Positions 1 to 64,000 of a stretch of 64,000 nt of DNA are shown here, one piece after another. Both the position numbers and the translations under genes were made by a program. How positions within the stretch are numbered: the stretch's first letter is position 1; every line of letters starts with the position of its first letter. The stretch is from a virus (lineage: Duplodnaviria > Heunggongvirae > Uroviricota > Caudoviricetes), in the IMG/VR virus record IMGVR_UViG_3300045921_000484, positions 89,258-153,257 of that record. One strand, given 5' to 3'. Below the pieces are notes generated by a model. The model ran no database searches and had not been told where the DNA came from. It worked only from the letters and a program-made list of their open reading frames with translations.

Positions 1-227
1 AACTCGGATTGGAAAATCCTAAATATGGATTACATATGTTTCCATCAGGAAAAGGTCAAGGTAACCCAGGATGGTGGAAAGCCAAAAAAATTGTTGAAAT
101 ATTAAAGAAAACAGGGTTTGAAAATGCTCATTTCTATGATGACAATTCAAAAACCATCAATAAGGTGAATAGAGTTGTCAAGGAAGAACTACCATTTGTT
201 AATTGGAAATCAACAAAGGTAAAATAA
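1..227 (+). CDS. 3' end of an ORF entering from upstream of the window (C-terminal ~75 codons). Weak HAD-phosphatase-like C-terminal motif (HFYDDN).
   Basis: Open frame is continuous from nt 3 with no in-frame stop. The listed start at nt 9 is TTG. Stop at 225-227. Confidence 0.35.
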   Translation, partial: LGLENPKYGLHMFPSGKGQGNPGWWKAKKIVEILKKTGFENAHFYDDNSKTINKVNRVVKEELPFVNWKSTKVK

Positions 228-299
228 TTTTCAAATATGATAGCAAATCCACTCAACTGATATAAACAATAAAAATTTTCCGCTTTTAAAAAATTAAAA

Positions 300-659
300 T
301 TATTTTCTACTAATAGAATATTTGCTTTTTAATATATTTAAAACTTTTTCGTAATCTTTGGAAAAAGAATACCCGGATAATTTATTTAGTAGTTCATCCC
401 ATATTTTATCTTCTTCATGTGAGTCCCAATCTTCCAAAGTTTGTTTAAGAAACCCAAAAACATCAAATTTACAATTAAAATTATTCAAAATATATAAAAC
501 ATCATCTTTACTCAAATCATATTTTAATGTTAATTGCCCTATTTCTACCCACAATTCATGATTTCCTAAATCTTCCTCTTTACACAATTTTTTATATTCT
601 TCATAAAAATTAATTAATTTATCTTGGTTGTTTTCATTGAATTTTCTAATGTGTTTCAT
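300..659 (-). CDS. Small hypothetical protein with the recurrent MKHIxxFNE N-terminal module.
   Basis: 119-aa ORF. N-terminus MKHIRKFNENNQDKL matches the module seen at 44197, 46638, 47559, 47828, 49865 and 41879(-). Confidence 0.5.
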   Translation of the reverse strand: MKHIRKFNENNQDKLINFYEEYKKLCKEEDLGNHELWVEIGQLTLKYDLSKDDVLYILNNFNCKFDVFGFLKQTLEDWDSHEEDKIWDELLNKLSGYSFSKDYEKVLNILKSKYSISRK

Positions 660-762
660 AATTTTTTTTTTATTTTTTTTATATATTTATTTTTATTTTT
701 CAAATACTTTTTTCATAGATTCTTTTTATTACCGTCTTTAATCCATAAAATCAGGTTTCTTT

Positions 763-1068
763 TTATTCTTTTTTAGACTCAATAACTTCATCGCCCCAAA
801 CTTTTCTTCTCATAGGTTCTTCACTTTGAAATTCATCAAAATCATTCTCTTCTTCAGATTCCTCTATTTCTGTATTTTCATCATAATCTTCCTCTTCTTC
901 ATCTTTTCTAAATTTATTAGAAGTATTTATTTTATCTAACCACTCTTGTTCATCAGAGTCAACATCGGAGAATCTTCCCATGTCTGTAAAGTTTTCGAAA
1001 GTTCTAAGGTATCTCATTTTCATAGGATTTATTATTTTTATAACATATATATTATTTTTAAACATCAA
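763..1068 (-). CDS. Acidic hypothetical protein (E/D-rich C-terminal half).
   Basis: 101-aa ORF with no competing ORF. Run of EEEDYDENTEIEESEEEND. Confidence 0.4.
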   Translation of the reverse strand: MMFKNNIYVIKIINPMKMRYLRTFENFTDMGRFSDVDSDEQEWLDKINTSNKFRKDEEEEDYDENTEIEESEEENDFDEFQSEEPMRRKVWGDEVIESKKE

Positions 1069-1092
1069 ATTTCAGATTTTTATATATAATTT

Positions 1093-2058
1093 ATGAAAAT
1101 TTATAGATATTTAGATTTCATTTTAGAAAATTCCAATTCATTATTTCCGTTCGTTTATTCAACCGATTTTAAAGATAAGGTAAGTCTAATAGAATCACCA
1201 ATATCTGATGATTTATTATCTATGATAGGAAAGGAATTACCATATTCTATGGTTAATTTGGGAAAAACAGGAGATACTGTTACTTTTATACCCGCTATTA
1301 GATTACAAAAGATTTTCTCATTATTTATACAGAAATTGGGTTTAAAAAAATTTATCACATCCGTTATTAAATTAAGGTCTGATCATGAGTATTGGTCAAA
1401 TGGTAGTTCAGAGATAAAAGTTGGTAGATTTGTTAAGAAAATTTTTGGTAATAAATATACAGATTCACAAATTGAGGAATTTGTTAATAAATGGAAATCT
1501 ATTGAGGATGGTTATATTTTTGAATTATGGGATGGGTATAGGATAAAGGAAGGATATAAATCAACTAATTATCACTTTGCTGAGAATGGATCTAATCCAT
1601 TAATGAATTCATGTATGAATGATATGGATGTTATTCAATTCTATCAATATTGTAATGGACTTAGACTATTAGTGTTATTAGATGAACAAGATTATATATT
1701 AGGTAGAGCTCTTGTTTGGAAAGATTATATGGGTAGATACATAATGGATAGAGTTTACTATGTATATGACAAGGATTATTATAAATTTATAGACTATGCT
1801 AATAAAAATGGATGGTATTATAAGAAGAAAAATATAAGTGGTGATTCATCATTTATCTATAAGGGACAGGAAGTATCATTGCGGACAAAGGTTAAAGTAC
1901 CTGATGTATTTAAATTTGCTGAAGATGGATTCCCTTATATGGATACATTTTATTATGCTCAAGGTGAATGGGCTATGAATTATGAACCGGAGGGTAATTA
2001 TTTTAAATTAATAGATGTCGAGGGTGGTTATGAGGTTCATTCTAATTTAGATTTATGA
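1093..2058 (+). CDS. Hypothetical protein, paralogue of 56432..57412.
   Basis: 321 aa. Shares blocks (NSCM..., LLVLLDEQDYILGRALVW..MDRVYYVYD, Y-DTF) with the 326-aa ORF at 56432. Confidence 0.55.
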   Translation: MKIYRYLDFILENSNSLFPFVYSTDFKDKVSLIESPISDDLLSMIGKELPYSMVNLGKTGDTVTFIPAIRLQKIFSLFIQKLGLKKFITSVIKLRSDHEYWSNGSSEIKVGRFVKKIFGNKYTDSQIEEFVNKWKSIEDGYIFELWDGYRIKEGYKSTNYHFAENGSNPLMNSCMNDMDVIQFYQYCNGLRLLVLLDEQDYILGRALVWKDYMGRYIMDRVYYVYDKDYYKFIDYANKNGWYYKKKNISGDSSFIYKGQEVSLRTKVKVPDVFKFAEDGFPYMDTFYYAQGEWAMNYEPEGNYFKLIDVEGGYEVHSNLDL

Positions 2059-2074
2059 AAATAATATATATAGT

Positions 2075-2866
2075 ATGAAAGTTTATAAATATAGTGAGTA
2101 TTCATTAAATAGTTCGATGGCTCAAGATCTACTTGACTCACTTCTTCCTTTTCTAAAGGAGGAAGTGAAAGGAGAAATTCCTAATTATAAAAAAATTGAA
2201 GAAAAAATAATAAGAGATTTAAAATTAAATGCTTCACTTATTATGACATTTGGAGTTGGTATTGGGGCTTTTTATCCAATAGTTGAGAAATTAATGAATA
2301 ATATGAATATTAGTTCAATAGAAATGACACTTGATAAGGTTGTACTATTAACTATTGCGGCTATATCAATAATTTACCTTGAAGAAAAAAAATCTAAAAA
2401 TGAAGATAAGTTGAGAAAAGATTGTAAGTCTATGTTGGAAGAGCTTAAAATGATGGGCATTGGTAATGGAATAGTTAAAAAACTTATAGAAGCTTTTAAA
2501 TCGATTAAGAATGTTTTTTCGATAATAATTAAACATTTTGGTGCTGTTGTTGGTGGATTTATGGATATGTTTTCATATACTGGATTACTTATACCTGTTA
2601 TGAATGGTATTATGTATATTATTGATAAATATCATTTAACGATAGACACTATGATTCAAAATTTTATTGGAGTAGGTATTAGTGTTGGTACAATAATAGC
2701 TAAGCACGGAATTATAGATATAATAGATAGATTAAGGGATAGATTCCCAATAAATAAAAAGAAAATTATATCTGAAATAGAGACACCTATTGTACAGAAA
2801 ATAGGTGATATTCGGTTTGGTGACTCTGAGGTTAATCAAGATGGAGATTTAATAAAAGAGCAATAA
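2075..2866 (+). CDS. Predicted multi-pass membrane protein.
   Basis: 263 aa with four or more hydrophobic segments (LIMTFGVGIGAFYPIV, VVLLTIAAISIIYL, FGAVVGGFMDMF..LLIPVMNGIMYII, FIGVGISVGTIIA). Confidence 0.5.
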   Translation: MKVYKYSEYSLNSSMAQDLLDSLLPFLKEEVKGEIPNYKKIEEKIIRDLKLNASLIMTFGVGIGAFYPIVEKLMNNMNISSIEMTLDKVVLLTIAAISIIYLEEKKSKNEDKLRKDCKSMLEELKMMGIGNGIVKKLIEAFKSIKNVFSIIIKHFGAVVGGFMDMFSYTGLLIPVMNGIMYIIDKYHLTIDTMIQNFIGVGISVGTIIAKHGIIDIIDRLRDRFPINKKKIISEIETPIVQKIGDIRFGDSEVNQDGDLIKEQ

Positions 2867-2920
2867 TCGCTCTAAACTTACCTATAACATTTAATATAAT
2901 ATAAAAATGAATAATGGTGA

Positions 2921-4252
2921 ATGACTCCTCAACTTGAAAAGGTATTTTTCAATTATATTTTAAAGAATAAGAAGTATTTTGATATAGTTAAACCGTATTT
3001 TTTTCGAAATTCCGAAATCCAATTTGTATATGGAATTATTCGTCAATACATGATGAAAGGTACTGATGTTAAATTACCAACAGCTAGGCAAATTTGGGAT
3101 ATGATAAGTCTTGAAGATAAAGACGGTGTTATAACAAAGGAAATATTGAAGTCTATTTTACAGGTCGATTTGAAGGAATACGATGAAAAGAATTTTATTG
3201 AGCCTAAATTTAATGCATGGGTTTTATCTAATCGTCTAAAAACTGGTACTATTGACATTATTGATGAAACTAGAAATCTAGATCAGATATCTGACTTTGA
3301 TAAAGCTATTGAGGCAGCTAATAGAATTAAAGGTATTGTAGATGAGATGTCATCGACAAATTTCGTACAGGATGATGACTTGGGTTCTGATTTTGATGAT
3401 CCAGAAAGTCATGTTCAAGACTCATCTAAATTTAAAGTTAAATGTGGATTTGATACTATTGACCATATGTTAGGTGGTGGATGGGATATTCAAACTCTTA
3501 ATGTTATAATGGCTCAAACTAATGGAGGTAAGTCATTGTGGATGCAAAACTTTGCTGTTAAGGCAGCTGATATGGGTTATAATGTACTCTATGTCACACT
3601 TGAAATGAGCGAAAGAAAGGTTATGAAAAGACTCGGATCTATGCGTCTTAGAATTCCTATTAATGATTATGATAAGATGTCTAATGATACTGATATGATT
3701 AAAAAAAGAATCGCTTCTCTTAGTAAATCTGATGGTGGTAGTGATATCTTTGAGAAGAAGATTGGTAAGATAATAATTAAGTTCTGGGCAGCTGGAACAG
3801 CTACCGTTATTGATTTTGATAATTATATTCAAAAGTTAAAAGAAAAAAGAGATATAAAGATAGACCTTGTGATAATTGATTATATTACACTTGTTGCTCC
3901 TATTAAGGGATTAGGTGGTGATAATCTTTATACTAAAGGTAAACATTTAGCTGAGGGATTAAGAGCTCTTGGTGCTAAATATAAATGTCCTGTTATAACA
4001 GGAGTTCAGGTGGCGAAAGATGCTTGGAACTCATCTGATATAACATTAGAAAGTGTACCAGAATCTAAAGCAATTGCTGAAACTGCTGATACATTTTTTG
4101 CTATAATTAGAACAGAGGATATGAAGAGACAAAACTTATATAGGTTTAAGTTGTTAAAGCAGAGGGATGGTGATTTCTTAAAGTCACAAATTAGACTTAA
4201 TTTAAATCCTACTTATTTAACTCTTGAAAATGATCAATTTATTGATCAATAA
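2921..4252 (+). CDS. Replicative DNA helicase, DnaB family.
   Basis: C-terminal RecA-like domain with GFDTIDHMLGGG..IMAQTNGGKS (Walker A), the DnaB-specific TLEMSERKVMKRLGS motif (SLEMS box) and DLVIIDYITLV (Walker B). Confidence 0.8.
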   Translation: MTPQLEKVFFNYILKNKKYFDIVKPYFFRNSEIQFVYGIIRQYMMKGTDVKLPTARQIWDMISLEDKDGVITKEILKSILQVDLKEYDEKNFIEPKFNAWVLSNRLKTGTIDIIDETRNLDQISDFDKAIEAANRIKGIVDEMSSTNFVQDDDLGSDFDDPESHVQDSSKFKVKCGFDTIDHMLGGGWDIQTLNVIMAQTNGGKSLWMQNFAVKAADMGYNVLYVTLEMSERKVMKRLGSMRLRIPINDYDKMSNDTDMIKKRIASLSKSDGGSDIFEKKIGKIIIKFWAAGTATVIDFDNYIQKLKEKRDIKIDLVIIDYITLVAPIKGLGGDNLYTKGKHLAEGLRALGAKYKCPVITGVQVAKDAWNSSDITLESVPESKAIAETADTFFAIIRTEDMKRQNLYRFKLLKQRDGDFLKSQIRLNLNPTYLTLENDQFIDQ

Positions 4253-4323
4253 TAAATTTGAATATAAGTTATTTGTCATACTAATTATGGACATTCCAAA
4301 TAATAAAAAAATAAAAACACTTT

Positions 4324-5274
4324 ATGACTAAGAAATTTAGATATGATAAAGATGAATTTGATGATGAATTAGAAAGTGATAACGAAGATATCGTTAATGA
4401 TGTTCAATATGAACAAGAGGATGAAACCGATGATGATTCTGAAATAAGTATCAGTGATGATTATGAGGATATAAATATTGTCATTGAGATAGATGATGAG
4501 GACTTAATAAGTGATGAGGATAAATCCGAAATAACAACTGAATCTGAAGATGATATTGTTTTATCTAAACATAAAATTGAGGGAAAACACTCCTTAAAAT
4601 ATGATTCTATCTTCAAAGGTAAAAAAGAAGATCCTTTGGATGAAGAGGACATGTATAGTTATTCTGATGGATATTATAAGGAAACTATTGAGGTGGACAA
4701 GGCTTCTAACTATTATTTTGAATCAATAGATAATGAAAATTATATTAGAAGTAAGTTGGTTAAGGAAAAAGTTTATGTTGTTCTTAATGAACACACAACA
4801 ATTAACTTCCTTAACAATCGTAGAAAACCTTCTAGATCAGACTTTAATCATTATTATAGTTTATTGAAGACTCATTTAGCAGAGGAAAGTTTTACTAACA
4901 TTGAATTATTTAATGAGTTAGCTGTTTATTTCTCGGATAACCTATTTAATATGTTTAAGTTACTTGATAATAAGTGGAGGAACATGATAATTATGGAGTT
5001 ACAAGAACATATTGGTAAAAATTCAAACTCAAAAGATATCACTAATAGAAATATTTATGATGGAACTGAGATAGAATTTAAATGGATTGATGATACCGGT
5101 GAAGAGAAATTGATAACCGGAGTTGTAGTTGAAACTGATTATGAAAATTCAACTTTCAAAGTTGATTCATATGAAAATATCTATGAAGTTGATATAAGTC
5201 AGATAACAAAAATTCTAAATAATACTAAATTTAAGTATAATTTAAATAAACTTAATAATATAGATTTTTTATAA
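4324..5274 (+). CDS. Hypothetical protein with an extremely acidic N-terminal half.
   Basis: 316-aa ORF. D/E-rich first 120 aa, then an ordinary globular-looking C-terminus. Confidence 0.5.
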   Translation: MTKKFRYDKDEFDDELESDNEDIVNDVQYEQEDETDDDSEISISDDYEDINIVIEIDDEDLISDEDKSEITTESEDDIVLSKHKIEGKHSLKYDSIFKGKKEDPLDEEDMYSYSDGYYKETIEVDKASNYYFESIDNENYIRSKLVKEKVYVVLNEHTTINFLNNRRKPSRSDFNHYYSLLKTHLAEESFTNIELFNELAVYFSDNLFNMFKLLDNKWRNMIIMELQEHIGKNSNSKDITNRNIYDGTEIEFKWIDDTGEEKLITGVVVETDYENSTFKVDSYENIYEVDISQITKILNNTKFKYNLNKLNNIDFL

Positions 5275-5383
5275 GATATAAAAATTTTTTAGATGATTGT
5301 AAAAAACCTTATAAATTTTTATAAGTCAAAAATGAATTGAAATTTTAATTCAATATATAAAAAACAAAAAAAAATTAATTAGC

Positions 5384-7930
5384 ATGATAAAAGTTACAAA
5401 GAGAAACGGTAAGAAAGAACCATTGATGTTAGATAAAATTTTAGATAGAATTAATCAACAGACATATGGTTTGGATCAAAAGTGGATTGTACCTTTCGAA
5501 GTCGCGCAAAAGGTTATTGAAGGTATCACACCAGATATTAAAACCTCAGTTCTTGACCAATTGGCAATGGAGACTGCGGCATCACTTACAACAAAACATC
5601 CAGACTATTCTGTATTAGCAGCAAGATTGGCAATTACAAATTTACACAAAGAAACAAAAAAGAGTTTTTCTGAAACAGTCGAAGATCTATATAGATATAT
5701 CGATTCAAAGACAGGAAGACCATCACCAATAGTATCAGAAGGATTCTATAAAATAGTTAAAAAGCACGCTGATGAATTAGATTCAGCAATTGTTCATTCA
5801 AGAGACCATAACTTTGATTATTTTGGTTTTAAAACACTTGAAAAGTCATATCTACTAAAAATAAATGGTAAAGTTGCTGAGCGTCCTCAATATATGTATA
5901 TGAGAACAGCTATTCAAATATGGGGAGAGAATATTGAAAAAGTAATTGAAACATATAATGCTCTTTCAGAGGGATATTATACACATGCTACTCCAACATT
6001 ATTTAACTCTGGAACAACAAGACCTCAATTATCTTCTTGTTTCTTATTAGATACTGAGTCTGATTCTATTGAGGGTATTTTCAACACTCTTAAAGAATCA
6101 GCTCAGATTTCTAAAAATGCCGGTGGTATTGGTATTTCTTTTAATAAAGTTAGAGCTAAGGGTACCTATATTGCAGGTACTAATGGCTCATCAAATGGTA
6201 TTATTCCATTCTTGAAAATATTCAACGAAACTGCAAGAGCGGTTGATCAAGGCGGTGGTAAACGTAAGGGTTCTATTGCTATCTATATGGAGCCTTGGCA
6301 CGCTGATATTATGGAATTTTTAGACCTTCGTAAGAATCAAGGTAAAGATGAGCTTAGAGCTAGAGACCTTTTTTTGGCTATCTGGATGAATGACCTTTTC
6401 ATGGAAAGAGTTGAACTTGATGAATATTGGTCATTAATGTGTCCACATGAGTGTGTTGGATTAAATGATACTTATGGAAATGAGTTCCGTGATTTATATC
6501 TTAAATATGAAAAAGAAGGAAGATATAAGAAAAGAATTAAAGCAAGAGAAGTTTGGAATAAGATACTTGAATCTCAAATTGAAACTGGTACTCCTTATAT
6601 ACTTTATAAGGATTCAATTAATGAAAAGTCAAACCAATCTAACATTGGTATTATTCGATCTTCTAATCTTTGTGCAGAAATAGTTGAATCAACAGGTGTA
6701 ACTAAAATACAAGGTGATATATTAAAGAATAAAGAACTACTTGATAAATTAGGATTGGGTGAGTTCTGGGGTGAAGATTCAGTCAATGAAACTGCTGTTT
6801 GTAACTTAGCATCTATTGCTCTTCCTAAGTTTGTTAATAAGAACAAAACTTATAACTATAATAAGTTATATGAAGTTGCTTATAATGCAATTATTAACCT
6901 TAATAATGTAATTGATGTGAATTATTATCCGTCTAAGGCGGCTAAGTTTTCAAATTTATTACATAGACCAGTTGGTTTAGGTGTTCAAGGATTAGCTGAT
7001 GTTTTTTTCATGATTGGTATCCCATATGATTCTGATGAAGCTAAACAAATAAATAGAGATATATTTGAAACTATCTATTATGCAGCTATGAGAGCATCTT
7101 GTGATATGGCTAAAAAAGATGGAGCGTATGCTACATATGAAGGTTCTCCAGTTTCTCAAGGTAAATTACAATTTGATTTATGGGGTGTTAAACCTTCTAA
7201 GAGATGGGATTGGGATAAACTAAGAGAAGATATTAAAAAGTGGGGTGTTAGAAACTCTTTAACTACTTGCATAATGCCAACAGCTTCTACAGCTTCTATT
7301 TTAGGAAATGAGGCATCTTGTGAAGCACAAACATCAAATATGTACACAAGAGGTGTATTATCTGGTACATTCATAATGGTCAACAAATATCTTGTTAAAG
7401 AGTTAGTTAAATTGGGAATATGGAGTGATTCATTAAGAAAGAAAATTATTGCTGATAATGGATCAGTTCAAAACATACCTGAGATTCCAACTAATTTGAA
7501 AGAAATATTCAAGACAGTTTATGAGATTAAACAAAAAGATGTTATTGATATGGCTGCTGATAGAGGAGCGTTTATCGACCAAACTCAGTCTATGAATATC
7601 TTTATGGATTCTCCAAATTTTGCTAAGTTAACATCAATGCATTTTTATGGATGGGGGAGAAGAAATCTTATCATTGGTCAAGATGGTCAACCTATTATTC
7701 CACAAGGTGAAGGAATTCAGGTTATCTATGATAAAGATGGTAGGCCAAGATGTTATAGAGATAAAAAAGTAGCACTTAAAACAGGTATCTACTATTTAAG
7801 AAATAAATCTGCCAGTGACGCTGTTAAGTTTACTATTCAAGAGGAAGTTAAAAAGACAGTCGAGGAACAAATGGCAGAGATTAGTTGTAGCTTAGATAAT
7901 CCAGACGATTGTTTGGCATGTGGATCATAA
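5384..7930 (+). CDS. Ribonucleotide reductase catalytic (large-subunit-type) chain with N-terminal ATP-cone. Class Ia alpha or monomeric class II not distinguishable here.
   Basis: 848 aa. ATP-cone start (VTKRNGKKEPLMLDKI), active-site region SSNLCAEIVE, PxGLGV, C-terminal CxxC (CLACGS). No NrdB-like ORF in the window. Confidence 0.85.
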   Translation: MIKVTKRNGKKEPLMLDKILDRINQQTYGLDQKWIVPFEVAQKVIEGITPDIKTSVLDQLAMETAASLTTKHPDYSVLAARLAITNLHKETKKSFSETVEDLYRYIDSKTGRPSPIVSEGFYKIVKKHADELDSAIVHSRDHNFDYFGFKTLEKSYLLKINGKVAERPQYMYMRTAIQIWGENIEKVIETYNALSEGYYTHATPTLFNSGTTRPQLSSCFLLDTESDSIEGIFNTLKESAQISKNAGGIGISFNKVRAKGTYIAGTNGSSNGIIPFLKIFNETARAVDQGGGKRKGSIAIYMEPWHADIMEFLDLRKNQGKDELRARDLFLAIWMNDLFMERVELDEYWSLMCPHECVGLNDTYGNEFRDLYLKYEKEGRYKKRIKAREVWNKILESQIETGTPYILYKDSINEKSNQSNIGIIRSSNLCAEIVESTGVTKIQGDILKNKELLDKLGLGEFWGEDSVNETAVCNLASIALPKFVNKNKTYNYNKLYEVAYNAIINLNNVIDVNYYPSKAAKFSNLLHRPVGLGVQGLADVFFMIGIPYDSDEAKQINRDIFETIYYAAMRASCDMAKKDGAYATYEGSPVSQGKLQFDLWGVKPSKRWDWDKLREDIKKWGVRNSLTTCIMPTASTASILGNEASCEAQTSNMYTRGVLSGTFIMVNKYLVKELVKLGIWSDSLRKKIIADNGSVQNIPEIPTNLKEIFKTVYEIKQKDVIDMAADRGAFIDQTQSMNIFMDSPNFAKLTSMHFYGWGRRNLIIGQDGQPIIPQGEGIQVIYDKDGRPRCYRDKKVALKTGIYYLRNKSASDAVKFTIQEEVKKTVEEQMAEISCSLDNPDDCLACGS

Positions 7931-7934
7931 AAAA

Positions 7935-7957
7935 GGGAACTTCAGTTCCCTTTTTTT
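7935..7957 (+). terminator. Intrinsic terminator after the RNR gene.
   Basis: GGGAAC-ttca-GTTCCC hairpin followed by T7. Confidence 0.7.
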
Positions 7958-8279
7958 ATATAAAATATAAATTATAGGTACATATTGTTAAAAGTTAAAT
8001 TGATTTGAATGAAAAAAAATTACTATTTTAGCACTATAAAAAATCCATCTTTGAGAAAAACGAATTTTTCGAGGTTGATATATACTGAACAAATCAAAAA
8101 AAAATTCTAAAAGTTTAAAACTTATTTCAAATTATGGATATAAATTATCCGAATTCGACTTTAAACTTTTTGAAATTTTGGAGATAAAAGAAAAAAACGT
8201 TCTTTAACATATTAAAAAAATTCCAGTAGTGAATTGAAGGGTTACTTCGAAAATTGGATTTCAAAAAAAACTCTTTGAT

Positions 8280-8621
8280 AGATTACTCTGGTCTATATAA
8301 TTAAAAGCAAACATAGCGATAGTTTGAGATACTTCGTAAATTACAACTATGATTCATATCAAGTGTTTAGCTGACAGCGAAAACTACCTGTCCTGATAAC
8401 TAAATAAGTCAGGTTATAAACAGGTGAAAAGTCCGGAAAATACTCCGTTAAAAGATTAAGGAATTCATAAACTTCCTTCAAAAAAAGATATGAGTGAGAT
8501 GTACACTTAAAATATCGGCAAAGTTTCGACAGAATTCTTTGTATCGCTCAGACTAAATTTACTTGTTTGTAAAAATATAAAAGACCAGATTAAACAGAAA
8601 TGTTAGTCTGGTCTTTTTTTC
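8280..8621 (+). ncRNA. Candidate structured non-coding RNA (possibly Y-RNA-like) immediately upstream of the Ro60/TROVE gene.
   Basis: The 7958-8647 interval is the longest ORF-free stretch in the window. The 8280-8620 part is locally GC-richer. It contains the nested hairpin ACCTGTCCTGA..TCAGG..ACAGGT (8385-8427) and ends in its own intrinsic terminator (8582-8621). Confidence 0.3.
8582..8621 (+). terminator. Intrinsic terminator closing the ORF-free region upstream of the Ro60-like gene.
   Basis: AGACCAGA..(16-nt loop)..TCTGGTCT followed by T8. Confidence 0.65.
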
Positions 8622-8647
8622 TATAATTAAAATAAAAAAAAACATAT

Positions 8648-10099
8648 ATGTCAAAATTTAACACAACATTACCAAAACAGAAAACTTTAACTGAAAACCT
8701 TGCAGGTGGTCAAGCTTATGCTCAATCTGATGAGTTAGCTCTTGTATCATTGTTATTAACATCATTTGTTAATAACCAGTTTTATAGAAGCGCTAAAGGA
8801 TCTTTAGATGAACTTAAAAATCTAGCATCTAAAATAAAAGATAAGGAGTTTGTTGCTAAGGCGGCTATCTATGCTCGTGACCGTTTCGGCATGAGAAGTA
8901 TTACACACGCTCTTGCTGGTGAATTAGCCTCTGAGTTAAATGGTAAGGAATGGGGTAAGAAATTCTATGATAAAGTAGTTGTTCGTGTTGATGATATGAC
9001 TGAGATTCTTTCATATTACCTTGCTTATAAGACTAACAAGGATAATCCAAAATTCCCAAATGCCTTAAAGAAGGGATTTGCTAAGGCTTTTGATAAATTT
9101 GATGGATATCAGTTAGCTAAGTATAGAGGTGAGAATAAGGAAGTAAAACTTGTTGATATTGTTAATATTGTTCACCCAGTTCCTACACAGAGGAACAAAG
9201 AAGCATTGTCTTTACTTATAAAGGGTGAGTTAAAGAATGCTGATACCTGGGAGTCTAAGTTGTCACAAGCTGGTCAAGTAGCTGAGTCTGAGGAAGATTT
9301 AGCATCACTAAAGGCAGATGCTTGGAAGAGTCTAATTTCTGAAAGAAAAATTGGATATTTTGCTTTACTAAAAAATCTTAGAAACATCATTTTTCAGGCA
9401 CCAGATTCGCTACCATCAGCTTGTGAATTACTAACAGATGAAAGATTAATTTCTAAGTCTAGAGTTCTTCCATTTAGATTTGCCACAGCTTATGAAGAAA
9501 TTAGTAAGTTAGGTTCTTCTACTGAGGTTAGAAATGTTCTTGTCGCTATCAATAAGGCATTGGATATTTCAGTTGTTAATGTTCCTATATTTGATGGTGA
9601 TACTCTTGTAGTATTAGACGTATCTGGTTCTATGAGTGGCAAGCCATCCGAAATAGCTTCATTGTTTGGTGCCATCTTAGCTAAGTCTAATAACTGTGAT
9701 GTTATGACATTCTCAACTAACTCACAGTATGTGTCTTACAATCCTATGGATTCTGTAATGACCATTAGAAATGGATTTAAATTTTCTGGCGGTGGTACCA
9801 ACTTTAAATCTATTTTCCAAAATGCTAACAAGAAGTATGATAGATTTATTATTCTATCGGATATGCAATCTTGGATTGGATATAATACTCCCTCTGCTGA
9901 GTTCGCTCAATATAAGAAGAAGTTTAATGCAAATCCGTATGTTTACTCATGGGACCTTGCAGGATTAGGAACATTACAATTTCCAGAAAATAATGTCTTT
10001 GCTTTAGCTGGATTCAGTGATAAAGTATTTGATATTATGAAGCTAATGGAAACTGATAAGAAGGCTCTTTTAAATGAAATTAAAGCTATTCAGTTTTAA
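8648..10099 (+). CDS. rsr: TROVE-domain (Ro60/Rsr-like) protein with C-terminal von Willebrand A domain.
   Basis: N-terminal TROVE-like signature (LAGGQAY....L.SLLL..F.NNQFYRS). vWA MIDAS motif VLDVSGSM (DxSxS) near residue 320. Size 483 aa. Confidence 0.7.
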   Translation: MSKFNTTLPKQKTLTENLAGGQAYAQSDELALVSLLLTSFVNNQFYRSAKGSLDELKNLASKIKDKEFVAKAAIYARDRFGMRSITHALAGELASELNGKEWGKKFYDKVVVRVDDMTEILSYYLAYKTNKDNPKFPNALKKGFAKAFDKFDGYQLAKYRGENKEVKLVDIVNIVHPVPTQRNKEALSLLIKGELKNADTWESKLSQAGQVAESEEDLASLKADAWKSLISERKIGYFALLKNLRNIIFQAPDSLPSACELLTDERLISKSRVLPFRFATAYEEISKLGSSTEVRNVLVAINKALDISVVNVPIFDGDTLVVLDVSGSMSGKPSEIASLFGAILAKSNNCDVMTFSTNSQYVSYNPMDSVMTIRNGFKFSGGGTNFKSIFQNANKKYDRFIILSDMQSWIGYNTPSAEFAQYKKKFNANPYVYSWDLAGLGTLQFPENNVFALAGFSDKVFDIMKLMETDKKALLNEIKAIQF

Positions 10100-10103
10100 C
10101 AAA

Positions 10104-10131
10104 AAACCCACTTTTTTAAGTGGGTTTTTTG
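10104..10131. terminator. Intrinsic terminator (A-run/T-run on both sides, potentially bidirectional).
   Basis: AAACCCACTT-tttt-AAGTGGGTTT then T-run. The same stem sequence recurs at 58801-58819. Confidence 0.7.
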
Positions 10132-10338
10132 TTAATCTTTCCATTCATAGAATGATTGAATGCTTACATTTTTTGTCTTTTTATTTTACTTGAAGTAGAA
10201 TGGTATATCACCCTACTTGAGATGATGAAATATCACACACTTTAGCTATCGATAGAGTTAATTAGTTAATTAGCGAAATATCAATTTCTCCATATTAACT
10301 AATAACTATTGACCTTCAGCATTTTCAAAATTCGTATC

Positions 10339-11172
10339 TCATTTAAATCTTGAATTTCTTATTATTAATTTAACATGTGTTGAGTGTGTAATTTTCACAC
10401 CAAAGTCTTTGAATACCTGTTCTTGTAAGAATGGTAGTATAAAAGTTTCCTCTTTTGTTATCTTATATGAAGATGGTATTTTCTTTTTAAGTGTTTCTAA
10501 AGTAATAGGTAGATAGTTTTCATTTACTTCTCTATTCCAGTTATCTGTGTATTTATATTTCAATAGGAAGTGAACAAATGTTCTATAACTATTTCCTATA
10601 TTTTCCCATCTATCTTCGAATGATGATAGATATCTATTATCTGCTTTCTTTCTTATTTTTTTAACATCCTCTTTGAATTTCTCTATTTCATTTCGGTGCA
10701 TTTGCACAGATGGTATCATATCTCTTATTGTTATCCATTTGAAATCACCACCAAATACTTGATTGTCCCAGAATTTTCTAACTACATTTGGATGTGAATA
10801 TGAATATACCTCATGAACAACTGAACTTAGGTTTAATAACGGACTTCTATATTTAGATACTTCTAATATAACATCACTCCATTTATTTGTTAATAATGCT
10901 TTATCTCCTAATTTATCAGATGCCTTTTTGAGCATTTCACTATCAAGATCATACCCTATTATCTTAACATTTGGTTTTAACATTTGAATCTTTGATAGGA
11001 AAGTACCATTAGCACATCCGAAGTCAACAATTACATCAAAGTCAACATCATTAATGAAGAATAGTTTGTCACTCATCCCTTTTTCCATTTCTGATATGTA
11101 TTTATCATAATTAGAGATAGGTTTCTCACCAACTAACTCTTCTAGGAATAATTCCCAACTAAGTATGTTCAT
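10339..11172 (-). CDS. Class I SAM-dependent methyltransferase (substrate unknown).
   Basis: Motif I VIVDFGCANGTF, motif II-like KIIGYDLD. 277 aa. Confidence 0.6.
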   Translation of the reverse strand: MNILSWELFLEELVGEKPISNYDKYISEMEKGMSDKLFFINDVDFDVIVDFGCANGTFLSKIQMLKPNVKIIGYDLDSEMLKKASDKLGDKALLTNKWSDVILEVSKYRSPLLNLSSVVHEVYSYSHPNVVRKFWDNQVFGGDFKWITIRDMIPSVQMHRNEIEKFKEDVKKIRKKADNRYLSSFEDRWENIGNSYRTFVHFLLKYKYTDNWNREVNENYLPITLETLKKKIPSSYKITKEETFILPFLQEQVFKDFGVKITHSTHVKLIIRNSRFK

Positions 11173-11187
11173 AATGGTATATATTAA

Positions 11188-11958
11188 TTATTTCCAAATT
11201 TTTTCTAAATCTATCTTGGAATTTATATCAATAACTCTACCGTTCCTTTTAAGAGAATACTTTTGAATAGGTGAGAATGTTTTAATTATATTTCTTACTT
11301 TTTTCTTTTCCGCATCCTCCATATCATAATTGAATATCTGTATAAGATTATCTATATCATTAAATGATAGTGTGTTTTTATCACCAAGGAAGTAGACGAA
11401 GTCATAACTAAATGAGTTATATTTTATAGCATCTGGTTCATATGATTTACTTATTAAAAAATTAGTAAGACAATTTTCAACTCCAATAGTTGGTATTGTG
11501 TACTTATATCCATCCACTTCAAATGATCTATTTTCTTTATTATAAAATTTCATTATTTTTTCATCTATTGCAAAATAGTTAAAGTGATGTGCATCGAATT
11601 CTATTATATCCTCTTTTCCTATTTCATCATTGAAATATTTTATTTTTATAGATTGTCCTTTTGTGAATTTAACTATTTCAAGAAATAGAAATACGATATC
11701 TATACTCTTAATATCATTAAAAGAATATCCTGATGATAAGATAGTATTTTTTTCTACTATCATCTTGATCTTGTTTATAACTATACCAACATCGTCTTTG
11801 ACATAGTTATGTTCATATTCTATAATGTCAGCAACATCTGCTTTTTTTATCCAAATTTCAAAGTCATTTTTATAGAATAGTCCTTGTGATGGTAGTGTTT
11901 TTTTATCTAACTTCTTTTGAAGATTTAGTAATACTTTGACAAGATTTATTAAATTCAT
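11188..11958 (-). CDS. Hypothetical protein.
   Basis: 256-aa ORF co-directional with and 16 nt upstream of the SAM methyltransferase gene. Confidence 0.5.
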   Translation of the reverse strand: MNLINLVKVLLNLQKKLDKKTLPSQGLFYKNDFEIWIKKADVADIIEYEHNYVKDDVGIVINKIKMIVEKNTILSSGYSFNDIKSIDIVFLFLEIVKFTKGQSIKIKYFNDEIGKEDIIEFDAHHFNYFAIDEKIMKFYNKENRSFEVDGYKYTIPTIGVENCLTNFLISKSYEPDAIKYNSFSYDFVYFLGDKNTLSFNDIDNLIQIFNYDMEDAEKKKVRNIIKTFSPIQKYSLKRNGRVIDINSKIDLEKIWK

Positions 11959-12024
11959 AAAAAAAATCTATTTTTTTTTGTATATATTTCTTTGAGGAGG
12001 TCATGTTTGATAAATATATAAATT

Positions 12025-12744
12025 ATGTTAATCAATGGTGATTGCTTCAATTATGTTAAAACGATACCAGATAACTCAGTCGATTTAATTTTAATAGATC
12101 CACCTTATTTAATCTCAAAAGAATCCAACTTTAAGAATTATTCAGACAGTGCTAATAAAGAGTTAGTCACAAAGTATGGAGAGTTATCCATAGATTTTGG
12201 AGATTGGGATAAAGTTTATATAGATTGGATATCTTTATTTAAAGAATACAATAGGATATTAAAGGATGGTGGAACACTAATTGTATTTTTTGATATATGG
12301 AAGAGTGGTCTTATAAAAGAGGCAGCTGAGCTAAATAAGTTCAAACAACCAAGAGTTTGTCAGTGGCAAAAGACTAATCCAGTTCCGGTTAATTCTAAAA
12401 AAAATTATTTGTCAAATGCTATTGAGTATTTTTTTACCTTTACTAAGGGTAAGAATCCAACGTTTAACTCGGAGTATGATAATGGTGTTTATAGATATCC
12501 AATTTGTCATGGTAAAGAAAGATTAAATCATCCAACTCAAAAGCCACTTAGATTAATAGTTGATTTAATTAATAAACATTCTAAGCCAGGTGATGTTGTT
12601 TTAGATACATTTGCAGGCAGTGGTACAACGGGACATGCTAGTATATTGACAGGTAGGAATTATATTTTGGTTGAGAAAAGCGAAGAATATTTCAAAATTT
12701 TAGAAGAAAGAATTAAAAATGTGTCAAACAAAAAAGAATTTTAG
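12025..12744 (+). CDS. DNA methyltransferase, beta class (N6-adenine or N4-cytosine).
   Basis: Motif IV LILIDPPY precedes motif I VVLDTFAGSGTTG (the beta-class order D..PPY then FxGxG). 239 aa. Divergent from the 11188(-) gene with a 66-nt intergenic region. Confidence 0.8.
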   Translation: MLINGDCFNYVKTIPDNSVDLILIDPPYLISKESNFKNYSDSANKELVTKYGELSIDFGDWDKVYIDWISLFKEYNRILKDGGTLIVFFDIWKSGLIKEAAELNKFKQPRVCQWQKTNPVPVNSKKNYLSNAIEYFFTFTKGKNPTFNSEYDNGVYRYPICHGKERLNHPTQKPLRLIVDLINKHSKPGDVVLDTFAGSGTTGHASILTGRNYILVEKSEEYFKILEERIKNVSNKKEF

Positions 12745-12774
12745 TAATATATAAAATAAAAATCATAATATAAT

Positions 12775-13176
12775 ATGAGTATTAAAATAAAAAATTCACA
12801 ATTAAATAGCGAGACCATAAAAGCATTAAATTCTCTTATTGAGATGGATATTAATGCTAATGCAGCATTCAGACTAACTAGAATAATTAAAGAATTGTCA
12901 TCTATTGTTGATGACAAAGTTAAGATGGAAAAAAGAATCTTAGATAAGTGGATTCAAAAAGATGAAGAGGGTAACCCGGTTATACCAACTGATGAGTCCG
13001 GCAATGCTATTGATGGTGCTGTGAATATTACAAATCCTGAAGCATTTACTCAAGAAATGAATGACTTGATGTCTGTTGAAATTGATATTCCATATGATAA
13101 GTTGAAGTTTGAAGATTTGAATTTGACAACTGCTAAGGTTAAAGATTTAATTAAATTAGAATTTTTATTTGAATAA
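12775..13176 (+). CDS. Hypothetical protein.
   Basis: 133-aa ORF, clean frame. Confidence 0.45.
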   Translation: MSIKIKNSQLNSETIKALNSLIEMDINANAAFRLTRIIKELSSIVDDKVKMEKRILDKWIQKDEEGNPVIPTDESGNAIDGAVNITNPEAFTQEMNDLMSVEIDIPYDKLKFEDLNLTTAKVKDLIKLEFLFE

Positions 13177-13285
13177 GTTGAAGTTGAAAAACCTGGATTT
13201 TTAACATTTTTTTTACTAAAAATCCTACTTATGAAACCAGATGATAGATGAGATAGTTCTCACCATCATTCTGATAGATTAGATT

Positions 13286-13318
13286 AAAAAAGTCCGATAA
13301 TTATATCGGACTTTTTTA
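13286..13318 (+). terminator. Intrinsic terminator.
   Basis: AGTCCGATA-attA-TATCGGACT then T6. Confidence 0.7.
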
Positions 13319-13365
13319 TTTACTCAATATATATTTTAATATATATCTAAAATAGATTGTTATAG

Positions 13366-14877
13366 ATGCCTACTACATATAGCATATTTGATAATACACC
13401 TTACGCCGCTAATAGACTTGAAGATATACAAGATGTACTTCTTCAGTTACCCGATAATCAACAGAAAGAGATTAATCCAAAGGATATCAGGGATGCTATC
13501 TATTCTATTTGGGAAAATGCTATATTTAAAATAACCAGCGGATCAATATCTACAATTGAATATATTGGAATTGATAAAGATGATATCTATAATAAGATTT
13601 TTATAGGTAAGAAGAATTTATTAGGAAATAATGTAATGGATAATGTATTATTATCTTGGACTCAAAGTGACACTGATATATTTTTCTTTAATAATAAGTC
13701 GGATTCAAATTTATCACAGCAATATACTAAAATATCTATACTGGCCGGTACTAATAGTTTATTATACGGTAGTGCGCCATATATAAAATCAAGGACGGCT
13801 ATAGGACCAACATTCTCAAATATTTTACAATTAGATATTGGTAATAACTCCGGAGATGTTAATATTTATTCATCTACAAATAGAGTTTATATAAATAATA
13901 TTGGATTTCCAACAATTTCTGAAACTGGATTATCCGCATCTAATGGGTATTTATTGGTATATGATTCAGTTAGCGGTAATTTGTATTGGAGTATGAATAT
14001 ATTTGCTACATCTAGTGTTGGTAGTACATCTTCAATTACATCCATATTAGGTAATCCGGTTCTTATTAATGGTAGTCCTATAGAACTAACCGATAATAGA
14101 CCAATTATATCACCAATTGGAAGTGTGAAATATGGTAAGACATTTACAAATCAAGGTATAGTTGAGGTTGTTAGAGATATGTTATATACTTATATACCAC
14201 CATCCTGTTCATTATCTGTTAATCCATCTGTAGCTGAGAAAGGAAATCCTAGTATTAATATTCAGGTTGGCTGGACTATTTATAAGAGATCTGACCCTAT
14301 CATATCAGCTATTTTTACAAGTGGTAATGTTATTGGATTTACAACACCGGCTCCTATAAATACACCCGGTTCCTCTATCATATCATCACCCCCATTTGTT
14401 ACTGGAATCGCTCCTGTTGGATTTACAACAAACTATGTATTCTCTATAACTGATAATGGTGCTTCTAATGGTAATATCCCAACGACTGCTACTGCATCAG
14501 TTACTATGAATTTGGTGTATCCATATTTCTGGGGAGTTAGTCCTGTAAATGCGGTTAATGCTTCACAAGTTAACTCTATATTAGGATCACTTACTAAGTC
14601 AGTTACACTTAAATCTAATAAAGAGGCTACACTTTCTGGAATTGGATATATTTATTTTGCTTACCCTGTTGCTTCTGGTGGTCCTACATATGGATATTTA
14701 AGTAATATTTATGATGAAAATGGTGCTACTGTGTCTTCATATACTTATTCTATATATAGCGGGCCAGGACTAACATCACCAAATAACTATTGGTCGAATA
14801 TACCTTATTATGTTTATAAGATAGGTCCTGTTACGGTCGGGCATCCTAATCCAGTTAATTGGACATTTAACTATTAA
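13366..14877 (+). CDS. Fibre/receptor-binding-like structural protein, paralogue 1 of 3.
   Basis: 503 aa, G/S/T/N-rich. N-terminal 60 aa alignable with the 14915 ORF (MPTTYSI..LPDN..I.PKD.RDA..S.WE...FK). Confidence 0.55.
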   Translation: MPTTYSIFDNTPYAANRLEDIQDVLLQLPDNQQKEINPKDIRDAIYSIWENAIFKITSGSISTIEYIGIDKDDIYNKIFIGKKNLLGNNVMDNVLLSWTQSDTDIFFFNNKSDSNLSQQYTKISILAGTNSLLYGSAPYIKSRTAIGPTFSNILQLDIGNNSGDVNIYSSTNRVYINNIGFPTISETGLSASNGYLLVYDSVSGNLYWSMNIFATSSVGSTSSITSILGNPVLINGSPIELTDNRPIISPIGSVKYGKTFTNQGIVEVVRDMLYTYIPPSCSLSVNPSVAEKGNPSINIQVGWTIYKRSDPIISAIFTSGNVIGFTTPAPINTPGSSIISSPPFVTGIAPVGFTTNYVFSITDNGASNGNIPTTATASVTMNLVYPYFWGVSPVNAVNASQVNSILGSLTKSVTLKSNKEATLSGIGYIYFAYPVASGGPTYGYLSNIYDENGATVSSYTYSIYSGPGLTSPNNYWSNIPYYVYKIGPVTVGHPNPVNWTFNY

Positions 14878-14914
14878 TAATTTAATATATATAGTGAAGA
14901 AAAAAAATATCTAA

Positions 14915-16516
14915 ATGCCAGCTACTTACAGTATAAATAATAATACAGTATATGAGTCACTTAGGGTGGCTAATGTAACAGATGCCCTTTATTTATTGCC
15001 TGATAATACATTTAAGTTAATATCTCCAAAAGATGTTAGAGATGCTGTTTTTTCCGCTTGGGAATCATCAGTCTTTAAACAAACAACAGGATCATATTCT
15101 ATTGAATATATCGGTCTTGATAGGGATATTAAGCAAAAGATGTATTTTGGTAAGAAGAAGATAGGTGGATTGGATGTATTAAATAATACTATATTAAATT
15201 ATAACTTTAATGATACAGATATTTTCTTTTATAACAATAAACCTGGTGTAACACCAAGCAATACTAAGATATCATTTTTAGCAGGTACCGAATCATATTT
15301 ATATCAAGTAGCTCCATATTTTAATGCGTATAGCACAACTAATTCAACTATAAATCTCGATATAGTAAATCAAACTGGTGATATTATTTTAGATAGTTAT
15401 ACCGGTCGTATTTCTATAAATAATGTCATTTTTCCTACTAAATTACAAACTGCAGCAGCATCAAATGGTCAGATATTAAAATATTATAATGGATCTCTTG
15501 TTTGGGATGATAATACAATTAGTTTAGCTAATATTGGTAATACATCATCAGTTACTAACATATTAGGTAGTCCTGTTCAAATAAATGGCAATGATATGGA
15601 ATTAACAGATGTTAATCCAATAATTGCTACATTTGGTCATATATATACAGGTCAAACATTTAGTCAGGCTCCCGTTGTCGAGGTTGTTAGACAAATGTTA
15701 TATCCTTATTTACCACCAACTTGTGAGTTAATGGTTGACATAGGTAATGGGTTTACATATTCTCAGGTTGCTGAGAAGGGATCTATCACTAGTTCAGCAT
15801 ATGTTGATGTTTACTGGTCTATAACTAAGAAGAGTGATCCGGTTGTAAGTGGAACAAGCATTGATATTACTGGTTACTCATTTACTCCTATAACAATACC
15901 AGGTTTAACAACAAGTTCGGGTATTGCTACTGGAAATTTACATCCAAGTGGAGCATTTAATAGTTCCGTTAGTCCATTTAATCAGAAATATACATTGATA
16001 ATACAGGATACTGGAGATACAAACAAACCTTTATCAACAACCATGAGTTATATTGGTGGTCCTAATCCCAGTACTGTAACAGCATCTGCTTCTATTGACT
16101 TTGTTTTTCCATTTTTCTATGGTATGAGTAGTTATAATGTTAATACGATTAATGGTTCGATAGATATGCCTTTTGTACTACCTTCTCTTAATAAATCTGT
16201 TGAGAAGTTTGTTGTAAATGGAACGTCTAGTAAATCATTTATGATTTCTGGTACTAACAGTTATATATATTTTTGTGTACCAGCTTTATCTGGATATGCT
16301 ACTGTTAGTCAAATACTAGATAATAATGGATTTGATATAACTGGATCGTTTGTTGAAGTGAAACAATTTATCATATTTCCATCTTTTGCTATTATTAACG
16401 CAACAATTAGTTCACCTAGTGGATTTTGGTCGAACAAACCGTATTACATTTATAAATTTGGACCAACAACTGTTCCTGTTAGCTCATCACCATGGCAATT
16501 AAAATTTAATATATAA
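14915..16516 (+). CDS. Fibre/receptor-binding-like structural protein, paralogue 2 of 3.
   Basis: 533 aa. Shares N-terminal and several internal blocks (ILG.PV.ING...ELTD.NPII, VEVVR.MLY.Y.PP.C.L.V) with 13366. Confidence 0.55.
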   Translation: MPATYSINNNTVYESLRVANVTDALYLLPDNTFKLISPKDVRDAVFSAWESSVFKQTTGSYSIEYIGLDRDIKQKMYFGKKKIGGLDVLNNTILNYNFNDTDIFFYNNKPGVTPSNTKISFLAGTESYLYQVAPYFNAYSTTNSTINLDIVNQTGDIILDSYTGRISINNVIFPTKLQTAAASNGQILKYYNGSLVWDDNTISLANIGNTSSVTNILGSPVQINGNDMELTDVNPIIATFGHIYTGQTFSQAPVVEVVRQMLYPYLPPTCELMVDIGNGFTYSQVAEKGSITSSAYVDVYWSITKKSDPVVSGTSIDITGYSFTPITIPGLTTSSGIATGNLHPSGAFNSSVSPFNQKYTLIIQDTGDTNKPLSTTMSYIGGPNPSTVTASASIDFVFPFFYGMSSYNVNTINGSIDMPFVLPSLNKSVEKFVVNGTSSKSFMISGTNSYIYFCVPALSGYATVSQILDNNGFDITGSFVEVKQFIIFPSFAIINATISSPSGFWSNKPYYIYKFGPTTVPVSSSPWQLKFNI

Positions 16517-16520
16517 TTAT

Positions 16521-18281
16521 ATGGCATATACAATATATGATGGATTTAACCTTAATTTTACAGCACCTATTGATTATAGGATGACAGCAGCTAACGCCGC
16601 TGCTAGAACTTCTATTACCTGGAAGTATGATGGTATGAAGGTTTTTCAACTGGATAATAGATTGACATATATCTGGAATTCGAGTTCATCTACATGGTCA
16701 ATTGAAACTACTATAAGTGGCACCGGATCTACTAATTATATTCCAAGGGTTATTTCTACATCACCATACCTAACTTATGGTAATTCAGCTATATATGATA
16801 ATGGGTTGGGACCTGCTTCTGGATCTGCTGTTGGTATAAATACAAATAATCCAAAAGAATATTTACAAATAGGTTCTTATCCTGTTGCATTTCCTGGTCA
16901 ATCATTACCATTGGTATTTCATAAAGGCGGTAATACTCGTATTGGTTATAATTGGTATTTTAGTAACGGCAATCAATATTTTGATAATACCAAGGGTTCT
17001 TCACTAATTCAGTTTGGTGGGTATGCTGATCCAACATTTGATGGTTCTATTACTCTAAGTACTAGAGAGCCAAATGCCGTTAATTTTAATGCTAGTTCCT
17101 TTTATATGAAGAATGGAAGGGTTATGATTGGTAATGTATCTACTGTTCAGATTGATGGGTTGGGAACATATGGTCCTATATCTTTAGTTTCTGGAGATTC
17201 ATCGGGTGACTTGCCTCTTTTTGCTGTTATGAATACATCAAATGCTGCTTCGGGATCTAAAAACTCGATGATATCTTTCTGGGGTAGAAGTGTTGGGGGT
17301 GTCAATCAAAGAGTTGCTGATATATATTCAAGGGTAAGAGGAGTCGGGGGTGATCTTGGTAATTGGACTAAATCTTCTTTGGCTTTTAGTATTATTCCTA
17401 GGGATTTGAGTGGTAATACAATTGCAATTAATGGTGTTAGTTCTTGGAATGCACATACTTTTGAGTTAAGGGAGGATGGTCAATTTTATATAGGTCCGAA
17501 TTCTCCGGCTGGTTCACCATCTAATATTTCAGGATCATCCCTTTTATTTCCTAATGCTACACCTAAATTAGATATTATTAGTGGTCTATCTAGTCTTGGA
17601 TACAATGAATGTATAGTTTTAAGACATCCAACTATATCTCCATCCGCTGTCACTAGAAGATTGGGTTTTATTATGAAGTTGAGTAGTGAGATGCCTAGTG
17701 AATATAATAAGATGGGTGGTATTATACTTGAATCAACACAAACATCAGCTACTAATCCATCGTTATCACTTGTTTTATCTGAGCAAAAAAGATTTAATAT
17801 TCTTAATAATGGTAACATCACTATTTCCGGATATGATATGTCAATGATCGAAAATGGATCCAAAATAGGTTTTAATAATGGTAAGATAGGATCATACTCA
17901 ACTGGTATTAGCTTGGCTCAATCATCATGTACTGATCTTTCTTATCAAATTCTTACGGGACTATTTTCCCTCACCATTACGGTTGAGGCGATCTTTGTTG
18001 TTAGTGCTTCAACTGGTAGAGGAGGTTATCAAGGTAGTAGATGTACTAAGATTATTCAATCATTACGAGCTGATAATTTTGGTAATGTTAGTTTAATTGG
18101 TTCTCCTACTATATTACACGATAGAGTTTCACCTGGTATTAACGCTCCTAATGTGCCATCTATTGCAACTCCTACTATAAATGCTTCTGGTGGTAATATT
18201 AACCTAGTGGTTAATGTTTGTGCAACATCAAATCCTGCATCATTTGCATGTACATATTATTATAATTATACAATTACATAA
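16521..18281 (+). CDS. Fibre-like structural protein (G/S/T/N-rich).
   Basis: 586 aa with low-complexity beta-rich composition. Starts 5 nt after the previous gene. Confidence 0.5.
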   Translation: MAYTIYDGFNLNFTAPIDYRMTAANAAARTSITWKYDGMKVFQLDNRLTYIWNSSSSTWSIETTISGTGSTNYIPRVISTSPYLTYGNSAIYDNGLGPASGSAVGINTNNPKEYLQIGSYPVAFPGQSLPLVFHKGGNTRIGYNWYFSNGNQYFDNTKGSSLIQFGGYADPTFDGSITLSTREPNAVNFNASSFYMKNGRVMIGNVSTVQIDGLGTYGPISLVSGDSSGDLPLFAVMNTSNAASGSKNSMISFWGRSVGGVNQRVADIYSRVRGVGGDLGNWTKSSLAFSIIPRDLSGNTIAINGVSSWNAHTFELREDGQFYIGPNSPAGSPSNISGSSLLFPNATPKLDIISGLSSLGYNECIVLRHPTISPSAVTRRLGFIMKLSSEMPSEYNKMGGIILESTQTSATNPSLSLVLSEQKRFNILNNGNITISGYDMSMIENGSKIGFNNGKIGSYSTGISLAQSSCTDLSYQILTGLFSLTITVEAIFVVSASTGRGGYQGSRCTKIIQSLRADNFGNVSLIGSPTILHDRVSPGINAPNVPSIATPTINASGGNINLVVNVCATSNPASFACTYYYNYTIT

Positions 18282-18847
18282 TGAATAGATTTAAGAGTTA
18301 TAATTTAAAATTCTATGACAATAGAATAGTAGTGGATGGTATGGAACACAACCCTGATACTTTTGTAATGATAGATTGGGAGAACCCATTAATGAAAAAA
18401 CATGCTGATGTTGTTACACAATTTGGTGGTGATATACTAGAAATCGGATTTGGAATGGGAATATCCGCCAACTACATACAATCTAATAGTATCAAATCAC
18501 ATACAATAGTTGAAATACATCCTCAAATTTTACCAAAACTATATGAGTGGTCAAAGGATAAACCAAATGTTAGAGTAATTGAAGGTGATTGGATTGATAA
18601 ATTGGATGAGATATCCTCGATGAAGTATGATGGTATTTTTTTTGATACACATATGGATCCAAATGCGCCCAAGTTTAGGAATCTTATTGTTGATAAGTGT
18701 CTTAAAGAAGGTGGTATTTTTACTTGGTTTGACCTTTTTGGTAGAGATTTTTTTGGATATGATAGCATCAATATCATTGATGTTGATATTGAATATTATG
18801 GTACATTTAAATGTCCTTATATCTTCTCAAACCACCAATTGAAATAA
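18281..18847 (+). CDS. Guanidinoacetate N-methyltransferase / Rmt2-family SAM methyltransferase.
   Basis: 188 aa. WENPLMKKHA....GGDILEIGFGMGISANYIQ...H.IVEI......L..W......V....G.W.D......YDGIFFDT aligns motif-for-motif with GAMT (WETPYMHALA..GGRVLEVGFGMAIAASKVQ..FDGILYDT). ATG overlaps the TAA of the upstream fibre gene (TAATG). Confidence 0.65.
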   Translation: MNRFKSYNLKFYDNRIVVDGMEHNPDTFVMIDWENPLMKKHADVVTQFGGDILEIGFGMGISANYIQSNSIKSHTIVEIHPQILPKLYEWSKDKPNVRVIEGDWIDKLDEISSMKYDGIFFDTHMDPNAPKFRNLIVDKCLKEGGIFTWFDLFGRDFFGYDSINIIDVDIEYYGTFKCPYIFSNHQLK

Positions 18848-19491
18848 ATGTAGTTATCACCTACTAGATTATAGTAGTCATTTTCGTGTTTAATTATAAT
18901 CTTATTGTCATGAGCTCTAATTAGTTCAACCTCAATTCCTTTTTTCATTCTTAATTGTTTACCGGTTTCAGTTGAATAGCATATTATTTCATCATTTAAT
19001 AATTTATACGTTCCTGGTTCAGGTTTTAACCAGCTCTTAATTACTTTGATTATTAATCCTTTAATTTTTATTATCCATTCTTTACTTTGATAAAGGTCAT
19101 AATCTTTGAATACTTCAGATTGGAAATCAGGATTATTCATTATATTCTTAACAACTCCCCAGTATTCCTCATCTCCTATTATAAATGAAACATAAACGTC
19201 GTAGTTTATGTTATTGGATTTAACGATTCTAAGTATTTTCATACTCTTGATATCTTGATCATCAAGAGTGAGTTTATTTCTTAAATTTTTATAAGCTTTT
19301 GTGTCTGATAAATTATATAAAATGTCATTTATTCTTGACATTGCTTGTCTTATGGCATCTTGATGCTTATCAAAGGCATTTATAGATAATTGTCTATCAT
19401 CAACATGCGTAGAAGGCTGAACGCTATCTGGATTTAATCTTTGCATGTTAAATTCTGTAAATTCCAATATTAGTCTATTCTTGCGTTTCAT
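18817..19491 (-). CDS. Hypothetical protein.
   Basis: 224-aa ORF, convergent with the methyltransferase. Confidence 0.5.
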   Translation of the reverse strand: MKRKNRLILEFTEFNMQRLNPDSVQPSTHVDDRQLSINAFDKHQDAIRQAMSRINDILYNLSDTKAYKNLRNKLTLDDQDIKSMKILRIVKSNNINYDVYVSFIIGDEEYWGVVKNIMNNPDFQSEVFKDYDLYQSKEWIIKIKGLIIKVIKSWLKPEPGTYKLLNDEIICYSTETGKQLRMKKGIEVELIRAHDNKIIIKHENDYYNLVGDNYIYFNWWFEKI

Positions 19492-19526
19492 AATTAAATA
19501 TATATATTAAAATCTACAACTATAAA

Positions 19527-19832
19527 ATGAAAATAAGAAGATTTAATGAAGATGAAGAGGTTGATATTTCATCTGAAAGAATAGATGAGATAATCAATGA
19601 ATTAAAAGATTTTGCATTACTTATGAGTGATAAGTCTAAATCAGTTGAATCGTTGTTGAATGAGTTTAGTAATTTTAAAAGTCAATCGAAAAAAGGTAAT
19701 GATCAAATTGATGACTCTATTTTTTCACTACAAGTAGCTAAAAAGGATATTGATGATTGTATTGATAAGATAGACACTGTAATCAATAATCTTGTTGATT
19801 ATAATAATAATGGTAGAAAATTTTTATATTGA
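19527..19832 (+). CDS. Small hypothetical protein. Its 3' part is duplicated as a fragment at 22813-22890.
   Basis: 101 aa. nt 19722-19795 are about 85% identical to 22813-22890. Confidence 0.45.
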   Translation: MKIRRFNEDEEVDISSERIDEIINELKDFALLMSDKSKSVESLLNEFSNFKSQSKKGNDQIDDSIFSLQVAKKDIDDCIDKIDTVINNLVDYNNNGRKFLY

Positions 19833-19913
19833 TCGTCAAATTTATAACACAAGTTTTTTTGTGATGAATTTGAAAAAAATAACCCTATTTTATGTTAATA
19901 ATTTATTAAAAAA

Positions 19914-20681
19914 ATGAAACACCTAATTAAATATAGATTATTTGAATCCGCCGGAGATATTGAATCTATCTGCAATAAATATAGTATACAAAATTTTACC
20001 ATAAATAAAGATGGATCTATTAATGTAGATGGTGATGTTGATCTTTCTGGTAAAAGATTAAATAAGCTACCTATTAAATTTAAAAATGTTACCGGTAATT
20101 TCTACTGTTCCAATAACAACCTAACCTCACTAGAAGGCGGTCCTAAATCGGTTGGTGGTAGTTTCTACTGCTCCTATAACAACCTATCTTCACTAGAAGG
20201 GGGTCCTAAATCGGTTGGTGGCGATTTCAAATTTTTCAATAACAACCTAACTTCACTAGAAGGCAGTCCTAAATCGGTTGGTGGTGATTTTGACTGTTGC
20301 TATAACAACCTAACTTCACTAGAAGGGAGTCCTAAATCGGTTGGTGGTGATTTTGACTGTTGCTATAACAACCTAATTTCACTAGAAGGGTGTCCTAAAT
20401 CGGTTGGTGGAAATTTCTACTGTGACAATAACAAATTAATTTCACTAGAAGGCTCACCGGAATCAATCGGTAGAGATTTCTACTGTAGTGATAATCCAGT
20501 AGAACAGATATGGAATTTATTTAAGGATAAGGATAAAATTGAATTATTTAATGATATGGATATTATTCAAGGTGATTCAATTATTCTTAATAGATTAATC
20601 TATTTTCTAGACCAAATAGGCAAGCCTAAAAGTGAAGAAGAATTAAGAAGGGTTATTAAGGATTATAAATTTATCCTTTAA
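19914..20681 (+). CDS. LRR-like 20-aa tandem-repeat protein, paralogue 1 of 4.
   Basis: 255 aa. Conserved N-terminus MKHLIKYRLFES..DIESICNKY. Seven or so 60-nt repeats (LTSLEGGPKSVGGDFxCxYNN fitting LxxLxLxxNxLxxL). Conserved C-terminus IWNLFKDKDKIELFNDMDIIQGDSIILNRLI.FLDQIGKPK. Confidence 0.65.
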   Translation: MKHLIKYRLFESAGDIESICNKYSIQNFTINKDGSINVDGDVDLSGKRLNKLPIKFKNVTGNFYCSNNNLTSLEGGPKSVGGSFYCSYNNLSSLEGGPKSVGGDFKFFNNNLTSLEGSPKSVGGDFDCCYNNLTSLEGSPKSVGGDFDCCYNNLISLEGCPKSVGGNFYCDNNKLISLEGSPESIGRDFYCSDNPVEQIWNLFKDKDKIELFNDMDIIQGDSIILNRLIYFLDQIGKPKSEEELRRVIKDYKFIL

Positions 20682-20691
20682 TATATACATT

Positions 20692-21585
20692 ATGAAACAC
20701 CTAATTCAATATAGATTATTTGAATCCAACAAGGATATTGAATCTATCTGCAATAAATATGGTATAGAGAACTGGACTATAAATGAAGATGGATCTATTG
20801 ACGTAAATGGTGATGTTGATCTATCTTATGAAGAATTAGATAAACTACCCATTAAATTTAGAAATGTTACCGGTAATTTCAATTGTTACTATAACAATCT
20901 AACCTATCTAGAAGGTTTTCCCGAATCAGTTGGTGGTCATTTTATCTGTTCCTTTAACAAACTAACCTCACTAGAAGGTGGTCCTAAATCGGTTGGTGGT
21001 AATTTTATCTGTTCCTATAACAATCTAACTTCACTAGAAGGGGCTCCTAAATCGGTTGGTGGTGATTTTATCTGTTCCCATACCGACCTAACCTCACTAG
21101 AAGGCGGTCCTGAATCGGTTGGTGGTGGTTTCGATTGTTGCAATAATTATCTAACTTCACTAGAAGGGTGTCCTAAATCGGTTGGTAGAGATTTCTGGTG
21201 TTACAATAATAAACTAACTTCACTAGAAGGCGGTCCTAAATCGGTTGGTAGAGATTTCTGGTGTTACAATAATAAACTAACATCACTAGAAGGGGGTCCT
21301 AAATGGGTTGGTCGCGATTTCTGGTGTTCTAATAACAACCTAACTTCACTAGAAGGCTATCCCGAATCAGTTGGTGGTCTTTTTAACTGTGAATATAACC
21401 CAGTCTATCAAATATGGAAATTATTTAAGGATAAAGATAAAATAGAATTATTTAATGATATGGATATTATTCAAGGTGATTCCATTATTCTTAATAGATT
21501 AATCGATTTTCTAGACCAAATAGGAAATCCTAAAACGGAAAGTGAATTGAGAAAGTTAATTAAGGATTATAGATTTGTTATTTAA
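20692..21585 (+). CDS. LRR-like 20-aa tandem-repeat protein, paralogue 2 of 4.
   Basis: 297 aa, nine or so repeats, same N- and C-terminal modules as 19914. Only 10 nt from the previous paralogue. Confidence 0.65.
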   Translation: MKHLIQYRLFESNKDIESICNKYGIENWTINEDGSIDVNGDVDLSYEELDKLPIKFRNVTGNFNCYYNNLTYLEGFPESVGGHFICSFNKLTSLEGGPKSVGGNFICSYNNLTSLEGAPKSVGGDFICSHTDLTSLEGGPESVGGGFDCCNNYLTSLEGCPKSVGRDFWCYNNKLTSLEGGPKSVGRDFWCYNNKLTSLEGGPKWVGRDFWCSNNNLTSLEGYPESVGGLFNCEYNPVYQIWKLFKDKDKIELFNDMDIIQGDSIILNRLIDFLDQIGNPKTESELRKLIKDYRFVI

Positions 21586-21641
21586 TTAGACATTATATTT
21601 TACTAATGTCTATTTCATATACAAAAAAATAAATAAATATT

Positions 21642-22451
21642 ATGAGAGTAAACGAATCTTTAAATGATATAGTAGTTAATAGTCTACTTAATCTATGGAA
21701 CTACATAAAGGTTAAGATTTTCAAAAGATTTAGTGGTAATTGTGAGCCTAATAAGTTGAAAATGAATTTGGTCTTTGAAGATACATTTAAGACCTTTGAT
21801 AAGAGTGTTTGGAGAATTGGTCAACCTTGGGGGTTATTTCATCCAGATTATCCATATCAGCACTATGGTGAATCATCAGTTTATGTAAAGGATAATCATC
21901 TCATTCTAGACCAGAAATATAAACCAGCAACTTTAACATGGGAAAATACAAAAACATATCATATACCTTACTCTGTTGGATTGATAACATCCTATAAATC
22001 ATATGGATATGGATATTATGAGTTTGAAGTTCAGCTGCCAAAAGGTAAGGGATTGTGGCCGGCTGTTTGGTTAAGTTGTGATGTTAGTTGGCCACCAGAG
22101 ATAGATATTAATGAGTCATACTCTGATGAAAATGGAAGTTACAAAGGTAAATTAGAAACTAATTTTCATTTTAATTTTAATGAGAATAAGGATTCGTCAG
22201 GGGCTAGAAGTCACATTGTTTATGATGATAGTTCTAAAATTAAGATGTCTTGCTGGTGGACTAAAGACTTTATTAAAATATATTATAATGGTCATTTAGT
22301 TAGACAAATAACATCTGATAAAACATTAAAATGGTTTAGGGATAAGAATATGATTATTATTCTAAATAATGCTATTAGACCAGAGTATAGTGATAAGATA
22401 GGAAAACAAATATCTAAATTTCACATATATAGTGTTAGAGTATGGCAATAG
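21642..22451 (+). CDS. Glycoside hydrolase family 16 (laminarinase / beta-glucanase-like).
   Basis: GLWPAVWLS followed by catalytic EIDINE (ExDxxE), spaced as in GH16 laminarinases. 269 aa. Confidence 0.65.
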   Translation: MRVNESLNDIVVNSLLNLWNYIKVKIFKRFSGNCEPNKLKMNLVFEDTFKTFDKSVWRIGQPWGLFHPDYPYQHYGESSVYVKDNHLILDQKYKPATLTWENTKTYHIPYSVGLITSYKSYGYGYYEFEVQLPKGKGLWPAVWLSCDVSWPPEIDINESYSDENGSYKGKLETNFHFNFNENKDSSGARSHIVYDDSSKIKMSCWWTKDFIKIYYNGHLVRQITSDKTLKWFRDKNMIIILNNAIRPEYSDKIGKQISKFHIYSVRVWQ

Positions 22452-22590
22452 AATTATGTAGATTTAAGATCCTTGGGTTAGTCTAAAACATATATGATTT
22501 GTGAAAAGCATATCAACTCAATAATAAAATCTCCTCTTAGAAAGTTTGAAAGAAAAAAATGTGAGAAGAATAAAATATTAAAAGTATTTA

Positions 22591-22794
22591 ATGAGTAATA
22601 ATAAAGGATATGTCTATGTTCCTTATATAATGAAATCAACTACACAAATTGTTGATTCATCATTTAATATGTTAAAGAGTAGGTATTTAACAACTAATAT
22701 TAGTGGTAGTTTTTATGGATTCTTTATGAGTAAGATAACAAAGAGAATTAGTAAAATAGAAAAAGTATTTGAAATAAAAAACCCAACTGAATAG
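22591..22794 (+). CDS. Small hypothetical protein.
   Basis: 67-aa ORF that ends inside the 22776 terminator hairpin. Confidence 0.3.
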   Translation: MSNNKGYVYVPYIMKSTTQIVDSSFNMLKSRYLTTNISGSFYGFFMSKITKRISKIEKVFEIKNPTE

Positions 22795-22808
22795 TTGGGT
22801 TTTTTTTA
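22776..22808 (+). terminator. Intrinsic terminator.
   Basis: ACCCAACT-gaat-AGTTGGGT then T8. Confidence 0.7.
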
Positions 22809-22812
22809 TTTG

Positions 22813-22890
22813 TTATATTTCTTCACTGTAATTAGTTAAAAAGGATATCGATGATTGTATTGATAAGATAGACACAGTTGTTAATACACA
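22813..22890 (+). repeat. Non-coding duplicate of the 3' part of gene 19527..19832. Forms a direct repeat with 19722-19795.
   Basis: tcactgtaattagttaaaaaggatatcgatgattgtattgataagatagacacagttgttaat versus tcactacaagtagctaaaaaggatattgatgattgtattgataagatagacactgtaatcaat. Confidence 0.6.
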
Positions 22891-22913
22891 TTAGTCTTTA
22901 TCTGATATTTATT

Positions 22914-23420
22914 TCATTTGTTAAATCTTAGTTTATATAATGTCTTATATACTAAAGCCAAAACTTCATCGATTATGTTGTGTAAATGGGTATCTTCAGC
23001 TGATATACATTTTCTTTCAGCTTTTATAAACTCGGCAACTTCCTTGAAATATTCAACCTTATCTTTACTTTTAGTAGTTGATGTATCAATTATATCATAT
23101 CCATCAATTATATCATATTGACCTTGATATATTTCAATTAAATCATCAATAAATCCTAAAATATTATCATAATATGTACCAAGTGCCATATGTGCTGCAT
23201 ATGAACCCTCATCACCTCTAACTTGTAGGTGATAAACGTGAGCCATCTCTCTTGACTCAAATAGTTTAGAAAAGAATTTCGCGGGACCTGTTGAACCTTG
23301 TTCTTCATTCTCTTCTTTTTTTGGATTTTCTTCACCTGTTAATTTAGCAAGAGGAGTTTCTTTTTCTTCTTGTTCATTTACTTTTTTCCAATTTTTACTA
23401 AAATCTGAAAATTTTTTCAT
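22914..23420 (-). CDS. Hypothetical protein.
   Basis: 168-aa ORF. Confidence 0.5.
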   Translation of the reverse strand: MKKFSDFSKNWKKVNEQEEKETPLAKLTGEENPKKEENEEQGSTGPAKFFSKLFESREMAHVYHLQVRGDEGSYAAHMALGTYYDNILGFIDDLIEIYQGQYDIIDGYDIIDTSTTKSKDKVEYFKEVAEFIKAERKCISAEDTHLHNIIDEVLALVYKTLYKLRFNK

Positions 23421-23579
23421 ATTTTTTTTATTCGTTTTTTTATGAAATACACATTATCTAAAGACTAACGTGTTTCGGGTTTTGTTTAATGTCCGACTTA
23501 ATTCCTGAACCAGACAATATTTTTAAACCTTTTTTATATGTTTGTTAAATTTATTACATTATAAAATACAAGGTATATA

Positions 23580-23939
23580 TTACTTTTTTGAAATATAAAT
23601 TTCATATATTTCATTTATATCATAAATCTCACCATCATAGTAGTATCCTTCGCTTGATGATATAACACAATTATGTCTTAACCATTCAGCAAATGATTTA
23701 GATTCTAACTTAATAAGTGGATATATGATTGAATCATTCTTATTCTCTAATACCACCTCTGTCTCATCCACTTTGTTTATAACATATTCAGACAGATTAT
23801 CCATTCCAGTTATTATTGTGTCAGCCTTATAAGCTGCTTCACCTTGATTGTCTGCCGGGATTATTAATTCGACCTCGGCATTTACTTTAAAGTGCTTTTT
23901 ATCACTTACTTCCTCTACTATTTTTGTAAATTTTTTCAT
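23580..23939 (-). CDS. Hypothetical protein.
   Basis: 119-aa ORF. Confidence 0.45.
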   Translation of the reverse strand: MKKFTKIVEEVSDKKHFKVNAEVELIIPADNQGEAAYKADTIITGMDNLSEYVINKVDETEVVLENKNDSIIYPLIKLESKSFAEWLRHNCVISSSEGYYYDGEIYDINEIYEIYISKK

Positions 23940-23983
23940 TATTTCATTTTATATTTAATATAGCCACCTATTGGATCTGGTGG

Positions 23984-25069
23984 TTATTCTTTTGTTACAT
24001 TTGGATCAAATTCATATAATTTAACTAACTTATTTTTAAGTTTCTTACCACATCTATTGAGTCTTCTACCCATTAGATAGACAAATTGATTGAAGTCTAT
24101 ATGTTCTATCATTCTATCATTTATAGAGTGATCTTCTTTTTCTTCCTCAACATACTTTCTATATTGAAACAGCCACATTTTTTTTAATGAATCTTTAGTT
24201 TTTTGAATGTCTTTACCCTCTAACATAATTATTTCTTCTAGTTGATAGATGAAATCATCCGGGTCAAATGATTCCATATATTTAGCGTATTCCCATGCAT
24301 TTGTATTATACAACGAATTAATACCATATTTAGATACATGATATGCTGCTTCCTGAACTTGAGCGTTCATCTCATGCTTTTCTGAAACGTATAAATAATA
24401 TATGAAATTATTATTCCAAAAATCATATATTTTTTTTGATATTTTCCAACTATTTATGTCAGTATTTGTGATTGCTAGCCTTGGCGATCTTTTATATATT
24501 GGTCCACGTCCTCTTATTAATCTATTATAATACTCATATGAATGATTTAATTCGTGCCAAATAGTCTCATTTATATCATCTGATATTTTTTTAAGGTTTA
24601 TTCCTTCTAACTTATAATTTTTTGATATTGTAATATTTATACCTATATCAATAATAATTCCGTGGTCTGTTGCTTTTTTTATAGGGTTGGTAATTTTAGA
24701 ATATCCTGTCCAATTTATATGACCGAATCTTGATGCCCATCCACTAACTGCATGCTTGGATCTTTTTGTATCATTTTCATCTATTTTATATCTTTTGTTA
24801 AATCTATATGGACTTAATTTATCAAATTTTAAATTTAGTGATATACCAACAACGGGGAATTTCGAATATAGATTTCTATCTTTAATATTTCTGTAAAATC
24901 TTCTATATGGGATAGTTATAGATTCATCAAGTTCATTATCTTCTGACTTAATAAAATCTTTTAGGTAGTTCATAGTGTGGTTGAATATAGTTTCTATATA
25001 AAATAAGGTTGGCTCAGCAACACCTAATCTTTCATTTACTGAAAAATCTTTAAAATTAAAAATACCCAT
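23984..25069 (-). CDS. Hypothetical protein with HExxH motif (possible zinc metallopeptidase).
   Basis: 361 aa. Contains WHELNHSYEY (HELNH). No other family signature recognised. Confidence 0.45.
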   Translation of the reverse strand: MGIFNFKDFSVNERLGVAEPTLFYIETIFNHTMNYLKDFIKSEDNELDESITIPYRRFYRNIKDRNLYSKFPVVGISLNLKFDKLSPYRFNKRYKIDENDTKRSKHAVSGWASRFGHINWTGYSKITNPIKKATDHGIIIDIGINITISKNYKLEGINLKKISDDINETIWHELNHSYEYYNRLIRGRGPIYKRSPRLAITNTDINSWKISKKIYDFWNNNFIYYLYVSEKHEMNAQVQEAAYHVSKYGINSLYNTNAWEYAKYMESFDPDDFIYQLEEIIMLEGKDIQKTKDSLKKMWLFQYRKYVEEEKEDHSINDRMIEHIDFNQFVYLMGRRLNRCGKKLKNKLVKLYEFDPNVTKE

Positions 25070-25233
25070 AAACTATATATTAAAAGTCTATGGGTATTTT
25101 TTTAATCTATTTGTATATTATAAAATTATTTCTTTATTATTAATATTTTTGTTGATTTTAATAAAATGTAAAATCGGAATTTAATATATAAAATCGGAAT
25201 TTAATATAAAAAATAAAAATATAAATATTACAT

Positions 25234-25509
25234 ATGCGATTTATAAAAAATTTTGAGAAGTTCCTTGAGAGTGTAGAGGCAGCTGATCCAATCGTTGATC
25301 CTGGTAAAACAAAAACAAAACCTACTGTTAAACCTATTAAACCAGGTGCTCCATCTCCTATTAGAAGGGATAAACCTTCTGTTGATCCTAAGCCAAAAGC
25401 TTTTACTGATAAGGAAAAAAAATTAGCTACATTTGATGATGTCGCGGAGAGATTTATTAATCTTATGAAAGAAAGGGGAGAAGATATAAAAAAATTTATA
25501 GATAAGTAA
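25234..25509 (+). CDS. Small basic, proline-rich hypothetical protein.
   Basis: 91-aa ORF. Its stop overlaps the next ATG (TAATG). Confidence 0.4.
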   Translation: MRFIKNFEKFLESVEAADPIVDPGKTKTKPTVKPIKPGAPSPIRRDKPSVDPKPKAFTDKEKKLATFDDVAERFINLMKERGEDIKKFIDK

Positions 25510-27011
25510 TGAAAAATTTTTCAAAATTTATAAAAGAAGAAATCACTATAAAAGGTAATAGTGGTATTCCTGGTGAATCAGGTAATAACAAGAATAGTGA
25601 AAAACAATATCTATCTGATGTTGAACGCAGAGCTAGACAAAGATTGGGTGTTCCAAGAGAGGAGAATCCAATGATTGAACCACCTATTCAAACTATGAGT
25701 ATAGTCCAAGAGTTAAATGAATTAATGCAAAAATCGATGGGATTCATTAGAGGAAATGAGAAAGAATTGGAAGATTTAGCAAAAAGAATAATTTTATCAG
25801 AATATGGATCTATATTGGAAAATGTTGATTTAGATATCAAGATTATTAAACCGGAAGATGTTAAAGATTTTATGGACGAAGAGTGTGAGGATTGCCAACT
25901 ACCTTCATATCAGTTATTAACTGATCCAGAAATTAAAAAGGAAGTTGATAAGAGAAAAATACTTAATAACATAACTCAAGGTGAGGCTAAGAATACTAAA
26001 AGAATATTAGCTATGCCTGAAGTTAAAGATGAACTTATTTCTATACTTGGTGATAAAAATGGTAAAGAAGCTCACAGAGTTTGGACAAGAATTACTGAGT
26101 TAGCTGATAAATTGGATTGGTTAATTCCAGTTTATATTAAGGCAGATATGATGGAAAGAGCTCCCCAAGGAATGGCGGGTGCTTGTTCTGTTAAATGGCC
26201 TGGTAAAAAATCAGATGAAGAGTCTGAAGATTTATCTGGTAAAGTATTGAAGGATTTAGAAAATGGAGATATAGATGATAATAATGAAGATTTAAAAGAT
26301 TTATTATCCAATGGTAATCCCATAATTAAAGCTAGAGGTGTTGACTTTCCTATGTTATTACATGAGACTGTTAAAGGTATTTATGAGTTGATAGCAGCTG
26401 CTGGTATTCCAGAAGATAAGAGAACTGCTGAATTAGTTATTTTAAATACTAGTTCATTCTCTGATGAGGCTGAAGAATTTAGATTTGGTCCTGAAATAGC
26501 TGCTGATATAAGAGACTTTGTTAATAAAACAAAAAAGAATATTGATAATTATACAAATGTTAGAGAGAAATTCTGTGGTAAGTTGGCTGCTATGCCAGCT
26601 GAGCAGTTTTTACTCTTAGTTAAGAATATATTATCTGATGCTCCTTCTGCTAGAACTAAGGTTGATGAAATTATACAAAGTATAATGGATGAAGAAGATA
26701 ATTATAAAAGAGAATTAGCTGAATATGAAGCTGCTGCTAAATTAGGTGAATTTGATCAGGATGAAGATGATGAAAGAAGTGAGTTTGAACAAGAAGATCC
26801 TGATGAAAATCCTGTTAATAAAAAACCATATGAGAAAATGACTCAATCTGAAATTCAACAAGAAATCGATAAAGCTGTTGAGGAAGAAAATTATGAATTA
26901 GCCGGTGAACTTACTAGAAAATTCTTAAAAGGCGAGGCTAAAATGATTTGGGAAACAGAATTAAGAAGAATTAATGAAGGTCATTTTTCCATACACAAGA
27001 AAAATAATTAA
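25509..27011 (+). CDS. Hypothetical protein (acidic, 500 aa).
   Basis: Long clean ORF with acidic C-terminal third. Confidence 0.55.
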   Translation: MKNFSKFIKEEITIKGNSGIPGESGNNKNSEKQYLSDVERRARQRLGVPREENPMIEPPIQTMSIVQELNELMQKSMGFIRGNEKELEDLAKRIILSEYGSILENVDLDIKIIKPEDVKDFMDEECEDCQLPSYQLLTDPEIKKEVDKRKILNNITQGEAKNTKRILAMPEVKDELISILGDKNGKEAHRVWTRITELADKLDWLIPVYIKADMMERAPQGMAGACSVKWPGKKSDEESEDLSGKVLKDLENGDIDDNNEDLKDLLSNGNPIIKARGVDFPMLLHETVKGIYELIAAAGIPEDKRTAELVILNTSSFSDEAEEFRFGPEIAADIRDFVNKTKKNIDNYTNVREKFCGKLAAMPAEQFLLLVKNILSDAPSARTKVDEIIQSIMDEEDNYKRELAEYEAAAKLGEFDQDEDDERSEFEQEDPDENPVNKKPYEKMTQSEIQQEIDKAVEEENYELAGELTRKFLKGEAKMIWETELRRINEGHFSIHKKNN

Positions 27012-27017
27012 AGAGCA

Positions 27018-28955
27018 ATGAAGTTATTTAAATACAATCAATTTTTAAGAGGTGATATTTTAAATGAGAACCTTGATAAAGCTAAAAAGTTTTTAAAGGA
27101 TAGATATATTTTAATTACCGCTGCTAAAGAATTAAATCTTTTGACTGGTGAGTTGGCTGCTCAATTGAAGCATGGGGAAAAGAGAACTGCTACAATGAAA
27201 GATTTTACACCTGAGCAACAGGCATTATTAAAGTCTAAGATGAGAGACATTAAGATCTCTGATGAGCAAGCTAGAACTATTGAGAGAGATCCAGATTTTG
27301 TTAAACTTAGAGAGCTATTAAAGGATAACTTGGGATATCTTTATGCGTTCACATATTTTTATTATGTGGAAATGGTAGGATTCAAAGAATTAGAAGATTT
27401 GTATAATGATTTGATTGAAAATAAACAGCTATTGGATAAGCTACCTAAGAAATTTGATGCTAATTTCATCGATCCTAATATCGATAATAACTTTGAGAAG
27501 TTGGTTGATGGTATTAATTATATTAAAGATTATAGAAAAATAAAAAAAGTTATTGATAAATTAACTCCAGAGCTTAAAAAGGATTATAATAATTCTCCAC
27601 CAGCTATTAAGGAATTATTTGATGGTATTGCTATAGCATTCACTGATGAATTGGGTAAAGGTGATGATGGTAAAATAGATACAGTTAAACAAGAGAAGCT
27701 ATGGAAATCATTCTTCGGTGAGGTTAGAGAGATTGCTGGTGTTGGTAGAAGATATTTTGGATCTTTAAGAAGATATAAGAATATTAGAGAGTTCATAAAA
27801 GCCGCTCAAAACTTCTTAGTGTCGAGTCAAAATGAGGGCATAGTTGCCTTCTATGATAGAATCGATAAATGTAATGAGAAGTATGGTTATTTAGGTGCTG
27901 ATATTGTATTTGATGAGAATGGTATATTAATAATTGAGGTTAAATCCTTCCAAGCTAATCAGATGTTAAATGGCCATACTAGACACTGTATCAAGGATTA
28001 TATGAGTCAGTGGGAAAGCTATGTAACTAATAGAGATGCTAAGCAATATTACATTTACAATTTTAATATTGGTCAGTATGATAATAAATCTGTTATTGGT
28101 ATAACTATTATACCTGGTAGAGATAAGAATTATGCTTGTCACCTTAAAGATGATACTGGATTCAGAAATCAAATAAAATCTCAATTGCAAGCTTGGCAGA
28201 AAGAATATAATATTAGTACCGATATATATAACGATATACTTATTCCTATTAGTCCTGAAGAGCTTGCTAGAAGAGAAAAAGCTAAAGTTGCTAATAGGGA
28301 GATAGTTAAGAAAGGTATCAGTATTGAGCAAATAAAGAAATATGTTAAAGAAGATGGTGCTGATATCAACAAAGATAGATGTATTGCCTTAGTAAATGCT
28401 GTTGAGGAGAATGACTTAGAAAAAGTTAAAGTAATATTATCACTTGGTGGTTCACCCAACTTGAGAACAGGTTCTGAGGCTGCTATAAGTAAAGCTTCAA
28501 CACTTGATATGATTAAGTTATTGGTTGCTAATGGATCTGAGTTAACATCTGAGGTATTTAATAGTATTGTTGATGACGTTGGTGCAGTTGAGTATTGTTT
28601 AAATAATGGACTGGACCCTAACTTTGGGAATAGCCTTCCTATTAGAAGAGCTTGTAGAGGGAACTATACAGATAGAACTAAGGAAAGCCATGGGTACTTT
28701 GATGTATTTAAGTTACTTATAGATCATGGTGCTAGGTTAACGGATGATAGAGGTAGACATATGGGTATTAAGTGGGCGGCTGAGTATGGTAGGATTAGTT
28801 TTATCGAATATATGATTCGTGAAAGAAATATTAGGGTTGGATTTAAGGAAGCAATTGATTGGGTTAGTCACAGTAGAAAAATGACAGATGATGCGAAGGC
28901 TAAAGTACTAGATTATTTAAGAGAAAAAGCTAATAAATATGAAAGTGGAAAATGA
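27018..28955 (+). CDS. Hypothetical protein with C-terminal ankyrin-like repeats.
   Basis: 645 aa. C-terminal ~200 aa show ANK-like periodicity (DRCIALVNAVEENDLEKVKVILSLGGSPNLRT..., LDPNFGNSLPIRRACRGN..., FKLLIDHGARLTDD). Confidence 0.55.
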   Translation: MKLFKYNQFLRGDILNENLDKAKKFLKDRYILITAAKELNLLTGELAAQLKHGEKRTATMKDFTPEQQALLKSKMRDIKISDEQARTIERDPDFVKLRELLKDNLGYLYAFTYFYYVEMVGFKELEDLYNDLIENKQLLDKLPKKFDANFIDPNIDNNFEKLVDGINYIKDYRKIKKVIDKLTPELKKDYNNSPPAIKELFDGIAIAFTDELGKGDDGKIDTVKQEKLWKSFFGEVREIAGVGRRYFGSLRRYKNIREFIKAAQNFLVSSQNEGIVAFYDRIDKCNEKYGYLGADIVFDENGILIIEVKSFQANQMLNGHTRHCIKDYMSQWESYVTNRDAKQYYIYNFNIGQYDNKSVIGITIIPGRDKNYACHLKDDTGFRNQIKSQLQAWQKEYNISTDIYNDILIPISPEELARREKAKVANREIVKKGISIEQIKKYVKEDGADINKDRCIALVNAVEENDLEKVKVILSLGGSPNLRTGSEAAISKASTLDMIKLLVANGSELTSEVFNSIVDDVGAVEYCLNNGLDPNFGNSLPIRRACRGNYTDRTKESHGYFDVFKLLIDHGARLTDDRGRHMGIKWAAEYGRISFIEYMIRERNIRVGFKEAIDWVSHSRKMTDDAKAKVLDYLREKANKYESGK

Positions 28956-28992
28956 AAAAGAAACCCAATCTTATTATTGGGTTTCTTTTTTT
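28955..28992. terminator. Bidirectional intrinsic terminator between convergent genes.
   Basis: AGAAACCCAAT-cttatt-ATTGGGTTTCT flanked by A-run and T-run. Confidence 0.7.
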
Positions 28993-29678
28993 AGTATTTG
29001 ATATAATAAATATGCATCATTGCAGTCTTCATATGGTTTAGGTATGGTTGATATACTTGTTAAATCATCTTTTAATGATAAACAGTGTTTTTTCCAGTCA
29101 TCATTTAGTTTTTCATTTTCTATGATAGCTAAGTACATATCTATTTTTTGAAACTTACCACCACTTATACCTATTTTATTCTTGTATATAAACTCTTGTC
29201 TCGGTTTTTTACCACCTATTTCTTTTATTATTGGTGGGTAGGTTAATTTACAAGCTTCTAGTTTTAATGTTGATGGTGATAATACTAATATATTCTTTGA
29301 TATTTGGTCATATAGTTTCTTTCTCAATAGTGTTGAGAATGTAACAAGGTCAATTAAGTCGCCAACCTGGGCACCAAAGTTATATCCTTCGATTCCTATT
29401 TTTGTAGGTTGTGATTGATCAATATTATTCAAGATGTCTTGGATAATATCATTAGTTATTTTATCATAATCTTTTAACTTCGTTAACTCACCTTCTGAGT
29501 AATCTTCAAAATCATGGTATTCTATAAACTTATAGATAACATGCTCTTCAGCTAATTTGAACCATTTAGTCATTCCGGTCTTTCCATAAACCTTTGATTC
29601 TCTGCAATAATTGATTATTTTACCATTAACAACAATGGCTGTTGAAATTAATGATGGATCTATTCCTACTATATTCAT
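28974..29678 (-). CDS. RuvC-like Holliday-junction resolvase (tentative).
   Basis: 234 aa. N-terminus MNIVGIDPSLISTAIVV resembles the RuvC/YqgF start (IILGIDPG..TG.AV) with the first catalytic Asp. Confidence 0.4.
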   Translation of the reverse strand: MNIVGIDPSLISTAIVVNGKIINYCRESKVYGKTGMTKWFKLAEEHVIYKFIEYHDFEDYSEGELTKLKDYDKITNDIIQDILNNIDQSQPTKIGIEGYNFGAQVGDLIDLVTFSTLLRKKLYDQISKNILVLSPSTLKLEACKLTYPPIIKEIGGKKPRQEFIYKNKIGISGGKFQKIDMYLAIIENEKLNDDWKKHCLSLKDDLTSISTIPKPYEDCNDAYLLYQILKKETQ

Positions 29679-29752
29679 AATCTATATAGTAAATATCATT
29701 TTCTATATCGGTCTATATTTTATTGAAATATTTGAAAATAAATGATTCTTTA

Positions 29753-30214
29753 TCACTTGTAGTGAATTTTACTATTTTTATCCATAATATATCTTTGTGG
29801 ATTTACCGGTGGTTTATTTCCTTTTTTAGTTATTACTAATTCATAGTAAGCATCATTTTCACCAAAGTCTGAGAAATACACCTCTAACCCATATAGACCA
29901 AGTTTATCATTAACGTGTCCTATTAGTTCAATTATTTTCGGTTCTAAATAATGTAAAACAGGTAAGTTCATTGGAAATTCTGCTTTTTTATTATAAAATG
30001 TTACTACGAAGGAATTTGGATCTTTTTCTATAATAGAAGACTGTAATGAATTATCAACCATATAGTCTAATTCTGGAAACTCATCAGTTATTTCATAAAG
30101 TATTTCATCGAGTTCATAATACTTTATGCCAAAACTAACTGGTGGATTTCCAAATTCCACTTTATTATCTGGTGCATATCCCTCCTTTATAAATTGATCA
30201 TATTTTAGTATCAT
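29753..30214 (-). CDS. Hypothetical protein.
   Basis: 153-aa ORF. Confidence 0.45.
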   Translation of the reverse strand: MILKYDQFIKEGYAPDNKVEFGNPPVSFGIKYYELDEILYEITDEFPELDYMVDNSLQSSIIEKDPNSFVVTFYNKKAEFPMNLPVLHYLEPKIIELIGHVNDKLGLYGLEVYFSDFGENDAYYELVITKKGNKPPVNPQRYIMDKNSKIHYK

Positions 30215-30279
30215 AATGGTATATATTAATTTTTGATTTTATAAAAAATCCTTATATTTGTATAATTGATCACTTTAAT

Positions 30280-30519
30280 ATGAAGGAAAATAAACTTAAT
30301 AACACAGACGCGCTCAAATTCATTGGTATTGTTACTGAAGGTGTTTATAGACACGGTAAGAAATCAAAAATAACTACCGATGCACAATCTGTTAGGGTGT
30401 TTCAATATGTTATTAATAAGTTAAAACTCAAAAACCTACCTGATTTTATAGAAGTTTGGCACGAGGGTAAATGTGGTAAATATGGTAGAACATTGACAGT
30501 TCCTTCAATAAGTTTTTAG
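30280..30519 (+). CDS. Small hypothetical protein.
   Basis: 79-aa ORF. Confidence 0.35.
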   Translation: MKENKLNNTDALKFIGIVTEGVYRHGKKSKITTDAQSVRVFQYVINKLKLKNLPDFIEVWHEGKCGKYGRTLTVPSISF

Positions 30520-30523
30520 GAAA

Positions 30524-31012
30524 ATGATAGATTTAGTATTTTCATTGTTAGTGATGATTATAATTGCTTGGTATTTTGCCACAAATAATAGGTGGAAGGA
30601 TATATCTTGGGAAATTCGAAACGGGCTTAAATGTCTTTCTTGTAAAGAAGATATCTATACATTGGAAGAAGAAACCGAATTATGGATGTCAGGAAAACTA
30701 CCTTTGAAAAAAGGTGTTAATAATATTACAACTTGTAAGTCTTGTAAACGTGATGAGTCAATTGATATTCTTTTTGGGAAAAAGAGTAATTTACTTATAA
30801 AGCTTAGGAATTATCTTATATCTGATGGGTCGGGAAAATTGATATTTATATTGACAGCGGTTCTATTAAGTGTTACCGTGATTAATTTTATTTGCATCTT
30901 ATTAGGTATTAAGGGATTTGGTGTTGTCTTAAACTCAATTAATATATTATACTGGATAATTATGTTTATTATAAAACGTAAATATTTATCAATAAAAAAT
31001 CCCTCTCAATAA
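30524..31012 (+). CDS. Membrane protein with two CxxC pairs (zinc-ribbon-like).
   Basis: 162 aa. N-terminal TM segment, CLSCKED...CKSCKRD, two C-terminal TM segments. Confidence 0.45.
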   Translation: MIDLVFSLLVMIIIAWYFATNNRWKDISWEIRNGLKCLSCKEDIYTLEEETELWMSGKLPLKKGVNNITTCKSCKRDESIDILFGKKSNLLIKLRNYLISDGSGKLIFILTAVLLSVTVINFICILLGIKGFGVVLNSINILYWIIMFIIKRKYLSIKNPSQ

Positions 31013-31036
31013 GACCGATTAAGTTAAGTATGATAT

Positions 31037-31110
31037 GTACAAATATGAGAAGTAAATTTTTTCATTAAAAAAATTAAACAAATTAAGATTTATTTCTTAT
31101 ATTTGTTTTT
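31037..31110 (+). repeat. Copy of the recurrent intergenic element (ATGAGAAGTAAAT...TTCTTATATTTG) with TAnnTTTG -7 box at 31098-31105.
   Basis: Matches the 49521-49649 element. Most copies lie in the 44.2-51 kb array. Confidence 0.5.
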
Positions 31111-31168
31111 ATATTTAGTTATTTAAATTTTATTGGATTATCAGAAAGTGAAAAAAAATAAAGCATTT

Positions 31169-31297
31169 ATGTTATTGCTCAGTGAAAAAGATTATAAGTT
31201 TTCTGTTGATGTTATAAATAGTGAGAATATAACTTTCATAACAATACTTAAAACTGGTGAGAAAGTTAATTTTATTGATTATGTTAAAAATAATTGA
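31169..31297 (+). CDS. Tiny ORF (42 aa) downstream of the promoter element. Not in the supplied track (under 60 aa).
   Basis: ATG at 31169 to TGA at 31295-31297, read by hand. Confidence 0.25.
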   Translation: MLLLSEKDYKFSVDVINSENITFITILKTGEKVNFIDYVKNN

Positions 31298-31381
31298 ATA
31301 TAACGGTTATAGTAGCCTTTGTAGAATTGTTTATGATAAACTTAATAATACATATATAGAAACAAAACAATTTAAATTGAA

Positions 31382-31603
31382 ATGAAAAAAATCAAAAATT
31401 TCATCAAACAAAATATAAAAAAAATCATTATATTTACATCTCCAATTATCTTATTTATTGACATATATCTGTTTGGTCTGATTTCAGATATGATGAGACA
31501 ACCATCTGATATTACAGTTGTAATAGGTACAATACTTTTCACTGTATTTATTATTTTTAATTATTATTTGATAGTATTCATTAAATCAAAATTTAAAAAT
31601 TAG
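31382..31603 (+). CDS. Small two-TM membrane protein.
   Basis: 73 aa with two hydrophobic helices. Confidence 0.35.
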   Translation: MKKIKNFIKQNIKKIIIFTSPIILFIDIYLFGLISDMMRQPSDITVVIGTILFTVFIIFNYYLIVFIKSKFKN

Positions 31604-31624
31604 TAACCAACAAAAAAATCAAAT

Positions 31625-32398
31625 ATGAAAAAGTCAATTTTATTATCAACATTAGCATTAGTTATGTTAGTAAGCTGCACTAGAATAGATGCAGGACATG
31701 AAGGTATTTTAATAAAACAATATGGTAGTGATCGAGGCGTACAGGATGTATCGCTCGTAACAGGTCGTGTATGGTATAATCCATTTACAGAGGATGTTGA
31801 ACAATATCCGACATTTATTCAGACAATAGATTATGAAGAATTTTCTGTGAATGCAAAGGATGGAAGTGAATTTATGGTAGATCCAACTTTGTCTTTTCAT
31901 GTTATACCGGGCAAATCTCCTGAGATATTTAGAAAGTATAGAAAAAGAATAGAAGAAATAAGCGAGACTACCATTCTTAATTATGTGAAAGATGCTTTCC
32001 GATTACAAATGAATAAATACACCACTGATGAGATAGTTAGCAACAGAGAGAAATTCGAAAACGATGTTCAAAATACTTTATCAGAAGTTCTAAAAAAAGA
32101 AGGGTTTAATTTCGAACAACTAACGAGTGGTTTGCAATATCCTCAGTCAATAGTCGAGGCTGTAAACAACAAAAATAGAGCAGTACAAGAAGCTATGATG
32201 GTTGAGAATCAATTGAAAGTAGCAGAAGCCGAAGCTAAAAAACTTATAATACAAGCAGAAGCTGAAAAAAAGGCTAATGAGTTAAAACAATCATCGTTAA
32301 CTCCAATGTTGATACAAAAAATGTTTATAGAAAAATGGGATGGTAAGACACCACTTTATGGTAATAATAGTCCTACATTTTTTAAAAATGTACAGTGA
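31625..32398 (+). CDS. SPFH/band-7 (prohibitin/stomatin-like) domain lipoprotein.
   Basis: Signal peptide with lipobox LVSC. GHEGILIKQYG start typical of SPFH domain. Coiled-coil AEAEAKKLIIQAEAEKKA. Confidence 0.6.
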   Translation: MKKSILLSTLALVMLVSCTRIDAGHEGILIKQYGSDRGVQDVSLVTGRVWYNPFTEDVEQYPTFIQTIDYEEFSVNAKDGSEFMVDPTLSFHVIPGKSPEIFRKYRKRIEEISETTILNYVKDAFRLQMNKYTTDEIVSNREKFENDVQNTLSEVLKKEGFNFEQLTSGLQYPQSIVEAVNNKNRAVQEAMMVENQLKVAEAEAKKLIIQAEAEKKANELKQSSLTPMLIQKMFIEKWDGKTPLYGNNSPTFFKNVQ

Positions 32399-32442
32399 GA
32401 TACCTAAAAACTTTGATTTTTAGGATTTCTTTTGTCTAAATA

Positions 32443-32472
32443 AAAAGACCAGTTTTAACTGGTCTTTTTTGT
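32443..32472. terminator. Bidirectional intrinsic terminator between convergent genes.
   Basis: AGACCAG-ttttaa-CTGGTCT with A5 upstream and T6 downstream. Confidence 0.7.
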
Positions 32473-33186
32473 TTTTATATGTTCTCTAAGATTATCCCAA
32501 AGTATTTGATGGATATCTTCAATTTGATCATATTTTATTTTGATTAAGTCAATAAAGTTTTCCTCACAATAGTTTTCTTTTATTCTATCCTCATTTTTAA
32601 TAATTTCATATTTTTTTACACCTCCAATTTCATCGATCGGTTCATAATGATATCTACTTCTATATTCTATACAAGTTCTTAAATCTTTAAGATAGAAATT
32701 GAAATTTAAATTTATACCATCAATTTTATTTGTGTATTCTATATTAAACTTATTAAGGAACTTTCTTATCTCATCTAATCCTTCTGAATCAATATCATTA
32801 ATCAATTCTTTTATTATTGATTCTTCTGTTTTTCTAAATTCTGGAGCCATTCCTTCTAAATGTGATGAAGCTCTTTGTTCATAGATAACACCATTATATA
32901 TAATTTTGACATTGTTTAGAGAACCCGTATATTCTGTTAGCGAATAGTCATATTTATCTCCCCATATTTTTTTTGATTCTGAAATAAAATCTTCAGTGGT
33001 TTTTCTTTTAATGTTCTTCTCAGGACATTTACCCATTAGATGTTTAGATACTGTTTGTGTAAATAATTCACCATTAAATTCCAATTTTATTTTATCGGTT
33101 AATATTATCTTATCTGGTAAACCAACATAGTTATACTTATAACCATGTATATTCCTAGCTTTTTCTAAAAATTCCAATTTTTTCAT
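32455..33186 (-). CDS. Hypothetical protein with an internally duplicated module.
   Basis: 243 aa. Two repeats of the form KYNY/KYDY...Y.G.....I....G..F/Y.Q..S.HL.G..PE. Confidence 0.5.
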   Translation of the reverse strand: MKKLEFLEKARNIHGYKYNYVGLPDKIILTDKIKLEFNGELFTQTVSKHLMGKCPEKNIKRKTTEDFISESKKIWGDKYDYSLTEYTGSLNNVKIIYNGVIYEQRASSHLEGMAPEFRKTEESIIKELINDIDSEGLDEIRKFLNKFNIEYTNKIDGINLNFNFYLKDLRTCIEYRSRYHYEPIDEIGGVKKYEIIKNEDRIKENYCEENFIDLIKIKYDQIEDIHQILWDNLREHIKTKKTS

Positions 33187-33208
33187 AGTTTATATATAAA
33201 AAAAATCA

Positions 33209-33253
33209 CTACCCCCTTTCGGAATTTTTTCTAATTTTTTTGAAAGGGGGTAG
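33209..33253. promoter_or_regulatory. 12-bp perfect inverted repeat in the divergent promoter region upstream of the recombinase gene.
   Basis: CTACCCCCTTTC..21 nt..GAAAGGGGGTAG. GC-rich island in AT-rich DNA. Confidence 0.4.
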
Positions 33254-33294
33254 TAAAAAGTTAATATATAAATTATAAAAATTAACAAATTAAA

Positions 33295-34524
33295 ATGGCT
33301 AAAAAAGAAGAGAATAAAAAGAAAAAATTTGAGTTTTCCAAGATTGGTAACATTATGAATAACATTGCAAAAAGTGTTCCTATTATTATTGATGATAAAA
33401 TCAAAGAAAAAAAGTTTATCTCAACCGGTGTTTATTTATTAGATGCTGCTATATCATCTAAACTACTTGGTGGTGGTGTTCAGTCGAATCGTATTACTGT
33501 ATTTGCTGGTGAATCTGGAACAGGTAAGTCGTTCTTAGCATATTCAGTTGCTAAACATGCTCAAAAAGAAGGATATGGTATTATTTATATCGATACAGAG
33601 TATTCAGTTGAGTTAGATGAACTACCTAAATTTGGTTTAGATGCTTCTCCTGATAAATTCATTCTTGTTAGATCTAATAAAGTTGAAGATATCAATATCA
33701 CATTGACTCAGTTATTAGATACATTGAAAGAACAAAAGTTGGCAGGTCAAGATATTCAACCAATGATGATTATACTTGACTCTATTGGTCAAATGGCATC
33801 ATATAAAGAAAAGTCTGATTTATTAAAAGGTGATATTAAACAAGATATGACTAAAGCTAAGGCAATTGGCTCATTATTTCGTTCGATTAATACAGACCTT
33901 GGTTTCTTAGATATCCCAATGATTGTTTGTAACCATACCTACCTAACACAAGACCTCTTTCCACAAGAGGTGCTCAAAGGTGGTCGTTCATTGGTTTATT
34001 CGGCATCGGTTATTGGTATGATGTCTAAGTCTAAATTAAAGACTGGTGAAGAAGATGATATGGATTTAGGTCAATCAGGTATTACAGTTCTATTTAAGAC
34101 TGCTAAAAATCGTTTAGCTAAACCTAAAAAGATTAGATTTGATATTTCATTTAATAATGGTATGAATCCATATACTGGATTAGATGCTTTCTGTCGTCCA
34201 GAGTTTTTTGATAAAATTGGTATTGCTCAAGGTAAAATGGAGGTTGATAAATCAACCGGTGAGATTAAATTTATACCGGGTGGCAATCGTTGGTATGTAA
34301 GACATTTGGATAAATCTGTTACAACAAAGATGTTATTTACACCAGAAGTATTTACAATGGATGTTTTGAAGGCAATGGAACCAATTGTTAATGACTACTT
34401 TAGATATAAGTCACTTGCTGAAATTGAAGAGGTTGAAAAACAATTTAATAGTATTGTTGAATCGGATGAAGACGATTCTGATGGATTTCTTGATAGTTCT
34501 GATGCTGAAGACTTATTCAGTTAA
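33295..34524 (+). CDS. RecA-superfamily recombinase (UvsX/RecA-like).
   Basis: 409 aa. Walker A FAGESGTGKSFLA, Walker B-like MMIILDSIGQMAS. Acidic C-terminal tail. Confidence 0.65.
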   Translation: MAKKEENKKKKFEFSKIGNIMNNIAKSVPIIIDDKIKEKKFISTGVYLLDAAISSKLLGGGVQSNRITVFAGESGTGKSFLAYSVAKHAQKEGYGIIYIDTEYSVELDELPKFGLDASPDKFILVRSNKVEDINITLTQLLDTLKEQKLAGQDIQPMMIILDSIGQMASYKEKSDLLKGDIKQDMTKAKAIGSLFRSINTDLGFLDIPMIVCNHTYLTQDLFPQEVLKGGRSLVYSASVIGMMSKSKLKTGEEDDMDLGQSGITVLFKTAKNRLAKPKKIRFDISFNNGMNPYTGLDAFCRPEFFDKIGIAQGKMEVDKSTGEIKFIPGGNRWYVRHLDKSVTTKMLFTPEVFTMDVLKAMEPIVNDYFRYKSLAEIEEVEKQFNSIVESDEDDSDGFLDSSDAEDLFS

Positions 34525-34534
34525 AAAAAATTAA

Positions 34535-34753
34535 TTGTATAACATGAGGTATAAGTTATATGAAATATTAAGACAGAGAAATATAGATAATATAAATATC
34601 CCTTGGGATGATCTATATCTAGCTGGAATGGATAATGTTAAATCTGAAATAGAATTTTATTTTGATAAAAAATATACTTGTGAATCTGTTATACAAGAAT
34701 TATTTATCAGAGGAGTGATAAAATATATAGAAAAGAAAAAGACCGTTAGTTAA
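34535..34753 (+). CDS. Small hypothetical protein.
   Basis: 72-aa ORF that ends in the terminator hairpin. Confidence 0.35.
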   Translation: MYNMRYKLYEILRQRNIDNINIPWDDLYLAGMDNVKSEIEFYFDKKYTCESVIQELFIRGVIKYIEKKKTVS

Positions 34754-34766
34754 CGGTCTTTTTTAT
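34736..34766 (+). terminator. Intrinsic terminator.
   Basis: AAGACCGTTA-gt-TAACGGTCTT then T6. Confidence 0.7.
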
Positions 34767-34914
34767 TTACTTCTCATATTTGAAAATTTTATATTTAATT
34801 TTTGAAAAAAACTTTTGTGTTTGTTAATTTGGATCGCACCCTTCTCAGATGTCAAATAGTTCAAGGGTTTCTAGTGAATTTTTAAAATTTTATTTATTTT
34901 TAACTAAATTTTCT

Positions 34915-35172
34915 TTAATAACTACTTATTTGAGGTAGATATTCTTTAAGAACACTCAATGTTTCTTTGTCACTTGGAAAATACCAAATTTCATTATCAA
35001 ATAATGATACTTTACCATTTGAAATTAAATTTTCAAGAGCTGGCTCAGAAGAAAACATTTCTTCCTCTTCATTGCTTATTTCTAATCTAGCACTTCCAGA
35101 TTCTTCAGGTCCAGGCACTACATTTTCATCATCAATAGATTCTTTTATAAAATCATTCCACTTTTTAATCAT
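34915..35172 (-). CDS. Small acidic hypothetical protein.
   Basis: 85-aa ORF. The overlapping + strand ORF (34967..35203) is low complexity, so the - strand is preferred. Confidence 0.4.
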   Translation of the reverse strand: MIKKWNDFIKESIDDENVVPGPEESGSARLEISNEEEEMFSSEPALENLISNGKVSLFDNEIWYFPSDKETLSVLKEYLPQISSY

Positions 35173-35386
35173 AATATTCTTTATTTTTCACTGTATATAT
35201 TAAAATATAAATTGTAAAAAATAAAATAATTTCTTATATTTGATTTTAATTAAATATTAAATTATTTGGTAGACGCTTTGAAATTAGATAAATAGAAGTT
35301 AAGTTTGAAATTAATATACCAAAAGACAGAATGAGAGATATGAAACTTGATTGGTTAATTAGTTAAAAAATTAATATATTTGTAAT

Positions 35387-35992
35387 ATGAGATACGAGAA
35401 ACAAAATGTATTTTTTATCAGTGATTTCCATATTGGACACAAGAATGTAATTAGGTTTGATGGAAGACCTTTTAATGATACTGATGAAATGCATGAAGAA
35501 TTAATTAAGCGTTGGAATAGTGTAGTTGATGATGATGATATTGTCTATTACCTTGGTGATCTTTCTTTCACTCGTGATGATGTAACTAAATGGTTCATCT
35601 ACTCACTTAAAGGTAAAATCTTTTATATTTTAGGAAACCACGATAAGAAAAGAGATATTTCTAAATTCGGTAGATGGGAAGATATTCATGAATACGGAAC
35701 TGAAATCTTTATTAAAGATGATGAAGTTAAATCCGCTAGAGGTTCTGGTGGATATCAACAAATTATAATGTCACATTACCCAATACTAAGTTGGAACAGA
35801 CAACATTATGGTAGTTGGCATTTACACGGTCATTGTCACGGAAGTTTGATGAAATCTAACCAAGATTACTACAAACGTAAAGTGATTGATGTTGGTTGTA
35901 ACTGTATTGATTACACGCCGATTTCTTATCAAGGTGTTAAGGATGTAATGACCAAGAAAGTAATTTCAGCTGTTGATCATCATGGTGAGTAA
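35387..35992 (+). CDS. Calcineurin-like metallophosphoesterase.
   Basis: DFHIGH, GDLSF..D, GNHD and HLHGHCHG motifs in canonical order. 201 aa. Confidence 0.75.
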   Translation: MRYEKQNVFFISDFHIGHKNVIRFDGRPFNDTDEMHEELIKRWNSVVDDDDIVYYLGDLSFTRDDVTKWFIYSLKGKIFYILGNHDKKRDISKFGRWEDIHEYGTEIFIKDDEVKSARGSGGYQQIIMSHYPILSWNRQHYGSWHLHGHCHGSLMKSNQDYYKRKVIDVGCNCIDYTPISYQGVKDVMTKKVISAVDHHGE

Positions 35993-36072
35993 AGACATCA
36001 ATAAGATTGAGTGTGAGAAGGCATTTGTGAAGATGCAGTTGAATTCTATTTATGGTGATTTAATCAGTAGAG

Positions 36073-36390
36073 GTGATTCAATCAGTAGATCAGAAATTAA
36101 ATCATTTAACTTATATAAGTTATATAAGTCATATAATAGAAGAATTAAAAGAATTAAAATTATTGGTAGAATATATAAGTGAAAAAGATTTATATGATAA
36201 ATACGACTATGTAAGTCGAGTTTATTGCGTTAAACCATATAAGACTATTGTTCCAGGTAGAAGTTACCAGATAAAAGGTAGGGGAAACTTGGAATTTAAT
36301 GCTGATCCTGAGGTAAATGGTAGGAAAGGTTATGTGCTTTGTATAGAAGATGAGTGGGTTAATTCGGATAGATGGAAGATTATTTTATAA
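36073..36390 (+). CDS. Small hypothetical protein.
   Basis: 105-aa ORF. Confidence 0.35.
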   Translation: MIQSVDQKLNHLTYISYISHIIEELKELKLLVEYISEKDLYDKYDYVSRVYCVKPYKTIVPGRSYQIKGRGNLEFNADPEVNGRKGYVLCIEDEWVNSDRWKIIL

Positions 36391-36451
36391 CCGATGGGGA
36401 ATATTATAAATCTTATCATAGAGATCAATTATTAATAAGTTTAGATATTGA

Positions 36452-37327
36452 ATGAGAGACATAAAGGGATTTTGTAAGCTTTTTGACTTGAATGTTCCGG
36501 CTTACGAGGAATTTGAATATTATATTGAACAACTTTCTAAGGTAGATAAATGGAAAAACCTCAGAGAGTTGATTTTGCTTTATGAAAAGGCCGAAGAAAA
36601 GTTTGGTGATTTATTTGATTATCGAATTAAAAAATCAAATGAGTTGATTGAATTTCTTCGAAATACTCGTGCTTATAATGAATTAAATGATGATAATTTA
36701 ATTCCGGATTATCCAACAACTAAGAATTTTCAATATGAAGATGATGTGAAATATCTTTCAATAGATATTAAGAAAGCCAATTGGGTCGTACTTAAAAAGT
36801 ATGATCCGCCCTTTTTAAATGAACTGGGTGATTCATATGATGCCTTACTTGATAAGTTTGGTATTCCCGAATTATTCAGACATTCTAAACAATTCAGGCA
36901 GTATATCTTTGGTAATATAAACCCAAGAAGACAGGGTAAGGCTCAGAGAGTAATTATAGAAGATGTTATATCTATGTATAAACATCTTGGTCTACAAATT
37001 GCCTGTGTTAAGAATGATGAGGTTATATATACATATAAAGATAATTCACAAATTAAAGAGATATTGAGTACGGTTGATAGAGATTTATTTAAAATTAAAC
37101 TTTTTACTGTAAAAAGAATACAAGATTTCCGTATAAACTTTTATACCGATGAAGATGGTAACTATACACACAAAGAAATGATTGGATGTAATGGTAATCA
37201 ATTCTTTATGTTATTAAAGAAGTATATTATAGAAGAGCCTCTCGATATAAGAGACCTTTATTTTAGAATGGATGGAAATTTGGCGATTTGGATGGTTGAT
37301 GGATTGAATGTGAAACTAAATGATTGA
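36452..37327 (+). CDS. Hypothetical protein.
   Basis: 291-aa ORF. Confidence 0.5.
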   Translation: MRDIKGFCKLFDLNVPAYEEFEYYIEQLSKVDKWKNLRELILLYEKAEEKFGDLFDYRIKKSNELIEFLRNTRAYNELNDDNLIPDYPTTKNFQYEDDVKYLSIDIKKANWVVLKKYDPPFLNELGDSYDALLDKFGIPELFRHSKQFRQYIFGNINPRRQGKAQRVIIEDVISMYKHLGLQIACVKNDEVIYTYKDNSQIKEILSTVDRDLFKIKLFTVKRIQDFRINFYTDEDGNYTHKEMIGCNGNQFFMLLKKYIIEEPLDIRDLYFRMDGNLAIWMVDGLNVKLND

Positions 37328-37943
37328 TATATTTGACAAAAAACCAATTAACTTGACAAATGTTGTTTGTCACTCTGGTGGTGCTGAAGGATCAGATACC
37401 GCCTGGGAGAGAATTGGTGAAGAGTTTGGTGTTGTTACTAAAGCTTGGTCTTATAAGACAAAGAATCATACATCACCAAATAAAGTCGAATTATCGGATG
37501 AAGATTATAAGGAAGGAATTAAAGAAATTAATAGGGCAAATAAGTGGCTTAATAGATATGGAATTCATAAGTATATGAATCTTTTGGCTCGAAATTGGGC
37601 TCAAGTTAAATACTCAGATCAAATATTTGCAATTGGTACTATAATTAGACCTGGAGATAAAAACTCTAAAGGTTACTATAATAAGGGTAAATATGATACT
37701 GTCGATGGTGGAACTGGATATGCAGTTATGATGGGTATTAATAACGAGAAAGAAGTCTTTGTATTTGATCAAGTAAGAGATAAGTGGTTTAGATGGTCGT
37801 ATTCAAGTATTTCATTTGTTGAAATGAATGAAGTTCCGAAAATTGAATCTCAGAATTTTGCTGGTATTGGTACAAGACAGTTACAACCCAATGGGCTAAA
37901 AGCTATTAGGGATGTCTACGAAAAAACATTTCAGAAAAAATAA
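37320..37943 (+). CDS. Hypothetical protein with Rossmann-like glycine-rich motif (DprA/SLOG/LOG-like, tentative).
   Basis: VVCHSGGAEGSDTAWERIGEEFG near the N-terminus. 207 aa. Overlaps the previous gene by 8 nt. Confidence 0.45.
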   Translation: MIDIFDKKPINLTNVVCHSGGAEGSDTAWERIGEEFGVVTKAWSYKTKNHTSPNKVELSDEDYKEGIKEINRANKWLNRYGIHKYMNLLARNWAQVKYSDQIFAIGTIIRPGDKNSKGYYNKGKYDTVDGGTGYAVMMGINNEKEVFVFDQVRDKWFRWSYSSISFVEMNEVPKIESQNFAGIGTRQLQPNGLKAIRDVYEKTFQKK

Positions 37944-37952
37944 AAATAGAAT

Positions 37953-38423
37953 ATGACAAAAACAATTTTAACCTTAGATGGTAAGAAAAAACTACAAGAA
38001 GAACTACATTTCCTATCTACCATAGAAAAAGCAAGATTAATAGGTGAACTAGCTGATGCTAGAGACCGAGGTGGTGTGGTTGAAAATAGCGAGTATGATA
38101 TTGCTAAGGAAGAATATGAGAAGCTACAATCTAAAATAGCAAAGATTGAAGAGACTCTAAGCAATTGTACTCTTGTTAGTAAACATGATGTTGATACAAG
38201 TGAAGTAAATATTTTAACAACGGTGAAGGTTTTAAATGTTAAAAATAACAAAGAATTTAGTTTTACAATTGTTCCTGAGAACGAAATTAATATTAAACAA
38301 GGAAAAATATCAATCAATAGTCCAATTGGTGCTGGTTTGCTTAGTAAAAAGGTAGGAGAAACAGTTAGTGTAACAACACCTGGTGGAATAATTGAATTTA
38401 AAATTTTAGAAATAACAACATGA
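37953..38423 (+). CDS. greA: Transcription elongation factor, GreA/GreB family.
   Basis: 156 aa. N-terminal coiled-coil (LTLDGKKKLQEEL..L........IGELADARDRGGVVENSEYDIAKEE), C-terminal FKBP-like (KISINSPIGAGLL.KKVGE...V.TPGG....KI). Confidence 0.75.
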   Translation: MTKTILTLDGKKKLQEELHFLSTIEKARLIGELADARDRGGVVENSEYDIAKEEYEKLQSKIAKIEETLSNCTLVSKHDVDTSEVNILTTVKVLNVKNNKEFSFTIVPENEINIKQGKISINSPIGAGLLSKKVGETVSVTTPGGIIEFKILEITT

Positions 38424-38821
38424 TTATAAGTTTCGACTTTGATGGCACATTGGATGATGAGTTTGGTGGTATTCCTAATCCACAAAAATACGAGATTCAG
38501 AAAATAGCTAAAAACTATGTTTCTGATCCTGATAATAGAGTAATGATTATTACTAAGAGGTATGATATGAATAACTCACATCGTGGACTAAAAAATGAAC
38601 ACGTTAGAGTATTTGAATTGGCAAAGGAGTTGGGAATTACTGAGGTTCATTTCACTAATCGAGAAATGAAATTTTCAACTATTATTAGATTGAATGTTAA
38701 TATGCACTTTGAAAATTCAAAATATGAGGTTGATTTAATAAATCAATCTTGTGAAGAACATAATCATAATTGTATTGTTGTTCCTGTGGAAGAACCACAC
38801 TGGAGAGATTTAGTTTATTAA
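38420..38821 (+). CDS. Hypothetical protein.
   Basis: 133 aa. ATGA overlap with greA stop. Confidence 0.45.
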   Translation: MIISFDFDGTLDDEFGGIPNPQKYEIQKIAKNYVSDPDNRVMIITKRYDMNNSHRGLKNEHVRVFELAKELGITEVHFTNREMKFSTIIRLNVNMHFENSKYEVDLINQSCEEHNHNCIVVPVEEPHWRDLVY

Positions 38822-38870
38822 TATGGCAGATTTTTTTTGTAAAATATAAAATTAGTAAAAAATATTAAAA

Positions 38871-39044
38871 ATGAAAACATATACTTGTATTAAAGATAAA
38901 GTCTTCATCTTTCAAGGTAGTTTTAATGGTAAATATGAATTTAAGGTTGGTGATACTATCACTTGTAATTTTGATGGAAGATTCTATATTTTCCCAAATG
39001 GTGGGAAGGTATATAGTGAAATTTTTAAGAAATATTTCATTTAA
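38871..39044 (+). CDS. Small ORF (57 aa). Preferred over the overlapping 38865..39083(-) and 38926..39114(+) track ORFs.
   Basis: A-rich leader then ATG. Its 3' half is duplicated as a fragment at 48827-48921, which supports this frame and strand. Confidence 0.4.
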   Translation: MKTYTCIKDKVFIFQGSFNGKYEFKVGDTITCNFDGRFYIFPNGGKVYSEIFKKYFI

Positions 39045-39314
39045 TTTTTTATTTTTTAAAGCTTGGTGGTTTAAGAATTCCAAAGTGTATAGTTATTGTT
39101 ATGCGACATCCTGATGATTTTGATTTTTTAAAAAAAAAACTTAGAATCAATGTAAAAAAGTTGAAAAAAACATTTTTAATTCTTTCCTTCGCGCTTGTTC
39201 GAGTCTTTTATAGTCTGCTGGAGGTGTAGGAAGAGGTATAATTTGGAAAGCATGAACATATAAAACATATTTATTTCCATTGATATAATAGTAAAATAAT
39301 TCTTATTATGTCTT

Positions 39315-39692
39315 ATGAATATAGGCAATGATGACAAGTCAACACAAAGTGAAAAAATTAAATTGAATTTAGATAATCCTATTTTTGTTTTTTATATCAA
39401 TGTTGAGGGTTATTCTACAGAAAGAGCAAACGAAATATTAAAAGTTTGTCAAAAAAATTATAATATTTACGAGAATGCTACCGTTTGGATAGTCGCATCT
39501 GATGTTACGAAGATTGAGTGTATTTATGATGGATGTGTTAAGAATAGAAAAGTGGAATTAACTGAGTTAATAAAACAAATAAATAGCAGGATAGAGGTTA
39601 TTTCTCAATCTCACAACTTTGAGGATTTCAAAATAAATATTAGAGATTGGAGAATAGAAAGTTTAATAAATGGTAATAAAGAAGAATTATAG
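39315..39692 (+). CDS. Hypothetical protein.
   Basis: 125-aa ORF. Confidence 0.45.
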   Translation: MNIGNDDKSTQSEKIKLNLDNPIFVFYINVEGYSTERANEILKVCQKNYNIYENATVWIVASDVTKIECIYDGCVKNRKVELTELIKQINSRIEVISQSHNFEDFKINIRDWRIESLINGNKEEL

Positions 39693-39850
39693 TGAATGGT
39701 CGTCCTGTCAGCAATGATTATTCTTATAATGATTCTTATTTGTACTGAGATTATTATACATTTTTTTAGTACTTGGATATATCGTGTATCATTGATTTCA
39801 AAGGAAATTTGGTCTAATTTGGAAGGATGGGATGTTAGTTATTTGTTCTG

Positions 39851-40108
39851 TTGTTGATAATGGTGTTATCAAGTTTAAGGATGATATTTTGGATAATTCA
39901 AAAAAGTCTATATATTTGTATAAATATAAATAAGGAAAAAGTTATGGATATCAATATAGTGATTAATGACTACATTGAAAACTTCGATATTGAAGTTGGA
40001 AGTTTCAATGACTTTATTACTATGGCTCAAGATTATAAAAACAGTCAGGAGTTAGAATCAATAAATAAGATGGAAGCCATTGATAGTACCAATGACTTAC
40101 CGTTTTAA
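39851..40108 (+). CDS. Small hypothetical protein.
   Basis: 85-aa ORF. Likely true start is an internal Met (MDINIV...). Confidence 0.3.
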   Translation: MLIMVLSSLRMIFWIIQKSLYICININKEKVMDINIVINDYIENFDIEVGSFNDFITMAQDYKNSQELESINKMEAIDSTNDLPF

Positions 40109-40114
40109 TAATTA

Positions 40115-40185
40115 GGTCTGGTGGCTGAGCATTTAGGCGGAGCCCTGCAAAGGCTCATACGGTGGTTAAAATCCATCCCAGACCT
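40115..40185 (+). tRNA. tRNA-like element with canonical cloverleaf geometry and anticodon GCA (Cys). Divergent D- and T-loops, possibly a pseudo-tRNA.
   Basis: Acceptor GGTCTGG/CCAGACC (7 bp). Anticodon stem GAGCC/GGCTC with loop CTGCAAA (U33, GCA, A37). 4-nt variable loop. T-stem GGTGG/CCATC with 7-nt loop TTAAAAT. 15-nt D-arm. 71 nt total. GC-rich island followed by T9. Confidence 0.5.
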
Positions 40186-40327
40186 CTAATTTTTTTTTAT
40201 ATCATTTAAGAAATTCGAAAATCGATCTAAAAGGATACTCTTAGATTTGGTCTTAGTTATAAAGTTTACAAAGTTTCTCTAAGGAGAAAAGAATCAGGAT
40301 TCAAACTATCTATTTAATTAAAATTTA

Positions 40328-40903
40328 ATGACTAAATTTGACAAATTCGACCGTTATCTTGATGATAACGAAATTCTAACAGAAATGAGAAACCTGAAAC
40401 TTATATTAGTTTCAGGTGAAATTGATTTTAAAATCAATAAAGATTTTCTAAGATCCAATAAAAAACTTTTTAGATTTATTAAGAAAATATTTCCAAATGA
40501 TATAGTATCTGGGTCCTTTGTTTTGAAGGCTTTTGGATTGATTAATAGAGAATTAAATGATATTGATATACTAATATCTGATAGAGACAGATATTCAAGT
40601 TATTACAAGTCAGACTATGATGATACTGAGATAAATCTCTCTAATAGACTAGGTTATAGAGATATCTATTACAAAGATGGAATTTTCTCATTTAAGAAGA
40701 AATATCATGTTGATTTTTTTGAAAATAAATCTGCTTCATATGTTATTGTTGATGGTATTAAGCTTCATAATCTGTTGGAAATACTTAATTGTAAAGTATC
40801 AATGATTATGAATATGCCTTATAGTGAATCTGGTATAAAACACAGAAAGGACCTAACAGATATCTTTAGAATGTTACATAGTCTTTCTAATTTGGAAAAT
40901 TAG
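40328..40903 (+). CDS. Hypothetical protein.
   Basis: 191-aa ORF. Confidence 0.5.
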   Translation: MTKFDKFDRYLDDNEILTEMRNLKLILVSGEIDFKINKDFLRSNKKLFRFIKKIFPNDIVSGSFVLKAFGLINRELNDIDILISDRDRYSSYYKSDYDDTEINLSNRLGYRDIYYKDGIFSFKKKYHVDFFENKSASYVIVDGIKLHNLLEILNCKVSMIMNMPYSESGIKHRKDLTDIFRMLHSLSNLEN

Positions 40904-40926
40904 AATTTTTTTACTATATTTATATT

Positions 40927-41562
40927 ATGAGATACGAAAAATATAGATATATTTACCCTCCTCGTCCAAAGAATGCCATTCCTGATCATGAAATCTCCCA
41001 GTTTGAGAGTACATGGTCAATGATTGCTCAACCAAAACTTAATGGTTCAAACTGTGTTATATTCACCGATGGCGAAAGGCAAATAGTTATGAATCGTCAT
41101 AATCAACGACTTACTAACTTTCGTCTAACTGAATCTGAAATTAAAGGGATTTATCATGGTGAAGGATGGATGGTTATTAATGGTGAGTATATGAATAAGA
41201 ATAAGATGGATGAAAACAGACAGTTGTTTAATCACAAATTTGTTATCTTTGATATTCTTACTTTCAATGGTGAATACCTAGTTGGTAAAACCTTCGAAGA
41301 GAGAGTCAAATTACTTGATGAATTATATGGTCAAGTTGAATCCGAGAAAGATTATTTATATAAAATATCTGATAATATTTATCGTGTTAAATCTTATAAC
41401 ACTGGATTTAGAGCTTTGTTTGATAAATTGACTCAGATTGATATGGTGGAGGGATTGGTCATGAAAAGGAAAAATGCTAGATTAGAATTAGGCACATCAG
41501 AATTGAATAATGTAAAGAATCAATTGAAGTGTCGAAAGCCTACCAAGAATTATAAATTTTGA
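40927..41562 (+). CDS. Hypothetical protein with nucleotidyltransferase-like motifs (Rnl2/ligase-like KxNG, tentative).
   Basis: AQPKLNGSN resembles ligase/Rnl2 motif I (KIHGTN/KxDG). EGWMVING resembles motif IV. Protein is short (211 aa) and other motifs are unclear. Confidence 0.3.
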   Translation: MRYEKYRYIYPPRPKNAIPDHEISQFESTWSMIAQPKLNGSNCVIFTDGERQIVMNRHNQRLTNFRLTESEIKGIYHGEGWMVINGEYMNKNKMDENRQLFNHKFVIFDILTFNGEYLVGKTFEERVKLLDELYGQVESEKDYLYKISDNIYRVKSYNTGFRALFDKLTQIDMVEGLVMKRKNARLELGTSELNNVKNQLKCRKPTKNYKF

Positions 41563-41644
41563 AACGGTTTGAAAAGTTCGATTTTTTAATAGAAACGATA
41601 ATATGATTGATAAAATCAAAAAAAACTATAAACAAATATTATAG

Positions 41645-41680
41645 ATTTTATTGAAATTTTGTAAATCTCATTTTTCTTTT
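41645..41680. repeat. Left arm of a ~35-bp inverted repeat (partner at 41853-41885).
   Basis: TATAGATTTTATTGAAATTTTGTAAATCTCATTT is the reverse complement of AAATGAGATTTGCAAAATTTCAATAAAATCTATA. A third copy at 43100-43135. Confidence 0.6.
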
Positions 41681-41682
41681 TT

Positions 41683-41808
41683 TTAATTTATACTAAATCG
41701 GGCATCAGAATTGTTTTGAGTAGTACCAGTTTTACCGGCTATTGGAGTATTTAATTTATAGCGATAACGTAAACGTACTCCTGCTGCAATAATAGATAAT
41801 AGATTCAT
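41683..41808 (-). pseudogene. Fragment (41 codons) of a class A penicillin-binding protein transpeptidase domain (KTG motif region). Host-derived remnant.
   Basis: Minus-strand translation MNLLSIIAAGVRLRYRYKLNTPIAGKTGTTQNNSDARFSIN*. AGKTGTT.NN.DAWF is the PBP KTG(T) box. Locally GC-richer than surroundings. Isolated, with no upstream PBP sequence. Confidence 0.5.
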
Positions 41809-41852
41809 TTAGTTCATTGAATTTTTTGATATGTTTCATTGTTTTTTTTTTG

Positions 41853-41885
41853 AATATCCAAATGAGATTTGCAAAATTTCAATAA
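41853..41885. repeat. Right arm of the inverted repeat. Also overlaps the 3' end of LRR paralogue 41879..42790(-).
   Basis: See 41645-41680. Confidence 0.6.
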
Positions 41886-42790
41886 AATCTATAATCCTTA
41901 ATAACCCTTCTTAATTCTTCTTCCTTTTTAGGTTTTCCTATTTCATTTAGGAAATCGATTAATCCATCAAGAATAATTGAATCTCCTTGAATAATGTCCA
42001 TATCATTAAATAATTCTATTTTATCCTTATCTCTAAATAAATTCCATATTTGATATACTGGATTATTAATACAGTAGAAATACCCACCAATTGATTCCGG
42101 TGCGCCTTCTAAAGAGTTTAGGTTGTTATTGCAACAGTCGAAATGACCACCAACCGATTTAGGACCTCCTTTTAGTGAGGTTAGTTTGTTAAAGGAACAT
42201 ATGAAATGACCACCAACCGATTTAGGACCGCCTTCTAGTGAAGTTAGGTTGTTATTGTAACAGTAGAAATCCCTACCAACCGATTTAGGACCTCCTTCTA
42301 GTGATGTTAGTTTATTATTGTAACAATAGAAACTACCACCAACTGATTCAGGACCGCCTTCTAATGAGGTTAGGTCGTTATGGGAACAGATGAAATAACC
42401 ACCAACAGATTTGGGACTGCCTTGTAACGAAGTTAGATTGTTATAGGAACAAATAAAATTACCACCAACCGATTTAGGACCTCCTTCTAGTGATGTTAGT
42501 TTATTATTGTAACAGTAGAAACCACCACCAACTGATTCAGGACCGCCTTCTAGTGAAGTTAGTTTGTTATTGTTGCAGTAAAAATTACCGGTAACATTTC
42601 TAAATTTAAGTGGTAGTTTATCTAATTTTTCATAGGATAGATTAACATTACCATCTACATCAATAGATCCATCTTTATTTATAGTAAAATTTTTTATACC
42701 ATATTTCTCGCAGATAGATTCAATATCCTGATTAGATTCAAATAATCTATATTGAATTAGGTGTTTCATAATGTGTTTATTACTTTTCAT
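41879..42790 (-). CDS. LRR-like 20-aa tandem-repeat protein, paralogue 3 of 4.
   Basis: 303 aa, nine or so repeats. N-terminus MKSNKHIMKHLIQYRLFES, so it carries the small-gene N-terminal module plus the family N-terminus. C-terminal module conserved. Confidence 0.65.
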   Translation of the reverse strand: MKSNKHIMKHLIQYRLFESNQDIESICEKYGIKNFTINKDGSIDVDGNVNLSYEKLDKLPLKFRNVTGNFYCNNNKLTSLEGGPESVGGGFYCYNNKLTSLEGGPKSVGGNFICSYNNLTSLQGSPKSVGGYFICSHNDLTSLEGGPESVGGSFYCYNNKLTSLEGGPKSVGRDFYCYNNNLTSLEGGPKSVGGHFICSFNKLTSLKGGPKSVGGHFDCCNNNLNSLEGAPESIGGYFYCINNPVYQIWNLFRDKDKIELFNDMDIIQGDSIILDGLIDFLNEIGKPKKEEELRRVIKDYRFY

Positions 42791-43117
42791 GTTCGTAAAT
42801 ATTTTTATGTATATATTAAAAAAAATCTAAATATTTCCTCGGAAATTAACTTCCGTGTTAGAAAATTTTATAAAACCAGCCTCTAAAAATATACCCCGAT
42901 TATCTTAACCTTTTTTAAAGTTGAGTATAATCAGGGTAAGTACAAAACGTTATACACAATACTACTTTTGTGTTTCAAATTTATACTTTATCAAAATCAA
43001 ATTTTATCAAATTCTTACTTTTCATCAATTCTGTTTTAACTCTAACCAATCATCACATGGTATGGTTGGTTTAATTCTATTTGTATTTAAAAAAAGAAAA
43101 ATGAGATTTACAAAATT

Positions 43118-43942
43118 TCAATAAAATCTATAATCCTTAATTAAACTTCTTAATTCTTCTTCACTTTTAGGCTTGCCTATTTCGTCTAGAAAATAGATTA
43201 ATCTATCAAGAATAATTGAATCTCCTTGAATAATATCCATATCATTAAATAATTCAATTTTATCTTTATCCTTAAATAATTTCCATATTTGATAGACTGG
43301 ATTATTACTACAGTCTAAATCCCCTTCAACTGATTCGGGACAACCTTCTAGTGAAGTTAGTTTGTTATTGAAACATTTGAAATCTTCACCAACCGATTTA
43401 GGACCCCCTTCTAGTGAAGTTAGGTTGTTATTTTGGCAGTAGAAACTAAAACCAACCGATTTAGGACTGCCTTCTAGTGAAGTTAAATTGTTATAGGAAC
43501 AGATAAAATCACCACCGACTGATTCAGGACCTCCTTCTAGCGAAGTTATTTTGTTATAGGAGCAGTTGAAATGTCCAACAACCGATTTAGGACAGCCTTG
43601 TAGAGAGGTTAGTTTGTTATTGAAACACCAGAAACTGTCACCAACCAATTTAGGGCAACCTTCTAGTGATGTTAGTTTGTTATTGTAACAGTAGAAACCA
43701 CCACCAACCGATTTAGGACCTCCTTCTAGTGAAGTTAGATTATTATTGGAACAGTTGAAATTACCGGTAACATTTCTAAATTTAATGGGTAGTTTATCTA
43801 ATTCTTTATAGGATAGATCAACATCACCATCCACATCAATAGATCCATCTTCATTTATAGTAAAATTTTGTATACCATATTTCTTGCAGATAGATTCAAT
43901 ATTTTTGGGTCCAAATAATCTATATTGAATTAGGTGTTTCAT
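43118..43942 (-). CDS. LRR-like 20-aa tandem-repeat protein, paralogue 4 of 4.
   Basis: 274 aa. Same architecture. Upstream region 43943-44030 nearly identical to 42791-42860. Confidence 0.65.
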   Translation of the reverse strand: MKHLIQYRLFGPKNIESICKKYGIQNFTINEDGSIDVDGDVDLSYKELDKLPIKFRNVTGNFNCSNNNLTSLEGGPKSVGGGFYCYNNKLTSLEGCPKLVGDSFWCFNNKLTSLQGCPKSVVGHFNCSYNKITSLEGGPESVGGDFICSYNNLTSLEGSPKSVGFSFYCQNNNLTSLEGGPKSVGEDFKCFNNKLTSLEGCPESVEGDLDCSNNPVYQIWKLFKDKDKIELFNDMDIIQGDSIILDRLIYFLDEIGKPKSEEELRSLIKDYRFY

Positions 43943-44196
43943 AATGTGTTTATTATTTTTTATGTTCGTAAATTATTTTTATGTATATATTAAAAAAAAA
44001 TCTAAATATTTCCTCGGAAATACATCTAACTCACCACGTTATTTAGTAGAACATAATTTATTTTCAACTCTTTTTTTGGAAGATGAAACTGAATTTTTAG
44101 AAAAGTCGAAAGAACTTGGTGTTTTGAAAAAATGTTGTATAACGATACTCAGATATATTTAGGTTTTTTTAATATATATATACATAAAAATAATTT

Positions 44197-44436
44197 ATGA
44201 AGATGAAAAATAATAAACACATACAAAGTTTCAACGAACATCAAGAAAACTTGAATGGTGAACTCTCGAAGAGTGCTTCATCGAGTATATCTGATGTTAG
44301 TGGTAGTTTTACTAAAAAAGATTTGTTTGAAGCATTTTCATACTACGCTTTTAAAAGTATCAGTAATCAACCGTATAACGAAGATGAGTTATTAAAAGAA
44401 TTTGAAAAATGGTTCAAAAGAAAATATAAAAAATAA
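44197..44436 (+). CDS. Small protein with MK..NKHIxSFNEHQENL N-terminal module.
   Basis: 79-aa ORF. First gene of the cassette-like array. Confidence 0.45.
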   Translation: MKMKNNKHIQSFNEHQENLNGELSKSASSSISDVSGSFTKKDLFEAFSYYAFKSISNQPYNEDELLKEFEKWFKRKYKK

Positions 44437-44510
44437 AATTACCACTAAAGGTTGGGTATATATGAAGTACCCTCGTAGAAAATTAAATCATATAATTTAT
44501 ATTATGTTAA

Positions 44511-44663
44511 AGTTATGATTTTTTATTGGTGGTATGATGTGGATGTTGGACGATGATTACTTTACCAGAAGTAAGATTATTAGGTAGTAAATATTCAAAA
44601 AAAAAAATTATGGATTACAGTTTGATATGCTTTGTAGTTGCACTTATTATTAATTGTTTATAA
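44511..44663 (+). pseudogene. Frameshifted copy of the 56-aa hydrophobic-peptide gene. Direct repeat of 50828-50979.
   Basis: About 93% identical to 50828-50979 with a 1-nt insertion (ttactttacc versus ttacttacc) that creates an early stop. Confidence 0.5.
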
Positions 44664-44691
44664 AGGCTGATGGTAAACAATCTTTTTAATT

Positions 44692-45201
44692 TTGTTATTG
44701 GAAATTAATATATACATTATGATATATCTGAAAATGTATGAAGATTTTGATAATTCCACATTTGATGTTAAAACAAGATATAATTATACTCACCCAAAAA
44801 CAAAAAGAACTCTTTATTTTCAACATGAATATTTTACAGCAAGAGTGAATGGTAAGGTAGTAAGTTCTTGTATAATAACTTATCCCAATTTATCTCCAAA
44901 TAAGTTTACAGAGGATGGTCGGAAATTATTCATTATCTATACAGGCATGGAAGAACTATTTAATGATAAGGATGATAAGTTTGTTAAAATATATGATGTT
45001 AAAAGTAGAAAAAATGGTAAAGGATATGGTAAACTCCTTTTTGATAAACTAAAAGAGTATCTATCATCAAAAGGTAAAACGAGAATTTATCTTGATGTTA
45101 ATAAGGAAAACTTGGGAGCACATGAATTTTACAAGAAAATAGGTTTCAAAAAGAGATATGATGGTGTTTTTGATATATCATATGTGCTTAATTTCAAATA
45201 A
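44692..45201 (+). CDS. GNAT-family N-acetyltransferase.
   Basis: Motif A RKNGKGYGKLLFDKL. C-terminal HEFYKKIGFK. About 150-169 aa depending on start. Confidence 0.55.
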   Translation: MLLEINIYIMIYLKMYEDFDNSTFDVKTRYNYTHPKTKRTLYFQHEYFTARVNGKVVSSCIITYPNLSPNKFTEDGRKLFIIYTGMEELFNDKDDKFVKIYDVKSRKNGKGYGKLLFDKLKEYLSSKGKTRIYLDVNKENLGAHEFYKKIGFKKRYDGVFDISYVLNFK

Positions 45202-45418
45202 TTATTTATAACTATTGAGAATGTAATTAGTAACCGATGCAGGATTTTGGGATCACACTTAAATAAATTGGAGAAAAATTTATTAGAATTTGAAACAAAA
45301 AACTTAAATTACATATAAATTTTAAGCAGAAGTAGTAACTTAAATGAACCGTATAACTCGGTTATTACTTATATTCTTTGTTATACACAGTTATTAATTA
45401 AAAAATTATTTTAAAATT

Positions 45419-45601
45419 ATGAGAACAATAAAAATTAAGTTACAGATTGATGGGGTTGATATGGTAACAAGTTTTACCGAAGAAGAATATAATTCAATTA
45501 AAGGGAAAGTGGGATTAGACCCATTACTCTTGACATTAAATAAAATGTGGGATGAGATAAATAAACATGATGATTTGAAAGATAAACCACTTTCTAGGTA
45601 A
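45419..45601 (+). CDS. Small hypothetical protein (array gene).
   Basis: 60-aa ORF. Confidence 0.3.
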   Translation: MRTIKIKLQIDGVDMVTSFTEEEYNSIKGKVGLDPLLLTLNKMWDEINKHDDLKDKPLSR

Positions 45602-45916
45602 TTATGTATACCGTTTTCAAATATGGAATAACTCTATTCGTTTTTGTCGTAGACGAGATTTCAAATTAACATAACTGATGATAGTAAACTTGTTATACAC
45701 AGTACGTATTAATAACTAAAATATAAATTATGAAACTAAAATTAAACAACAAAATCTTCGTTGCAAGATATAATGAAAATGGTAAATTGATTATACCATT
45801 AGATGTGTTAAAGTAACTGAACGCGGCACTTTAAAAAATTGTTTTCCATTATTGAGTAGAAACGAAGATTTTTTTTTGAATTAGTGTATGATTTATATGA
45901 AGTGATACCGTAGTAT

Positions 45917-46003
45917 TGTTTATGACGTTTACAAATAAATATGAGAAATAAATCTTTTCATTAAAATTAGACAAAGTAAGATTTATTTCTTATAATACAA
46001 ATG
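45917..46003 (+). repeat. Copy of the cassette boundary/promoter element.
   Basis: TTGTTTATGACGTTTACAAATAAATATGAGAAATAAATCTTTTCATTAAAATTAGACAAAGTAAGATTTATTTCTTATAATACAAATG. Confidence 0.6.
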
Positions 46004-46025
46004 AAAATTAAAAAAAATTAATGAA

Positions 46026-46244
46026 ATGGATATTTGGAAAAACATAGACATCAAAAAACAAGATGGTGATAAAGATTTAATAAAATCTGCTAATGCTTTA
46101 ACTTTGGATGAAAGTGACTGGAATGAAAAATATCCAGGTCTTGTTTTCACAGATACAGATTATAATTTCTATAAGAAATTAGGTAGGTGTAAATATAATA
46201 TTGAAAGTGATGATGACACAACTTCTTTGGGAAGATTTCATTAA
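46026..46244 (+). CDS. Small hypothetical protein (array gene).
   Basis: 72-aa ORF right after the element copy. Confidence 0.4.
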   Translation: MDIWKNIDIKKQDGDKDLIKSANALTLDESDWNEKYPGLVFTDTDYNFYKKLGRCKYNIESDDDTTSLGRFH

Positions 46245-46335
46245 TTATTTTTTATTACATAAGCAGTTATTAACGAAACTTAAATTAATGAAATAATTGC
46301 TTATATTTGTTGTTATAAAATCTTTTTTTTTAATT

Positions 46336-46614
46336 ATGGAAAATTTCACATCAAAACTAATTTCAAATTTTGTAGAAGGAATTAACATTCTTAATTCAAA
46401 TAAACCGAAATGTGTCGAATACAATCATTTTGTATCGTCTAATAATTCAATAAAATTTGGAACAAATAAATGGGTAGATTTTGAAAGTAAGGAAGGTAAA
46501 AAATTGCAAGAATTAGGTTGGTATATGTATAATGGATTATGGAATTTTAATATTTATTCTGAAAATGGTGTCCCAGATTTTTCACCACTGAGTAAATTAA
46601 AAAATGTTTTATAA
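46336..46614 (+). CDS. Small hypothetical protein (array gene). Start revised to the ATG at 46336.
   Basis: The track ORF 46297..46614 begins at a TTG inside the TATATTTG -7 box (46303-46310). ATG at 46336 gives a 26-nt leader. Stop is followed by TATAACG. Confidence 0.4.
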   Translation: MENFTSKLISNFVEGINILNSNKPKCVEYNHFVSSNNSIKFGTNKWVDFESKEGKKLQELGWYMYNGLWNFNIYSENGVPDFSPLSKLKNVL

Positions 46615-46637
46615 CGTTCTTTTTGTATGCAAATAAA

Positions 46638-46921
46638 TGAATTTAATATGAAACACATACAAAATTTTAATGAAAATCAACAAAATAAAAAAAGCATATT
46701 TAGTTAAATTAACTGATGCTGATGATGATGTTTGTGCATTTTTGATTGATGAAGAAACTGCAAATAGTCCTAACATGTGTAATGATTTTGCTGTTAAATT
46801 ACCTTGGACAGACAAAGTTTTGGACGGTGATAATGATAGTTATACAAGGGATTATGCAAAAACAAAAGATATATTAGAAATAATCAAAAATGCTGAAAAA
46901 ATGGTTATTTTGTTGATTTAG
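46638..46921 (+). CDS. Array gene apparently frameshifted at an A7 run: an N-terminal module ORF (MKHIQNFNENQQNKKSIFS*) in one frame continues as 46670..46921 in another.
   Basis: ATG at 46638 encodes the canonical MKHIQNFNENQQ module. Stop after 19 codons. The track ORF 46670..46921 overlaps in a different frame. The A7 run at 46684-46690 is the junction. Confidence 0.35.
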
Positions 46922-47071
46922 ATAATGAATTTAACTTCGTTCATTATTAAGGAAAAAGATATTGTTGTCTTTAATTTCTAAAATTCGGTAATCGGGTATT
47001 ATATGGAAATTGAAGGAGACTTTGGTATAATAAAAGAAAAGTTTATAAAACAGTAATTTCATAAAAAAAAC

Positions 47072-47266
47072 ATGGAAATAAAATTTTGGCATAGTTGCGG
47101 ATTTGTTGGGTCATCGTACTCAATGGATGTTAATGGTAAACATTATTCGTTTGGTTTTGATGATGAAAATGAATGTAAGATTAAAGCATCAAAAATTTTA
47201 TTGGATGAATATAGTATTGATATAAAACCAGAAGATATTGAATTTGTGTGGGATGGTACTCTTTAA
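47072..47266 (+). CDS. Small hypothetical protein (array gene).
   Basis: 64-aa ORF. Stop followed by CACATAACGG. Confidence 0.35.
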   Translation: MEIKFWHSCGFVGSSYSMDVNGKHYSFGFDDENECKIKASKILLDEYSIDIKPEDIEFVWDGTL

Positions 47267-47558
47267 TTCCACATAACGGATTGCAAATAATCACTAACGT
47301 CTTGATTTATATGTAGTTTGAGATTAAGCAGACAAAATAAACAAGATATTATGAAATTTAAATGTGAATAATATCTTTGAACGTGTTTCAAAAAACATCT
47401 TCTTTTTTGTCATACTTAGAAATGGAAAAGAATTAATTAAAAAAAGATTCAGATGTTATTTTTTTGCTTTAAGTTTATTGATAAATACATTAGAAGAGTT
47501 GTTGAAATAGATATATTTAGGTTTTTTTTTAATATATACTAAAAAATAACACACGAAG

Positions 47559-47771
47559 ATGAAAGATTTAAAACACATAAAAAGATTTAACGAGTCAGAA
47601 GAAAATTTGAATATATCTGATGTTAGTTATAGTGAAAAATTAAATAAGGCTGAAGAATTATTACAAAGTTTAGTTTATTTATCACAAACAGAAGAACTAA
47701 AAAGTTTTTTTGAAAATAATTATATCAGTGCTTATATGAAAGAAGTGGAAAAATTTTTAGATTCTCTTTAA
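47559..47771 (+). CDS. Small protein with MKDLKHIKRFNESEENLNISDVS module.
   Basis: 70-aa ORF. Upstream TTTTTAATATATACTAAAAAATAA leader shared with 49865 and 47828. Confidence 0.45.
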   Translation: MKDLKHIKRFNESEENLNISDVSYSEKLNKAEELLQSLVYLSQTEELKSFFENNYISAYMKEVEKFLDSL

Positions 47772-47827
47772 TTTTTCAAAAAAATAATTTAAGTTTTTAA
47801 TATTTACATAAAAAATAATTTACGAAC

Positions 47828-48211
47828 ATGAAAAGTAATAAACACATAAAAAGTTTCAACGAACATCAAGAAAACTTGGAATTTTTTGAAAAGACATTAA
47901 GTAGAATAAAAATTAAATATAAGGGAGATCCGAAGTCTTTATACCTAATTATATATACTGGATACGATGACTTTTTAAGTCATAATATTTATTATAAAGT
48001 TGATACAAAAAAAGAGGGTATTAAACTATATAAAAAAGAAGAAAAAAAATCAGCTATTGTAAATGGTTATAATATATACAATTACAAAGAAGTTTTTGAT
48101 ATGTATAAAAATATAGATAATATTCTTAAAAAATTTAATAATATAAGTGAGTGGGTAAAACGTGAGAATAATATGTTGAACAAATTTGGATTTGAGGTAG
48201 AGGAAATTTAA
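47828..48211 (+). CDS. Small protein with MKSNKHIKSFNEHQENL module.
   Basis: 127 aa. Leader and first ~16 codons near-identical to those of LRR paralogue 41879(-) and of 44197. Confidence 0.45.
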   Translation: MKSNKHIKSFNEHQENLEFFEKTLSRIKIKYKGDPKSLYLIIYTGYDDFLSHNIYYKVDTKKEGIKLYKKEEKKSAIVNGYNIYNYKEVFDMYKNIDNILKKFNNISEWVKRENNMLNKFGFEVEEI

Positions 48212-48454
48212 TTTTTTTTTTATTACATTACACATAACGTCCGCAAATATAAAACGTTTTAACACTAAACTTTAATTGAAAAATAGAATATGAATTAAAA
48301 ATACAACATTGGAAAACAAATAAAAATGTTTTATATTTGTTGTTATAAACAGTAAAATAAAAAACTTATGAAAAAACTAATTTTTGAAAAAAATATACAA
48401 AGTAAGATTTATTTTTTTTATATTTGTTGTTATATTTAATTAAATAAAAATTAT

Positions 48455-48601
48455 ATGGAGGAATTAGAAAATCAAATTGAAAAAATAAAACAAATCATCA
48501 ATGATGGTTCTTTTGAAAATAAATGGGTAAGTGATGATACTCTTATCATTTTAGAAAATCAACTAATTATTTTAGAAACACTTAAAAAACTAATGAAATG
48601 A
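48455..48601 (+). CDS. Tiny ORF (48 aa) after the promoter element copy at 48391-48454. Not in the track.
   Basis: MEELENQIEKIKQIINDGSFENKWVSDDTLIILENQLIILETLKKLMK*. ATGAAATGA overlap with the next gene. Confidence 0.3.
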   Translation: MEELENQIEKIKQIINDGSFENKWVSDDTLIILENQLIILETLKKLMK

Positions 48602-48786
48602 AATTTACAGAAGATGAGAAAAGATATTTGGATAAGTTAAGAAGAAACTATCCTAATAGAGTCATACCTACTGATGAAATTGTAAAAAATGCTCTCTCTA
48701 AAATGAGAAGAGATGGTAGTGAAATAGTTATTGATGATTTGATTATCAGAACTTGGGATGGAATTGTTGAAATGGAAGTGATTTGA
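48598..48786 (+). CDS. Small hypothetical protein (array gene).
   Basis: 62-aa ORF. Confidence 0.35.
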   Translation: MKFTEDEKRYLDKLRRNYPNRVIPTDEIVKNALSKMRRDGSEIVIDDLIIRTWDGIVEMEVI

Positions 48787-48826
48787 TTTTTGTTTAATTG
48801 AATATAACGTTTCTAAGATATATTTA

Positions 48827-48921
48827 GTGATACTATAACTTGTAATTTTGATGGAAGATTCTATATTTTCCCAAATGGTGGGAAGGTATATAGTAAAATT
48901 TTTATAAAATATTTCATTTAA
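48827..48921 (+). pseudogene. 3' fragment (start-less) of the 57-aa gene at 38871..39044.
   Basis: About 95% nt identity to 38946-39044 including the stop codon. No ATG upstream. Sits between two TATAACG boundary motifs. Confidence 0.55.
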
Positions 48922-49157
48922 TTTTTTATTGTTTATAACGTTTCTCAGATATATCTTGTTTGTGCAGTATATAATGTATTTGAATGATTTGTCATTTATA
49001 TCTATTCACTATGAAAAAAAAACAGTGAACATTTCCTGTATTTAGATCCAACAAAATATAATGCAAAAAAAGATGTTAGAAAAGATTTAATAAAAATTTA
49101 TCCTGAATAAAAAAATAATTCTTTTACTTTTTCGAATGTTTAATATATACATAAACG

Positions 49158-49448
49158 ATGATAACAACACAAAATTTAACAGAATTAGGATTCAATGAAA
49201 TACTTGATATATTCAACGGAAAACAAGTTTGGGTTTTAGGTGAGGAAGATACTGAAATATGTGGAAACCCTTGTAGATTACCAATATTATATTATAACAT
49301 AGAAACCCAAACTTGTAAGGTGATACGAGGCGAATTTTGTGTTGTTCAACGAGAATGTAAATCAGAGGAAGAAATTAGAAAATTTGTAGAATCTATTAAT
49401 TTTTTATTTCATATATCCGTTGTTATAAATAGTAAAAGAACCTATTGA
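49158..49448 (+). CDS. Small hypothetical protein (array gene) with CxxC..CxxC-like cysteine pattern.
   Basis: 96-aa ORF (EICGNPCRLP...QTCKVIRGEFCVVQREC). Confidence 0.4.
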   Translation: MITTQNLTELGFNEILDIFNGKQVWVLGEEDTEICGNPCRLPILYYNIETQTCKVIRGEFCVVQRECKSEEEIRKFVESINFLFHISVVINSKRTY

Positions 49449-49520
49449 ACAAACATTTTCGGATGTGATTAAAGATTCTTACGATAAGATAAAAGACAAT
49501 TTAGAACCACCACTTTAAGG

Positions 49521-49649
49521 TTTTTTTATTGTTTATAACGTTTGCAAATATGAGAAGTAAATCTTTTCATTAAAAAATTAGACAAAGTAAGATTTATTTC
49601 TTATATTTGTTGTTATATTTAGTTAAATAAAAATTATACAAATAAAAAA
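49521..49649 (+). repeat. Most complete copy of the cassette boundary plus promoter element (-7 box TATATTTG at 49603-49610).
   Basis: TTGTTTATAACGTTTGCAAATATGAGAAGTAAATCTTTTCATTAAAAAATTAGACAAAGTAAGATTTATTTCTTATATTTGTTGTTATATTTAGTTAAATAAAAATTATA. Partial copies at 31037, 45917, 48391, 50665 and 50970 (tandem). Confidence 0.65.
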
Positions 49650-49793
49650 ATGACAGTAGTAATTATAATTGGAATCGTTTGTGGAATACTTTGGGTATAT
49701 CTTAAAACAAAAGATGATTGGGATAATATGACGAAACCACCTAAAGGTTGGATGCAACACAAAGGATGGAGACAAAAAATAAATAAACCATAA
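49650..49793 (+). CDS. Tiny membrane-peptide ORF (47 aa) driven by the element. Not in the track.
   Basis: MTVVIIIGIVCGILWVYLKTKDDWDNMTKPPKGWMQHKGWRQKINKP*. Confidence 0.3.
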   Translation: MTVVIIIGIVCGILWVYLKTKDDWDNMTKPPKGWMQHKGWRQKINKP

Positions 49794-49864
49794 TTTTTGT
49801 TTAATTTAATATAACGTTTCTATTTAGGTTTTCTTTTTAATATATACCTTAAACATAATTTAAC

Positions 49865-50164
49865 ATGATGAAAAATAAGAATATACAAAATTTTGGAGAG
49901 TTCAATGAAAACTTGAATATATCTGATGTTAGTGATAGTGATTTATTTCAAGCGGAATACAACGGTGAGAAAATCAAAATTAAAAGAGAATTTTTGAAAC
50001 AAGGAGAAGAAAGAGAGTTATTAAAACATCTCAAAAAATTTAATTTAGGTTCGGGACACGAAGAAATGAAACTTTCAAAAATTGACAATAATAATTTTGT
50101 TTTTCGTTTAGAAACATACACAGGTGGTCCAACACAAACAATATATTTCAAGAGACTGAAATAA
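49865..50164 (+). CDS. Small protein with MMKNKNIQNFGEFNENLNISDVSD module.
   Basis: 99-aa ORF. Leader shared with 47559. Confidence 0.45.
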   Translation: MMKNKNIQNFGEFNENLNISDVSDSDLFQAEYNGEKIKIKREFLKQGEERELLKHLKKFNLGSGHEEMKLSKIDNNNFVFRLETYTGGPTQTIYFKRLK

Positions 50165-50214
50165 ATCATTATCACTAACGGACGAGTGTAAACTTAGTTA
50201 AAAACACGGATAAT

Positions 50215-50466
50215 ATGTACACAAGTTTTTATATAGCAGAAAATAGATTGGATGAACTAAAGTCTTTTATTAGGGATTTTACACCAACAGTAAGATTTAA
50301 ACACAACCCTATTAAAGAAGGTAAACAATGGTTTATTGCGTTAACTATGGAAGTAGAAGACAGTAATAAATTGAACGAACTGTTTAACAAGTGGCATAAT
50401 GAAGATAACCCACCTAAAATCCCTAATAAAAGTATTTGGAAACGAATGCTTAGTGTTTTTAATTGA
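50215..50466 (+). CDS. Small hypothetical protein (array gene).
   Basis: 83-aa ORF. Confidence 0.4.
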   Translation: MYTSFYIAENRLDELKSFIRDFTPTVRFKHNPIKEGKQWFIALTMEVEDSNKLNELFNKWHNEDNPPKIPNKSIWKRMLSVFN

Positions 50467-50663
50467 GTTTATACTTTGTTATGTTTAGTGAGGAACGAAC
50501 AATTAAACATAACGCTTGGGTATATATTGACAAATTGAAGTCTGAATCTTTTGAAGGTTGGACTGAAGATGAAACTAAAGGTTATTTAACCGCATGTGAA
50601 TCTATTAAACAGAAGGTAAAAAAGATTCAGAATTCAACAAGACTGGATTCTATGGAGGAATAA
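50463..50663 (+). CDS. Small hypothetical protein (array gene).
   Basis: 66 aa. Stop immediately followed by the boundary element. Confidence 0.35.
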   Translation: MSLYFVMFSEERTIKHNAWVYIDKLKSESFEGWTEDETKGYLTACESIKQKVKKIQNSTRLDSMEE

Positions 50664-50664
50664 T

Positions 50665-50730
50665 TTTTATGTTTTATAACGTTTGCAAATATGAGAAGTA
50701 AATCTTTTCATTAAGGTTTATACTAATTTG
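50665..50730 (+). repeat. Boundary element copy (5' half only).
   Basis: TTTTATGTTTTATAACGTTTGCAAATATGAGAAGTAAATCTTTTCATTAAGG. Confidence 0.6.
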
Positions 50731-50802
50731 TTAATTTTCTACAAGGGTACTTCATATATATTTTAATTGGGTATTATATACCTTGTTATAAACAGTTAAT
50801 TT

Positions 50803-50973
50803 ATGATAGATTTTATTTTACAAGCATCAGTTATTATTTTTTTTATTGGTGGTATGATGTGGGTGTTGGACGATGATTACTTACCAGAAGTAAGACTATT
50901 AGGTAGTAGATATTCAAAAAAAATTATGTATTACAGTGCGATATGCTTTGTAGTTGCACTTATTATTAATTGT
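50803..50973 (+). CDS. 56-aa hydrophobic peptide gene, intact copy of 44511-44663. Not in the track (under 60 aa).
   Basis: MIDFILQASVIIFFIGGMMWVLDDDYLPEVRLLGSRYSKKIMYYSAICFVVALIINCL*. Confidence 0.35.
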
Positions 50974-51046
50974 TTATAACGATTGCAAATATGAGAAGTA
51001 TTGTTTATAACGATTGCAAATATGAGAAGTAAATCTTTTCAATAAA
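50970..51046 (+). repeat. Two perfect tandem 31-nt copies of the boundary element core (TGTTTATAACGATTGCAAATATGAGAAGTAT) plus AAATCTTTTCAATAAAATAG. Abuts the truncated recombinase.
   Basis: Copy 1 at 50970-51000, copy 2 at 51001-51031. Confidence 0.7.
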
Positions 51047-51508
51047 ATAGAAAATATCAAACATAAATCAATTCTAACTTTAACATATTCTGTTGGACTT
51101 AGAGTATCGGAAATTGTTAATTTAAAAATTGAAGATATTGATTCTAAAAGAATGTTGATTCATATTAAAAATAGTAAAGGTAAGAAAGACCGAATAGTTC
51201 CTCTTTCACAAAATGTTTTAGTACTACTTAGAGAGTACTGGAAGGAATATAAGCCGCAAAATTACCTTTTTAATGGTCAAAAGAATAATAAATATTCGAT
51301 TCAATCTTGTCAAAAACTTTATAAAAAGTATATAGATCAAAATTCTTCAATTCACACACTAAGACATTCTTCACTTACAAGTCTTTTAGAAAATGCAACA
51401 GATTTGAGAATTATTCAGAAAATGGCAGGACACTCTTCTTCTAAAACGACTGAAATTTACACTCGTGTTTCTAATCAATTATTAAATAAAGTTAAACTTA
51501 CAGTTTAA
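51026..51508 (+). pseudogene. 5'-truncated tyrosine recombinase (phage integrase catalytic domain only).
   Basis: Frame open from the TGA at 51023-51025. Translation ..KHKSILTLTYSVGLRVSEIVNLKIEDIDSKRMLIHIKNSKGKKDRIVPL...HTLRHSSLTSLLENATDLRIIQKMAGHSSSKTTEIYTRV carries the R..HxxR..Y catalytic signature. No N-terminal arm or core-binding domain. Homology runs upstream of the first ATG (51152) up to the repeat element. Confidence 0.6.
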
Positions 51509-51534
51509 TATATACAGAAAAATTATTTTACTTA

Positions 51535-52104
51535 ATGGAAAAATTCTCCTCATTAAAACCAAAAAACGAATTCGAAGAAGATAGTAAAGACAAAGTTCTT
51601 TATACCGACTCATCTTTTAAAATAGTTCAGTTTGAAGATTGGTCTATAATTAAGGAAAAAGATATTGTTGTCTGTATTCCATATCTTATAGAAACAAATC
51701 AAATAGTATTAAGATATGAATATATACCGACATTCAAATATGTTGATGGTCAAGAATATCATGTTACTTTAGTTGGTGGTGGAATTGAGGTTGGTGAAAC
51801 ACCTAATAGAGCTCTTTTGAGAGAATTGGAAGAAGAGGCTGGTATAGTTTTGAGAGAAGACTTCAAACTAGAAGATATGAAACCTTTATTTATGAATAAA
51901 GGAACAGCGAATAAATACTATCCATATATTCTTACATTAACTGAAAGAGACTACCATGAAGTTGTTGCTAAAGGGGATGGATCTAAAGAGGAAAAAATGA
52001 GCAAATCTGTTAAGGTTGATGTTAAGTATATCAATTCACTTAATACTTCTGATTTAATTACTGATTATATGTTATTGAAACTAAAAGAATATCTTAATTT
52101 ATGA
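51535..52104 (+). CDS. NUDIX hydrolase.
   Basis: Nudix box GGGIEVGETPNRALLRELEEEAGI (Gx5Ex7REUxEExGU). 189 aa. Confidence 0.75.
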   Translation: MEKFSSLKPKNEFEEDSKDKVLYTDSSFKIVQFEDWSIIKEKDIVVCIPYLIETNQIVLRYEYIPTFKYVDGQEYHVTLVGGGIEVGETPNRALLRELEEEAGIVLREDFKLEDMKPLFMNKGTANKYYPYILTLTERDYHEVVAKGDGSKEEKMSKSVKVDVKYINSLNTSDLITDYMLLKLKEYLNL

Positions 52105-52399
52105 TACATAAGTTTGAATCATTTGAATCCTTAAATAAATGAGATAAGTATAGCGATTAGGTAATTTCATCTATATTAAATGATATTTCTTTACATTGGT
52201 CAATGAAAGCAAGTCTGAACCAGTGTTATCCTAATTCATTGGGTTTGAAGGGCGTTAAGAAGATAACTTGTGTGATGAGTTACTAAAATACCTTTTGGAA
52301 AAAGAATAACCAGATACCAAAAAGACTTTTAAGTAGTATTAGTAGAAAATAATTTTAATTTTTTTTTATAGATAACTTAAATTGAAACGAATTTTATAG

Positions 52400-53740
52400 T
52401 TAATTTTTCAAATAGTTTTCAAGTATAGTTTTTATTTCCTTATTTAACCCTACTAAATCCACATATCCTGAACTTGAAAAGTTTGGCTCTAATTCATAAT
52501 TGAAACACATATTAGATTGCCATTCATAGAACACATCAGCTACTGATCCAAGTTGAATTTTATAATCATAGTCCATTTCTTCCATCCAATCATTATTTAG
52601 TGGTAATGAGAAGAATTTTTCAACTTCTTTATATTCTTTTTTCTCACCAGAAGATGTCGTGTAATATTTTGTTACTTCCTTTTCGATTATTTTGTAGTTC
52701 TTAATTTCTTTATCCACAATATCTATGAATTCATCCCATAATTCTTTTTGATTTTGCTCAATACAAGCATCCATCTCCCAATAACCACAAGTTTGCTTTA
52801 TTTCTTTAACGATTTCTGATTTTTTACATAGTGTTTTTAGAGTACTTTCGGACTTTTCTTTTAGTAAGAATTCAATCAATTGATCTTCTGACATTTCTTT
52901 AACCTTTTCATAAACACTATTATAACACTCATCTTTTATTTTATTTATTACTTTTTTGATACCACCAATTTCTTCTATAACTTTTTTTATTAGAAGTATT
53001 GAGTTATCCTTATTTAATATATATTGTATTAGTGATGATGTATCTGGTTGATAATCACTGCTCAAATATTCACTATCATCTATACCATTAATTAATTCTT
53101 TTTTAAAAGATGAATTACTACTTAGTAAAGCATTTGACATATCTTCTACATCTATATGTGCGTACACCATATCACCCTTTAACTCATCATATTTCCACCC
53201 ATAGTAATCACAGAATTTTTTCGGAGTTATTTTCACTTTTTTATTTTCTATTATAAGAATACCAAGATATCCTTCAATCTCTGGAGATCCATCATCTGTC
53301 TTTATAAAGGATTCTTTTTTTACTACAATATTATTTATATCTAATTTACCACCTTCATCATATATTTCAACATCTGCTCCGAATAAATTATCATGTGCAA
53401 CCAAATCTCTAAAGTTATCACATGCAAAATGTAGTGAATCTGTTAAATCCTCATCAAGTGTTGGGTTTGTTGGATTCATATCAGGAAATATTGTTATAAA
53501 ATATGCTGGTGTTTCTTCACTACCATATTTTTTCAAATCTTGATTAAATACACTCTTAATAGTTTTGTCTTCTTTTAAGAATCTATCAGCAAATCCAAAA
53601 TCGATATTTATAATATATCTATTATGGATAAAATCTATAAGATATTCTTCTATATCATCTTTCGATAATGTCCATGTATTTTTATTAATATTTGGACTTA
53701 TCTGCTCATTTATAAACTGGTAGTATTTCTTTATTTTCAT
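52400..53740 (-). CDS. Hypothetical protein.
   Basis: 446-aa ORF. Confidence 0.55.
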   Translation of the reverse strand: MKIKKYYQFINEQISPNINKNTWTLSKDDIEEYLIDFIHNRYIINIDFGFADRFLKEDKTIKSVFNQDLKKYGSEETPAYFITIFPDMNPTNPTLDEDLTDSLHFACDNFRDLVAHDNLFGADVEIYDEGGKLDINNIVVKKESFIKTDDGSPEIEGYLGILIIENKKVKITPKKFCDYYGWKYDELKGDMVYAHIDVEDMSNALLSSNSSFKKELINGIDDSEYLSSDYQPDTSSLIQYILNKDNSILLIKKVIEEIGGIKKVINKIKDECYNSVYEKVKEMSEDQLIEFLLKEKSESTLKTLCKKSEIVKEIKQTCGYWEMDACIEQNQKELWDEFIDIVDKEIKNYKIIEKEVTKYYTTSSGEKKEYKEVEKFFSLPLNNDWMEEMDYDYKIQLGSVADVFYEWQSNMCFNYELEPNFSSSGYVDLVGLNKEIKTILENYLKN

Positions 53741-53803
53741 AAACTATATATAAAAAAAAAGAGAGACATAATCCCTCTTTTTAATAGCTGTTCGTTATTT
53801 GAA

Positions 53804-54832
53804 TTATATTTTAGAAAGTAATTCAGCTTTCTTTGTATTGAACTCCTCATCTGTTAATATTCCAGCAGAATGTAAGTCAGCAAGTTTTTTGATTAAATCA
53901 ATTACTTCATCTGACTCGCTATTTAGAGTATTTTTGAGATTTGTTTTTTTGATATCTTTAGTCTCAACAGGTTTTCTACTCTCAGGTAATATCTGAATGA
54001 TAGTTGAGGCTATGTAGTTATTGTCGAAGTCCATGTCTATCTCAGTGAATTTTTGAGAAGATGGTGTTCCTTTTTCAACTCTACCTGTTTCAATTGATCC
54101 ACTGATTGATGTAAGATTACCACTAAAATTTGATACATTTAGATTTCTTGTGTATAAACTATTATTGTTAACAGTATTTGTGGTTACATTATTTAATACT
54201 CCGCTATCTTTTCCGATATTTGTTGTTTCACTACCATATATTATATTATTGTTAACAGTATTTGTGGTTACATTATTTAATACTCCGCTATCTTTTCCGA
54301 TATTTGTTGTTTCACTACCATATATTATAGTTGGCATTGGTCTATATGGCCAGTATGGATAATATGGATAGTATGGATAATATACTTGGTGTCTTTCAAT
54401 TATAACTCTATCGAATCTTGTTTTCCAATCTTTTATTGTTAGAGTTGATTCTTTATAAAAGAAAACTTCCAATAATCCATTTTTCTCAATTGCTTTTTCT
54501 GATTCTTCTGATGATTCCACTTCATATGTTTTAAATATGAATTTCTTTTTATCATCAATAAAGCAATCAAGATAGAACCTTTCGCCTGGTTTAAGTACTA
54601 ATCCATTTTTTGAAATTGATTGTCCATTTAGTTTGATGTCACATAATACACATTCCTGTAATGGATTGTGAAGTTCTATTTCGAACTCTTGACCATCTTT
54701 TAAATAAACTTTACCGTTTTTGATTGATTTTCTTCCTCGGTCTGAAGGTTTTGATTTGTCTTTTTGGTTGTTTGTTACAATCCATGCGCTTGGTTTGGAC
54801 TGAATAGCGCGATTAGGTAATTTTGTTATCAT
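53804..54832 (-). CDS. Hypothetical protein with internal perfect tandem repeat, YYPYYPYYPYWPY tract and C-terminal SHOCT-like domain.
   Basis: 342 aa. C-terminus IDLIKKLADLHSAGILTDEEFNTKKAELLSKI (SHOCT-like). 2 x 28-aa repeat NNIIYGSETTNIGKDSGVLNNVTTNTVN. Confidence 0.55.
   Translation of the reverse strand: MITKLPNRAIQSKPSAWIVTNNQKDKSKPSDRGRKSIKNGKVYLKDGQEFEIELHNPLQECVLCDIKLNGQSISKNGLVLKPGERFYLDCFIDDKKKFIFKTYEVESSEESEKAIEKNGLLEVFFYKESTLTIKDWKTRFDRVIIERHQVYYPYYPYYPYWPYRPMPTIIYGSETTNIGKDSGVLNNVTTNTVNNNIIYGSETTNIGKDSGVLNNVTTNTVNNNSLYTRNLNVSNFSGNLTSISGSIETGRVEKGTPSSQKFTEIDMDFDNNYIASTIIQILPESRKPVETKDIKKTNLKNTLNSESDEVIDLIKKLADLHSAGILTDEEFNTKKAELLSKI
54161..54328. repeat. Perfect 2 x 84-nt tandem duplication inside gene 53804..54832.
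   Basis: 54161-54244 is identical to 54245-54328. Confidence 0.8.
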
Positions 54833-55012
54833 AGTATTCTTTTTATTTTTTTGACCTATATCTTTGAGTCTTATTCAAACTCTCAACGGTATCACAATGA
54901 ATACCCGACATAAGTTTAATGAACAGCTATAATCTATATATAAAAATTATTCTCTTTGTTTTATTATAAATAAAAAATATCCTTATATTTGTATATTATA
55001 AATAAAAAATAA

Positions 55013-56224
55013 GTGATTATACAAGAGAATTTTATATTTGAAACATTTATCAAATTAACATCCAAAACCTACCCATATGGACATGAGGATGAATTAGTTG
55101 ATGAAATGATTAAGTGTGGTCTTTTTCCTAAAAATTTAGAGAAAGATTCATACGGTAACTACTTTTATAGAGTAGGTGATTCCCGAACAATATTTGCATC
55201 ACATCTTGATACAGCTTGTAAAGAATCAACTTCGGTTTTTCATGTTATTGATGGTAATATTATTAAGACCGATGGTAAAAGCGTTTTAGGTGCTGATGAC
55301 AAGGCTGGTGTTTCTGTAATGTTATTCATGATGTTACACAATATTCCAGGTCTTTATTATTTTTTTATTGGTGAGGAAGTTGGTTGTATTGGTTCAGGCT
55401 TAGCTTCAAGATATGGTGATTTTAAAGGTAAGTATGATAGAATCATCTCTTTTGATAGGCGTGGTGTTGATTCTGTTATTACATTTCAATCATCTAAAAG
55501 ATGTTGTTCTGATGAATTTGCTGATGCTTTAGTGAAAGAACTTAATAAAAGCGGATTAAAATACGAAAGGGATGATACTGGTGTTTATACAGATTCAGCT
55601 GAATTCATTGATATAATTCCTGAATGTACAAACTTATCTGTTGGTTATTATAGAGAACATACCTACAATGAGTCTCAAGATATAAAACACTTGATTGAAT
55701 TAGCAAATGCTTGTTTGAAAGTTGATTGGGAAAACCTTCCAACTAGTCGAGATATAAAAAAGACAGAATACAAGTCTTGGAATTATAGATCTACTTATTC
55801 TTCTGGTAGATACTATGAATACAATAAAAACAATTGGAGAAACAGAGATTGGAGTCATACAAAGAAAACATATGGATATCATGATGATTGGTATGACCAA
55901 ATATCTGATGAGGAGTATGATGGTAATCTGGATGGTTTGAGTTACGATATATTTAAGTATAATAAGAAGACTAGAAGAAGTAACAAGAAGAAAAAGTTCC
56001 GTCAGTTCTATGATAATGGAGGCGAATTGATTGAAATTGGTAGTAAATCAATTACTAATTCATATAGTACACACTACGATTATATACTTTCTAAGTTTTG
56101 TAGTGAACCTTTAACATTTGATGAATTAGAGATTGTTAAAGATCAGTATTTAGATATGGGGGTTGAAAGTGATAGAATGTTCTATGCATACTTAATAGAG
56201 CATATTAACGAGCATGGTCAATAA
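55013..56224 (+). CDS. Clan MH zinc metallopeptidase (M20/M28/M42-like).
   Basis: HLDTA, GADDKAG and GEEVGCIGS motifs in order. 403 aa with basic, Y-rich C-terminal extension. Confidence 0.55.
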   Translation: MIIQENFIFETFIKLTSKTYPYGHEDELVDEMIKCGLFPKNLEKDSYGNYFYRVGDSRTIFASHLDTACKESTSVFHVIDGNIIKTDGKSVLGADDKAGVSVMLFMMLHNIPGLYYFFIGEEVGCIGSGLASRYGDFKGKYDRIISFDRRGVDSVITFQSSKRCCSDEFADALVKELNKSGLKYERDDTGVYTDSAEFIDIIPECTNLSVGYYREHTYNESQDIKHLIELANACLKVDWENLPTSRDIKKTEYKSWNYRSTYSSGRYYEYNKNNWRNRDWSHTKKTYGYHDDWYDQISDEEYDGNLDGLSYDIFKYNKKTRRSNKKKKFRQFYDNGGELIEIGSKSITNSYSTHYDYILSKFCSEPLTFDELEIVKDQYLDMGVESDRMFYAYLIEHINEHGQ

Positions 56225-56417
56225 TATCAGATAATTTTATTATTTCATCAGGAGCATTTTTGATTTTGGAATTTGGAACATTATGTGTAACTTTGTAAGA
56301 TTTCTTAGAAATTTTTTTTAGTATTTTAACAGGCGTTATCATATCATTGTACCAATACTCAATGAGAACGATATCACCTTCTTTATAGAATGATTTGTAT
56401 TCTAATATAAATTTCAT
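56205..56417 (-). CDS. Small hypothetical protein.
   Basis: 70-aa ORF. Overlaps the peptidase 3' end by 20 nt on the opposite strand. Confidence 0.3.
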   Translation of the reverse strand: MKFILEYKSFYKEGDIVLIEYWYNDMITPVKILKKISKKSYKVTHNVPNSKIKNAPDEIIKLSDIIDHAR

Positions 56418-56431
56418 AAAACTATATATTA

Positions 56432-57412
56432 ATGTTTAATAGGCTTATTTTTGATTCAGAATTAATTAACTTTCTTGATAGAACATCTAGAAACAAAGTT
56501 TCTATGTTATTACTACATGGATCTGGTCATTTGATATCCGAAGAAGGTAATTTTATCTCTCGTGATCCAAAAAAAGCCGATGTTTGGACATACTTTCCGA
56601 AATCAAAATATAAAAGAATTATGGTAGATCATACCAAACCATTTCTTGGTTTTACTACCGAACCATGGGAAGAAGGAATTGGTAGAGTGAGTATCAGAGC
56701 TGGTCGATTTGCCAAGAAGTTTCTATCTGAGAAAGCAATTTCCGAATATAAAATCACAGATAAGGAAATTGAAGAATTTGTAAATCTATATAAGTCCTAT
56801 TTTATAAGAAAACCTGAAAACCTAAAAATTGTTGAAGGTAAAGAAATTTTAAAGTGGTATTTAGAAGAAAATTATCTACTAATCAATGGTGATATGAAGT
56901 GCGGGACTCTTTGGAATTCTTGTATGAGATATCGTGATAGAAATAAGTATATGGAGCTTTACGCCAGAAACAAAAATATCAAAATGTTAATACTTTTAGA
57001 TGATAGTGGTAAGTTATCTGCTAGGGCCTTATTATGGGATATGGTTTACGATAGAGATGGAAACACTTATAAGGTTATGGATAGAATTTATAGTGTGTAT
57101 GATCACGATGTAAATTTTTTCAAAGATTGGGCTAAGGAAAATGGATATATTTATAAAGCCGAACAAAGCGCTAAAATAGAAAAGTTTTTTATTGTTAATG
57201 ATGTTAAAACTAAGTTATATCTAAATGTTCAGTTAGATGAATGGAGATTAGAGCATTATCCCTATCTTGATACATTTAAGTTTTTTGATTATAACAAAGG
57301 AATTCTACATAATAATGATATGTCTAGTTTTCAATTCATTTTAACACAATCTAATGGTGCTCTTGAACCAAATGAAGAACCAAGTGAAGATGATGAATTG
57401 GTTGATGAATAA
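56432..57412 (+). CDS. Hypothetical protein, paralogue of 1093..2058.
   Basis: See 1093..2058. Acidic C-terminal tail. Confidence 0.55.
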   Translation: MFNRLIFDSELINFLDRTSRNKVSMLLLHGSGHLISEEGNFISRDPKKADVWTYFPKSKYKRIMVDHTKPFLGFTTEPWEEGIGRVSIRAGRFAKKFLSEKAISEYKITDKEIEEFVNLYKSYFIRKPENLKIVEGKEILKWYLEENYLLINGDMKCGTLWNSCMRYRDRNKYMELYARNKNIKMLILLDDSGKLSARALLWDMVYDRDGNTYKVMDRIYSVYDHDVNFFKDWAKENGYIYKAEQSAKIEKFFIVNDVKTKLYLNVQLDEWRLEHYPYLDTFKFFDYNKGILHNNDMSSFQFILTQSNGALEPNEEPSEDDELVDE

Positions 57413-57522
57413 GTGAATGTTCAACCATATTAGCTTTTAATTATGTTTTTGGCACGATATTTGTTTTCAGTTATAAAAATAAAGCCTAAAATTAGTAAGT
57501 AAAAAAATTAAAACACAAGCTT

Positions 57523-58752
57523 ATGAAAACCTTGAAAAAAGTCCTTATATCACTGATTGCCATAGGTGCAACAGCCTGCTCAAGTACCCGTAACACCGGA
57601 ATATACGATGATGATATCTATTACACACCTCGAAGTAATAATCAAAATCCGGTTAATAATAATAATACGGTTACTCAAAACAATAATAATACAAATTCTG
57701 ATCCTAATCAGCGCCAACAAAATACTGAATCATACACTGATGTTAGTGGTAACACTTATATTACAAGCAACTACTATGGAAATAATAATACTTTTTATCA
57801 AGATGATTATTATGACTATGCTTATTCAGCAAGAATAAGAAGATTCCACTCCGGAGTATCATTTGGTTATTACGATCCATGGTTTACCAATATGTACTGG
57901 TACACATACGACCCATTTTTCTTTGGTATAAGTATTTATATGACATATAGTTGGTGGTATTTAACACCATGGGTAAGATATAGCTGGTATTGGGGTTGGG
58001 GTTCAAGTTGGGACTGGGTGCCCGGCTGGGGATGGGGTAGTGGCTATTTGTATGGATACAATCACGGTTATTGGAATGGATACTGGAACGGTTACTACAA
58101 TGGCTTAAATAATGGTTTAGCAATAAATTATTACAATAGTTTCGATAGTAATAGTTGGTATGGTTCTAGAGGTTCTTCAAGTGGTGCAGGTAATGGCACT
58201 AATACAAGAGAACCTAGAAGTTTGGGACAAATTTATCAAAATGCTACCGGAGACAATCCACAAATGCGCCAAATAAACACTATTGATGAAAGAGGTAGTA
58301 TAAGAAATAGTGGAAACACAATATCTTCTAAACCAATTGATAATATTAGTAACATAAGATCAGGAAATACAGGTAGTGGTTCGGGAACAAAAGATATAAA
58401 ATCCTCTTTTGAAATAGATCCATCAAATGGAAGAAATGGTAAAAGAATTGATAATGCTGATGTTTCTAAAAAAGGACGAGATAATATGAGTAATACTAAT
58501 CCCGTAGATAATATTGAAAGACCAAATACCGGTGGAAGGAATCAATCTATTGATAATATTAGTCGTACCAATAATGGGAGAGAAAACAATTTTCCAACTC
58601 AAAGAGAATCTAATATTCAACCTAAAAATAATTACTATAATCAACTAAGTAACAAACCTCAATACAACTATAATAATAGTAATGGATTTTTCAGTGATCC
58701 ATCAAGAAGTGGCGGAGGAAGTATAGGAGGTGGTCGGGGAAGGTCAAGATAA
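57523..58752 (+). CDS. Lipoprotein with N/Q/Y/W/G-rich low-complexity (prion-like) body.
   Basis: Signal peptide MKTLKKVLISLIAIGATAC (lipobox). Tracts NNNNTVTQNNNNTN, WYWGWGSSWDWVPGWGWGSGYLYGYNHGYWNGYWNGYYNG. Confidence 0.55.
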   Translation: MKTLKKVLISLIAIGATACSSTRNTGIYDDDIYYTPRSNNQNPVNNNNTVTQNNNNTNSDPNQRQQNTESYTDVSGNTYITSNYYGNNNTFYQDDYYDYAYSARIRRFHSGVSFGYYDPWFTNMYWYTYDPFFFGISIYMTYSWWYLTPWVRYSWYWGWGSSWDWVPGWGWGSGYLYGYNHGYWNGYWNGYYNGLNNGLAINYYNSFDSNSWYGSRGSSSGAGNGTNTREPRSLGQIYQNATGDNPQMRQINTIDERGSIRNSGNTISSKPIDNISNIRSGNTGSGSGTKDIKSSFEIDPSNGRNGKRIDNADVSKKGRDNMSNTNPVDNIERPNTGGRNQSIDNISRTNNGRENNFPTQRESNIQPKNNYYNQLSNKPQYNYNNSNGFFSDPSRSGGGSIGGGRGRSR

Positions 58753-58796
58753 ATTTAACCAAGCCGGAATTAGCTTTCAATTCATTCTAACACAAG

Positions 58797-58830
58797 ATAA
58801 ACCCACTTATTAAGTGGGTTTATTTATATT
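58797..58830. terminator. Bidirectional terminator between convergent genes.
   Basis: ACCCACTT-att-AAGTGGGT then TTTATTTATATTTT. Same stem as the 10104 terminator. Confidence 0.6.
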
Positions 58831-60666
58831 TTATAATCCGTTTTGAAATTTATATTTTTCATATCTATCAACTAAGTCGATCAGGAATTTATTTCTTACA
58901 ATATCTTCAACTCCAAACTTATGACTATAAACATCACTTAGTTTATTTTTATAGTTTTGTTGACTTTCCGTTCCATCGTCTTTGAATTCATATTCACCGG
59001 TTACAAGTGATATAAAATCTAAAAATTTAGAATCTTTTTTCTTAATATCATATTGTGATATGTCACCCATCATAACAGCTTTTGAGTTTTTTCCTAAACG
59101 AGTTGACCATAACATTAATTGATGCATGTTACAGTTTTGAGCTTCATCTAATAACATTATTGAATCATCATAGGTAGTACCCCTCATATATGCAATAGGC
59201 TCTACAACTATTTCACCAATTGCCTTCATAAATTCAAATGATTGCTTTCCTAATATTTTCTGAAATGTTGAAAAGTAAGATTGCATATACGGATCTGTTT
59301 TTTCTTCTATTGTTCCAGGTAAGAATCCTAAATTTTCACCACTTTCTTGTATAGGTTTTGTTAGAATTATCTTTTCAATTTTCTTATCAGCTAATAAACC
59401 AATTGCTGAATAACAAGCAACAAATGTGTTATGTGTTACTATATAATCATTTGTTAGATATAACCTTGATGGACTATCTACCATTATACACTGAGCTTCT
59501 TTCTTTCCGATTAATTTAGCAGATGTAATATACCTATTAGGTTTATATTTTGTTTTTGGTATAACCCTATCCAATTTTCTTTTAAATGAAAATGGATTTA
59601 TGTTTGGGTTCATTGTTACAGTTATTCTATATGATATCTTTTCTGATTTTTTTACACTTGGGTTATATGGTGAATGGTCAGTTGCTATGCCACCCAAAGA
59701 CTGTATCAACTCCTTAACATCATTTACTAGCCTAATAGAGTTAGAGCCAAAATAGATAGATCCATCTTTATCTATGCTACCATCAGAATCCATAAGACCC
59801 CTTAGTAGCTTAATTCTATTATCAAGAGAGTTATACTTATATTCATTTGGTATAAACTTATTATCGGATTTCAAATTATATAATCCTAATTCTTTTAAAT
59901 ATTTAATATATTTATTTTTATTTTTTTTAATATCAGATGTGACAGAGTAATTATATAAGTCTCTGTTTGTTAAAATCTCATATTCTTCTATACTATTTTG
60001 AAAATAATTTATTATTTCCTCATCAGATGTTGTTAATTCTACATGTTCTCTGAAACAACCATCTCCTAATAAAATTCCAAATAGGTAAGGGTCTATTTCA
60101 ACTTTTCTTTCATTTAGATTTACTGGTGATGTTATGGGTATTGTGTAATTCAATCTACCTCTTTTTGTATATAGACTCTCAATAATTTCTAACGTTGTTT
60201 TGACAGATCCTGATTTTGGATTTTTACTTTTTCTATCTTTTTCACTGGTAACGAACCATAGATGATCAGAACAACATTCAACTTTGGATCCATCTGAGAA
60301 TGATAATTCCCAAATATCTTTTTTACCCTGTGGGAATACACCAGTTACAATGGTTGAATTGCCATCATCTGATATGACTCTATCTCCAACTTCTATATCA
60401 CCCATAGTTATCCATCCATTTGGTGTTAATATTAGTGAATCTAATGGTTGAGCTTTAGCAGTTCCAGCAGGTCCTTGACATATAGTTAGCGTATTATTCC
60501 TTATTCCATTGTAGAGCTCGTATTGTTTAGGTGTTAGTGATATTATTTGTTTTATTTTTTCCCACTCTTGTTTGTTGATTCCTGATTTTCTAGGAGTTCT
60601 GTTACGAGTAAAATCGTCAATGCTTTGTTCGATTTCTCTTTGATTTCTTTGCTTTTCTTTGCTCAT
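58831..60666 (-). CDS. phoH: PhoH-like ATPase interrupted in its P-loop by an intein with LAGLIDADG homing endonuclease.
   Basis: N-extein ..LTICQGPAGTAK (Walker A) then intein AQPLDSLILTPNG.. .. YIVTHN. C-extein TFVACYSAIGLL..IILTKP..LDEAQNCNMHQLMLWSTRLGKNSKAVMMGDISQYD (PhoH motifs). Extein total ~269 aa. Confidence 0.8.
   Translation of the reverse strand: MSKEKQRNQREIEQSIDDFTRNRTPRKSGINKQEWEKIKQIISLTPKQYELYNGIRNNTLTICQGPAGTAKAQPLDSLILTPNGWITMGDIEVGDRVISDDGNSTIVTGVFPQGKKDIWELSFSDGSKVECCSDHLWFVTSEKDRKSKNPKSGSVKTTLEIIESLYTKRGRLNYTIPITSPVNLNERKVEIDPYLFGILLGDGCFREHVELTTSDEEIINYFQNSIEEYEILTNRDLYNYSVTSDIKKNKNKYIKYLKELGLYNLKSDNKFIPNEYKYNSLDNRIKLLRGLMDSDGSIDKDGSIYFGSNSIRLVNDVKELIQSLGGIATDHSPYNPSVKKSEKISYRITVTMNPNINPFSFKRKLDRVIPKTKYKPNRYITSAKLIGKKEAQCIMVDSPSRLYLTNDYIVTHNTFVACYSAIGLLADKKIEKIILTKPIQESGENLGFLPGTIEEKTDPYMQSYFSTFQKILGKQSFEFMKAIGEIVVEPIAYMRGTTYDDSIMLLDEAQNCNMHQLMLWSTRLGKNSKAVMMGDISQYDIKKKDSKFLDFISLVTGEYEFKDDGTESQQNYKNKLSDVYSHKFGVEDIVRNKFLIDLVDRYEKYKFQNGL
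59428..60453 (-). mobile_element. Intein (~342 aa, Ala1 type) with two LAGLIDADG motifs.
   Basis: Block A AQPLDSLILTPNG (no Cys/Ser1). Block B-like CCSDHLW. LFGILLGDGCF and LRGLMDSDGSI. Terminal THN followed by +1 Thr. Confidence 0.7.
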
Positions 60667-60769
60667 TTAAGGATTATTTTTTTATATATTCGGTTCCTTA
60701 CTATACCTTTATATGTTAATCAGAAACATAAAGTTTTAATATATAAGGTAAAATTTTAATTTTTTATAA

Positions 60770-60985
60770 GTGAAAAACAGAGATGATCTTATATATGATT
60801 TAATTTTCTCTGAGGAGACTTCTTATAGAATAGATATATCTGAATATGTTAAGAATATTTATGAACATAATGAATTCGTATCAGATATAAAAAGTATTTT
60901 AAAAAAATCAAAAGTCACAATAGTAAAGAGTTCGGTTTTGTTAGATAGCAAAACTGCTATATGGGAATTAAAAGTAAAAAAGTAA
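60770..60985 (+). CDS. Small hypothetical protein.
   Basis: 71-aa ORF. Confidence 0.35.
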   Translation: MKNRDDLIYDLIFSEETSYRIDISEYVKNIYEHNEFVSDIKSILKKSKVTIVKSSVLLDSKTAIWELKVKK

Positions 60986-61006
60986 TATGTGGAAATTAGA
61001 CACTGA

Positions 61007-64000
61007 GTATAATAAATGGTATAAACAAGGAGATTCATTAACTAAAGAAAATTTCGATTATTTAAAACAATCACTTGACAAAGTTAGATTTTATTCTAAA
61101 TGTTTAAGTGGTGCTACATATTATCCTGTTAATGATTTAAATAATATCTATGATATTATGAGCTCATATGTACCTAGAAACTGGTATGTTAGCACTACAT
61201 ATAGTATAACCTCATTTCCATCTCAGAACCCAAGACCAATAACATCAACATCTTCTAATGAGTATTACAATAAATATGTTGCTGAATATGGTTTAACACT
61301 AAAGAATTTATTTACACCCAAAAGATTAATAGATGATTCAATATCAAATTTTATTTATGTTGATATTGCAACAACTCAAGAATTGGAAAATATAGGTCAA
61401 AATGTTATTGACTTGGTAATTGATGATTTTAAAGTGAAAGAAGGTCATAGAGTTTTAGTTAAAGATCAAAAAACTTATGTTACTCTTTCAAATCTGATAG
61501 ATCCTGATGCATATTTTTATCCAATACCTTATTATGTTGACCCAAATCAACCAGTTGGATCATTAGATACTATATACTATTACTATAATGAGTTGAATGG
61601 TATATATAAATATGACGGTAGCAAATTAGTTAGAGAATCTGACCTTGATTCATATGAGGATTGTATTAGATATAGCATCTGTGTAAAATTAGGAACCAAA
61701 AATAAAGATAAACAATATCATCTTGTGAGAATGAAGGATGGTTATTATCCAAGTGTTTCGGAGAATCAACCAATTGAGTTTAAGGAAAAGCACAATTGGG
61801 TTATGAGAAATAGAGTTGACTATAATAACGTATTAGACCTAAATTACTTTGATGTTATTAAACATGGCACTCAAGAGTACTTTGATATAGTTGATAACTT
61901 TACTTATAGCATACCAGAAAGATTAATTGGTGTTGGTGAGTTTGGAGTAATTATAAACTATCAAAACAATGTATCACACATAATTAACAATAAATATAAG
62001 GTTAATTTAAGAAGTATATCTGAGGTTAATGGATACTATTGGATATGTGGAGATCAAGGTACACTACTTAAAGTATCTAAGGTTGATTTTTCTATCCAAA
62101 AGGTGGATATTGGTGTTTTGGGTTCACTGAGATCTGTATCATTTTTTAATGATGTTAGAGGTGTTGTTGTTGGTGATTTCAATAATATTTATTATACAGA
62201 TAATGGTGGTAAGAAATGGAACAGAATATTGGTTCCTGAGTTTAATGCCTATAGCTATAATAAAGTTCTATATTATGACATAGATAATTTCTTTGTTGGT
62301 GGTAATTCTGGTGTATTTCTTGAATTTAAGCTAGTTTTAGGTGAATGGAATATAAATAGAAAAAGAGTAGCTAAATATTTAGATGATGATGAATATCTTC
62401 TTGTTGAGGATATAAATGATATTATATCATTCACATCAAGTAATTGGGGACTGACTTATTCTTATAGTACGCAAAGCATTCCAACTAATAAAGAATCATT
62501 GATGTTGGTTACTAATAATGGTAATTTAATAGTTTATAACCTAAATGGATATGTTGATTATGATTTTTTATACTTAGAATTCAATCAAAGATATGGTGAT
62601 ATTAATAGTGTTTCTCTTAGAAAAAATTCTAATGAGTTTTATTTTTCATCCGATAACATCTATTCATTTGATATAAATAATTTCCAAGTCATAGGAAGCT
62701 CAGTATCTAATGTCATATATGGACTAACCGGAGCTACACTATCATATAGTTTATATGCTAATAAGATAGCTGACTATAACGGTGATGAGATATTAGTATC
62801 AGGAAATAATTCTCTTTTAGATTTTGCTAGTTATTCATATGTTATAGATGGAGTGATGGATCCAACCTTTAATCAGAGATTAAAGTCTAAGTTGTTGTTT
62901 CTAGATTATGATATAGCAGCTAAGCTTAATTTCTTTGATGATCAACAAAACTATAGACTTCCGAATTCATTGACATTTAGTGGAGCATCTTTTGTTACCG
63001 GTTCTTATTTCGTTGTTGATGAGTTATTTGGTGAAAAAAACTGGATAACATATTGGAAAGATAGAGAAAAAACATTTGAGTATTATACGAGTATGAGTGA
63101 TGCCAATGTTGTTTATCCATCGACTACTTTTTCATATAGTGGTATTACTTATTCTATGATTCTTTCTATTACTTCATCAAGTATACATATAGATTATAAT
63201 AGTATATTACCATTAGCTCCAACAATTGGAGATGATAGTAGAAGTAGGTATGTAATGGGAACTGGTCCTTCTATAAATGCTACAAGTTCTATTAGTACTG
63301 ATGTATATTTATATAAGTATTTAATGATAATAAAAGTTCAATCACCAATTATTGGTGCTGATGTAGGTGATGTTATATATTTATATTCTTCAGTTGTAGA
63401 GGGTCATTTTATTGTTAATAAAGTAATTTCTTCAGGTGCTAATAGATATTATTATTTATATACAGACTTTAATGAAACAATATTAAACGACTTAAAATCA
63501 TTACCACCAACAGAATTTATTAGATTTGTTAATCTAAATAAATATGGTTCAAGTCCAGGAGAAACTGCTTATCCTATTCCATCAATATTTCCACCATTAT
63601 ATGATGATGATTCGGATTATGTTGCTAATAGTGCTGCTTCAAATTTCAGTAATAAGTTTAATTTACATCCAATATCTAAGGCATTTGAGACTTCATTTGC
63701 AAGCGCTAGTAATATATTAACTATATCTCCTATTTTTAGTAGAGAGTCAGCTTATTACAATTTAGGTTCAAAAGTTAATCTTTCCGGAACAACATATAGT
63801 ATGACTTATAGAAATACATTCTTGAAATTTGGATATAAGCCACACTATGATATACTATCATATCTTGAAAATATAAATTCAAATTTTAATAGTGGTAAAG
63901 AAATCTTAGCTATGCCTAATTACTACTATGTTCCTTGTGTTGACTTTCCATATTATTCAGGATTTAGTGGATTAACAAGTGGTAACATATATCTAGATAC
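61007..64000 (+). CDS. Large structural protein (5' partial in window, over 997 aa) with BNR/Asp-box-like motifs.
   Basis: Read by hand: ATG at 61007 and the frame stays open to the window end (absent from the track because it has no stop). YTDNGGKKWNRI resembles S/TxDxGxxW BNR motif. Confidence 0.6.

Follow-up and report, generated by a model that had tools for sequence, protein, structure and literature searches.

Promoter-early stem-loops (PeSLs), which join a stem-loop to a promoter and a start codon, mediate modular shuffling in T4-like phages (Arbiol et al. 2010, PMC2839356; Comeau et al. 2014, PMC4122927). The stretch of phage DNA analyzed here (64,000 nucleotides, hereafter the window) carries a repeat that resembles PeSLs in being a small intergenic cassette recurring in hyperplastic regions full of small ORFans, in filling the interval from one gene's stop codon to the next gene's start codon, in joining a promoter-like box with a stem-loop that includes G-T pairs, in falling into several subclasses, and in offering homologous exchange points between otherwise unrelated sequences. 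Unlike in PeSLs, however, the stem-loop here has the box, the leader, the start codon, and some 14 codons in its loop, and translation runs on through its 3' arm; each ORF behind it (the cargo) thus gains a common N-terminal extension of ~25 amino acids and can dispense with a separate start codon. The box of the class studied here is, moreover, not a host-type promoter, and its promoter role is putative; the stem is a ~22 bp A/U-rich helix with neither a G/C tract nor a U-run, and a terminator role is likewise putative. Finally, the cassette spans hundreds of contigs from many environments rather than a single pair of related phages. Another parallel is found in the T-even internal-protein (IP) genes with their capsid targeting sequence (CTS; PMC3012670 and ref. 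23 therein): in both cases one short conserved N-terminal sequence stands before highly diverse small proteins in a variable phage locus. In T4 the conserved part has been proven to act as a peptide signal, which the prohead protease cleaves off, whereas here the universally conserved part is constrained as a nucleic-acid structure and the leaders are interchangeable.

In the window, six copies of a DNA repeat of ~130-150 nt lie in the 41.9-50.0 kb interval, one ahead of each of genes C, E, F, and G and of each of two LRR genes (L1 and L2). A chance origin of this repeat is excluded by three counts: nine matches to TTTTTAATATATAC with at most one mismatch were found in the window vs 0.63 expected, a 39-nt coding stretch of the module gave two matches vs 0 expected, and an nhmmer profile built from the 55 nt upstream of the starts recovered exactly six copies at E < 5e-6, the next best having E = 0.13. 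The recurrent gene beginnings are confirmed as genuine copies of one repeat. Three layers can be distinguished, namely a genome-wide box (TTAATATATA), the DNA repeat itself, and an N-terminal motif at the peptide level, MKHIxxFNE. A six-frame translation of the window gave seven matches to K[HN]I..F[NG]E, each within six residues of a start codon, whereas the upstream DNA is common only to C, E, F, G, and the two LRR genes. Genes A, B, and D share the peptide motif alone and have other synonymous codons and other upstream DNA. The original prediction had attributed a common promoter, leader, and N-terminus to all of its listed genes; this stands for C, E, F, G, and the LRR gene, but for A and D it reduces to the peptide. 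Its further statement that the proteins are unrelated past the module is borne out by shuffled Smith-Waterman comparisons, in which the N-termini of C, E, F, and G scored z of 8-12 and the remainders z of about 0. The sole exception is a similarity between C and F past the leader (z = 4.4) that left no signal by BLASTP, and we treat a C-F likeness beyond the leader as unestablished. The predicted site list was correct overall, although it gave a wrong start for D (46638 rather than 46648, from which only 19 codons follow), omitted copy B, and described the other LRR paralogues as only loosely alike when the second of them, L2, does carry the module, with its ATG changed to ATA. The module is also longer than the ~16 codons proposed, extending over about 25. 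The inverted repeat around the box, start, and leader, the 3' boundary motif (CAC)TAACG, and the genome-wide occurrence of the box had all been overlooked.

The window copies are degenerate, most being somewhat decayed. In cassette E, the 5' arm TAGATATATTTAGGTTTTTTTT (47508-47529, + strand) lacks the TAACG boundary motif and pairs with 47601-47619 in both the MFE and the centroid folds, the promoter-like box TTAATATATAC (47529-47539, +) lies in the loop, and gene E (47559-47771, +; 70 amino acids) opens with the leader MKDLKHIKRFNESEENLNISDVS followed by unique cargo; the 3' arm, GAAAATTTGAATATATCTG plus ATGTTAGT (47601-47627, +), is translated as ENLNISDVS. The neighboring cassette F (47779-47878, +) is degenerate, with a decayed 5' arm, the box TTTTTAATATTTAC at 47794-47807, an ATG at 47828, and a 3' arm that ends after GAAAACTTG at 47878. 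Cassette C (44138-44301, +) begins with TATAACG (44138-44144), followed by the 5' arm (44149-44170), the box (44166-44179), and ATG codons at 44197 and 44203; a 30-nt insertion interrupts its 3' arm (+), leaving GAAAACTTGAAT at 44245-44256 and ATATCTGATGTTAGT from 44287. Gene C itself (44197-44436, +) encodes 79 amino acids, and its cargo family bears other leader types at loci L108 and L113. Cassette G (49810-49933, +) has TATAACG at 49810-49816, an internally deleted 5' arm, the box at 49834-49847, the ATG at 49865, and the 3' arm at 49907-49933; gene G (49865-50164, +; 99 amino acids) has orthologous cargos at L091, L099, L100, L204, L177, and L236, with a different leader at L236. Both remaining copies lie on the minus strand: that of LRR gene L1 (ORF 41879-42790) occupies 42769-42843, where MKSNKHI is fused in frame to the gene's own MKHLIQYRLFES at the common AAACACAT, and that before LRR gene L2 (ORF 43118-43942) occupies 43943-44018 and, its ATG lost, remains as upstream DNA only.

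Among the genes with the peptide motif only, gene A (300-659, -; 119 amino acids, beginning MKHIRKFNENNQ) has neither cassette DNA nor hairpin, the short ORF B (41756-41839, -; 27 amino acids, beginning MKHIKKFNELNES) is probably a gene remnant, and ORF D (46648-46707, +) consists of MKHIQNFNENQQNKKSIFS and a stop codon, with a TATAACG at 46610-46616 overlapping the preceding gene's stop codon. ORF D is parted by a frameshift, located in an A-run, from the ORF at 46670-46921; a 1-nt change in that run would fuse the two. Two cassette 5'-end remnants without a leader, TATAACGTTTCTAAGATATATTTAG plus TATAACGTTTCTCAGATATATCTTG, lie at 48803-48960 (+). A sister element of another class at 49523-49640 (+) has the TATAACG boundary, an inverted repeat, and TATATTTGTTGTTAT, a host-type -7 box (TAnnTTTG); further copies of it are located at 31018-31133, 45934-45994, 48326-48468, 50664-50724, and 50964-51055. 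Overall, the repeated motif (six copies plus the sister elements) is concentrated in the region of small variable genes, between the stop codon of one gene and the start codon of the next.

The intact form of the cassette was reconstructed from three collections of copies, including a metagenome scan, and the copy totals are lower bounds. At least 222 copies, at least 187 of them unique, occur in AT-rich contigs of uncultivated phages, and the cassette is conserved at about 75-95% identity over hundreds of contigs from many environments, lake and sediment samples among them. In canonical order, the stop codon of the upstream ORF is followed by (CAC)TAACG, a spacer of ~5 nt, the 5' arm TCAGATATATTTAGGTTTTCTTT, and a loop of 55-75 nt. 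Within the loop, the box TTAATATATAC is succeeded by an A-rich leader whose -3 position is A, and then by the ATG and some 14 codons (typically MKDLKHIKRFNESE). After the loop come the 3' arm GAAAACTTGAATATATCTGA (encoding ENLNISD), TGTTAGTGATAGT (VSDS), the cargo, which is a small unrelated ORF without its own start codon, and then the next element; tandem arrays of such small-ORF cassettes are found at L139 and L140. A Met-initiated leader of 10-40 amino acids is present in at least 172 unique copies, and among the matches listed it is exactly 17 amino acids long in 102/172. In 127/158 cases among the matches listed, the cargo stop codon is overlapped by the boundary TAAC[GT] or has it no more than 22 nt away, vs a background of 11%. 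Of the Met-leader copies listed, 129/172 have a 5' arm, and about 25% of copies among the matches listed lack it and still keep the 3' arm sequence; this may reflect ascertainment bias or a second constraint, such as one on the peptide. Searches of the INPHARED phage records with the region by megablast and blastn returned noise and one sister-element match in LR756500, and the cassette was absent from the complete huge-phage genomes in INPHARED by the same two programs.

That the module is portable, as one half of the original prediction had it, is supported along several lines. The cargos, numbering at least 158, fall into at least 122 BLASTP clusters, 103 of them singletons, with one leader type ahead of them all. 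Conversely, near-identical cargos bear two or more leader classes in at least six of the 19 multi-member families (for example at L226, L138, and L220); eight had been flagged, two of which were classifier artefacts. Gene F (47828-48211, +; 127 amino acids) is a mosaic of module leader and cargo, its 5' end having been replaced by a C-like module up to GAAAACTTG, whereas its orthologues elsewhere begin directly with MKHIKKFNET/S, and in LRR gene L1 the junction with the module lies at AAACACAT. When the window was compared by BLASTN with more than 100 other loci, homology started at TATAACG or the 5' arm and stopped at the 3' arm. The claim of a recombination-portable expression cassette is thus upheld by the number of cargo families, the leader swaps, the replaced F 5' end, and the breaks in homology at the module borders. 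No Pfam or PHROGs family was found for A, C, E, F, G, the ORF downstream of D, or ten MKHI proteins from other contigs, and Foldseek of the F model against the PDB gave no match at E ≤ 0.001. In that model, residues 1-16 have a pLDDT below 50 and the fold begins at about residue 20.

The box in the loop of cassette E recurs throughout the window as TTAATATATA, standing 4-43 nt upstream of 20 gene starts, and 20 of the 22 box copies precede starts; at other loci, 80% of boxes lie upstream of starts vs 13% for the reverse motif. From its positions, TTAATATATA looks like a genome-wide phage promoter that is not specific to the module. The TTAATATATAC box is not of the Bacteroidetes -33/-7 type, whereas the sister elements bear TAnnTTTG, and in some leader types the box is absent from the loop. 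As to the temporal class of the TTAATATATA box, Pfam and PHROGs searches of the large neighboring proteins gave no structural annotation. Note that if TTAATATATAC is a promoter, its own transcripts would lack the 5' arm, and the hairpin would then act only on read-through RNA or on DNA. Judged from sequence patterns, the leader ATG is the real start codon. There is no Met anywhere in 27/153 cargos, and a Met near the junction is found in 27% vs 31% by chance; an in-frame stop lies within five codons upstream of the leader ATG in 136/172 copies, and 147/172 leaders have A at -3, all among the matches listed. An A at -3 and low structure favor translation initiation in Bacteroidetes (PMC6847099).

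The two arms form a helix of ~22 bp, to which an outer 4-bp TAAC/GTTA helix is added. In an alignment of the arms, 95.9% of cells are paired and six pairs are changed on both sides (23 cells); none of 500 shuffles matched the observed pairing, slid controls were about 45% paired, and 99% of cells are paired in the outer TAAC/GTTA boxes. The element contains an internal loop that is conserved and asymmetric (about 5 nt vs 1 nt). At six public-contig loci the MFE fold is the long hairpin (z of -2 to -6.5 by mononucleotide shuffles), whereas window copy E folds more weakly (z of -1.1 by mononucleotide and -1.3 by dinucleotide shuffles). In an unbiased sample anchored on the 5' arm, N of the 3' arm was replaced by H, R, G, S, D, or L, with matching changes in the 5' arm. 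Of 128 elements, 116 fold more stably on the sense strand than on the antisense strand (p = 6e-21). The stem is a long helix without a G/C tract, no U-run was seen after it in the cassette copies, and Rfam gave no family over the cassette region, the window yielding tRNA-Cys only. A start-in-loop hairpin was also considered as a general trait of MKHIxxFNE genes and rejected: the median duplex energy is -39.2 for cassettes, but that of MKHIxxFNE genes (-21.6) equals that of random positions (-22.1).

The other half of the original prediction, a functional N-terminal tag, fares differently for the two parts of the leader. The ENLNISDVS codons are invariant at synonymous sites, and amino acid changes there accompany compensating changes in the 5' arm; the constraint is at the level of the nucleic acid, and the NISDVS of the supposed tag is, on this codon evidence, a by-product of the hairpin. 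The evidence on KHIxxFNE is mixed, as it is conserved as a peptide outside cassettes and replaceable inside them. MKHIxxFNE is strictly N-terminal on about 58 unrelated proteins from 72 viral contigs, has no hairpin, and varies freely at synonymous codons (CAT 33/CAC 25, TTT 42/TTC 16, GAA 45/GAG 13); the motif is older and wider than the cassette, and its conservation without a hairpin is not explained by the cassette model alone. All of this would suit a leader that, like the T4 CTS, sends small proteins to the prohead or to a common partner (e.g., a protease) and is perhaps cleaved, as would the retention of the motif in F orthologues at 64-75% identity, a 17-fold enrichment of a relaxed pattern at the N-termini of window proteins, and the predicted flexibility of the leader outside the fold of the F model. 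The T4 CTS, MKTYQEFIAE, has a similar layout (MK-x-aromatic/aliphatic-x-x-F-x-x-E) and is cleaved after E. We nevertheless consider a tag rather unlikely as the explanation of the repeat. The same cassette cargo is preceded variously by MKHIKTQKQLNEASENL, MKTIEEKTSEL, and MEKKLKNIQTFEQHTDKNL, the motif is wholly absent from other leader classes, and base pairing accounts for L-NISDV, the sole part common to all cassette leaders; divergence of the loop-encoded leader in the G family is no slower than that of the cargo, and about 15% of window proteins bear the relaxed pattern, a large share for a packaging signal. A full-text search of the literature for the peptide strings found no paper.

The structure of the element also invites comparison with mobile DNA of other kinds. 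It could be an attC-like folded recombination site of a phage-borne, integron-like gene capture run by an associated Xer-like tyrosine recombinase, each site carrying a promoter and a start codon such that any inserted ORF fragment would be expressed as an in-frame fusion. As with integron attC sites, small ORFs, mostly unknown, stand in tandem arrays split by imperfect palindromes (130-150 nt here) with conserved outer ...TAAC/GTTA... boxes, inner arms that vary yet remain complementary and covary, an asymmetric internal loop, and a strand-biased fold. The boxes of integron cassettes are laid out as GTTRRRY/RYYYAAC; the cargos here have GTTAG(TG) to their left and (CA)CTAAC to their right, and some copies fit exactly (GCCTAAC, GTTAGAC), the full fit to the familiar RYYYAAC...GTTRRRY consensus being seen in those copies only. 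Of the 46 arrays with at least 4 kb of downstream sequence, 10 are closely followed on the same strand by an orthologous tyrosine recombinase (62-82% identity); on the upstream side the count is 1/42. This enzyme, however, falls under every curated cut-off (153.7 bits vs 265 for the TIGR02249 integron integrase, and 178 vs 220 for its best match, which is XerA-type), aligns to TIGR02249 in two stretches that skip the IntI-specific insertion (model positions about 210-255), and is truncated both in the window and at L135. It is positioned downstream of the array in the same orientation rather than divergent at attI, no attI/Pc arrangement was seen beside the 46 arrays with at least 4 kb downstream, and 78% of arrays with available sequence have no nearby recombinase. 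The elements here, unlike attC, stand at the 5' end of the ORF they serve, with its promoter-like box and start codon, and their long identical arms, together with the phage's UvsX, make homologous exchange sufficient; integron-like capture is accordingly improbable. The enrichment of a Xer-like recombinase beside the arrays, on the other hand, counts against homologous recombination, which does not call for such an enzyme. An invertible promoter toggling each cargo, as in Bacteroides phase variation, would account for inverted repeats of ~20 bp around ~60-100 bp that contain a promoter-like box and a start codon, and for a nearby tyrosine recombinase in phages whose hosts are predicted to be Bacteroidetes (PMC7162821). 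Yet with an orientation-independent pattern (outer 3' arm plus flank) none of at least 172 interpretable unique copies in the three collections was inverted, all being 'on' with an in-frame Met leader; arm mismatches are of the G-U type, always on the same side, and the fold is biased to the sense strand. Since no inverted copy occurs among the matches listed, we reject an inverton as very improbable. Host assignments taken from MAG labels (Methanolobus, Saccharofermentanales, Bacteroidales) were set aside as unreliable, the contigs probably being mis-binned phage. Equally little credence is due to ordinary paralogues with fast-evolving remainders, or to a MITE-like transposon that landed before genes: several copies do lie close together (41.9-50 kb) and the repeat has terminal inverted repeats, but the remainders are dissimilar (z about 0) and comprise at least 122 unrelated cargo families, relatives lacking the module exist for F and the LRR genes, the conserved sequence continues past the inverted repeats at either end (TAACG... 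and ...GTTAGTGATAGT), target-site duplications were not seen, and the element is always in frame at the start of an ORF.

We therefore favor, with moderate confidence, a PeSL-like mobile expression cassette that reaches into the coding region and whose cargos are swapped by recombination at the conserved arms. From such a cassette, whichever ORF lies behind it would receive its signals for starting transcription and translation, together with a short disordered N-terminal extension. Homologous recombination would find its crossover points in the conserved arms and boundary motifs, which are identical between cassettes over 20-35 nt, and could exchange cargos in frame both inside one phage and among phages, in the manner of PeSL cassettes in T4-like phages. 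UvsX is encoded by this phage, and its sequence places the window phage near the Bacteroidetes-infecting 'Mahaphage' huge phages. Common codons (AAACACAT...) may let the cassette capture resident genes such as F and the LRR genes. The part played by the hairpin is less certain. In transcripts containing both arms it might clamp the flanks and keep the A-rich AUG loop single-stranded whatever the cargo, which would suit the SD-less translation of Bacteroidetes; alternatively, it might be a processing, terminator, or insulator site for read-through transcripts.

Expression-vector leaders, e.g., the T7 promoter with the gene 10 leader and T7-tag, follow a comparable plan. There, as is proposed here, a promoter, an optimized translation-initiation region, and first codons are fused to an arbitrary cargo, making expression independent of the cargo sequence, but the present element is natural, hairpin-flanked, and set in an SD-less host context. 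The cassette is thus a candidate natural 'expression vector' for Bacteroidota, where SD-less translation hinders the design of portable initiation regions. The sequence handle (CAC)TAACG...CAGATATAT...ATATCTGATGTTAG is usable to harvest cargo genes from metagenomes, and annotators should be warned that a common N-terminus of ~25 amino acids is evidence of neither homology nor a common protein function. The favored reading would extend the PeSL idea from T4-like phages to relatives of Bacteroidetes megaphages, and would add a new design in which the gene start lies within a conserved hairpin loop. Small accessory phage genes are the class that usually holds anti-defence and host-takeover functions. 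If the reading is true, the cassette is a route by which a large uncultivated phage lineage gains, expresses, and trades hundreds of unrelated small accessory genes.

Six-frame translation of the window yields seven matches to K[HN]I..F[NG]E, none of them more than six residues from a start codon, and chance is excluded as the source of the module's recurrence. The sites of the original prediction were all correct except the start of gene D, which lies at 46648 and not at 46638. D is a 19-codon ORF (46648-46707) beginning MKHIQNFNE; altering the A-run at ~46685-46694 by 1 nt would join it to an 83 amino acid ORF at 46670-46921, and sequencing error, pseudogene formation and slippage are all candidate causes of the break. 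Two items had been overlooked: a 27 amino acid ORF (B, 41756-41839, minus strand) and a module before the second leucine-rich-repeat (LRR) gene, where the ATG has become ATA. When the 55 nt upstream were searched as an nhmmer profile, exactly six window copies scored E<5e-6 (the next best had E=0.13). They belong to C (44197), E (47559), F (47828), G (49865) and the two LRR genes whose ends lie at 42790 and 43942. Genes A (300-659, minus strand), B and D share the peptide but differ in synonymous codon choice and in the DNA upstream. The proposal that at least seven genes have the module in common holds at the level of upstream DNA for the six copies, and for A, B and D at the level of the peptide only. 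Behind the leader the proteins showed no relationship, as had been noted.

A scan for KHIxxFxExxENL returned 25 loci, all with conserved upstream DNA, and 25/25 run on into NISDVSDS, which was outside the search pattern. The anatomy of the cassette is based on at least 222 copies (at least 187 unique) from three collections. An upstream stop codon is followed by (CAC)TAACG or TATAACG, a spacer of ~5 nt and the 5' arm TCAGATATATTTAGGTTTTCTTT; then comes a loop of 55-75 nt containing TTAATATATAC, ACTAAAATAAnAAACGAAG, the ATG and ~14 codons, and after it the 3' arm GAAAACTTGAATATATCTGA, TGTTAGTGATAGT, the cargo ORF (median 67 aa), its stop and the next element. A Met leader of 10-40 aa is present in at least 172 unique copies, and is exactly 17 aa long in at least 102 of those. 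Among the copies listed, 136/172 have an in-frame stop within five codons upstream of the leader, 27/153 cargos contain no Met anywhere, and Met frequency near the leader/cargo junction is at chance level; the sequences thus show that the cargos depend on the leader ATG. An A at -3 of that ATG (147/172 of the copies listed) favours translation initiation in Bacteroidetes, which initiate without Shine-Dalgarno sequences and in which low mRNA structure also counts (PMC6847099). In the copies listed, TAAC[GT] lies within 22 nt after the cargo stop, or itself supplies the stop, in 127/158, against a background of 11%. Neither the cassette nor its proteins match a family in Rfam, Pfam or PHROGs, and the peptide strings occur in no paper of the full-text library searched.

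The 5' arm recurs as its reverse complement inside the coding region, where it forms the 3' arm. Over 34 distinct arm pairs 95.9% of cells are paired, and six pairs (23 cells) have changed on both sides; the outer arm was fixed by the search anchors, but the covarying inner arm was not. None of 500 shuffles reached the observed level, and slid controls gave ~45%. A sample anchored on the 5' arm alone contains variant arms in which the N of NISDV is replaced by H, R, G, S, D or L, each matched by changes in the 5' arm. Copies with variant arms have wholly different leaders, yet each has its start in the loop and reads through the arm in one and the same frame. Codons of the 3' arm are fixed at synonymous sites (TCT 26/26, GTT 24/24, ATA 26/26), and the recurrent "mismatches" between arms are G-U pairs. 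The RNAfold minimum free energy structure is a long hairpin, with z of -2 to -6.5 against mononucleotide shuffles at six public-contig loci; window copy E folds more weakly (z -1.1 to -1.3). The sense fold beats the antisense fold in 116/128 elements (-28.0 vs -22.7 kcal/mol, p=6e-21). Comparison of the copies thus demonstrates, at the level of sequence, the cassette anatomy and a covarying, sense-biased hairpin. Given the arm pairing, covariation, invariant synonymous sites, G-U pairs and sense bias, we conclude that ENLNISDVS is a translated nucleic-acid structure, and this half of the functional N-terminal tag originally suggested is not supported.

The evidence on the other half, MKHIxxFNE, points both ways. 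This start occurs 74 times on 72 IMG/VR contigs of 4-508 kb and 22-49% G+C (nearly all 22-38%), nearly always as a genuine ORF start, on ~58 unrelated proteins. Its synonymous codons vary freely, no flanking hairpin was found at such genes outside cassettes, and F orthologues at 64-75% identity retain it. Many unrelated window proteins start M-[KR]-x-hydrophobic-[KR]-x-[FY]-x-x-[EF], for example those at 25234, 25509, 27018, 29753-30214(-), 34915-35172(-) and 52400-53740(-), and a relaxed form of this pattern shows a 17-fold N-terminal enrichment relative to internal positions in the window. Conservation at the amino acid level outside cassettes and this enrichment make MKHIxxFNE a candidate functional peptide, for which the conserved N-terminal signal on diverse T4 internal proteins is a precedent (PMC3012670); the interchangeability of leaders argues against such a role. 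Residues 1-16 of F lie outside the predicted fold (AlphaFold, pLDDT <50, one of five models confident, domain from about residue 20), and a disordered leader would fit a tag or a passive extension alike.

The prediction of a recombination-portable expression cassette is supported by leader/cargo reassortment, cargo diversity and breaks of homology at module borders. Among the copies listed, 158 complete cargos fall into 122 BLASTP clusters, 103 of them singletons. Near-identical cargos have different leader classes in at least 6 of 19 multi-member families (eight were flagged, two being classifier artefacts), and one cargo was found behind three leaders: MEKKLKNIQTFEQHTDKNL, MKHIKTQKQLNEASENL and MKTIEEKTSEL. 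Gene F (47828-48211) is a mosaic, matching C (44197-44436) through GAAAACTTG and, from TTTGAAAAG onward, orthologues that start MKHIKKFNE directly; an identical F protein has been deposited from a 195-kb JGI contig. At L236, a locus on another contig, the cargo of G (49865-50164) is shared from the 3' arm onward behind a different leader. When 43-52 kb was compared with all loci by BLASTN, each module gave more than 100 matches, starting at TATAACG or the 5' arm and ending at the 3' arm; few extend into the cargo. Together these data show that leader and cargo have been reassorted at the arms. In the LRR genes the join is at AAACACAT, common to their own ATGAAACACCTA. There are four such paralogues with 63-nt (21-aa) repeats (19914-21585 and 41879-43942); those at 19914 and 20692 lack the module, and only the two minus-strand genes (41879-42790 and 43118-43942) gained it. 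Window copies have decayed: 30 nt are inserted in the 3' arm of C, G has lost part of its 5' arm, the 3' arm of F is truncated, and leaderless 5' remnants remain at 48803 and 48934. A 112-nt repeat (38947-39058 and 48824-48935, 95% identical, no Rfam match) has its second copy directly behind a 5'-arm remnant.

The cassette would be a portable expression unit whose conserved arms and boundaries let homologous recombination swap the cargo, and the phage encodes a UvsX-like recombinase. This UvsX is 76% identical to its counterparts in two genomes of Al-Shayeb et al. (634 kb and 642 kb); next come the 636-kb and 735-kb genomes and the Lak phages. Al-Shayeb et al. assign all of them to the "Mahaphage" clade, with predicted Bacteroidetes hosts (PMC7162821). 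Nucleotide comparison found no close relative of the window (28.7% G+C) among deposited phages. It also encodes a DnaB-like helicase, further phage functions and a TROVE/Ro-like RNA-binding protein (8648-10099), near which no Y RNA or other Rfam family reached gathering thresholds. ORF 53804-54832(-) has an internal 84-nt tandem duplication (54153-54320, 96% identity). Up to five cassettes per contig occur at L139/L140 (JBBAEW010000011.1), L138 and L141, in Saccharofermentanales, Methanolobus and Bacteroidales MAGs; these are probably mis-binned phage contigs.

What the hairpin itself does is less certain: it may clamp the A-rich AUG loop open whatever cargo follows, or read-through transcripts may be processed, terminated or insulated there. 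The box core TTAATATATA in the loop behaves like a phage promoter by placement. It also occurs outside the module, and 20/22 window copies precede a same-strand gene start by 4-43 nt (including uvsX, a GNAT gene, a NUDIX gene and three large paralogues), and in 1.8 Mb of related loci 80% lie upstream of starts, versus 13% for the reverse motif. Two points fit less easily: if the box is the promoter, its transcripts would lack the 5' arm, and the hairpin could then act on read-through RNA or on DNA only; and some leader classes have no box in the loop.

We consider it quite unlikely that the hairpins are attC-like sites of an associated Xer-like recombinase, as in integrons. The TAAC/GTTA boxes, asymmetric internal loop and strand bias do resemble attC sites, and an orthologous recombinase lies directly downstream of the array on the same strand in 10/46 arrays with enough sequence, against 1/42 upstream (full-length orthologues, e.g., L003:4038-4844, directly follow arrays in ~25 loci). 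However, its integron-integrase score is under the cut-off, the IntI insertion is missing, most arrays have no such gene close by, the window copy (51044-51508) is cut off at about residue 115, and L135 has the same C-terminal half joined in frame to a cassette cargo. Relatives carry a genuine ClpP-type protease subunit (L003:4894-5619, L002:9231-9893, L125, L154; up to 273 bits against NCBIfam ClpP models), adjoining the recombinase in L003 and L004 and near the F orthologue in L002-L004. An invertible promoter was rejected: an orientation-independent pattern retrieved solely "on" copies among those listed.

Other elements behind cargo stops share TAACG with the cassette but differ in the sequence of their inverted repeat; they also carry ...TTGTTAT with a host-type TAnnTTTG box. 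Those at 31018-31133, 45934-45994, 48326-48468, 49523-49640, 50664-50724 and 50964-51055 combine the TATAACG boundary, CAAATATGAGAAGTAAATCTT/AAGATTTATTTCTTATATTTG as inverted repeat, and TTGTTAT with a -7 box of Bacteroidetes type; many cassette loci share this second element at 75-96%, and the huge phage LR756500 does so at 93%. As judged by these sister elements, the cassette thus belongs to a family of intergenic elements with hairpins and promoters, of which it forms one class. The family shares its organization with the promoter-early stem-loops (PeSLs) of T4-like phages, in which an upstream stop, promoter, stem-loop and downstream start occur in hyperplastic regions and serve as points of exchange (PMC2839356, PMC4122927); unlike PeSLs, the cassette reaches into the coding region. 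We rate it as a PeSL-like mobile regulatory cassette extended into the coding region, with the gene start inside the conserved hairpin loop.

Follow-up and report, generated by a model that had tools for sequence, protein, structure and literature searches.

Class 3 inteins are defined by a Trp-Cys-Thr (WCT) triplet that includes a Trp at position 12 of block B (B:12) (PMC2807308, PMC5050341). The catalytic Cys of block F corresponds to Cys124 in the MchDnaB1 intein and to Cys118 in the Msm DnaBi1 intein (PMC7664689, PMC6195587), and for the latter it is documented that oxidation and zinc inhibit splicing through this same residue, at position F:4 (PMC6195587, PMC7360933). Class 3 P-loop inteins of DnaB include that of mycobacteriophage Bethlehem and the structurally solved Msm DnaBi1 (6bs8) and M. 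chimaera DnaB-1 (6rix and 6riy). PhoH is likewise a described host: it ranks within the top 15 bacterial hosts of inteins, and Actinobacteria and Deinococcus-Thermus together account for 21 recorded PhoH inteins (PMC4760082); class 3 PhoH inteins have been published from M. fortuitum (OBK00716) and M. xenopi (EID13626) (PMC6195587); and the PhoH of M. smegmatis contains an intein (PMC7360933). Moreover, the P-loop position between Lys and Thr is regarded as a 'classic' intein site (PMC5050341). A preliminary description of the locus analysed here, which had taken PhoH not to be an established intein host and the insertion site to be unusual, was mistaken on both counts.

Here this locus, which lies within a window of 64,000 nucleotides (that is, the whole stretch of viral DNA that was analysed), is compared with these systems at the level of individual residues, of fold, of selective constraint and of intein presence or absence among relatives.

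An interrupted phoH gene in a phage genome

The neighbours of phoH encode a DnaB-like helicase, a ribonucleotide reductase (RNR), a UvsX-like recombinase and a phage peptidase, and the locus is collinear with LR756502.1, a 642-kb uncultured phage; together, the phage-type neighbours and this collinearity rule out a bacterial chromosomal origin of the window. There is no sign of an alternative genetic code: with code 11, about 77% of the window falls within open reading frames of at least 100 aa. An Rfam search of the window returned a tRNA-Cys only and no group I or group II intron near phoH. A megablast search of window positions 50000-64000 against GenBank phages gave just two short matches, and relatives were located at the protein level.

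The complete phoH reading frame (Table 1), whose translation is 100% identical to a protein from a JGI metagenome (P0001), encodes a phage PhoH-family P-loop ATPase that is interrupted within Walker A, between Lys71 and the Thr that coordinates Mg. The preliminary description had proposed such a split within the P-loop, and each of the sequence strings that it quoted is recovered by translation. On the far side of the insertion, starting from the Thr at position +1, translation gives the motifs TFVACYS..IILTKP..LLDEAQN. The unspliced precursor already matches the Pfam PhoH profile (E 1.2e-44), but when residues 72-413 are removed in silico this match goes from partial to full length: the spliced 269-aa product aligns with positions 2-205 of the 205 positions of the profile (PF02562; E 8.1e-52) and retains both Walker A (GPAGTAK-T) and Walker B (LLDEAQN). 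The same removal joins the two halves of PhoH as they stand in the natural intein-less allele described below. Walker A itself reads GPAGTAK↓T (here and below, the arrow marks the splice junction or point of insertion), with Ala in place of the second Gly, just before the Lys, throughout the clade, the intein-less allele described below included. The predicted masses of spliced PhoH (31.1 kDa) and of the intein (39.1 kDa) are close to the values of about 30 and 39 kDa proposed previously.

Table 1. Features of the interrupted phoH gene (window coordinates; amino acid numbers are those of the precursor).
Feature	Position	Strand	Remarks
phoH::intein precursor, complete ORF	58831..60666	-	611 aa, predicted 70.2 kDa
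N-extein, aa 1-71	60454..60666	-	by translation; ends in truncated Walker A, ...ICQGPAGTAK
Intein, aa 72-413	59428..60453	-	342 aa; HINT domain with nested LAGLIDADG endonuclease (homology and AlphaFold model)
Block A, AQPLDSLILTPNG	60415..60453	-	start of intein; Ala1 (Ala72), non-nucleophilic
Block B, GSKVECCSDHLWFV	60250..60291	-	His B:10, Trp B:12, Cys-Cys B:6-B:7
LAGLIDADG endonuclease domain	59542..60111	-	Pfam LAGLIDADG_3, E 1e-12; PI-SceI / I-DmoI fold match
Block C, LFGILLGDG	60058-60084	-	contains D202
Block D, ..NKFIP	59848-59877	-	contains K270
Block E, LRGLMDSDG	59779-59805	-	contains D295
Blocks F and G with +1, EAQCIMVDSPSRLYLTNDYIVTHN↓T	59425..59499	-	Cys393 F:4, Thr411 G:5, His412-Asn413, Thr414
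C-extein, aa 414-611 and stop	58831..59427	-	remaining PhoH, including Walker B, ..IMLLDEAQN

Splicing residues, fold and relatives of the insert

Homologues number roughly 2,300, and an alignment of 120 homologues reveals how strictly the residues at and near the two splice junctions are maintained. The residue preceding the insert is Lys in all but one of these proteins (119/120), and the first residue of the insert is Ala in 118; within block A, the homologue alignment shows A1, Q2 and G13 as invariant. The block B motif CCSDHLW contributes His135 (B:10) and Trp137 (B:12), the block F motif EAQCIMVD contributes Cys393 (F:4), and the C-terminal YIVTHN contributes Thr411, His412 and Asn413, each of which is present in every one of the 120 homologues. 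The +1 residue, here Thr414, is Thr in 113 homologues and Ser in 5. When aligned with the solved class 3 DnaB inteins, His135 and Trp137 fall on the His and the Trp of the H-x-W motif that 6rix and 6bs8 have in block B; Cys393 falls on Cys124 of MchDnaB1 and on Cys118 of Msm DnaBi1; and the terminal THN falls on their THN. The insert thus combines a first residue other than Cys, Ser or Thr with a Trp at B:12, a Cys at F:4, a Thr at G:5 followed by His-Asn, and a Thr at +1, as class 3 inteins do. An earlier reading of Ala1, of the LAGLIDADG motifs and of the W-C-T residues as class 3 features is borne out both by the near-invariance of these features among the 120 homologues and by this alignment of intein blocks.

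The closest solved relatives are indeed the class 3 P-loop inteins of DnaB (6rix, 6riy and 6bs8), which match by sequence at E 6e-11 and are the best PDB sequence matches, though at only about 27-30% identity over the splicing domain. An AlphaFold model of the intein (pLDDT 93, pTM 0.91) has as its best Foldseek matches PI-SceI (TM 0.76-0.78), TliVMA and PI-PfuI; the HINT part is matched by the class 3 DnaB mini-inteins (target TM 0.8), and the endonuclease part by I-DmoI. The N- and C-terminal halves of the HINT fold lie on either side of the endonuclease, and the whole insert keeps the reading frame of the conserved host protein. Searched against the protein, the Pfam Hint, Hom_end_hint and Intein_splicing models and the NCBIfam intein-splicing models all fell below threshold, so that it is the resemblance to homologous class 3 inteins, together with the structural model, that supports the assignment. 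On these grounds the insert is very probably a bifunctional class 3 intein, one that would splice by the class 3 route and whose endonuclease would promote homing.

Comparison with the class 3 DnaB inteins brings out both what is shared and what is not. The WCT triplet, the terminal THN, a non-nucleophilic first residue (in MchDnaB1 an Ala that follows ..GK) and an insertion site that parts the Lys of Walker A from the next hydroxyl residue are common to both. The host protein, however, is PhoH rather than DnaB; the solved mycobacterial DnaB examples are mini-inteins that lack an endonuclease, whereas the intein described here has a full LAGLIDADG domain; and positions B:6-B:7 are Cys-Cys in place of the Ala-Asp of the DnaB inteins. 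PI-SceI, a VMA-type intein, has the same overall architecture, in which a LAGLIDADG endonuclease is nested in a HINT domain, and is the best full-length fold match, but it belongs to class 1 (Cys1, Cys+1), resides in a V-ATPase subunit, carries an extra DNA-recognition region and is only 14-17% identical.

Among PhoH inteins, those of mycobacteria agree with the present one in host family and in mechanistic class, and no Mycobacterium occurs among the best 80 loci of one genome-collection scan. Two Deinococcus PhoH inteins (L061 and L067) belong to the same 'AQPL...CCxEHLW...C...VTHN↓T' family but are inserted elsewhere, immediately ahead of Walker B (..FMRGR↓AQPL...THN↓TLND), and leave the P-loop intact. 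Unlike the published PhoH inteins, the copy in the window lies within the short, phage-type PhoH of a huge phage. Inteins of the same family also occur in Streptomyces RecG, in Hymenobacter SNF2 and in large methylase-helicases (33-46% identity to the window protein) and, again as insertions into the P-loop of a PhoH domain, in the PIN-PhoH2 proteins of Vibrio phage 1.161.O and of a Bradymonadales MAG (also 33-46%). The P-loop relatives conform to the pattern GK↓AQPL...(C)C.(D/E)HLW...QCI...VTHN↓T, together with a LAGLIDADG domain. Their hosts differ from the stand-alone PhoH considered here, which has 269 aa once spliced: PIN-PhoH2 comes to about 470 aa, and the others are different host proteins altogether. 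Insertions of this 'AQPL' family at GK↓T are common in the P-loops of phage and bacterial helicase-like ATPases.

The endonuclease, the empty allele and mobility

In the endonuclease domain, both LAGLIDADG helices end in a catalytic acidic residue, and block D supplies a Lys. Conservation of these three residues--D131, K199 and D224 in intein numbering (D202, K270 and D295 of the precursor)--reaches at least 90% among 65 homologues, while G132, D222 and G225 (intein numbering) do not vary.

An empty counterpart of the insertion site exists in a close relative. In the collinear huge phage LR756502.1, phoH encodes an uninterrupted protein of 270 aa that reads ...CQGPAGTAK↓TFVACY... across the site and that is 85% identical to the spliced exteins (86.6% for its C-terminal part against the C-extein); the DNA flanking the junction is nearly identical in the two genes. 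An empty site in relatives had been anticipated as GPAGTGK↓T; it was found, as GPAGTAK↓T. The phoH gene of LR745206.1 likewise lacks the intein, and the presence or absence of the intein therefore differs among close relatives at an exactly conserved site.

Among the intein-bearing alleles, extein identity to the window protein ranges from 33 to 95% and is decoupled from intein identity: some inteins are 60-65% identical where the exteins are only 33-40% identical, while another allele combines 94% extein identity with 67% intein identity. This decoupling suggests homing, though it could in part reflect differences in rate instead of transfer. The exteins have the lowest dN/dS (0.04-0.06), the splicing domain has values of 0.07-0.18, and the endonuclease has the highest (0.24). 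Hence the exteins are under strong purifying selection and the endonuclease is under weaker but clearly purifying selection.

These observations bear on whether the intein is mobile now. It might be a vertically inherited passenger, late in its homing cycle, in which class 3 splicing is intact but the endonuclease is inactive. The endonuclease dN/dS is three to four times the values for the C-terminal HINT segment (HINT-C) and the exteins, and the endonuclease is truncated in several other PhoH inteins (P0070, P0074, P0075 and P0088, proteins of 505-544 aa); an endonuclease that evolves faster than the splicing domain, taken with such shortened homologues, means that the copy in the window could be past its mobile phase. 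This explanation is nevertheless unlikely: the copy in the window retains the two catalytic Asp residues and the Lys of block D, as do at least 90% of the 65 homologues, a dN/dS of 0.24 still indicates purifying selection, an empty allele occurs in a close syntenic relative, and the identities of intein and extein are decoupled. The same lines of evidence lend indirect support to the earlier suggestion of continued mobility, and the intein is probably still mobile.

Proposed maturation, alternatives and significance

How the precursor would mature may be drawn from its homology with Msm DnaBi1, MchDnaB1, Dra Snf2 and the DnaB intein of mycobacteriophage Bethlehem. Ala1 would be unable to undergo the customary N-S acyl shift. 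The Lys71-Ala72 peptide bond would be attacked by Cys393, with activation by His135 and Trp137, to form a branched thioester; the N-extein would then move to the hydroxyl of Thr414, yielding the standard block G branched ester; cyclisation of Asn413, helped by His412, would free the 39-kDa intein; and an O-N shift would restore Walker A (GPAGTAK-T) within an active 31-kDa PhoH. On co-infection, the LAGLIDADG enzyme would be expected to cut an intein-less phoH near CAAGGACCTGCTGGAACNGCNAAA↓ACATTTGTTGCTTGTTAT, and repair of the cut allele would copy the intein in. Such homing would account for the patchy distribution of the intein among the phoH genes of huge phages.

A further possibility is that splicing is conditional, the Cys doublet of block B and the F:4 Cys making PhoH maturation sensitive to redox state or zinc, in which case the intein would act as a post-translational switch during infection. 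The doublet (C60 and C61 in intein numbering, at B:6-B:7) is conserved in at least 90% of homologues, the B:7 Cys occurring in 113 of the 120 at a position where Thr, Ser or Asn is usual; this near-invariance and the inhibition of Msm DnaBi1 by oxidation and zinc through its F:4 Cys are what speak for such a switch. The published partners in Msm DnaBi1 differ, however, and +1 is here Thr, not Cys; the Streptomyces RecG relatives have Cys-Asp in place of Cys-Cys, as judged in part from a crude regular-expression survey of 160 loci that were preselected by the CCxEHLW pattern and that include spurious C-termini; and conservation of the doublet could be purely structural or catalytic. Conditional splicing is accordingly a doubtful proposition, and more speculative still is the stronger form of it, in which the doublet and the F:4 nucleophile constitute a redox- or metal-sensitive trio that gates PhoH on the intracellular state of the host, phage PhoH, in which at least four insertion sites are independent, being a preferred regulatory target. 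If that were true, the intein would be a conditional switch and not a mere parasite, in huge phages and in the many others whose ATPase P-loops harbour members of this family.

It is far less probable that the insert is a decayed or non-splicing Hint domain, such that the precursor persists and PhoH is inactive, or that the gene is a pseudogene kept for its endonuclease only. The failure of the curated splicing models to reach threshold speaks for such a reading, but the catalytic positions are all invariant across the 120 homologues and the frame is unbroken over 611 codons in DNA of 29% G+C. Moreover, such strong purifying selection upon exteins whose Walker A motif is split is sensible only if the ATPase is reconstituted; this and the invariance of the catalytic residues are the grounds for rejecting the explanation. 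Weakest of all is a class 2 (KlbA-like) mechanism, in which the +1 residue would itself attack the N-terminal junction and no block F thioester would form: Ala1 is common to this intein and the KlbA inteins, but class 2 is characterized by Cys+1 and lacks the WCT triplet (PMC2807308), whereas 118 of the 120 homologues have Thr or Ser at +1, W, C and T are present in all 120, and the nearest solved relatives are of class 3 and not KlbA, so that this mechanism too is rejected.

The preferred reading, a class 3 intein with a homing endonuclease, makes the insert an unexceptional example of a kind that is known already, and it changes little for biology at large. Its usefulness is more specific: a full-length class 3 intein that has kept its endonuclease, whose +1 residue is naturally Thr, and for which nature offers hundreds of variants and an empty target site, lends itself to the study of class 3 chemistry and of homing-site recognition, and to intein engineering. 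There is also a practical aspect, in that phoH serves as a marker gene in work on phage diversity. Because the curated intein models miss the splicing domain, public pipelines label such genes merely as 'PhoH' or 'hedgehog/hint domain protein'; with inteins hidden in this way within annotated phoH genes, intein-bearing alleles can skew surveys that are based on length or PCR. Finally, inteins occur at four or more sites within metagenomic phage PhoH, which adds to the view that the active sites of ATPases are hot spots for inteins.

Class 3 assignment of the P-loop insertion

The window phoH gene carries an endonuclease-bearing class 3 intein within its P-loop, and its host family is already known for class 3 inteins. 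All of the strings quoted in the preliminary description are present in its open reading frame, and the coordinates of each part (see table) are confirmed by translation. The precursor matches the Pfam PhoH profile (PF02562; E 1.2e-44) only from profile position 32 on; upon in-silico deletion of residues 72-413, the resulting 269-aa product matches the full profile (positions 2-205 of 205; E 8.1e-52), while the insert matches LAGLIDADG_3 (E 1e-12). These matches are far above chance, and the features therefore are real.

Features of the window (a slash outside brackets marks a splice junction or cleavage site)
Feature	Position	Strand	Description
phoH-intein precursor	58831-60666	-	single unbroken ORF, 611 codons
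N-extein	60454-60666	-	aa 1-71, C-terminal end ICQGPAGTAK
Walker A	60454-60477	-	codons 64-71
Intein	59428-60453	-	342 aa, aa 72-413; start AQPLDSLILTPNG, end DYIVTHN
Cys-Cys doublet (B:6-B:7)	60271-60276	-	codons 131-132, VECCSDHLW
C-extein	58831-59427	-	start TFVACYSAIGLL; includes IILTKP and LLDEAQN
Lipoprotein-like ORF	57523-58752	+	409 aa; signal ..ATAC/SS
Tyrosine-recombinase-like ORF	51152-51508		short
Direct repeat, ~145 nt	44519-44663, 50839-50979		95-98% identity, 6.3 kb enclosed
Small-ORF cluster	44000-52200	+	many ORFs, repeated intergenic motifs
tRNA-Cys (GCA)	40115-40186	+	sole Rfam/ARAGORN match in the window
Two paralogous gene families	19914-21585	+	conserved N-termini
(same families)	41879-43942	-	
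(same families)	44197, 47559, 47828, 49865	+	

Class 3 inteins are defined by a non-nucleophilic first residue, by Trp-Cys-Thr at B:12, F:4 and G:5 (positions repeated in PMC5050341), and by Ser or Thr at +1 (PMC2807308). The window intein begins with Ala72 and has His135 at B:10, Trp137 at B:12, Cys393 at F:4 and Thr411 at G:5, the latter followed by His412-Asn413; Thr414 is the +1 residue of the C-extein. Within a MAFFT alignment of the best 120 homologues from a search of 5.8 billion proteins, His at B:10, Trp at B:12, Cys at F:4 and Thr, His and Asn at G:5, G:6 and G:7 each occur in 120/120 sequences, Lys at -1 in 119, Ala at position 1 in 118, and Thr or Ser at +1 in 113 and 5, respectively. 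The top PDB sequence matches to the window protein are class 3 DnaB P-loop inteins: M. chimaera DnaB-1 (6rix, 6riy; E 6e-11) and M. smegmatis DnaBi1 (6bs8; E 1e-9). Their block B Trp and terminal THN align with those of the window intein, and Cys393 aligns with Cys124 (MchDnaB1) and Cys118 (Msm DnaBi1), which structural papers take as the catalytic cysteine (PMC7664689, PMC6195587). The residues, the PDB matches and the 120-homologue alignment support the initial reading of an Ala1 intein with a LAGLIDADG endonuclease and the W-C-T features of class 3. A class 2 mechanism is ruled out by Thr+1 together with the WCT triplet.

An AlphaFold2 model of the intein, based on a 65-sequence alignment (mean pLDDT 93, pTM 0.91), has PI-SceI as its best full-length Foldseek match in the PDB (query TM 0.76-0.78), followed by the TliVMA, PhoVMA and PI-PfuI inteins; its HINT part matches class 3 mini-inteins (target TM about 0.8) and its LAGLIDADG part matches I-DmoI.

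The natural empty site and probable reconstitution of PhoH

The DNA of the window is that of a phage, as ORFs near phoH match PHROGs for a DnaB-like helicase, RNR large subunit, UvsX-like recombinase and phage peptidase. JGI metagenome contigs encode a protein identical to the precursor, and contigs of 200-590 kb carry relatives. The empty-site comparison proposed in the preliminary description proved positive. In a tblastn search of GenBank phages, LR756502.1 (a 642-kb uncultured huge phage) matches the exteins only, as two adjoining pieces; its 270-aa PhoH reads ...ICQGPAGTAK/TFVACYAAIGLL... and shares 85% identity with the window product after splicing, and the junction DNA is nearly identical over ~25 bp on each side, such that the exact excision boundaries are read from a natural intein-less allele. 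The phoH of LR745206.1 (635 kb) likewise lacks an intein. Gene order flanking phoH is collinear between the window and LR756502.1, except for one extra window ORF, the lipoprotein-like one adjacent to phoH, whose body is of low complexity and extremely Asn/Tyr/Trp/Gly-rich. Within the window PhoH's clade, intein-bearing and intein-less alleles alike have Ala or Ser, not the canonical second Gly, before the Walker A Lys (GPAGTAK-T or GPAGTSK-T; as in the window and at 6001-6810 of locus L001).

Elsewhere in the window, the intergenic motifs of the small-ORF cluster (~45 nt, TTGTTTATAACGTTTGCAAATATGAGAAGTAAATCTTTTCATTAA, and ~25 nt, TATATTTGTTGTTATAAACAGT; five copies each) could serve as promoters or regulatory sites of the phage. 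One paralogous family has four copies of 'MKHLIQYRLFES..ICNKYGIxNFTINxDGSIDVDGDVDLS', and the other comprises four small ORFs with 'MKxNKHIxSFNEHQENL'.

All parts of the window gene are under purifying selection. Nei-Gojobori dN/dS values relative to P0002 (an 85%-identical relative) are 0.056 for the N-extein, 0.037 for the C-extein, 0.18 and 0.065 for the N- and C-terminal HINT halves, and 0.24 for the endonuclease domain, on which selection is relaxed, yet still purifying; for the exteins relative to LR756502.1 the value is 0.048. A PhoH with a split Walker A would be so constrained only if reconstituted, and this constraint strongly implies splicing of the window precursor. A dead insertion is ruled out by the invariant catalytic residues and constrained exteins. 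By analogy with the experimentally characterised class 3 inteins of Bethlehem DnaB, Dra Snf2 and mycobacterial DnaB, Cys393 would attack the Lys71-Ala72 bond to form the block F branched thioester, the acyl group would transfer to Thr414, Asn413 would cyclise, and an O-N shift would regenerate GPAGTAK-T and hence an ATP-binding PhoH.

A regulatory role, through conditional splicing, is speculation and looks improbable. In its favour are the near-invariant Cys-Cys doublet at B:6-B:7, which is kept in at least 90% of PhoH-intein homologues, and the known redox- and zinc-sensitivity of Msm DnaBi1. The doublet differs from the Ala-Asp of solved class 3 DnaB inteins and the Cys-Asp of Streptomyces RecG relatives; the usual B:7 residue of class 1 inteins is Thr, Ser or Asn.

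Endonuclease and probable lateral spread

The endonuclease blocks are whole (LFGILLGD202G, NK270FIP and LRGLMDSD295G), and the two catalytic Asp residues and block D Lys are kept in at least 90% of homologues; that the enzyme is inactive in the window copy is an unlikely reading. The LAGLIDADG enzyme would presumably cleave the intein-less phoH target, leading to homing during co-infection. Intein and extein similarity are decoupled across homologues: relative to the window, several proteins (P0057-P0063, P0076, P0078 and P0081) have inteins 60-65% identical and exteins just 33-40% identical, P0003 has exteins 94% and an intein 67% identical, and P0036 has 73% and 49%, respectively. This decoupling, along with presence/absence polymorphism, fits lateral spread by homing, with rate heterogeneity as a remaining alternative.

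Distribution, insertion sites and earlier reports

The intein's family is abundant. A search with the window protein yields 2,317 matches (E <=1e-5), nearly all of the best 120 of which combine PhoH with LAGLIDADG_3; IMG/VR contains 535 confirmed stretches, many on 100-480-kb contigs, and GTDB species representatives at least 547. In cellular genomes, a 'GK/AQPL...C(C/D)xEHLW...QCI...VTHN/T' intein occupies the P-loops of several proteins: Streptomyces RecG, Hymenobacter SNF2, large methylase-helicases and a Bradymonadales MAG PIN-PhoH2. The cultured Vibrio phage 1.161.O (MG592529, NVP1161O_150) has an AQPL-family intein in the P-loop of a PIN-PhoH2 protein (AAGSGK/AQPLYSK...FVVTHN/TLMA; locus L166, 712-3159), annotated merely as 'hedgehog/hint domain protein'.

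Metagenomic phage PhoH proteins have at least four intein sites (P0037, P0038, P0043, P0049, P0055, P0065, P0093, P0113): the P-loop GK/T; GFLPG/T, with Pro1 (P0093); MRG(R/T)/T, with class 3 inteins that sometimes have Ser1; and Walker B, LLDE/C...HN/CQN, with a class 1 intein. Some such proteins (~870-1040 aa) have two inteins. Deinococcus PhoH inteins use the MRGR/T site and leave the P-loop intact; therefore at least some published bacterial PhoH inteins are at another site than the window's. A related class 3 LAGLIDADG intein (..FMRGR/AQPL...VVTHN/TLND) is found in Deinococcus sp. VB343 (L061, 1973-4195) and D. antarcticus (L067, 1982-4207).

The preliminary suggestion that PhoH is not an established host, and the site unusual, is contradicted by the literature: a table of the 15 bacterial proteins that most often contain inteins includes PhoH, for which it gives 21, from Actinobacteria and Deinococcus-Thermus (PMC4760082); the PhoH inteins of M. 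fortuitum and M. xenopi, both of class 3, have been aligned with DnaB inteins (PMC6195587); an intein is also stated for the PhoH of M. smegmatis (PMC7360933), and its splicing is described as yet unstudied (PMC13347336); and a P-loop insertion that separates the invariant Lys from the nucleophilic Thr is called 'classic' (PMC5050341). The original class 3 paper located the majority of such inteins in the P-loops of helicase-like ATPases, with a phage origin in many cases (PMC2807308), and inteins are reported to be commonplace in huge gut phages (PMC12880540). A literature search found no description of a phage PhoH intein, nor of the PhoH P-loop site specifically.

The Pfam Hint, Hom_end_hint and Intein_splicing models and NCBIfam models fall below threshold on the splicing domain of the window protein (58831-60666), and source annotations label the protein plain 'PhoH'; class 3 'AQPL' inteins therefore are easily missed by routine annotation. 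The window intein would hold no surprise for a specialist, yet as an example it is of textbook quality: a natural empty site and numerous natural variants come with it.
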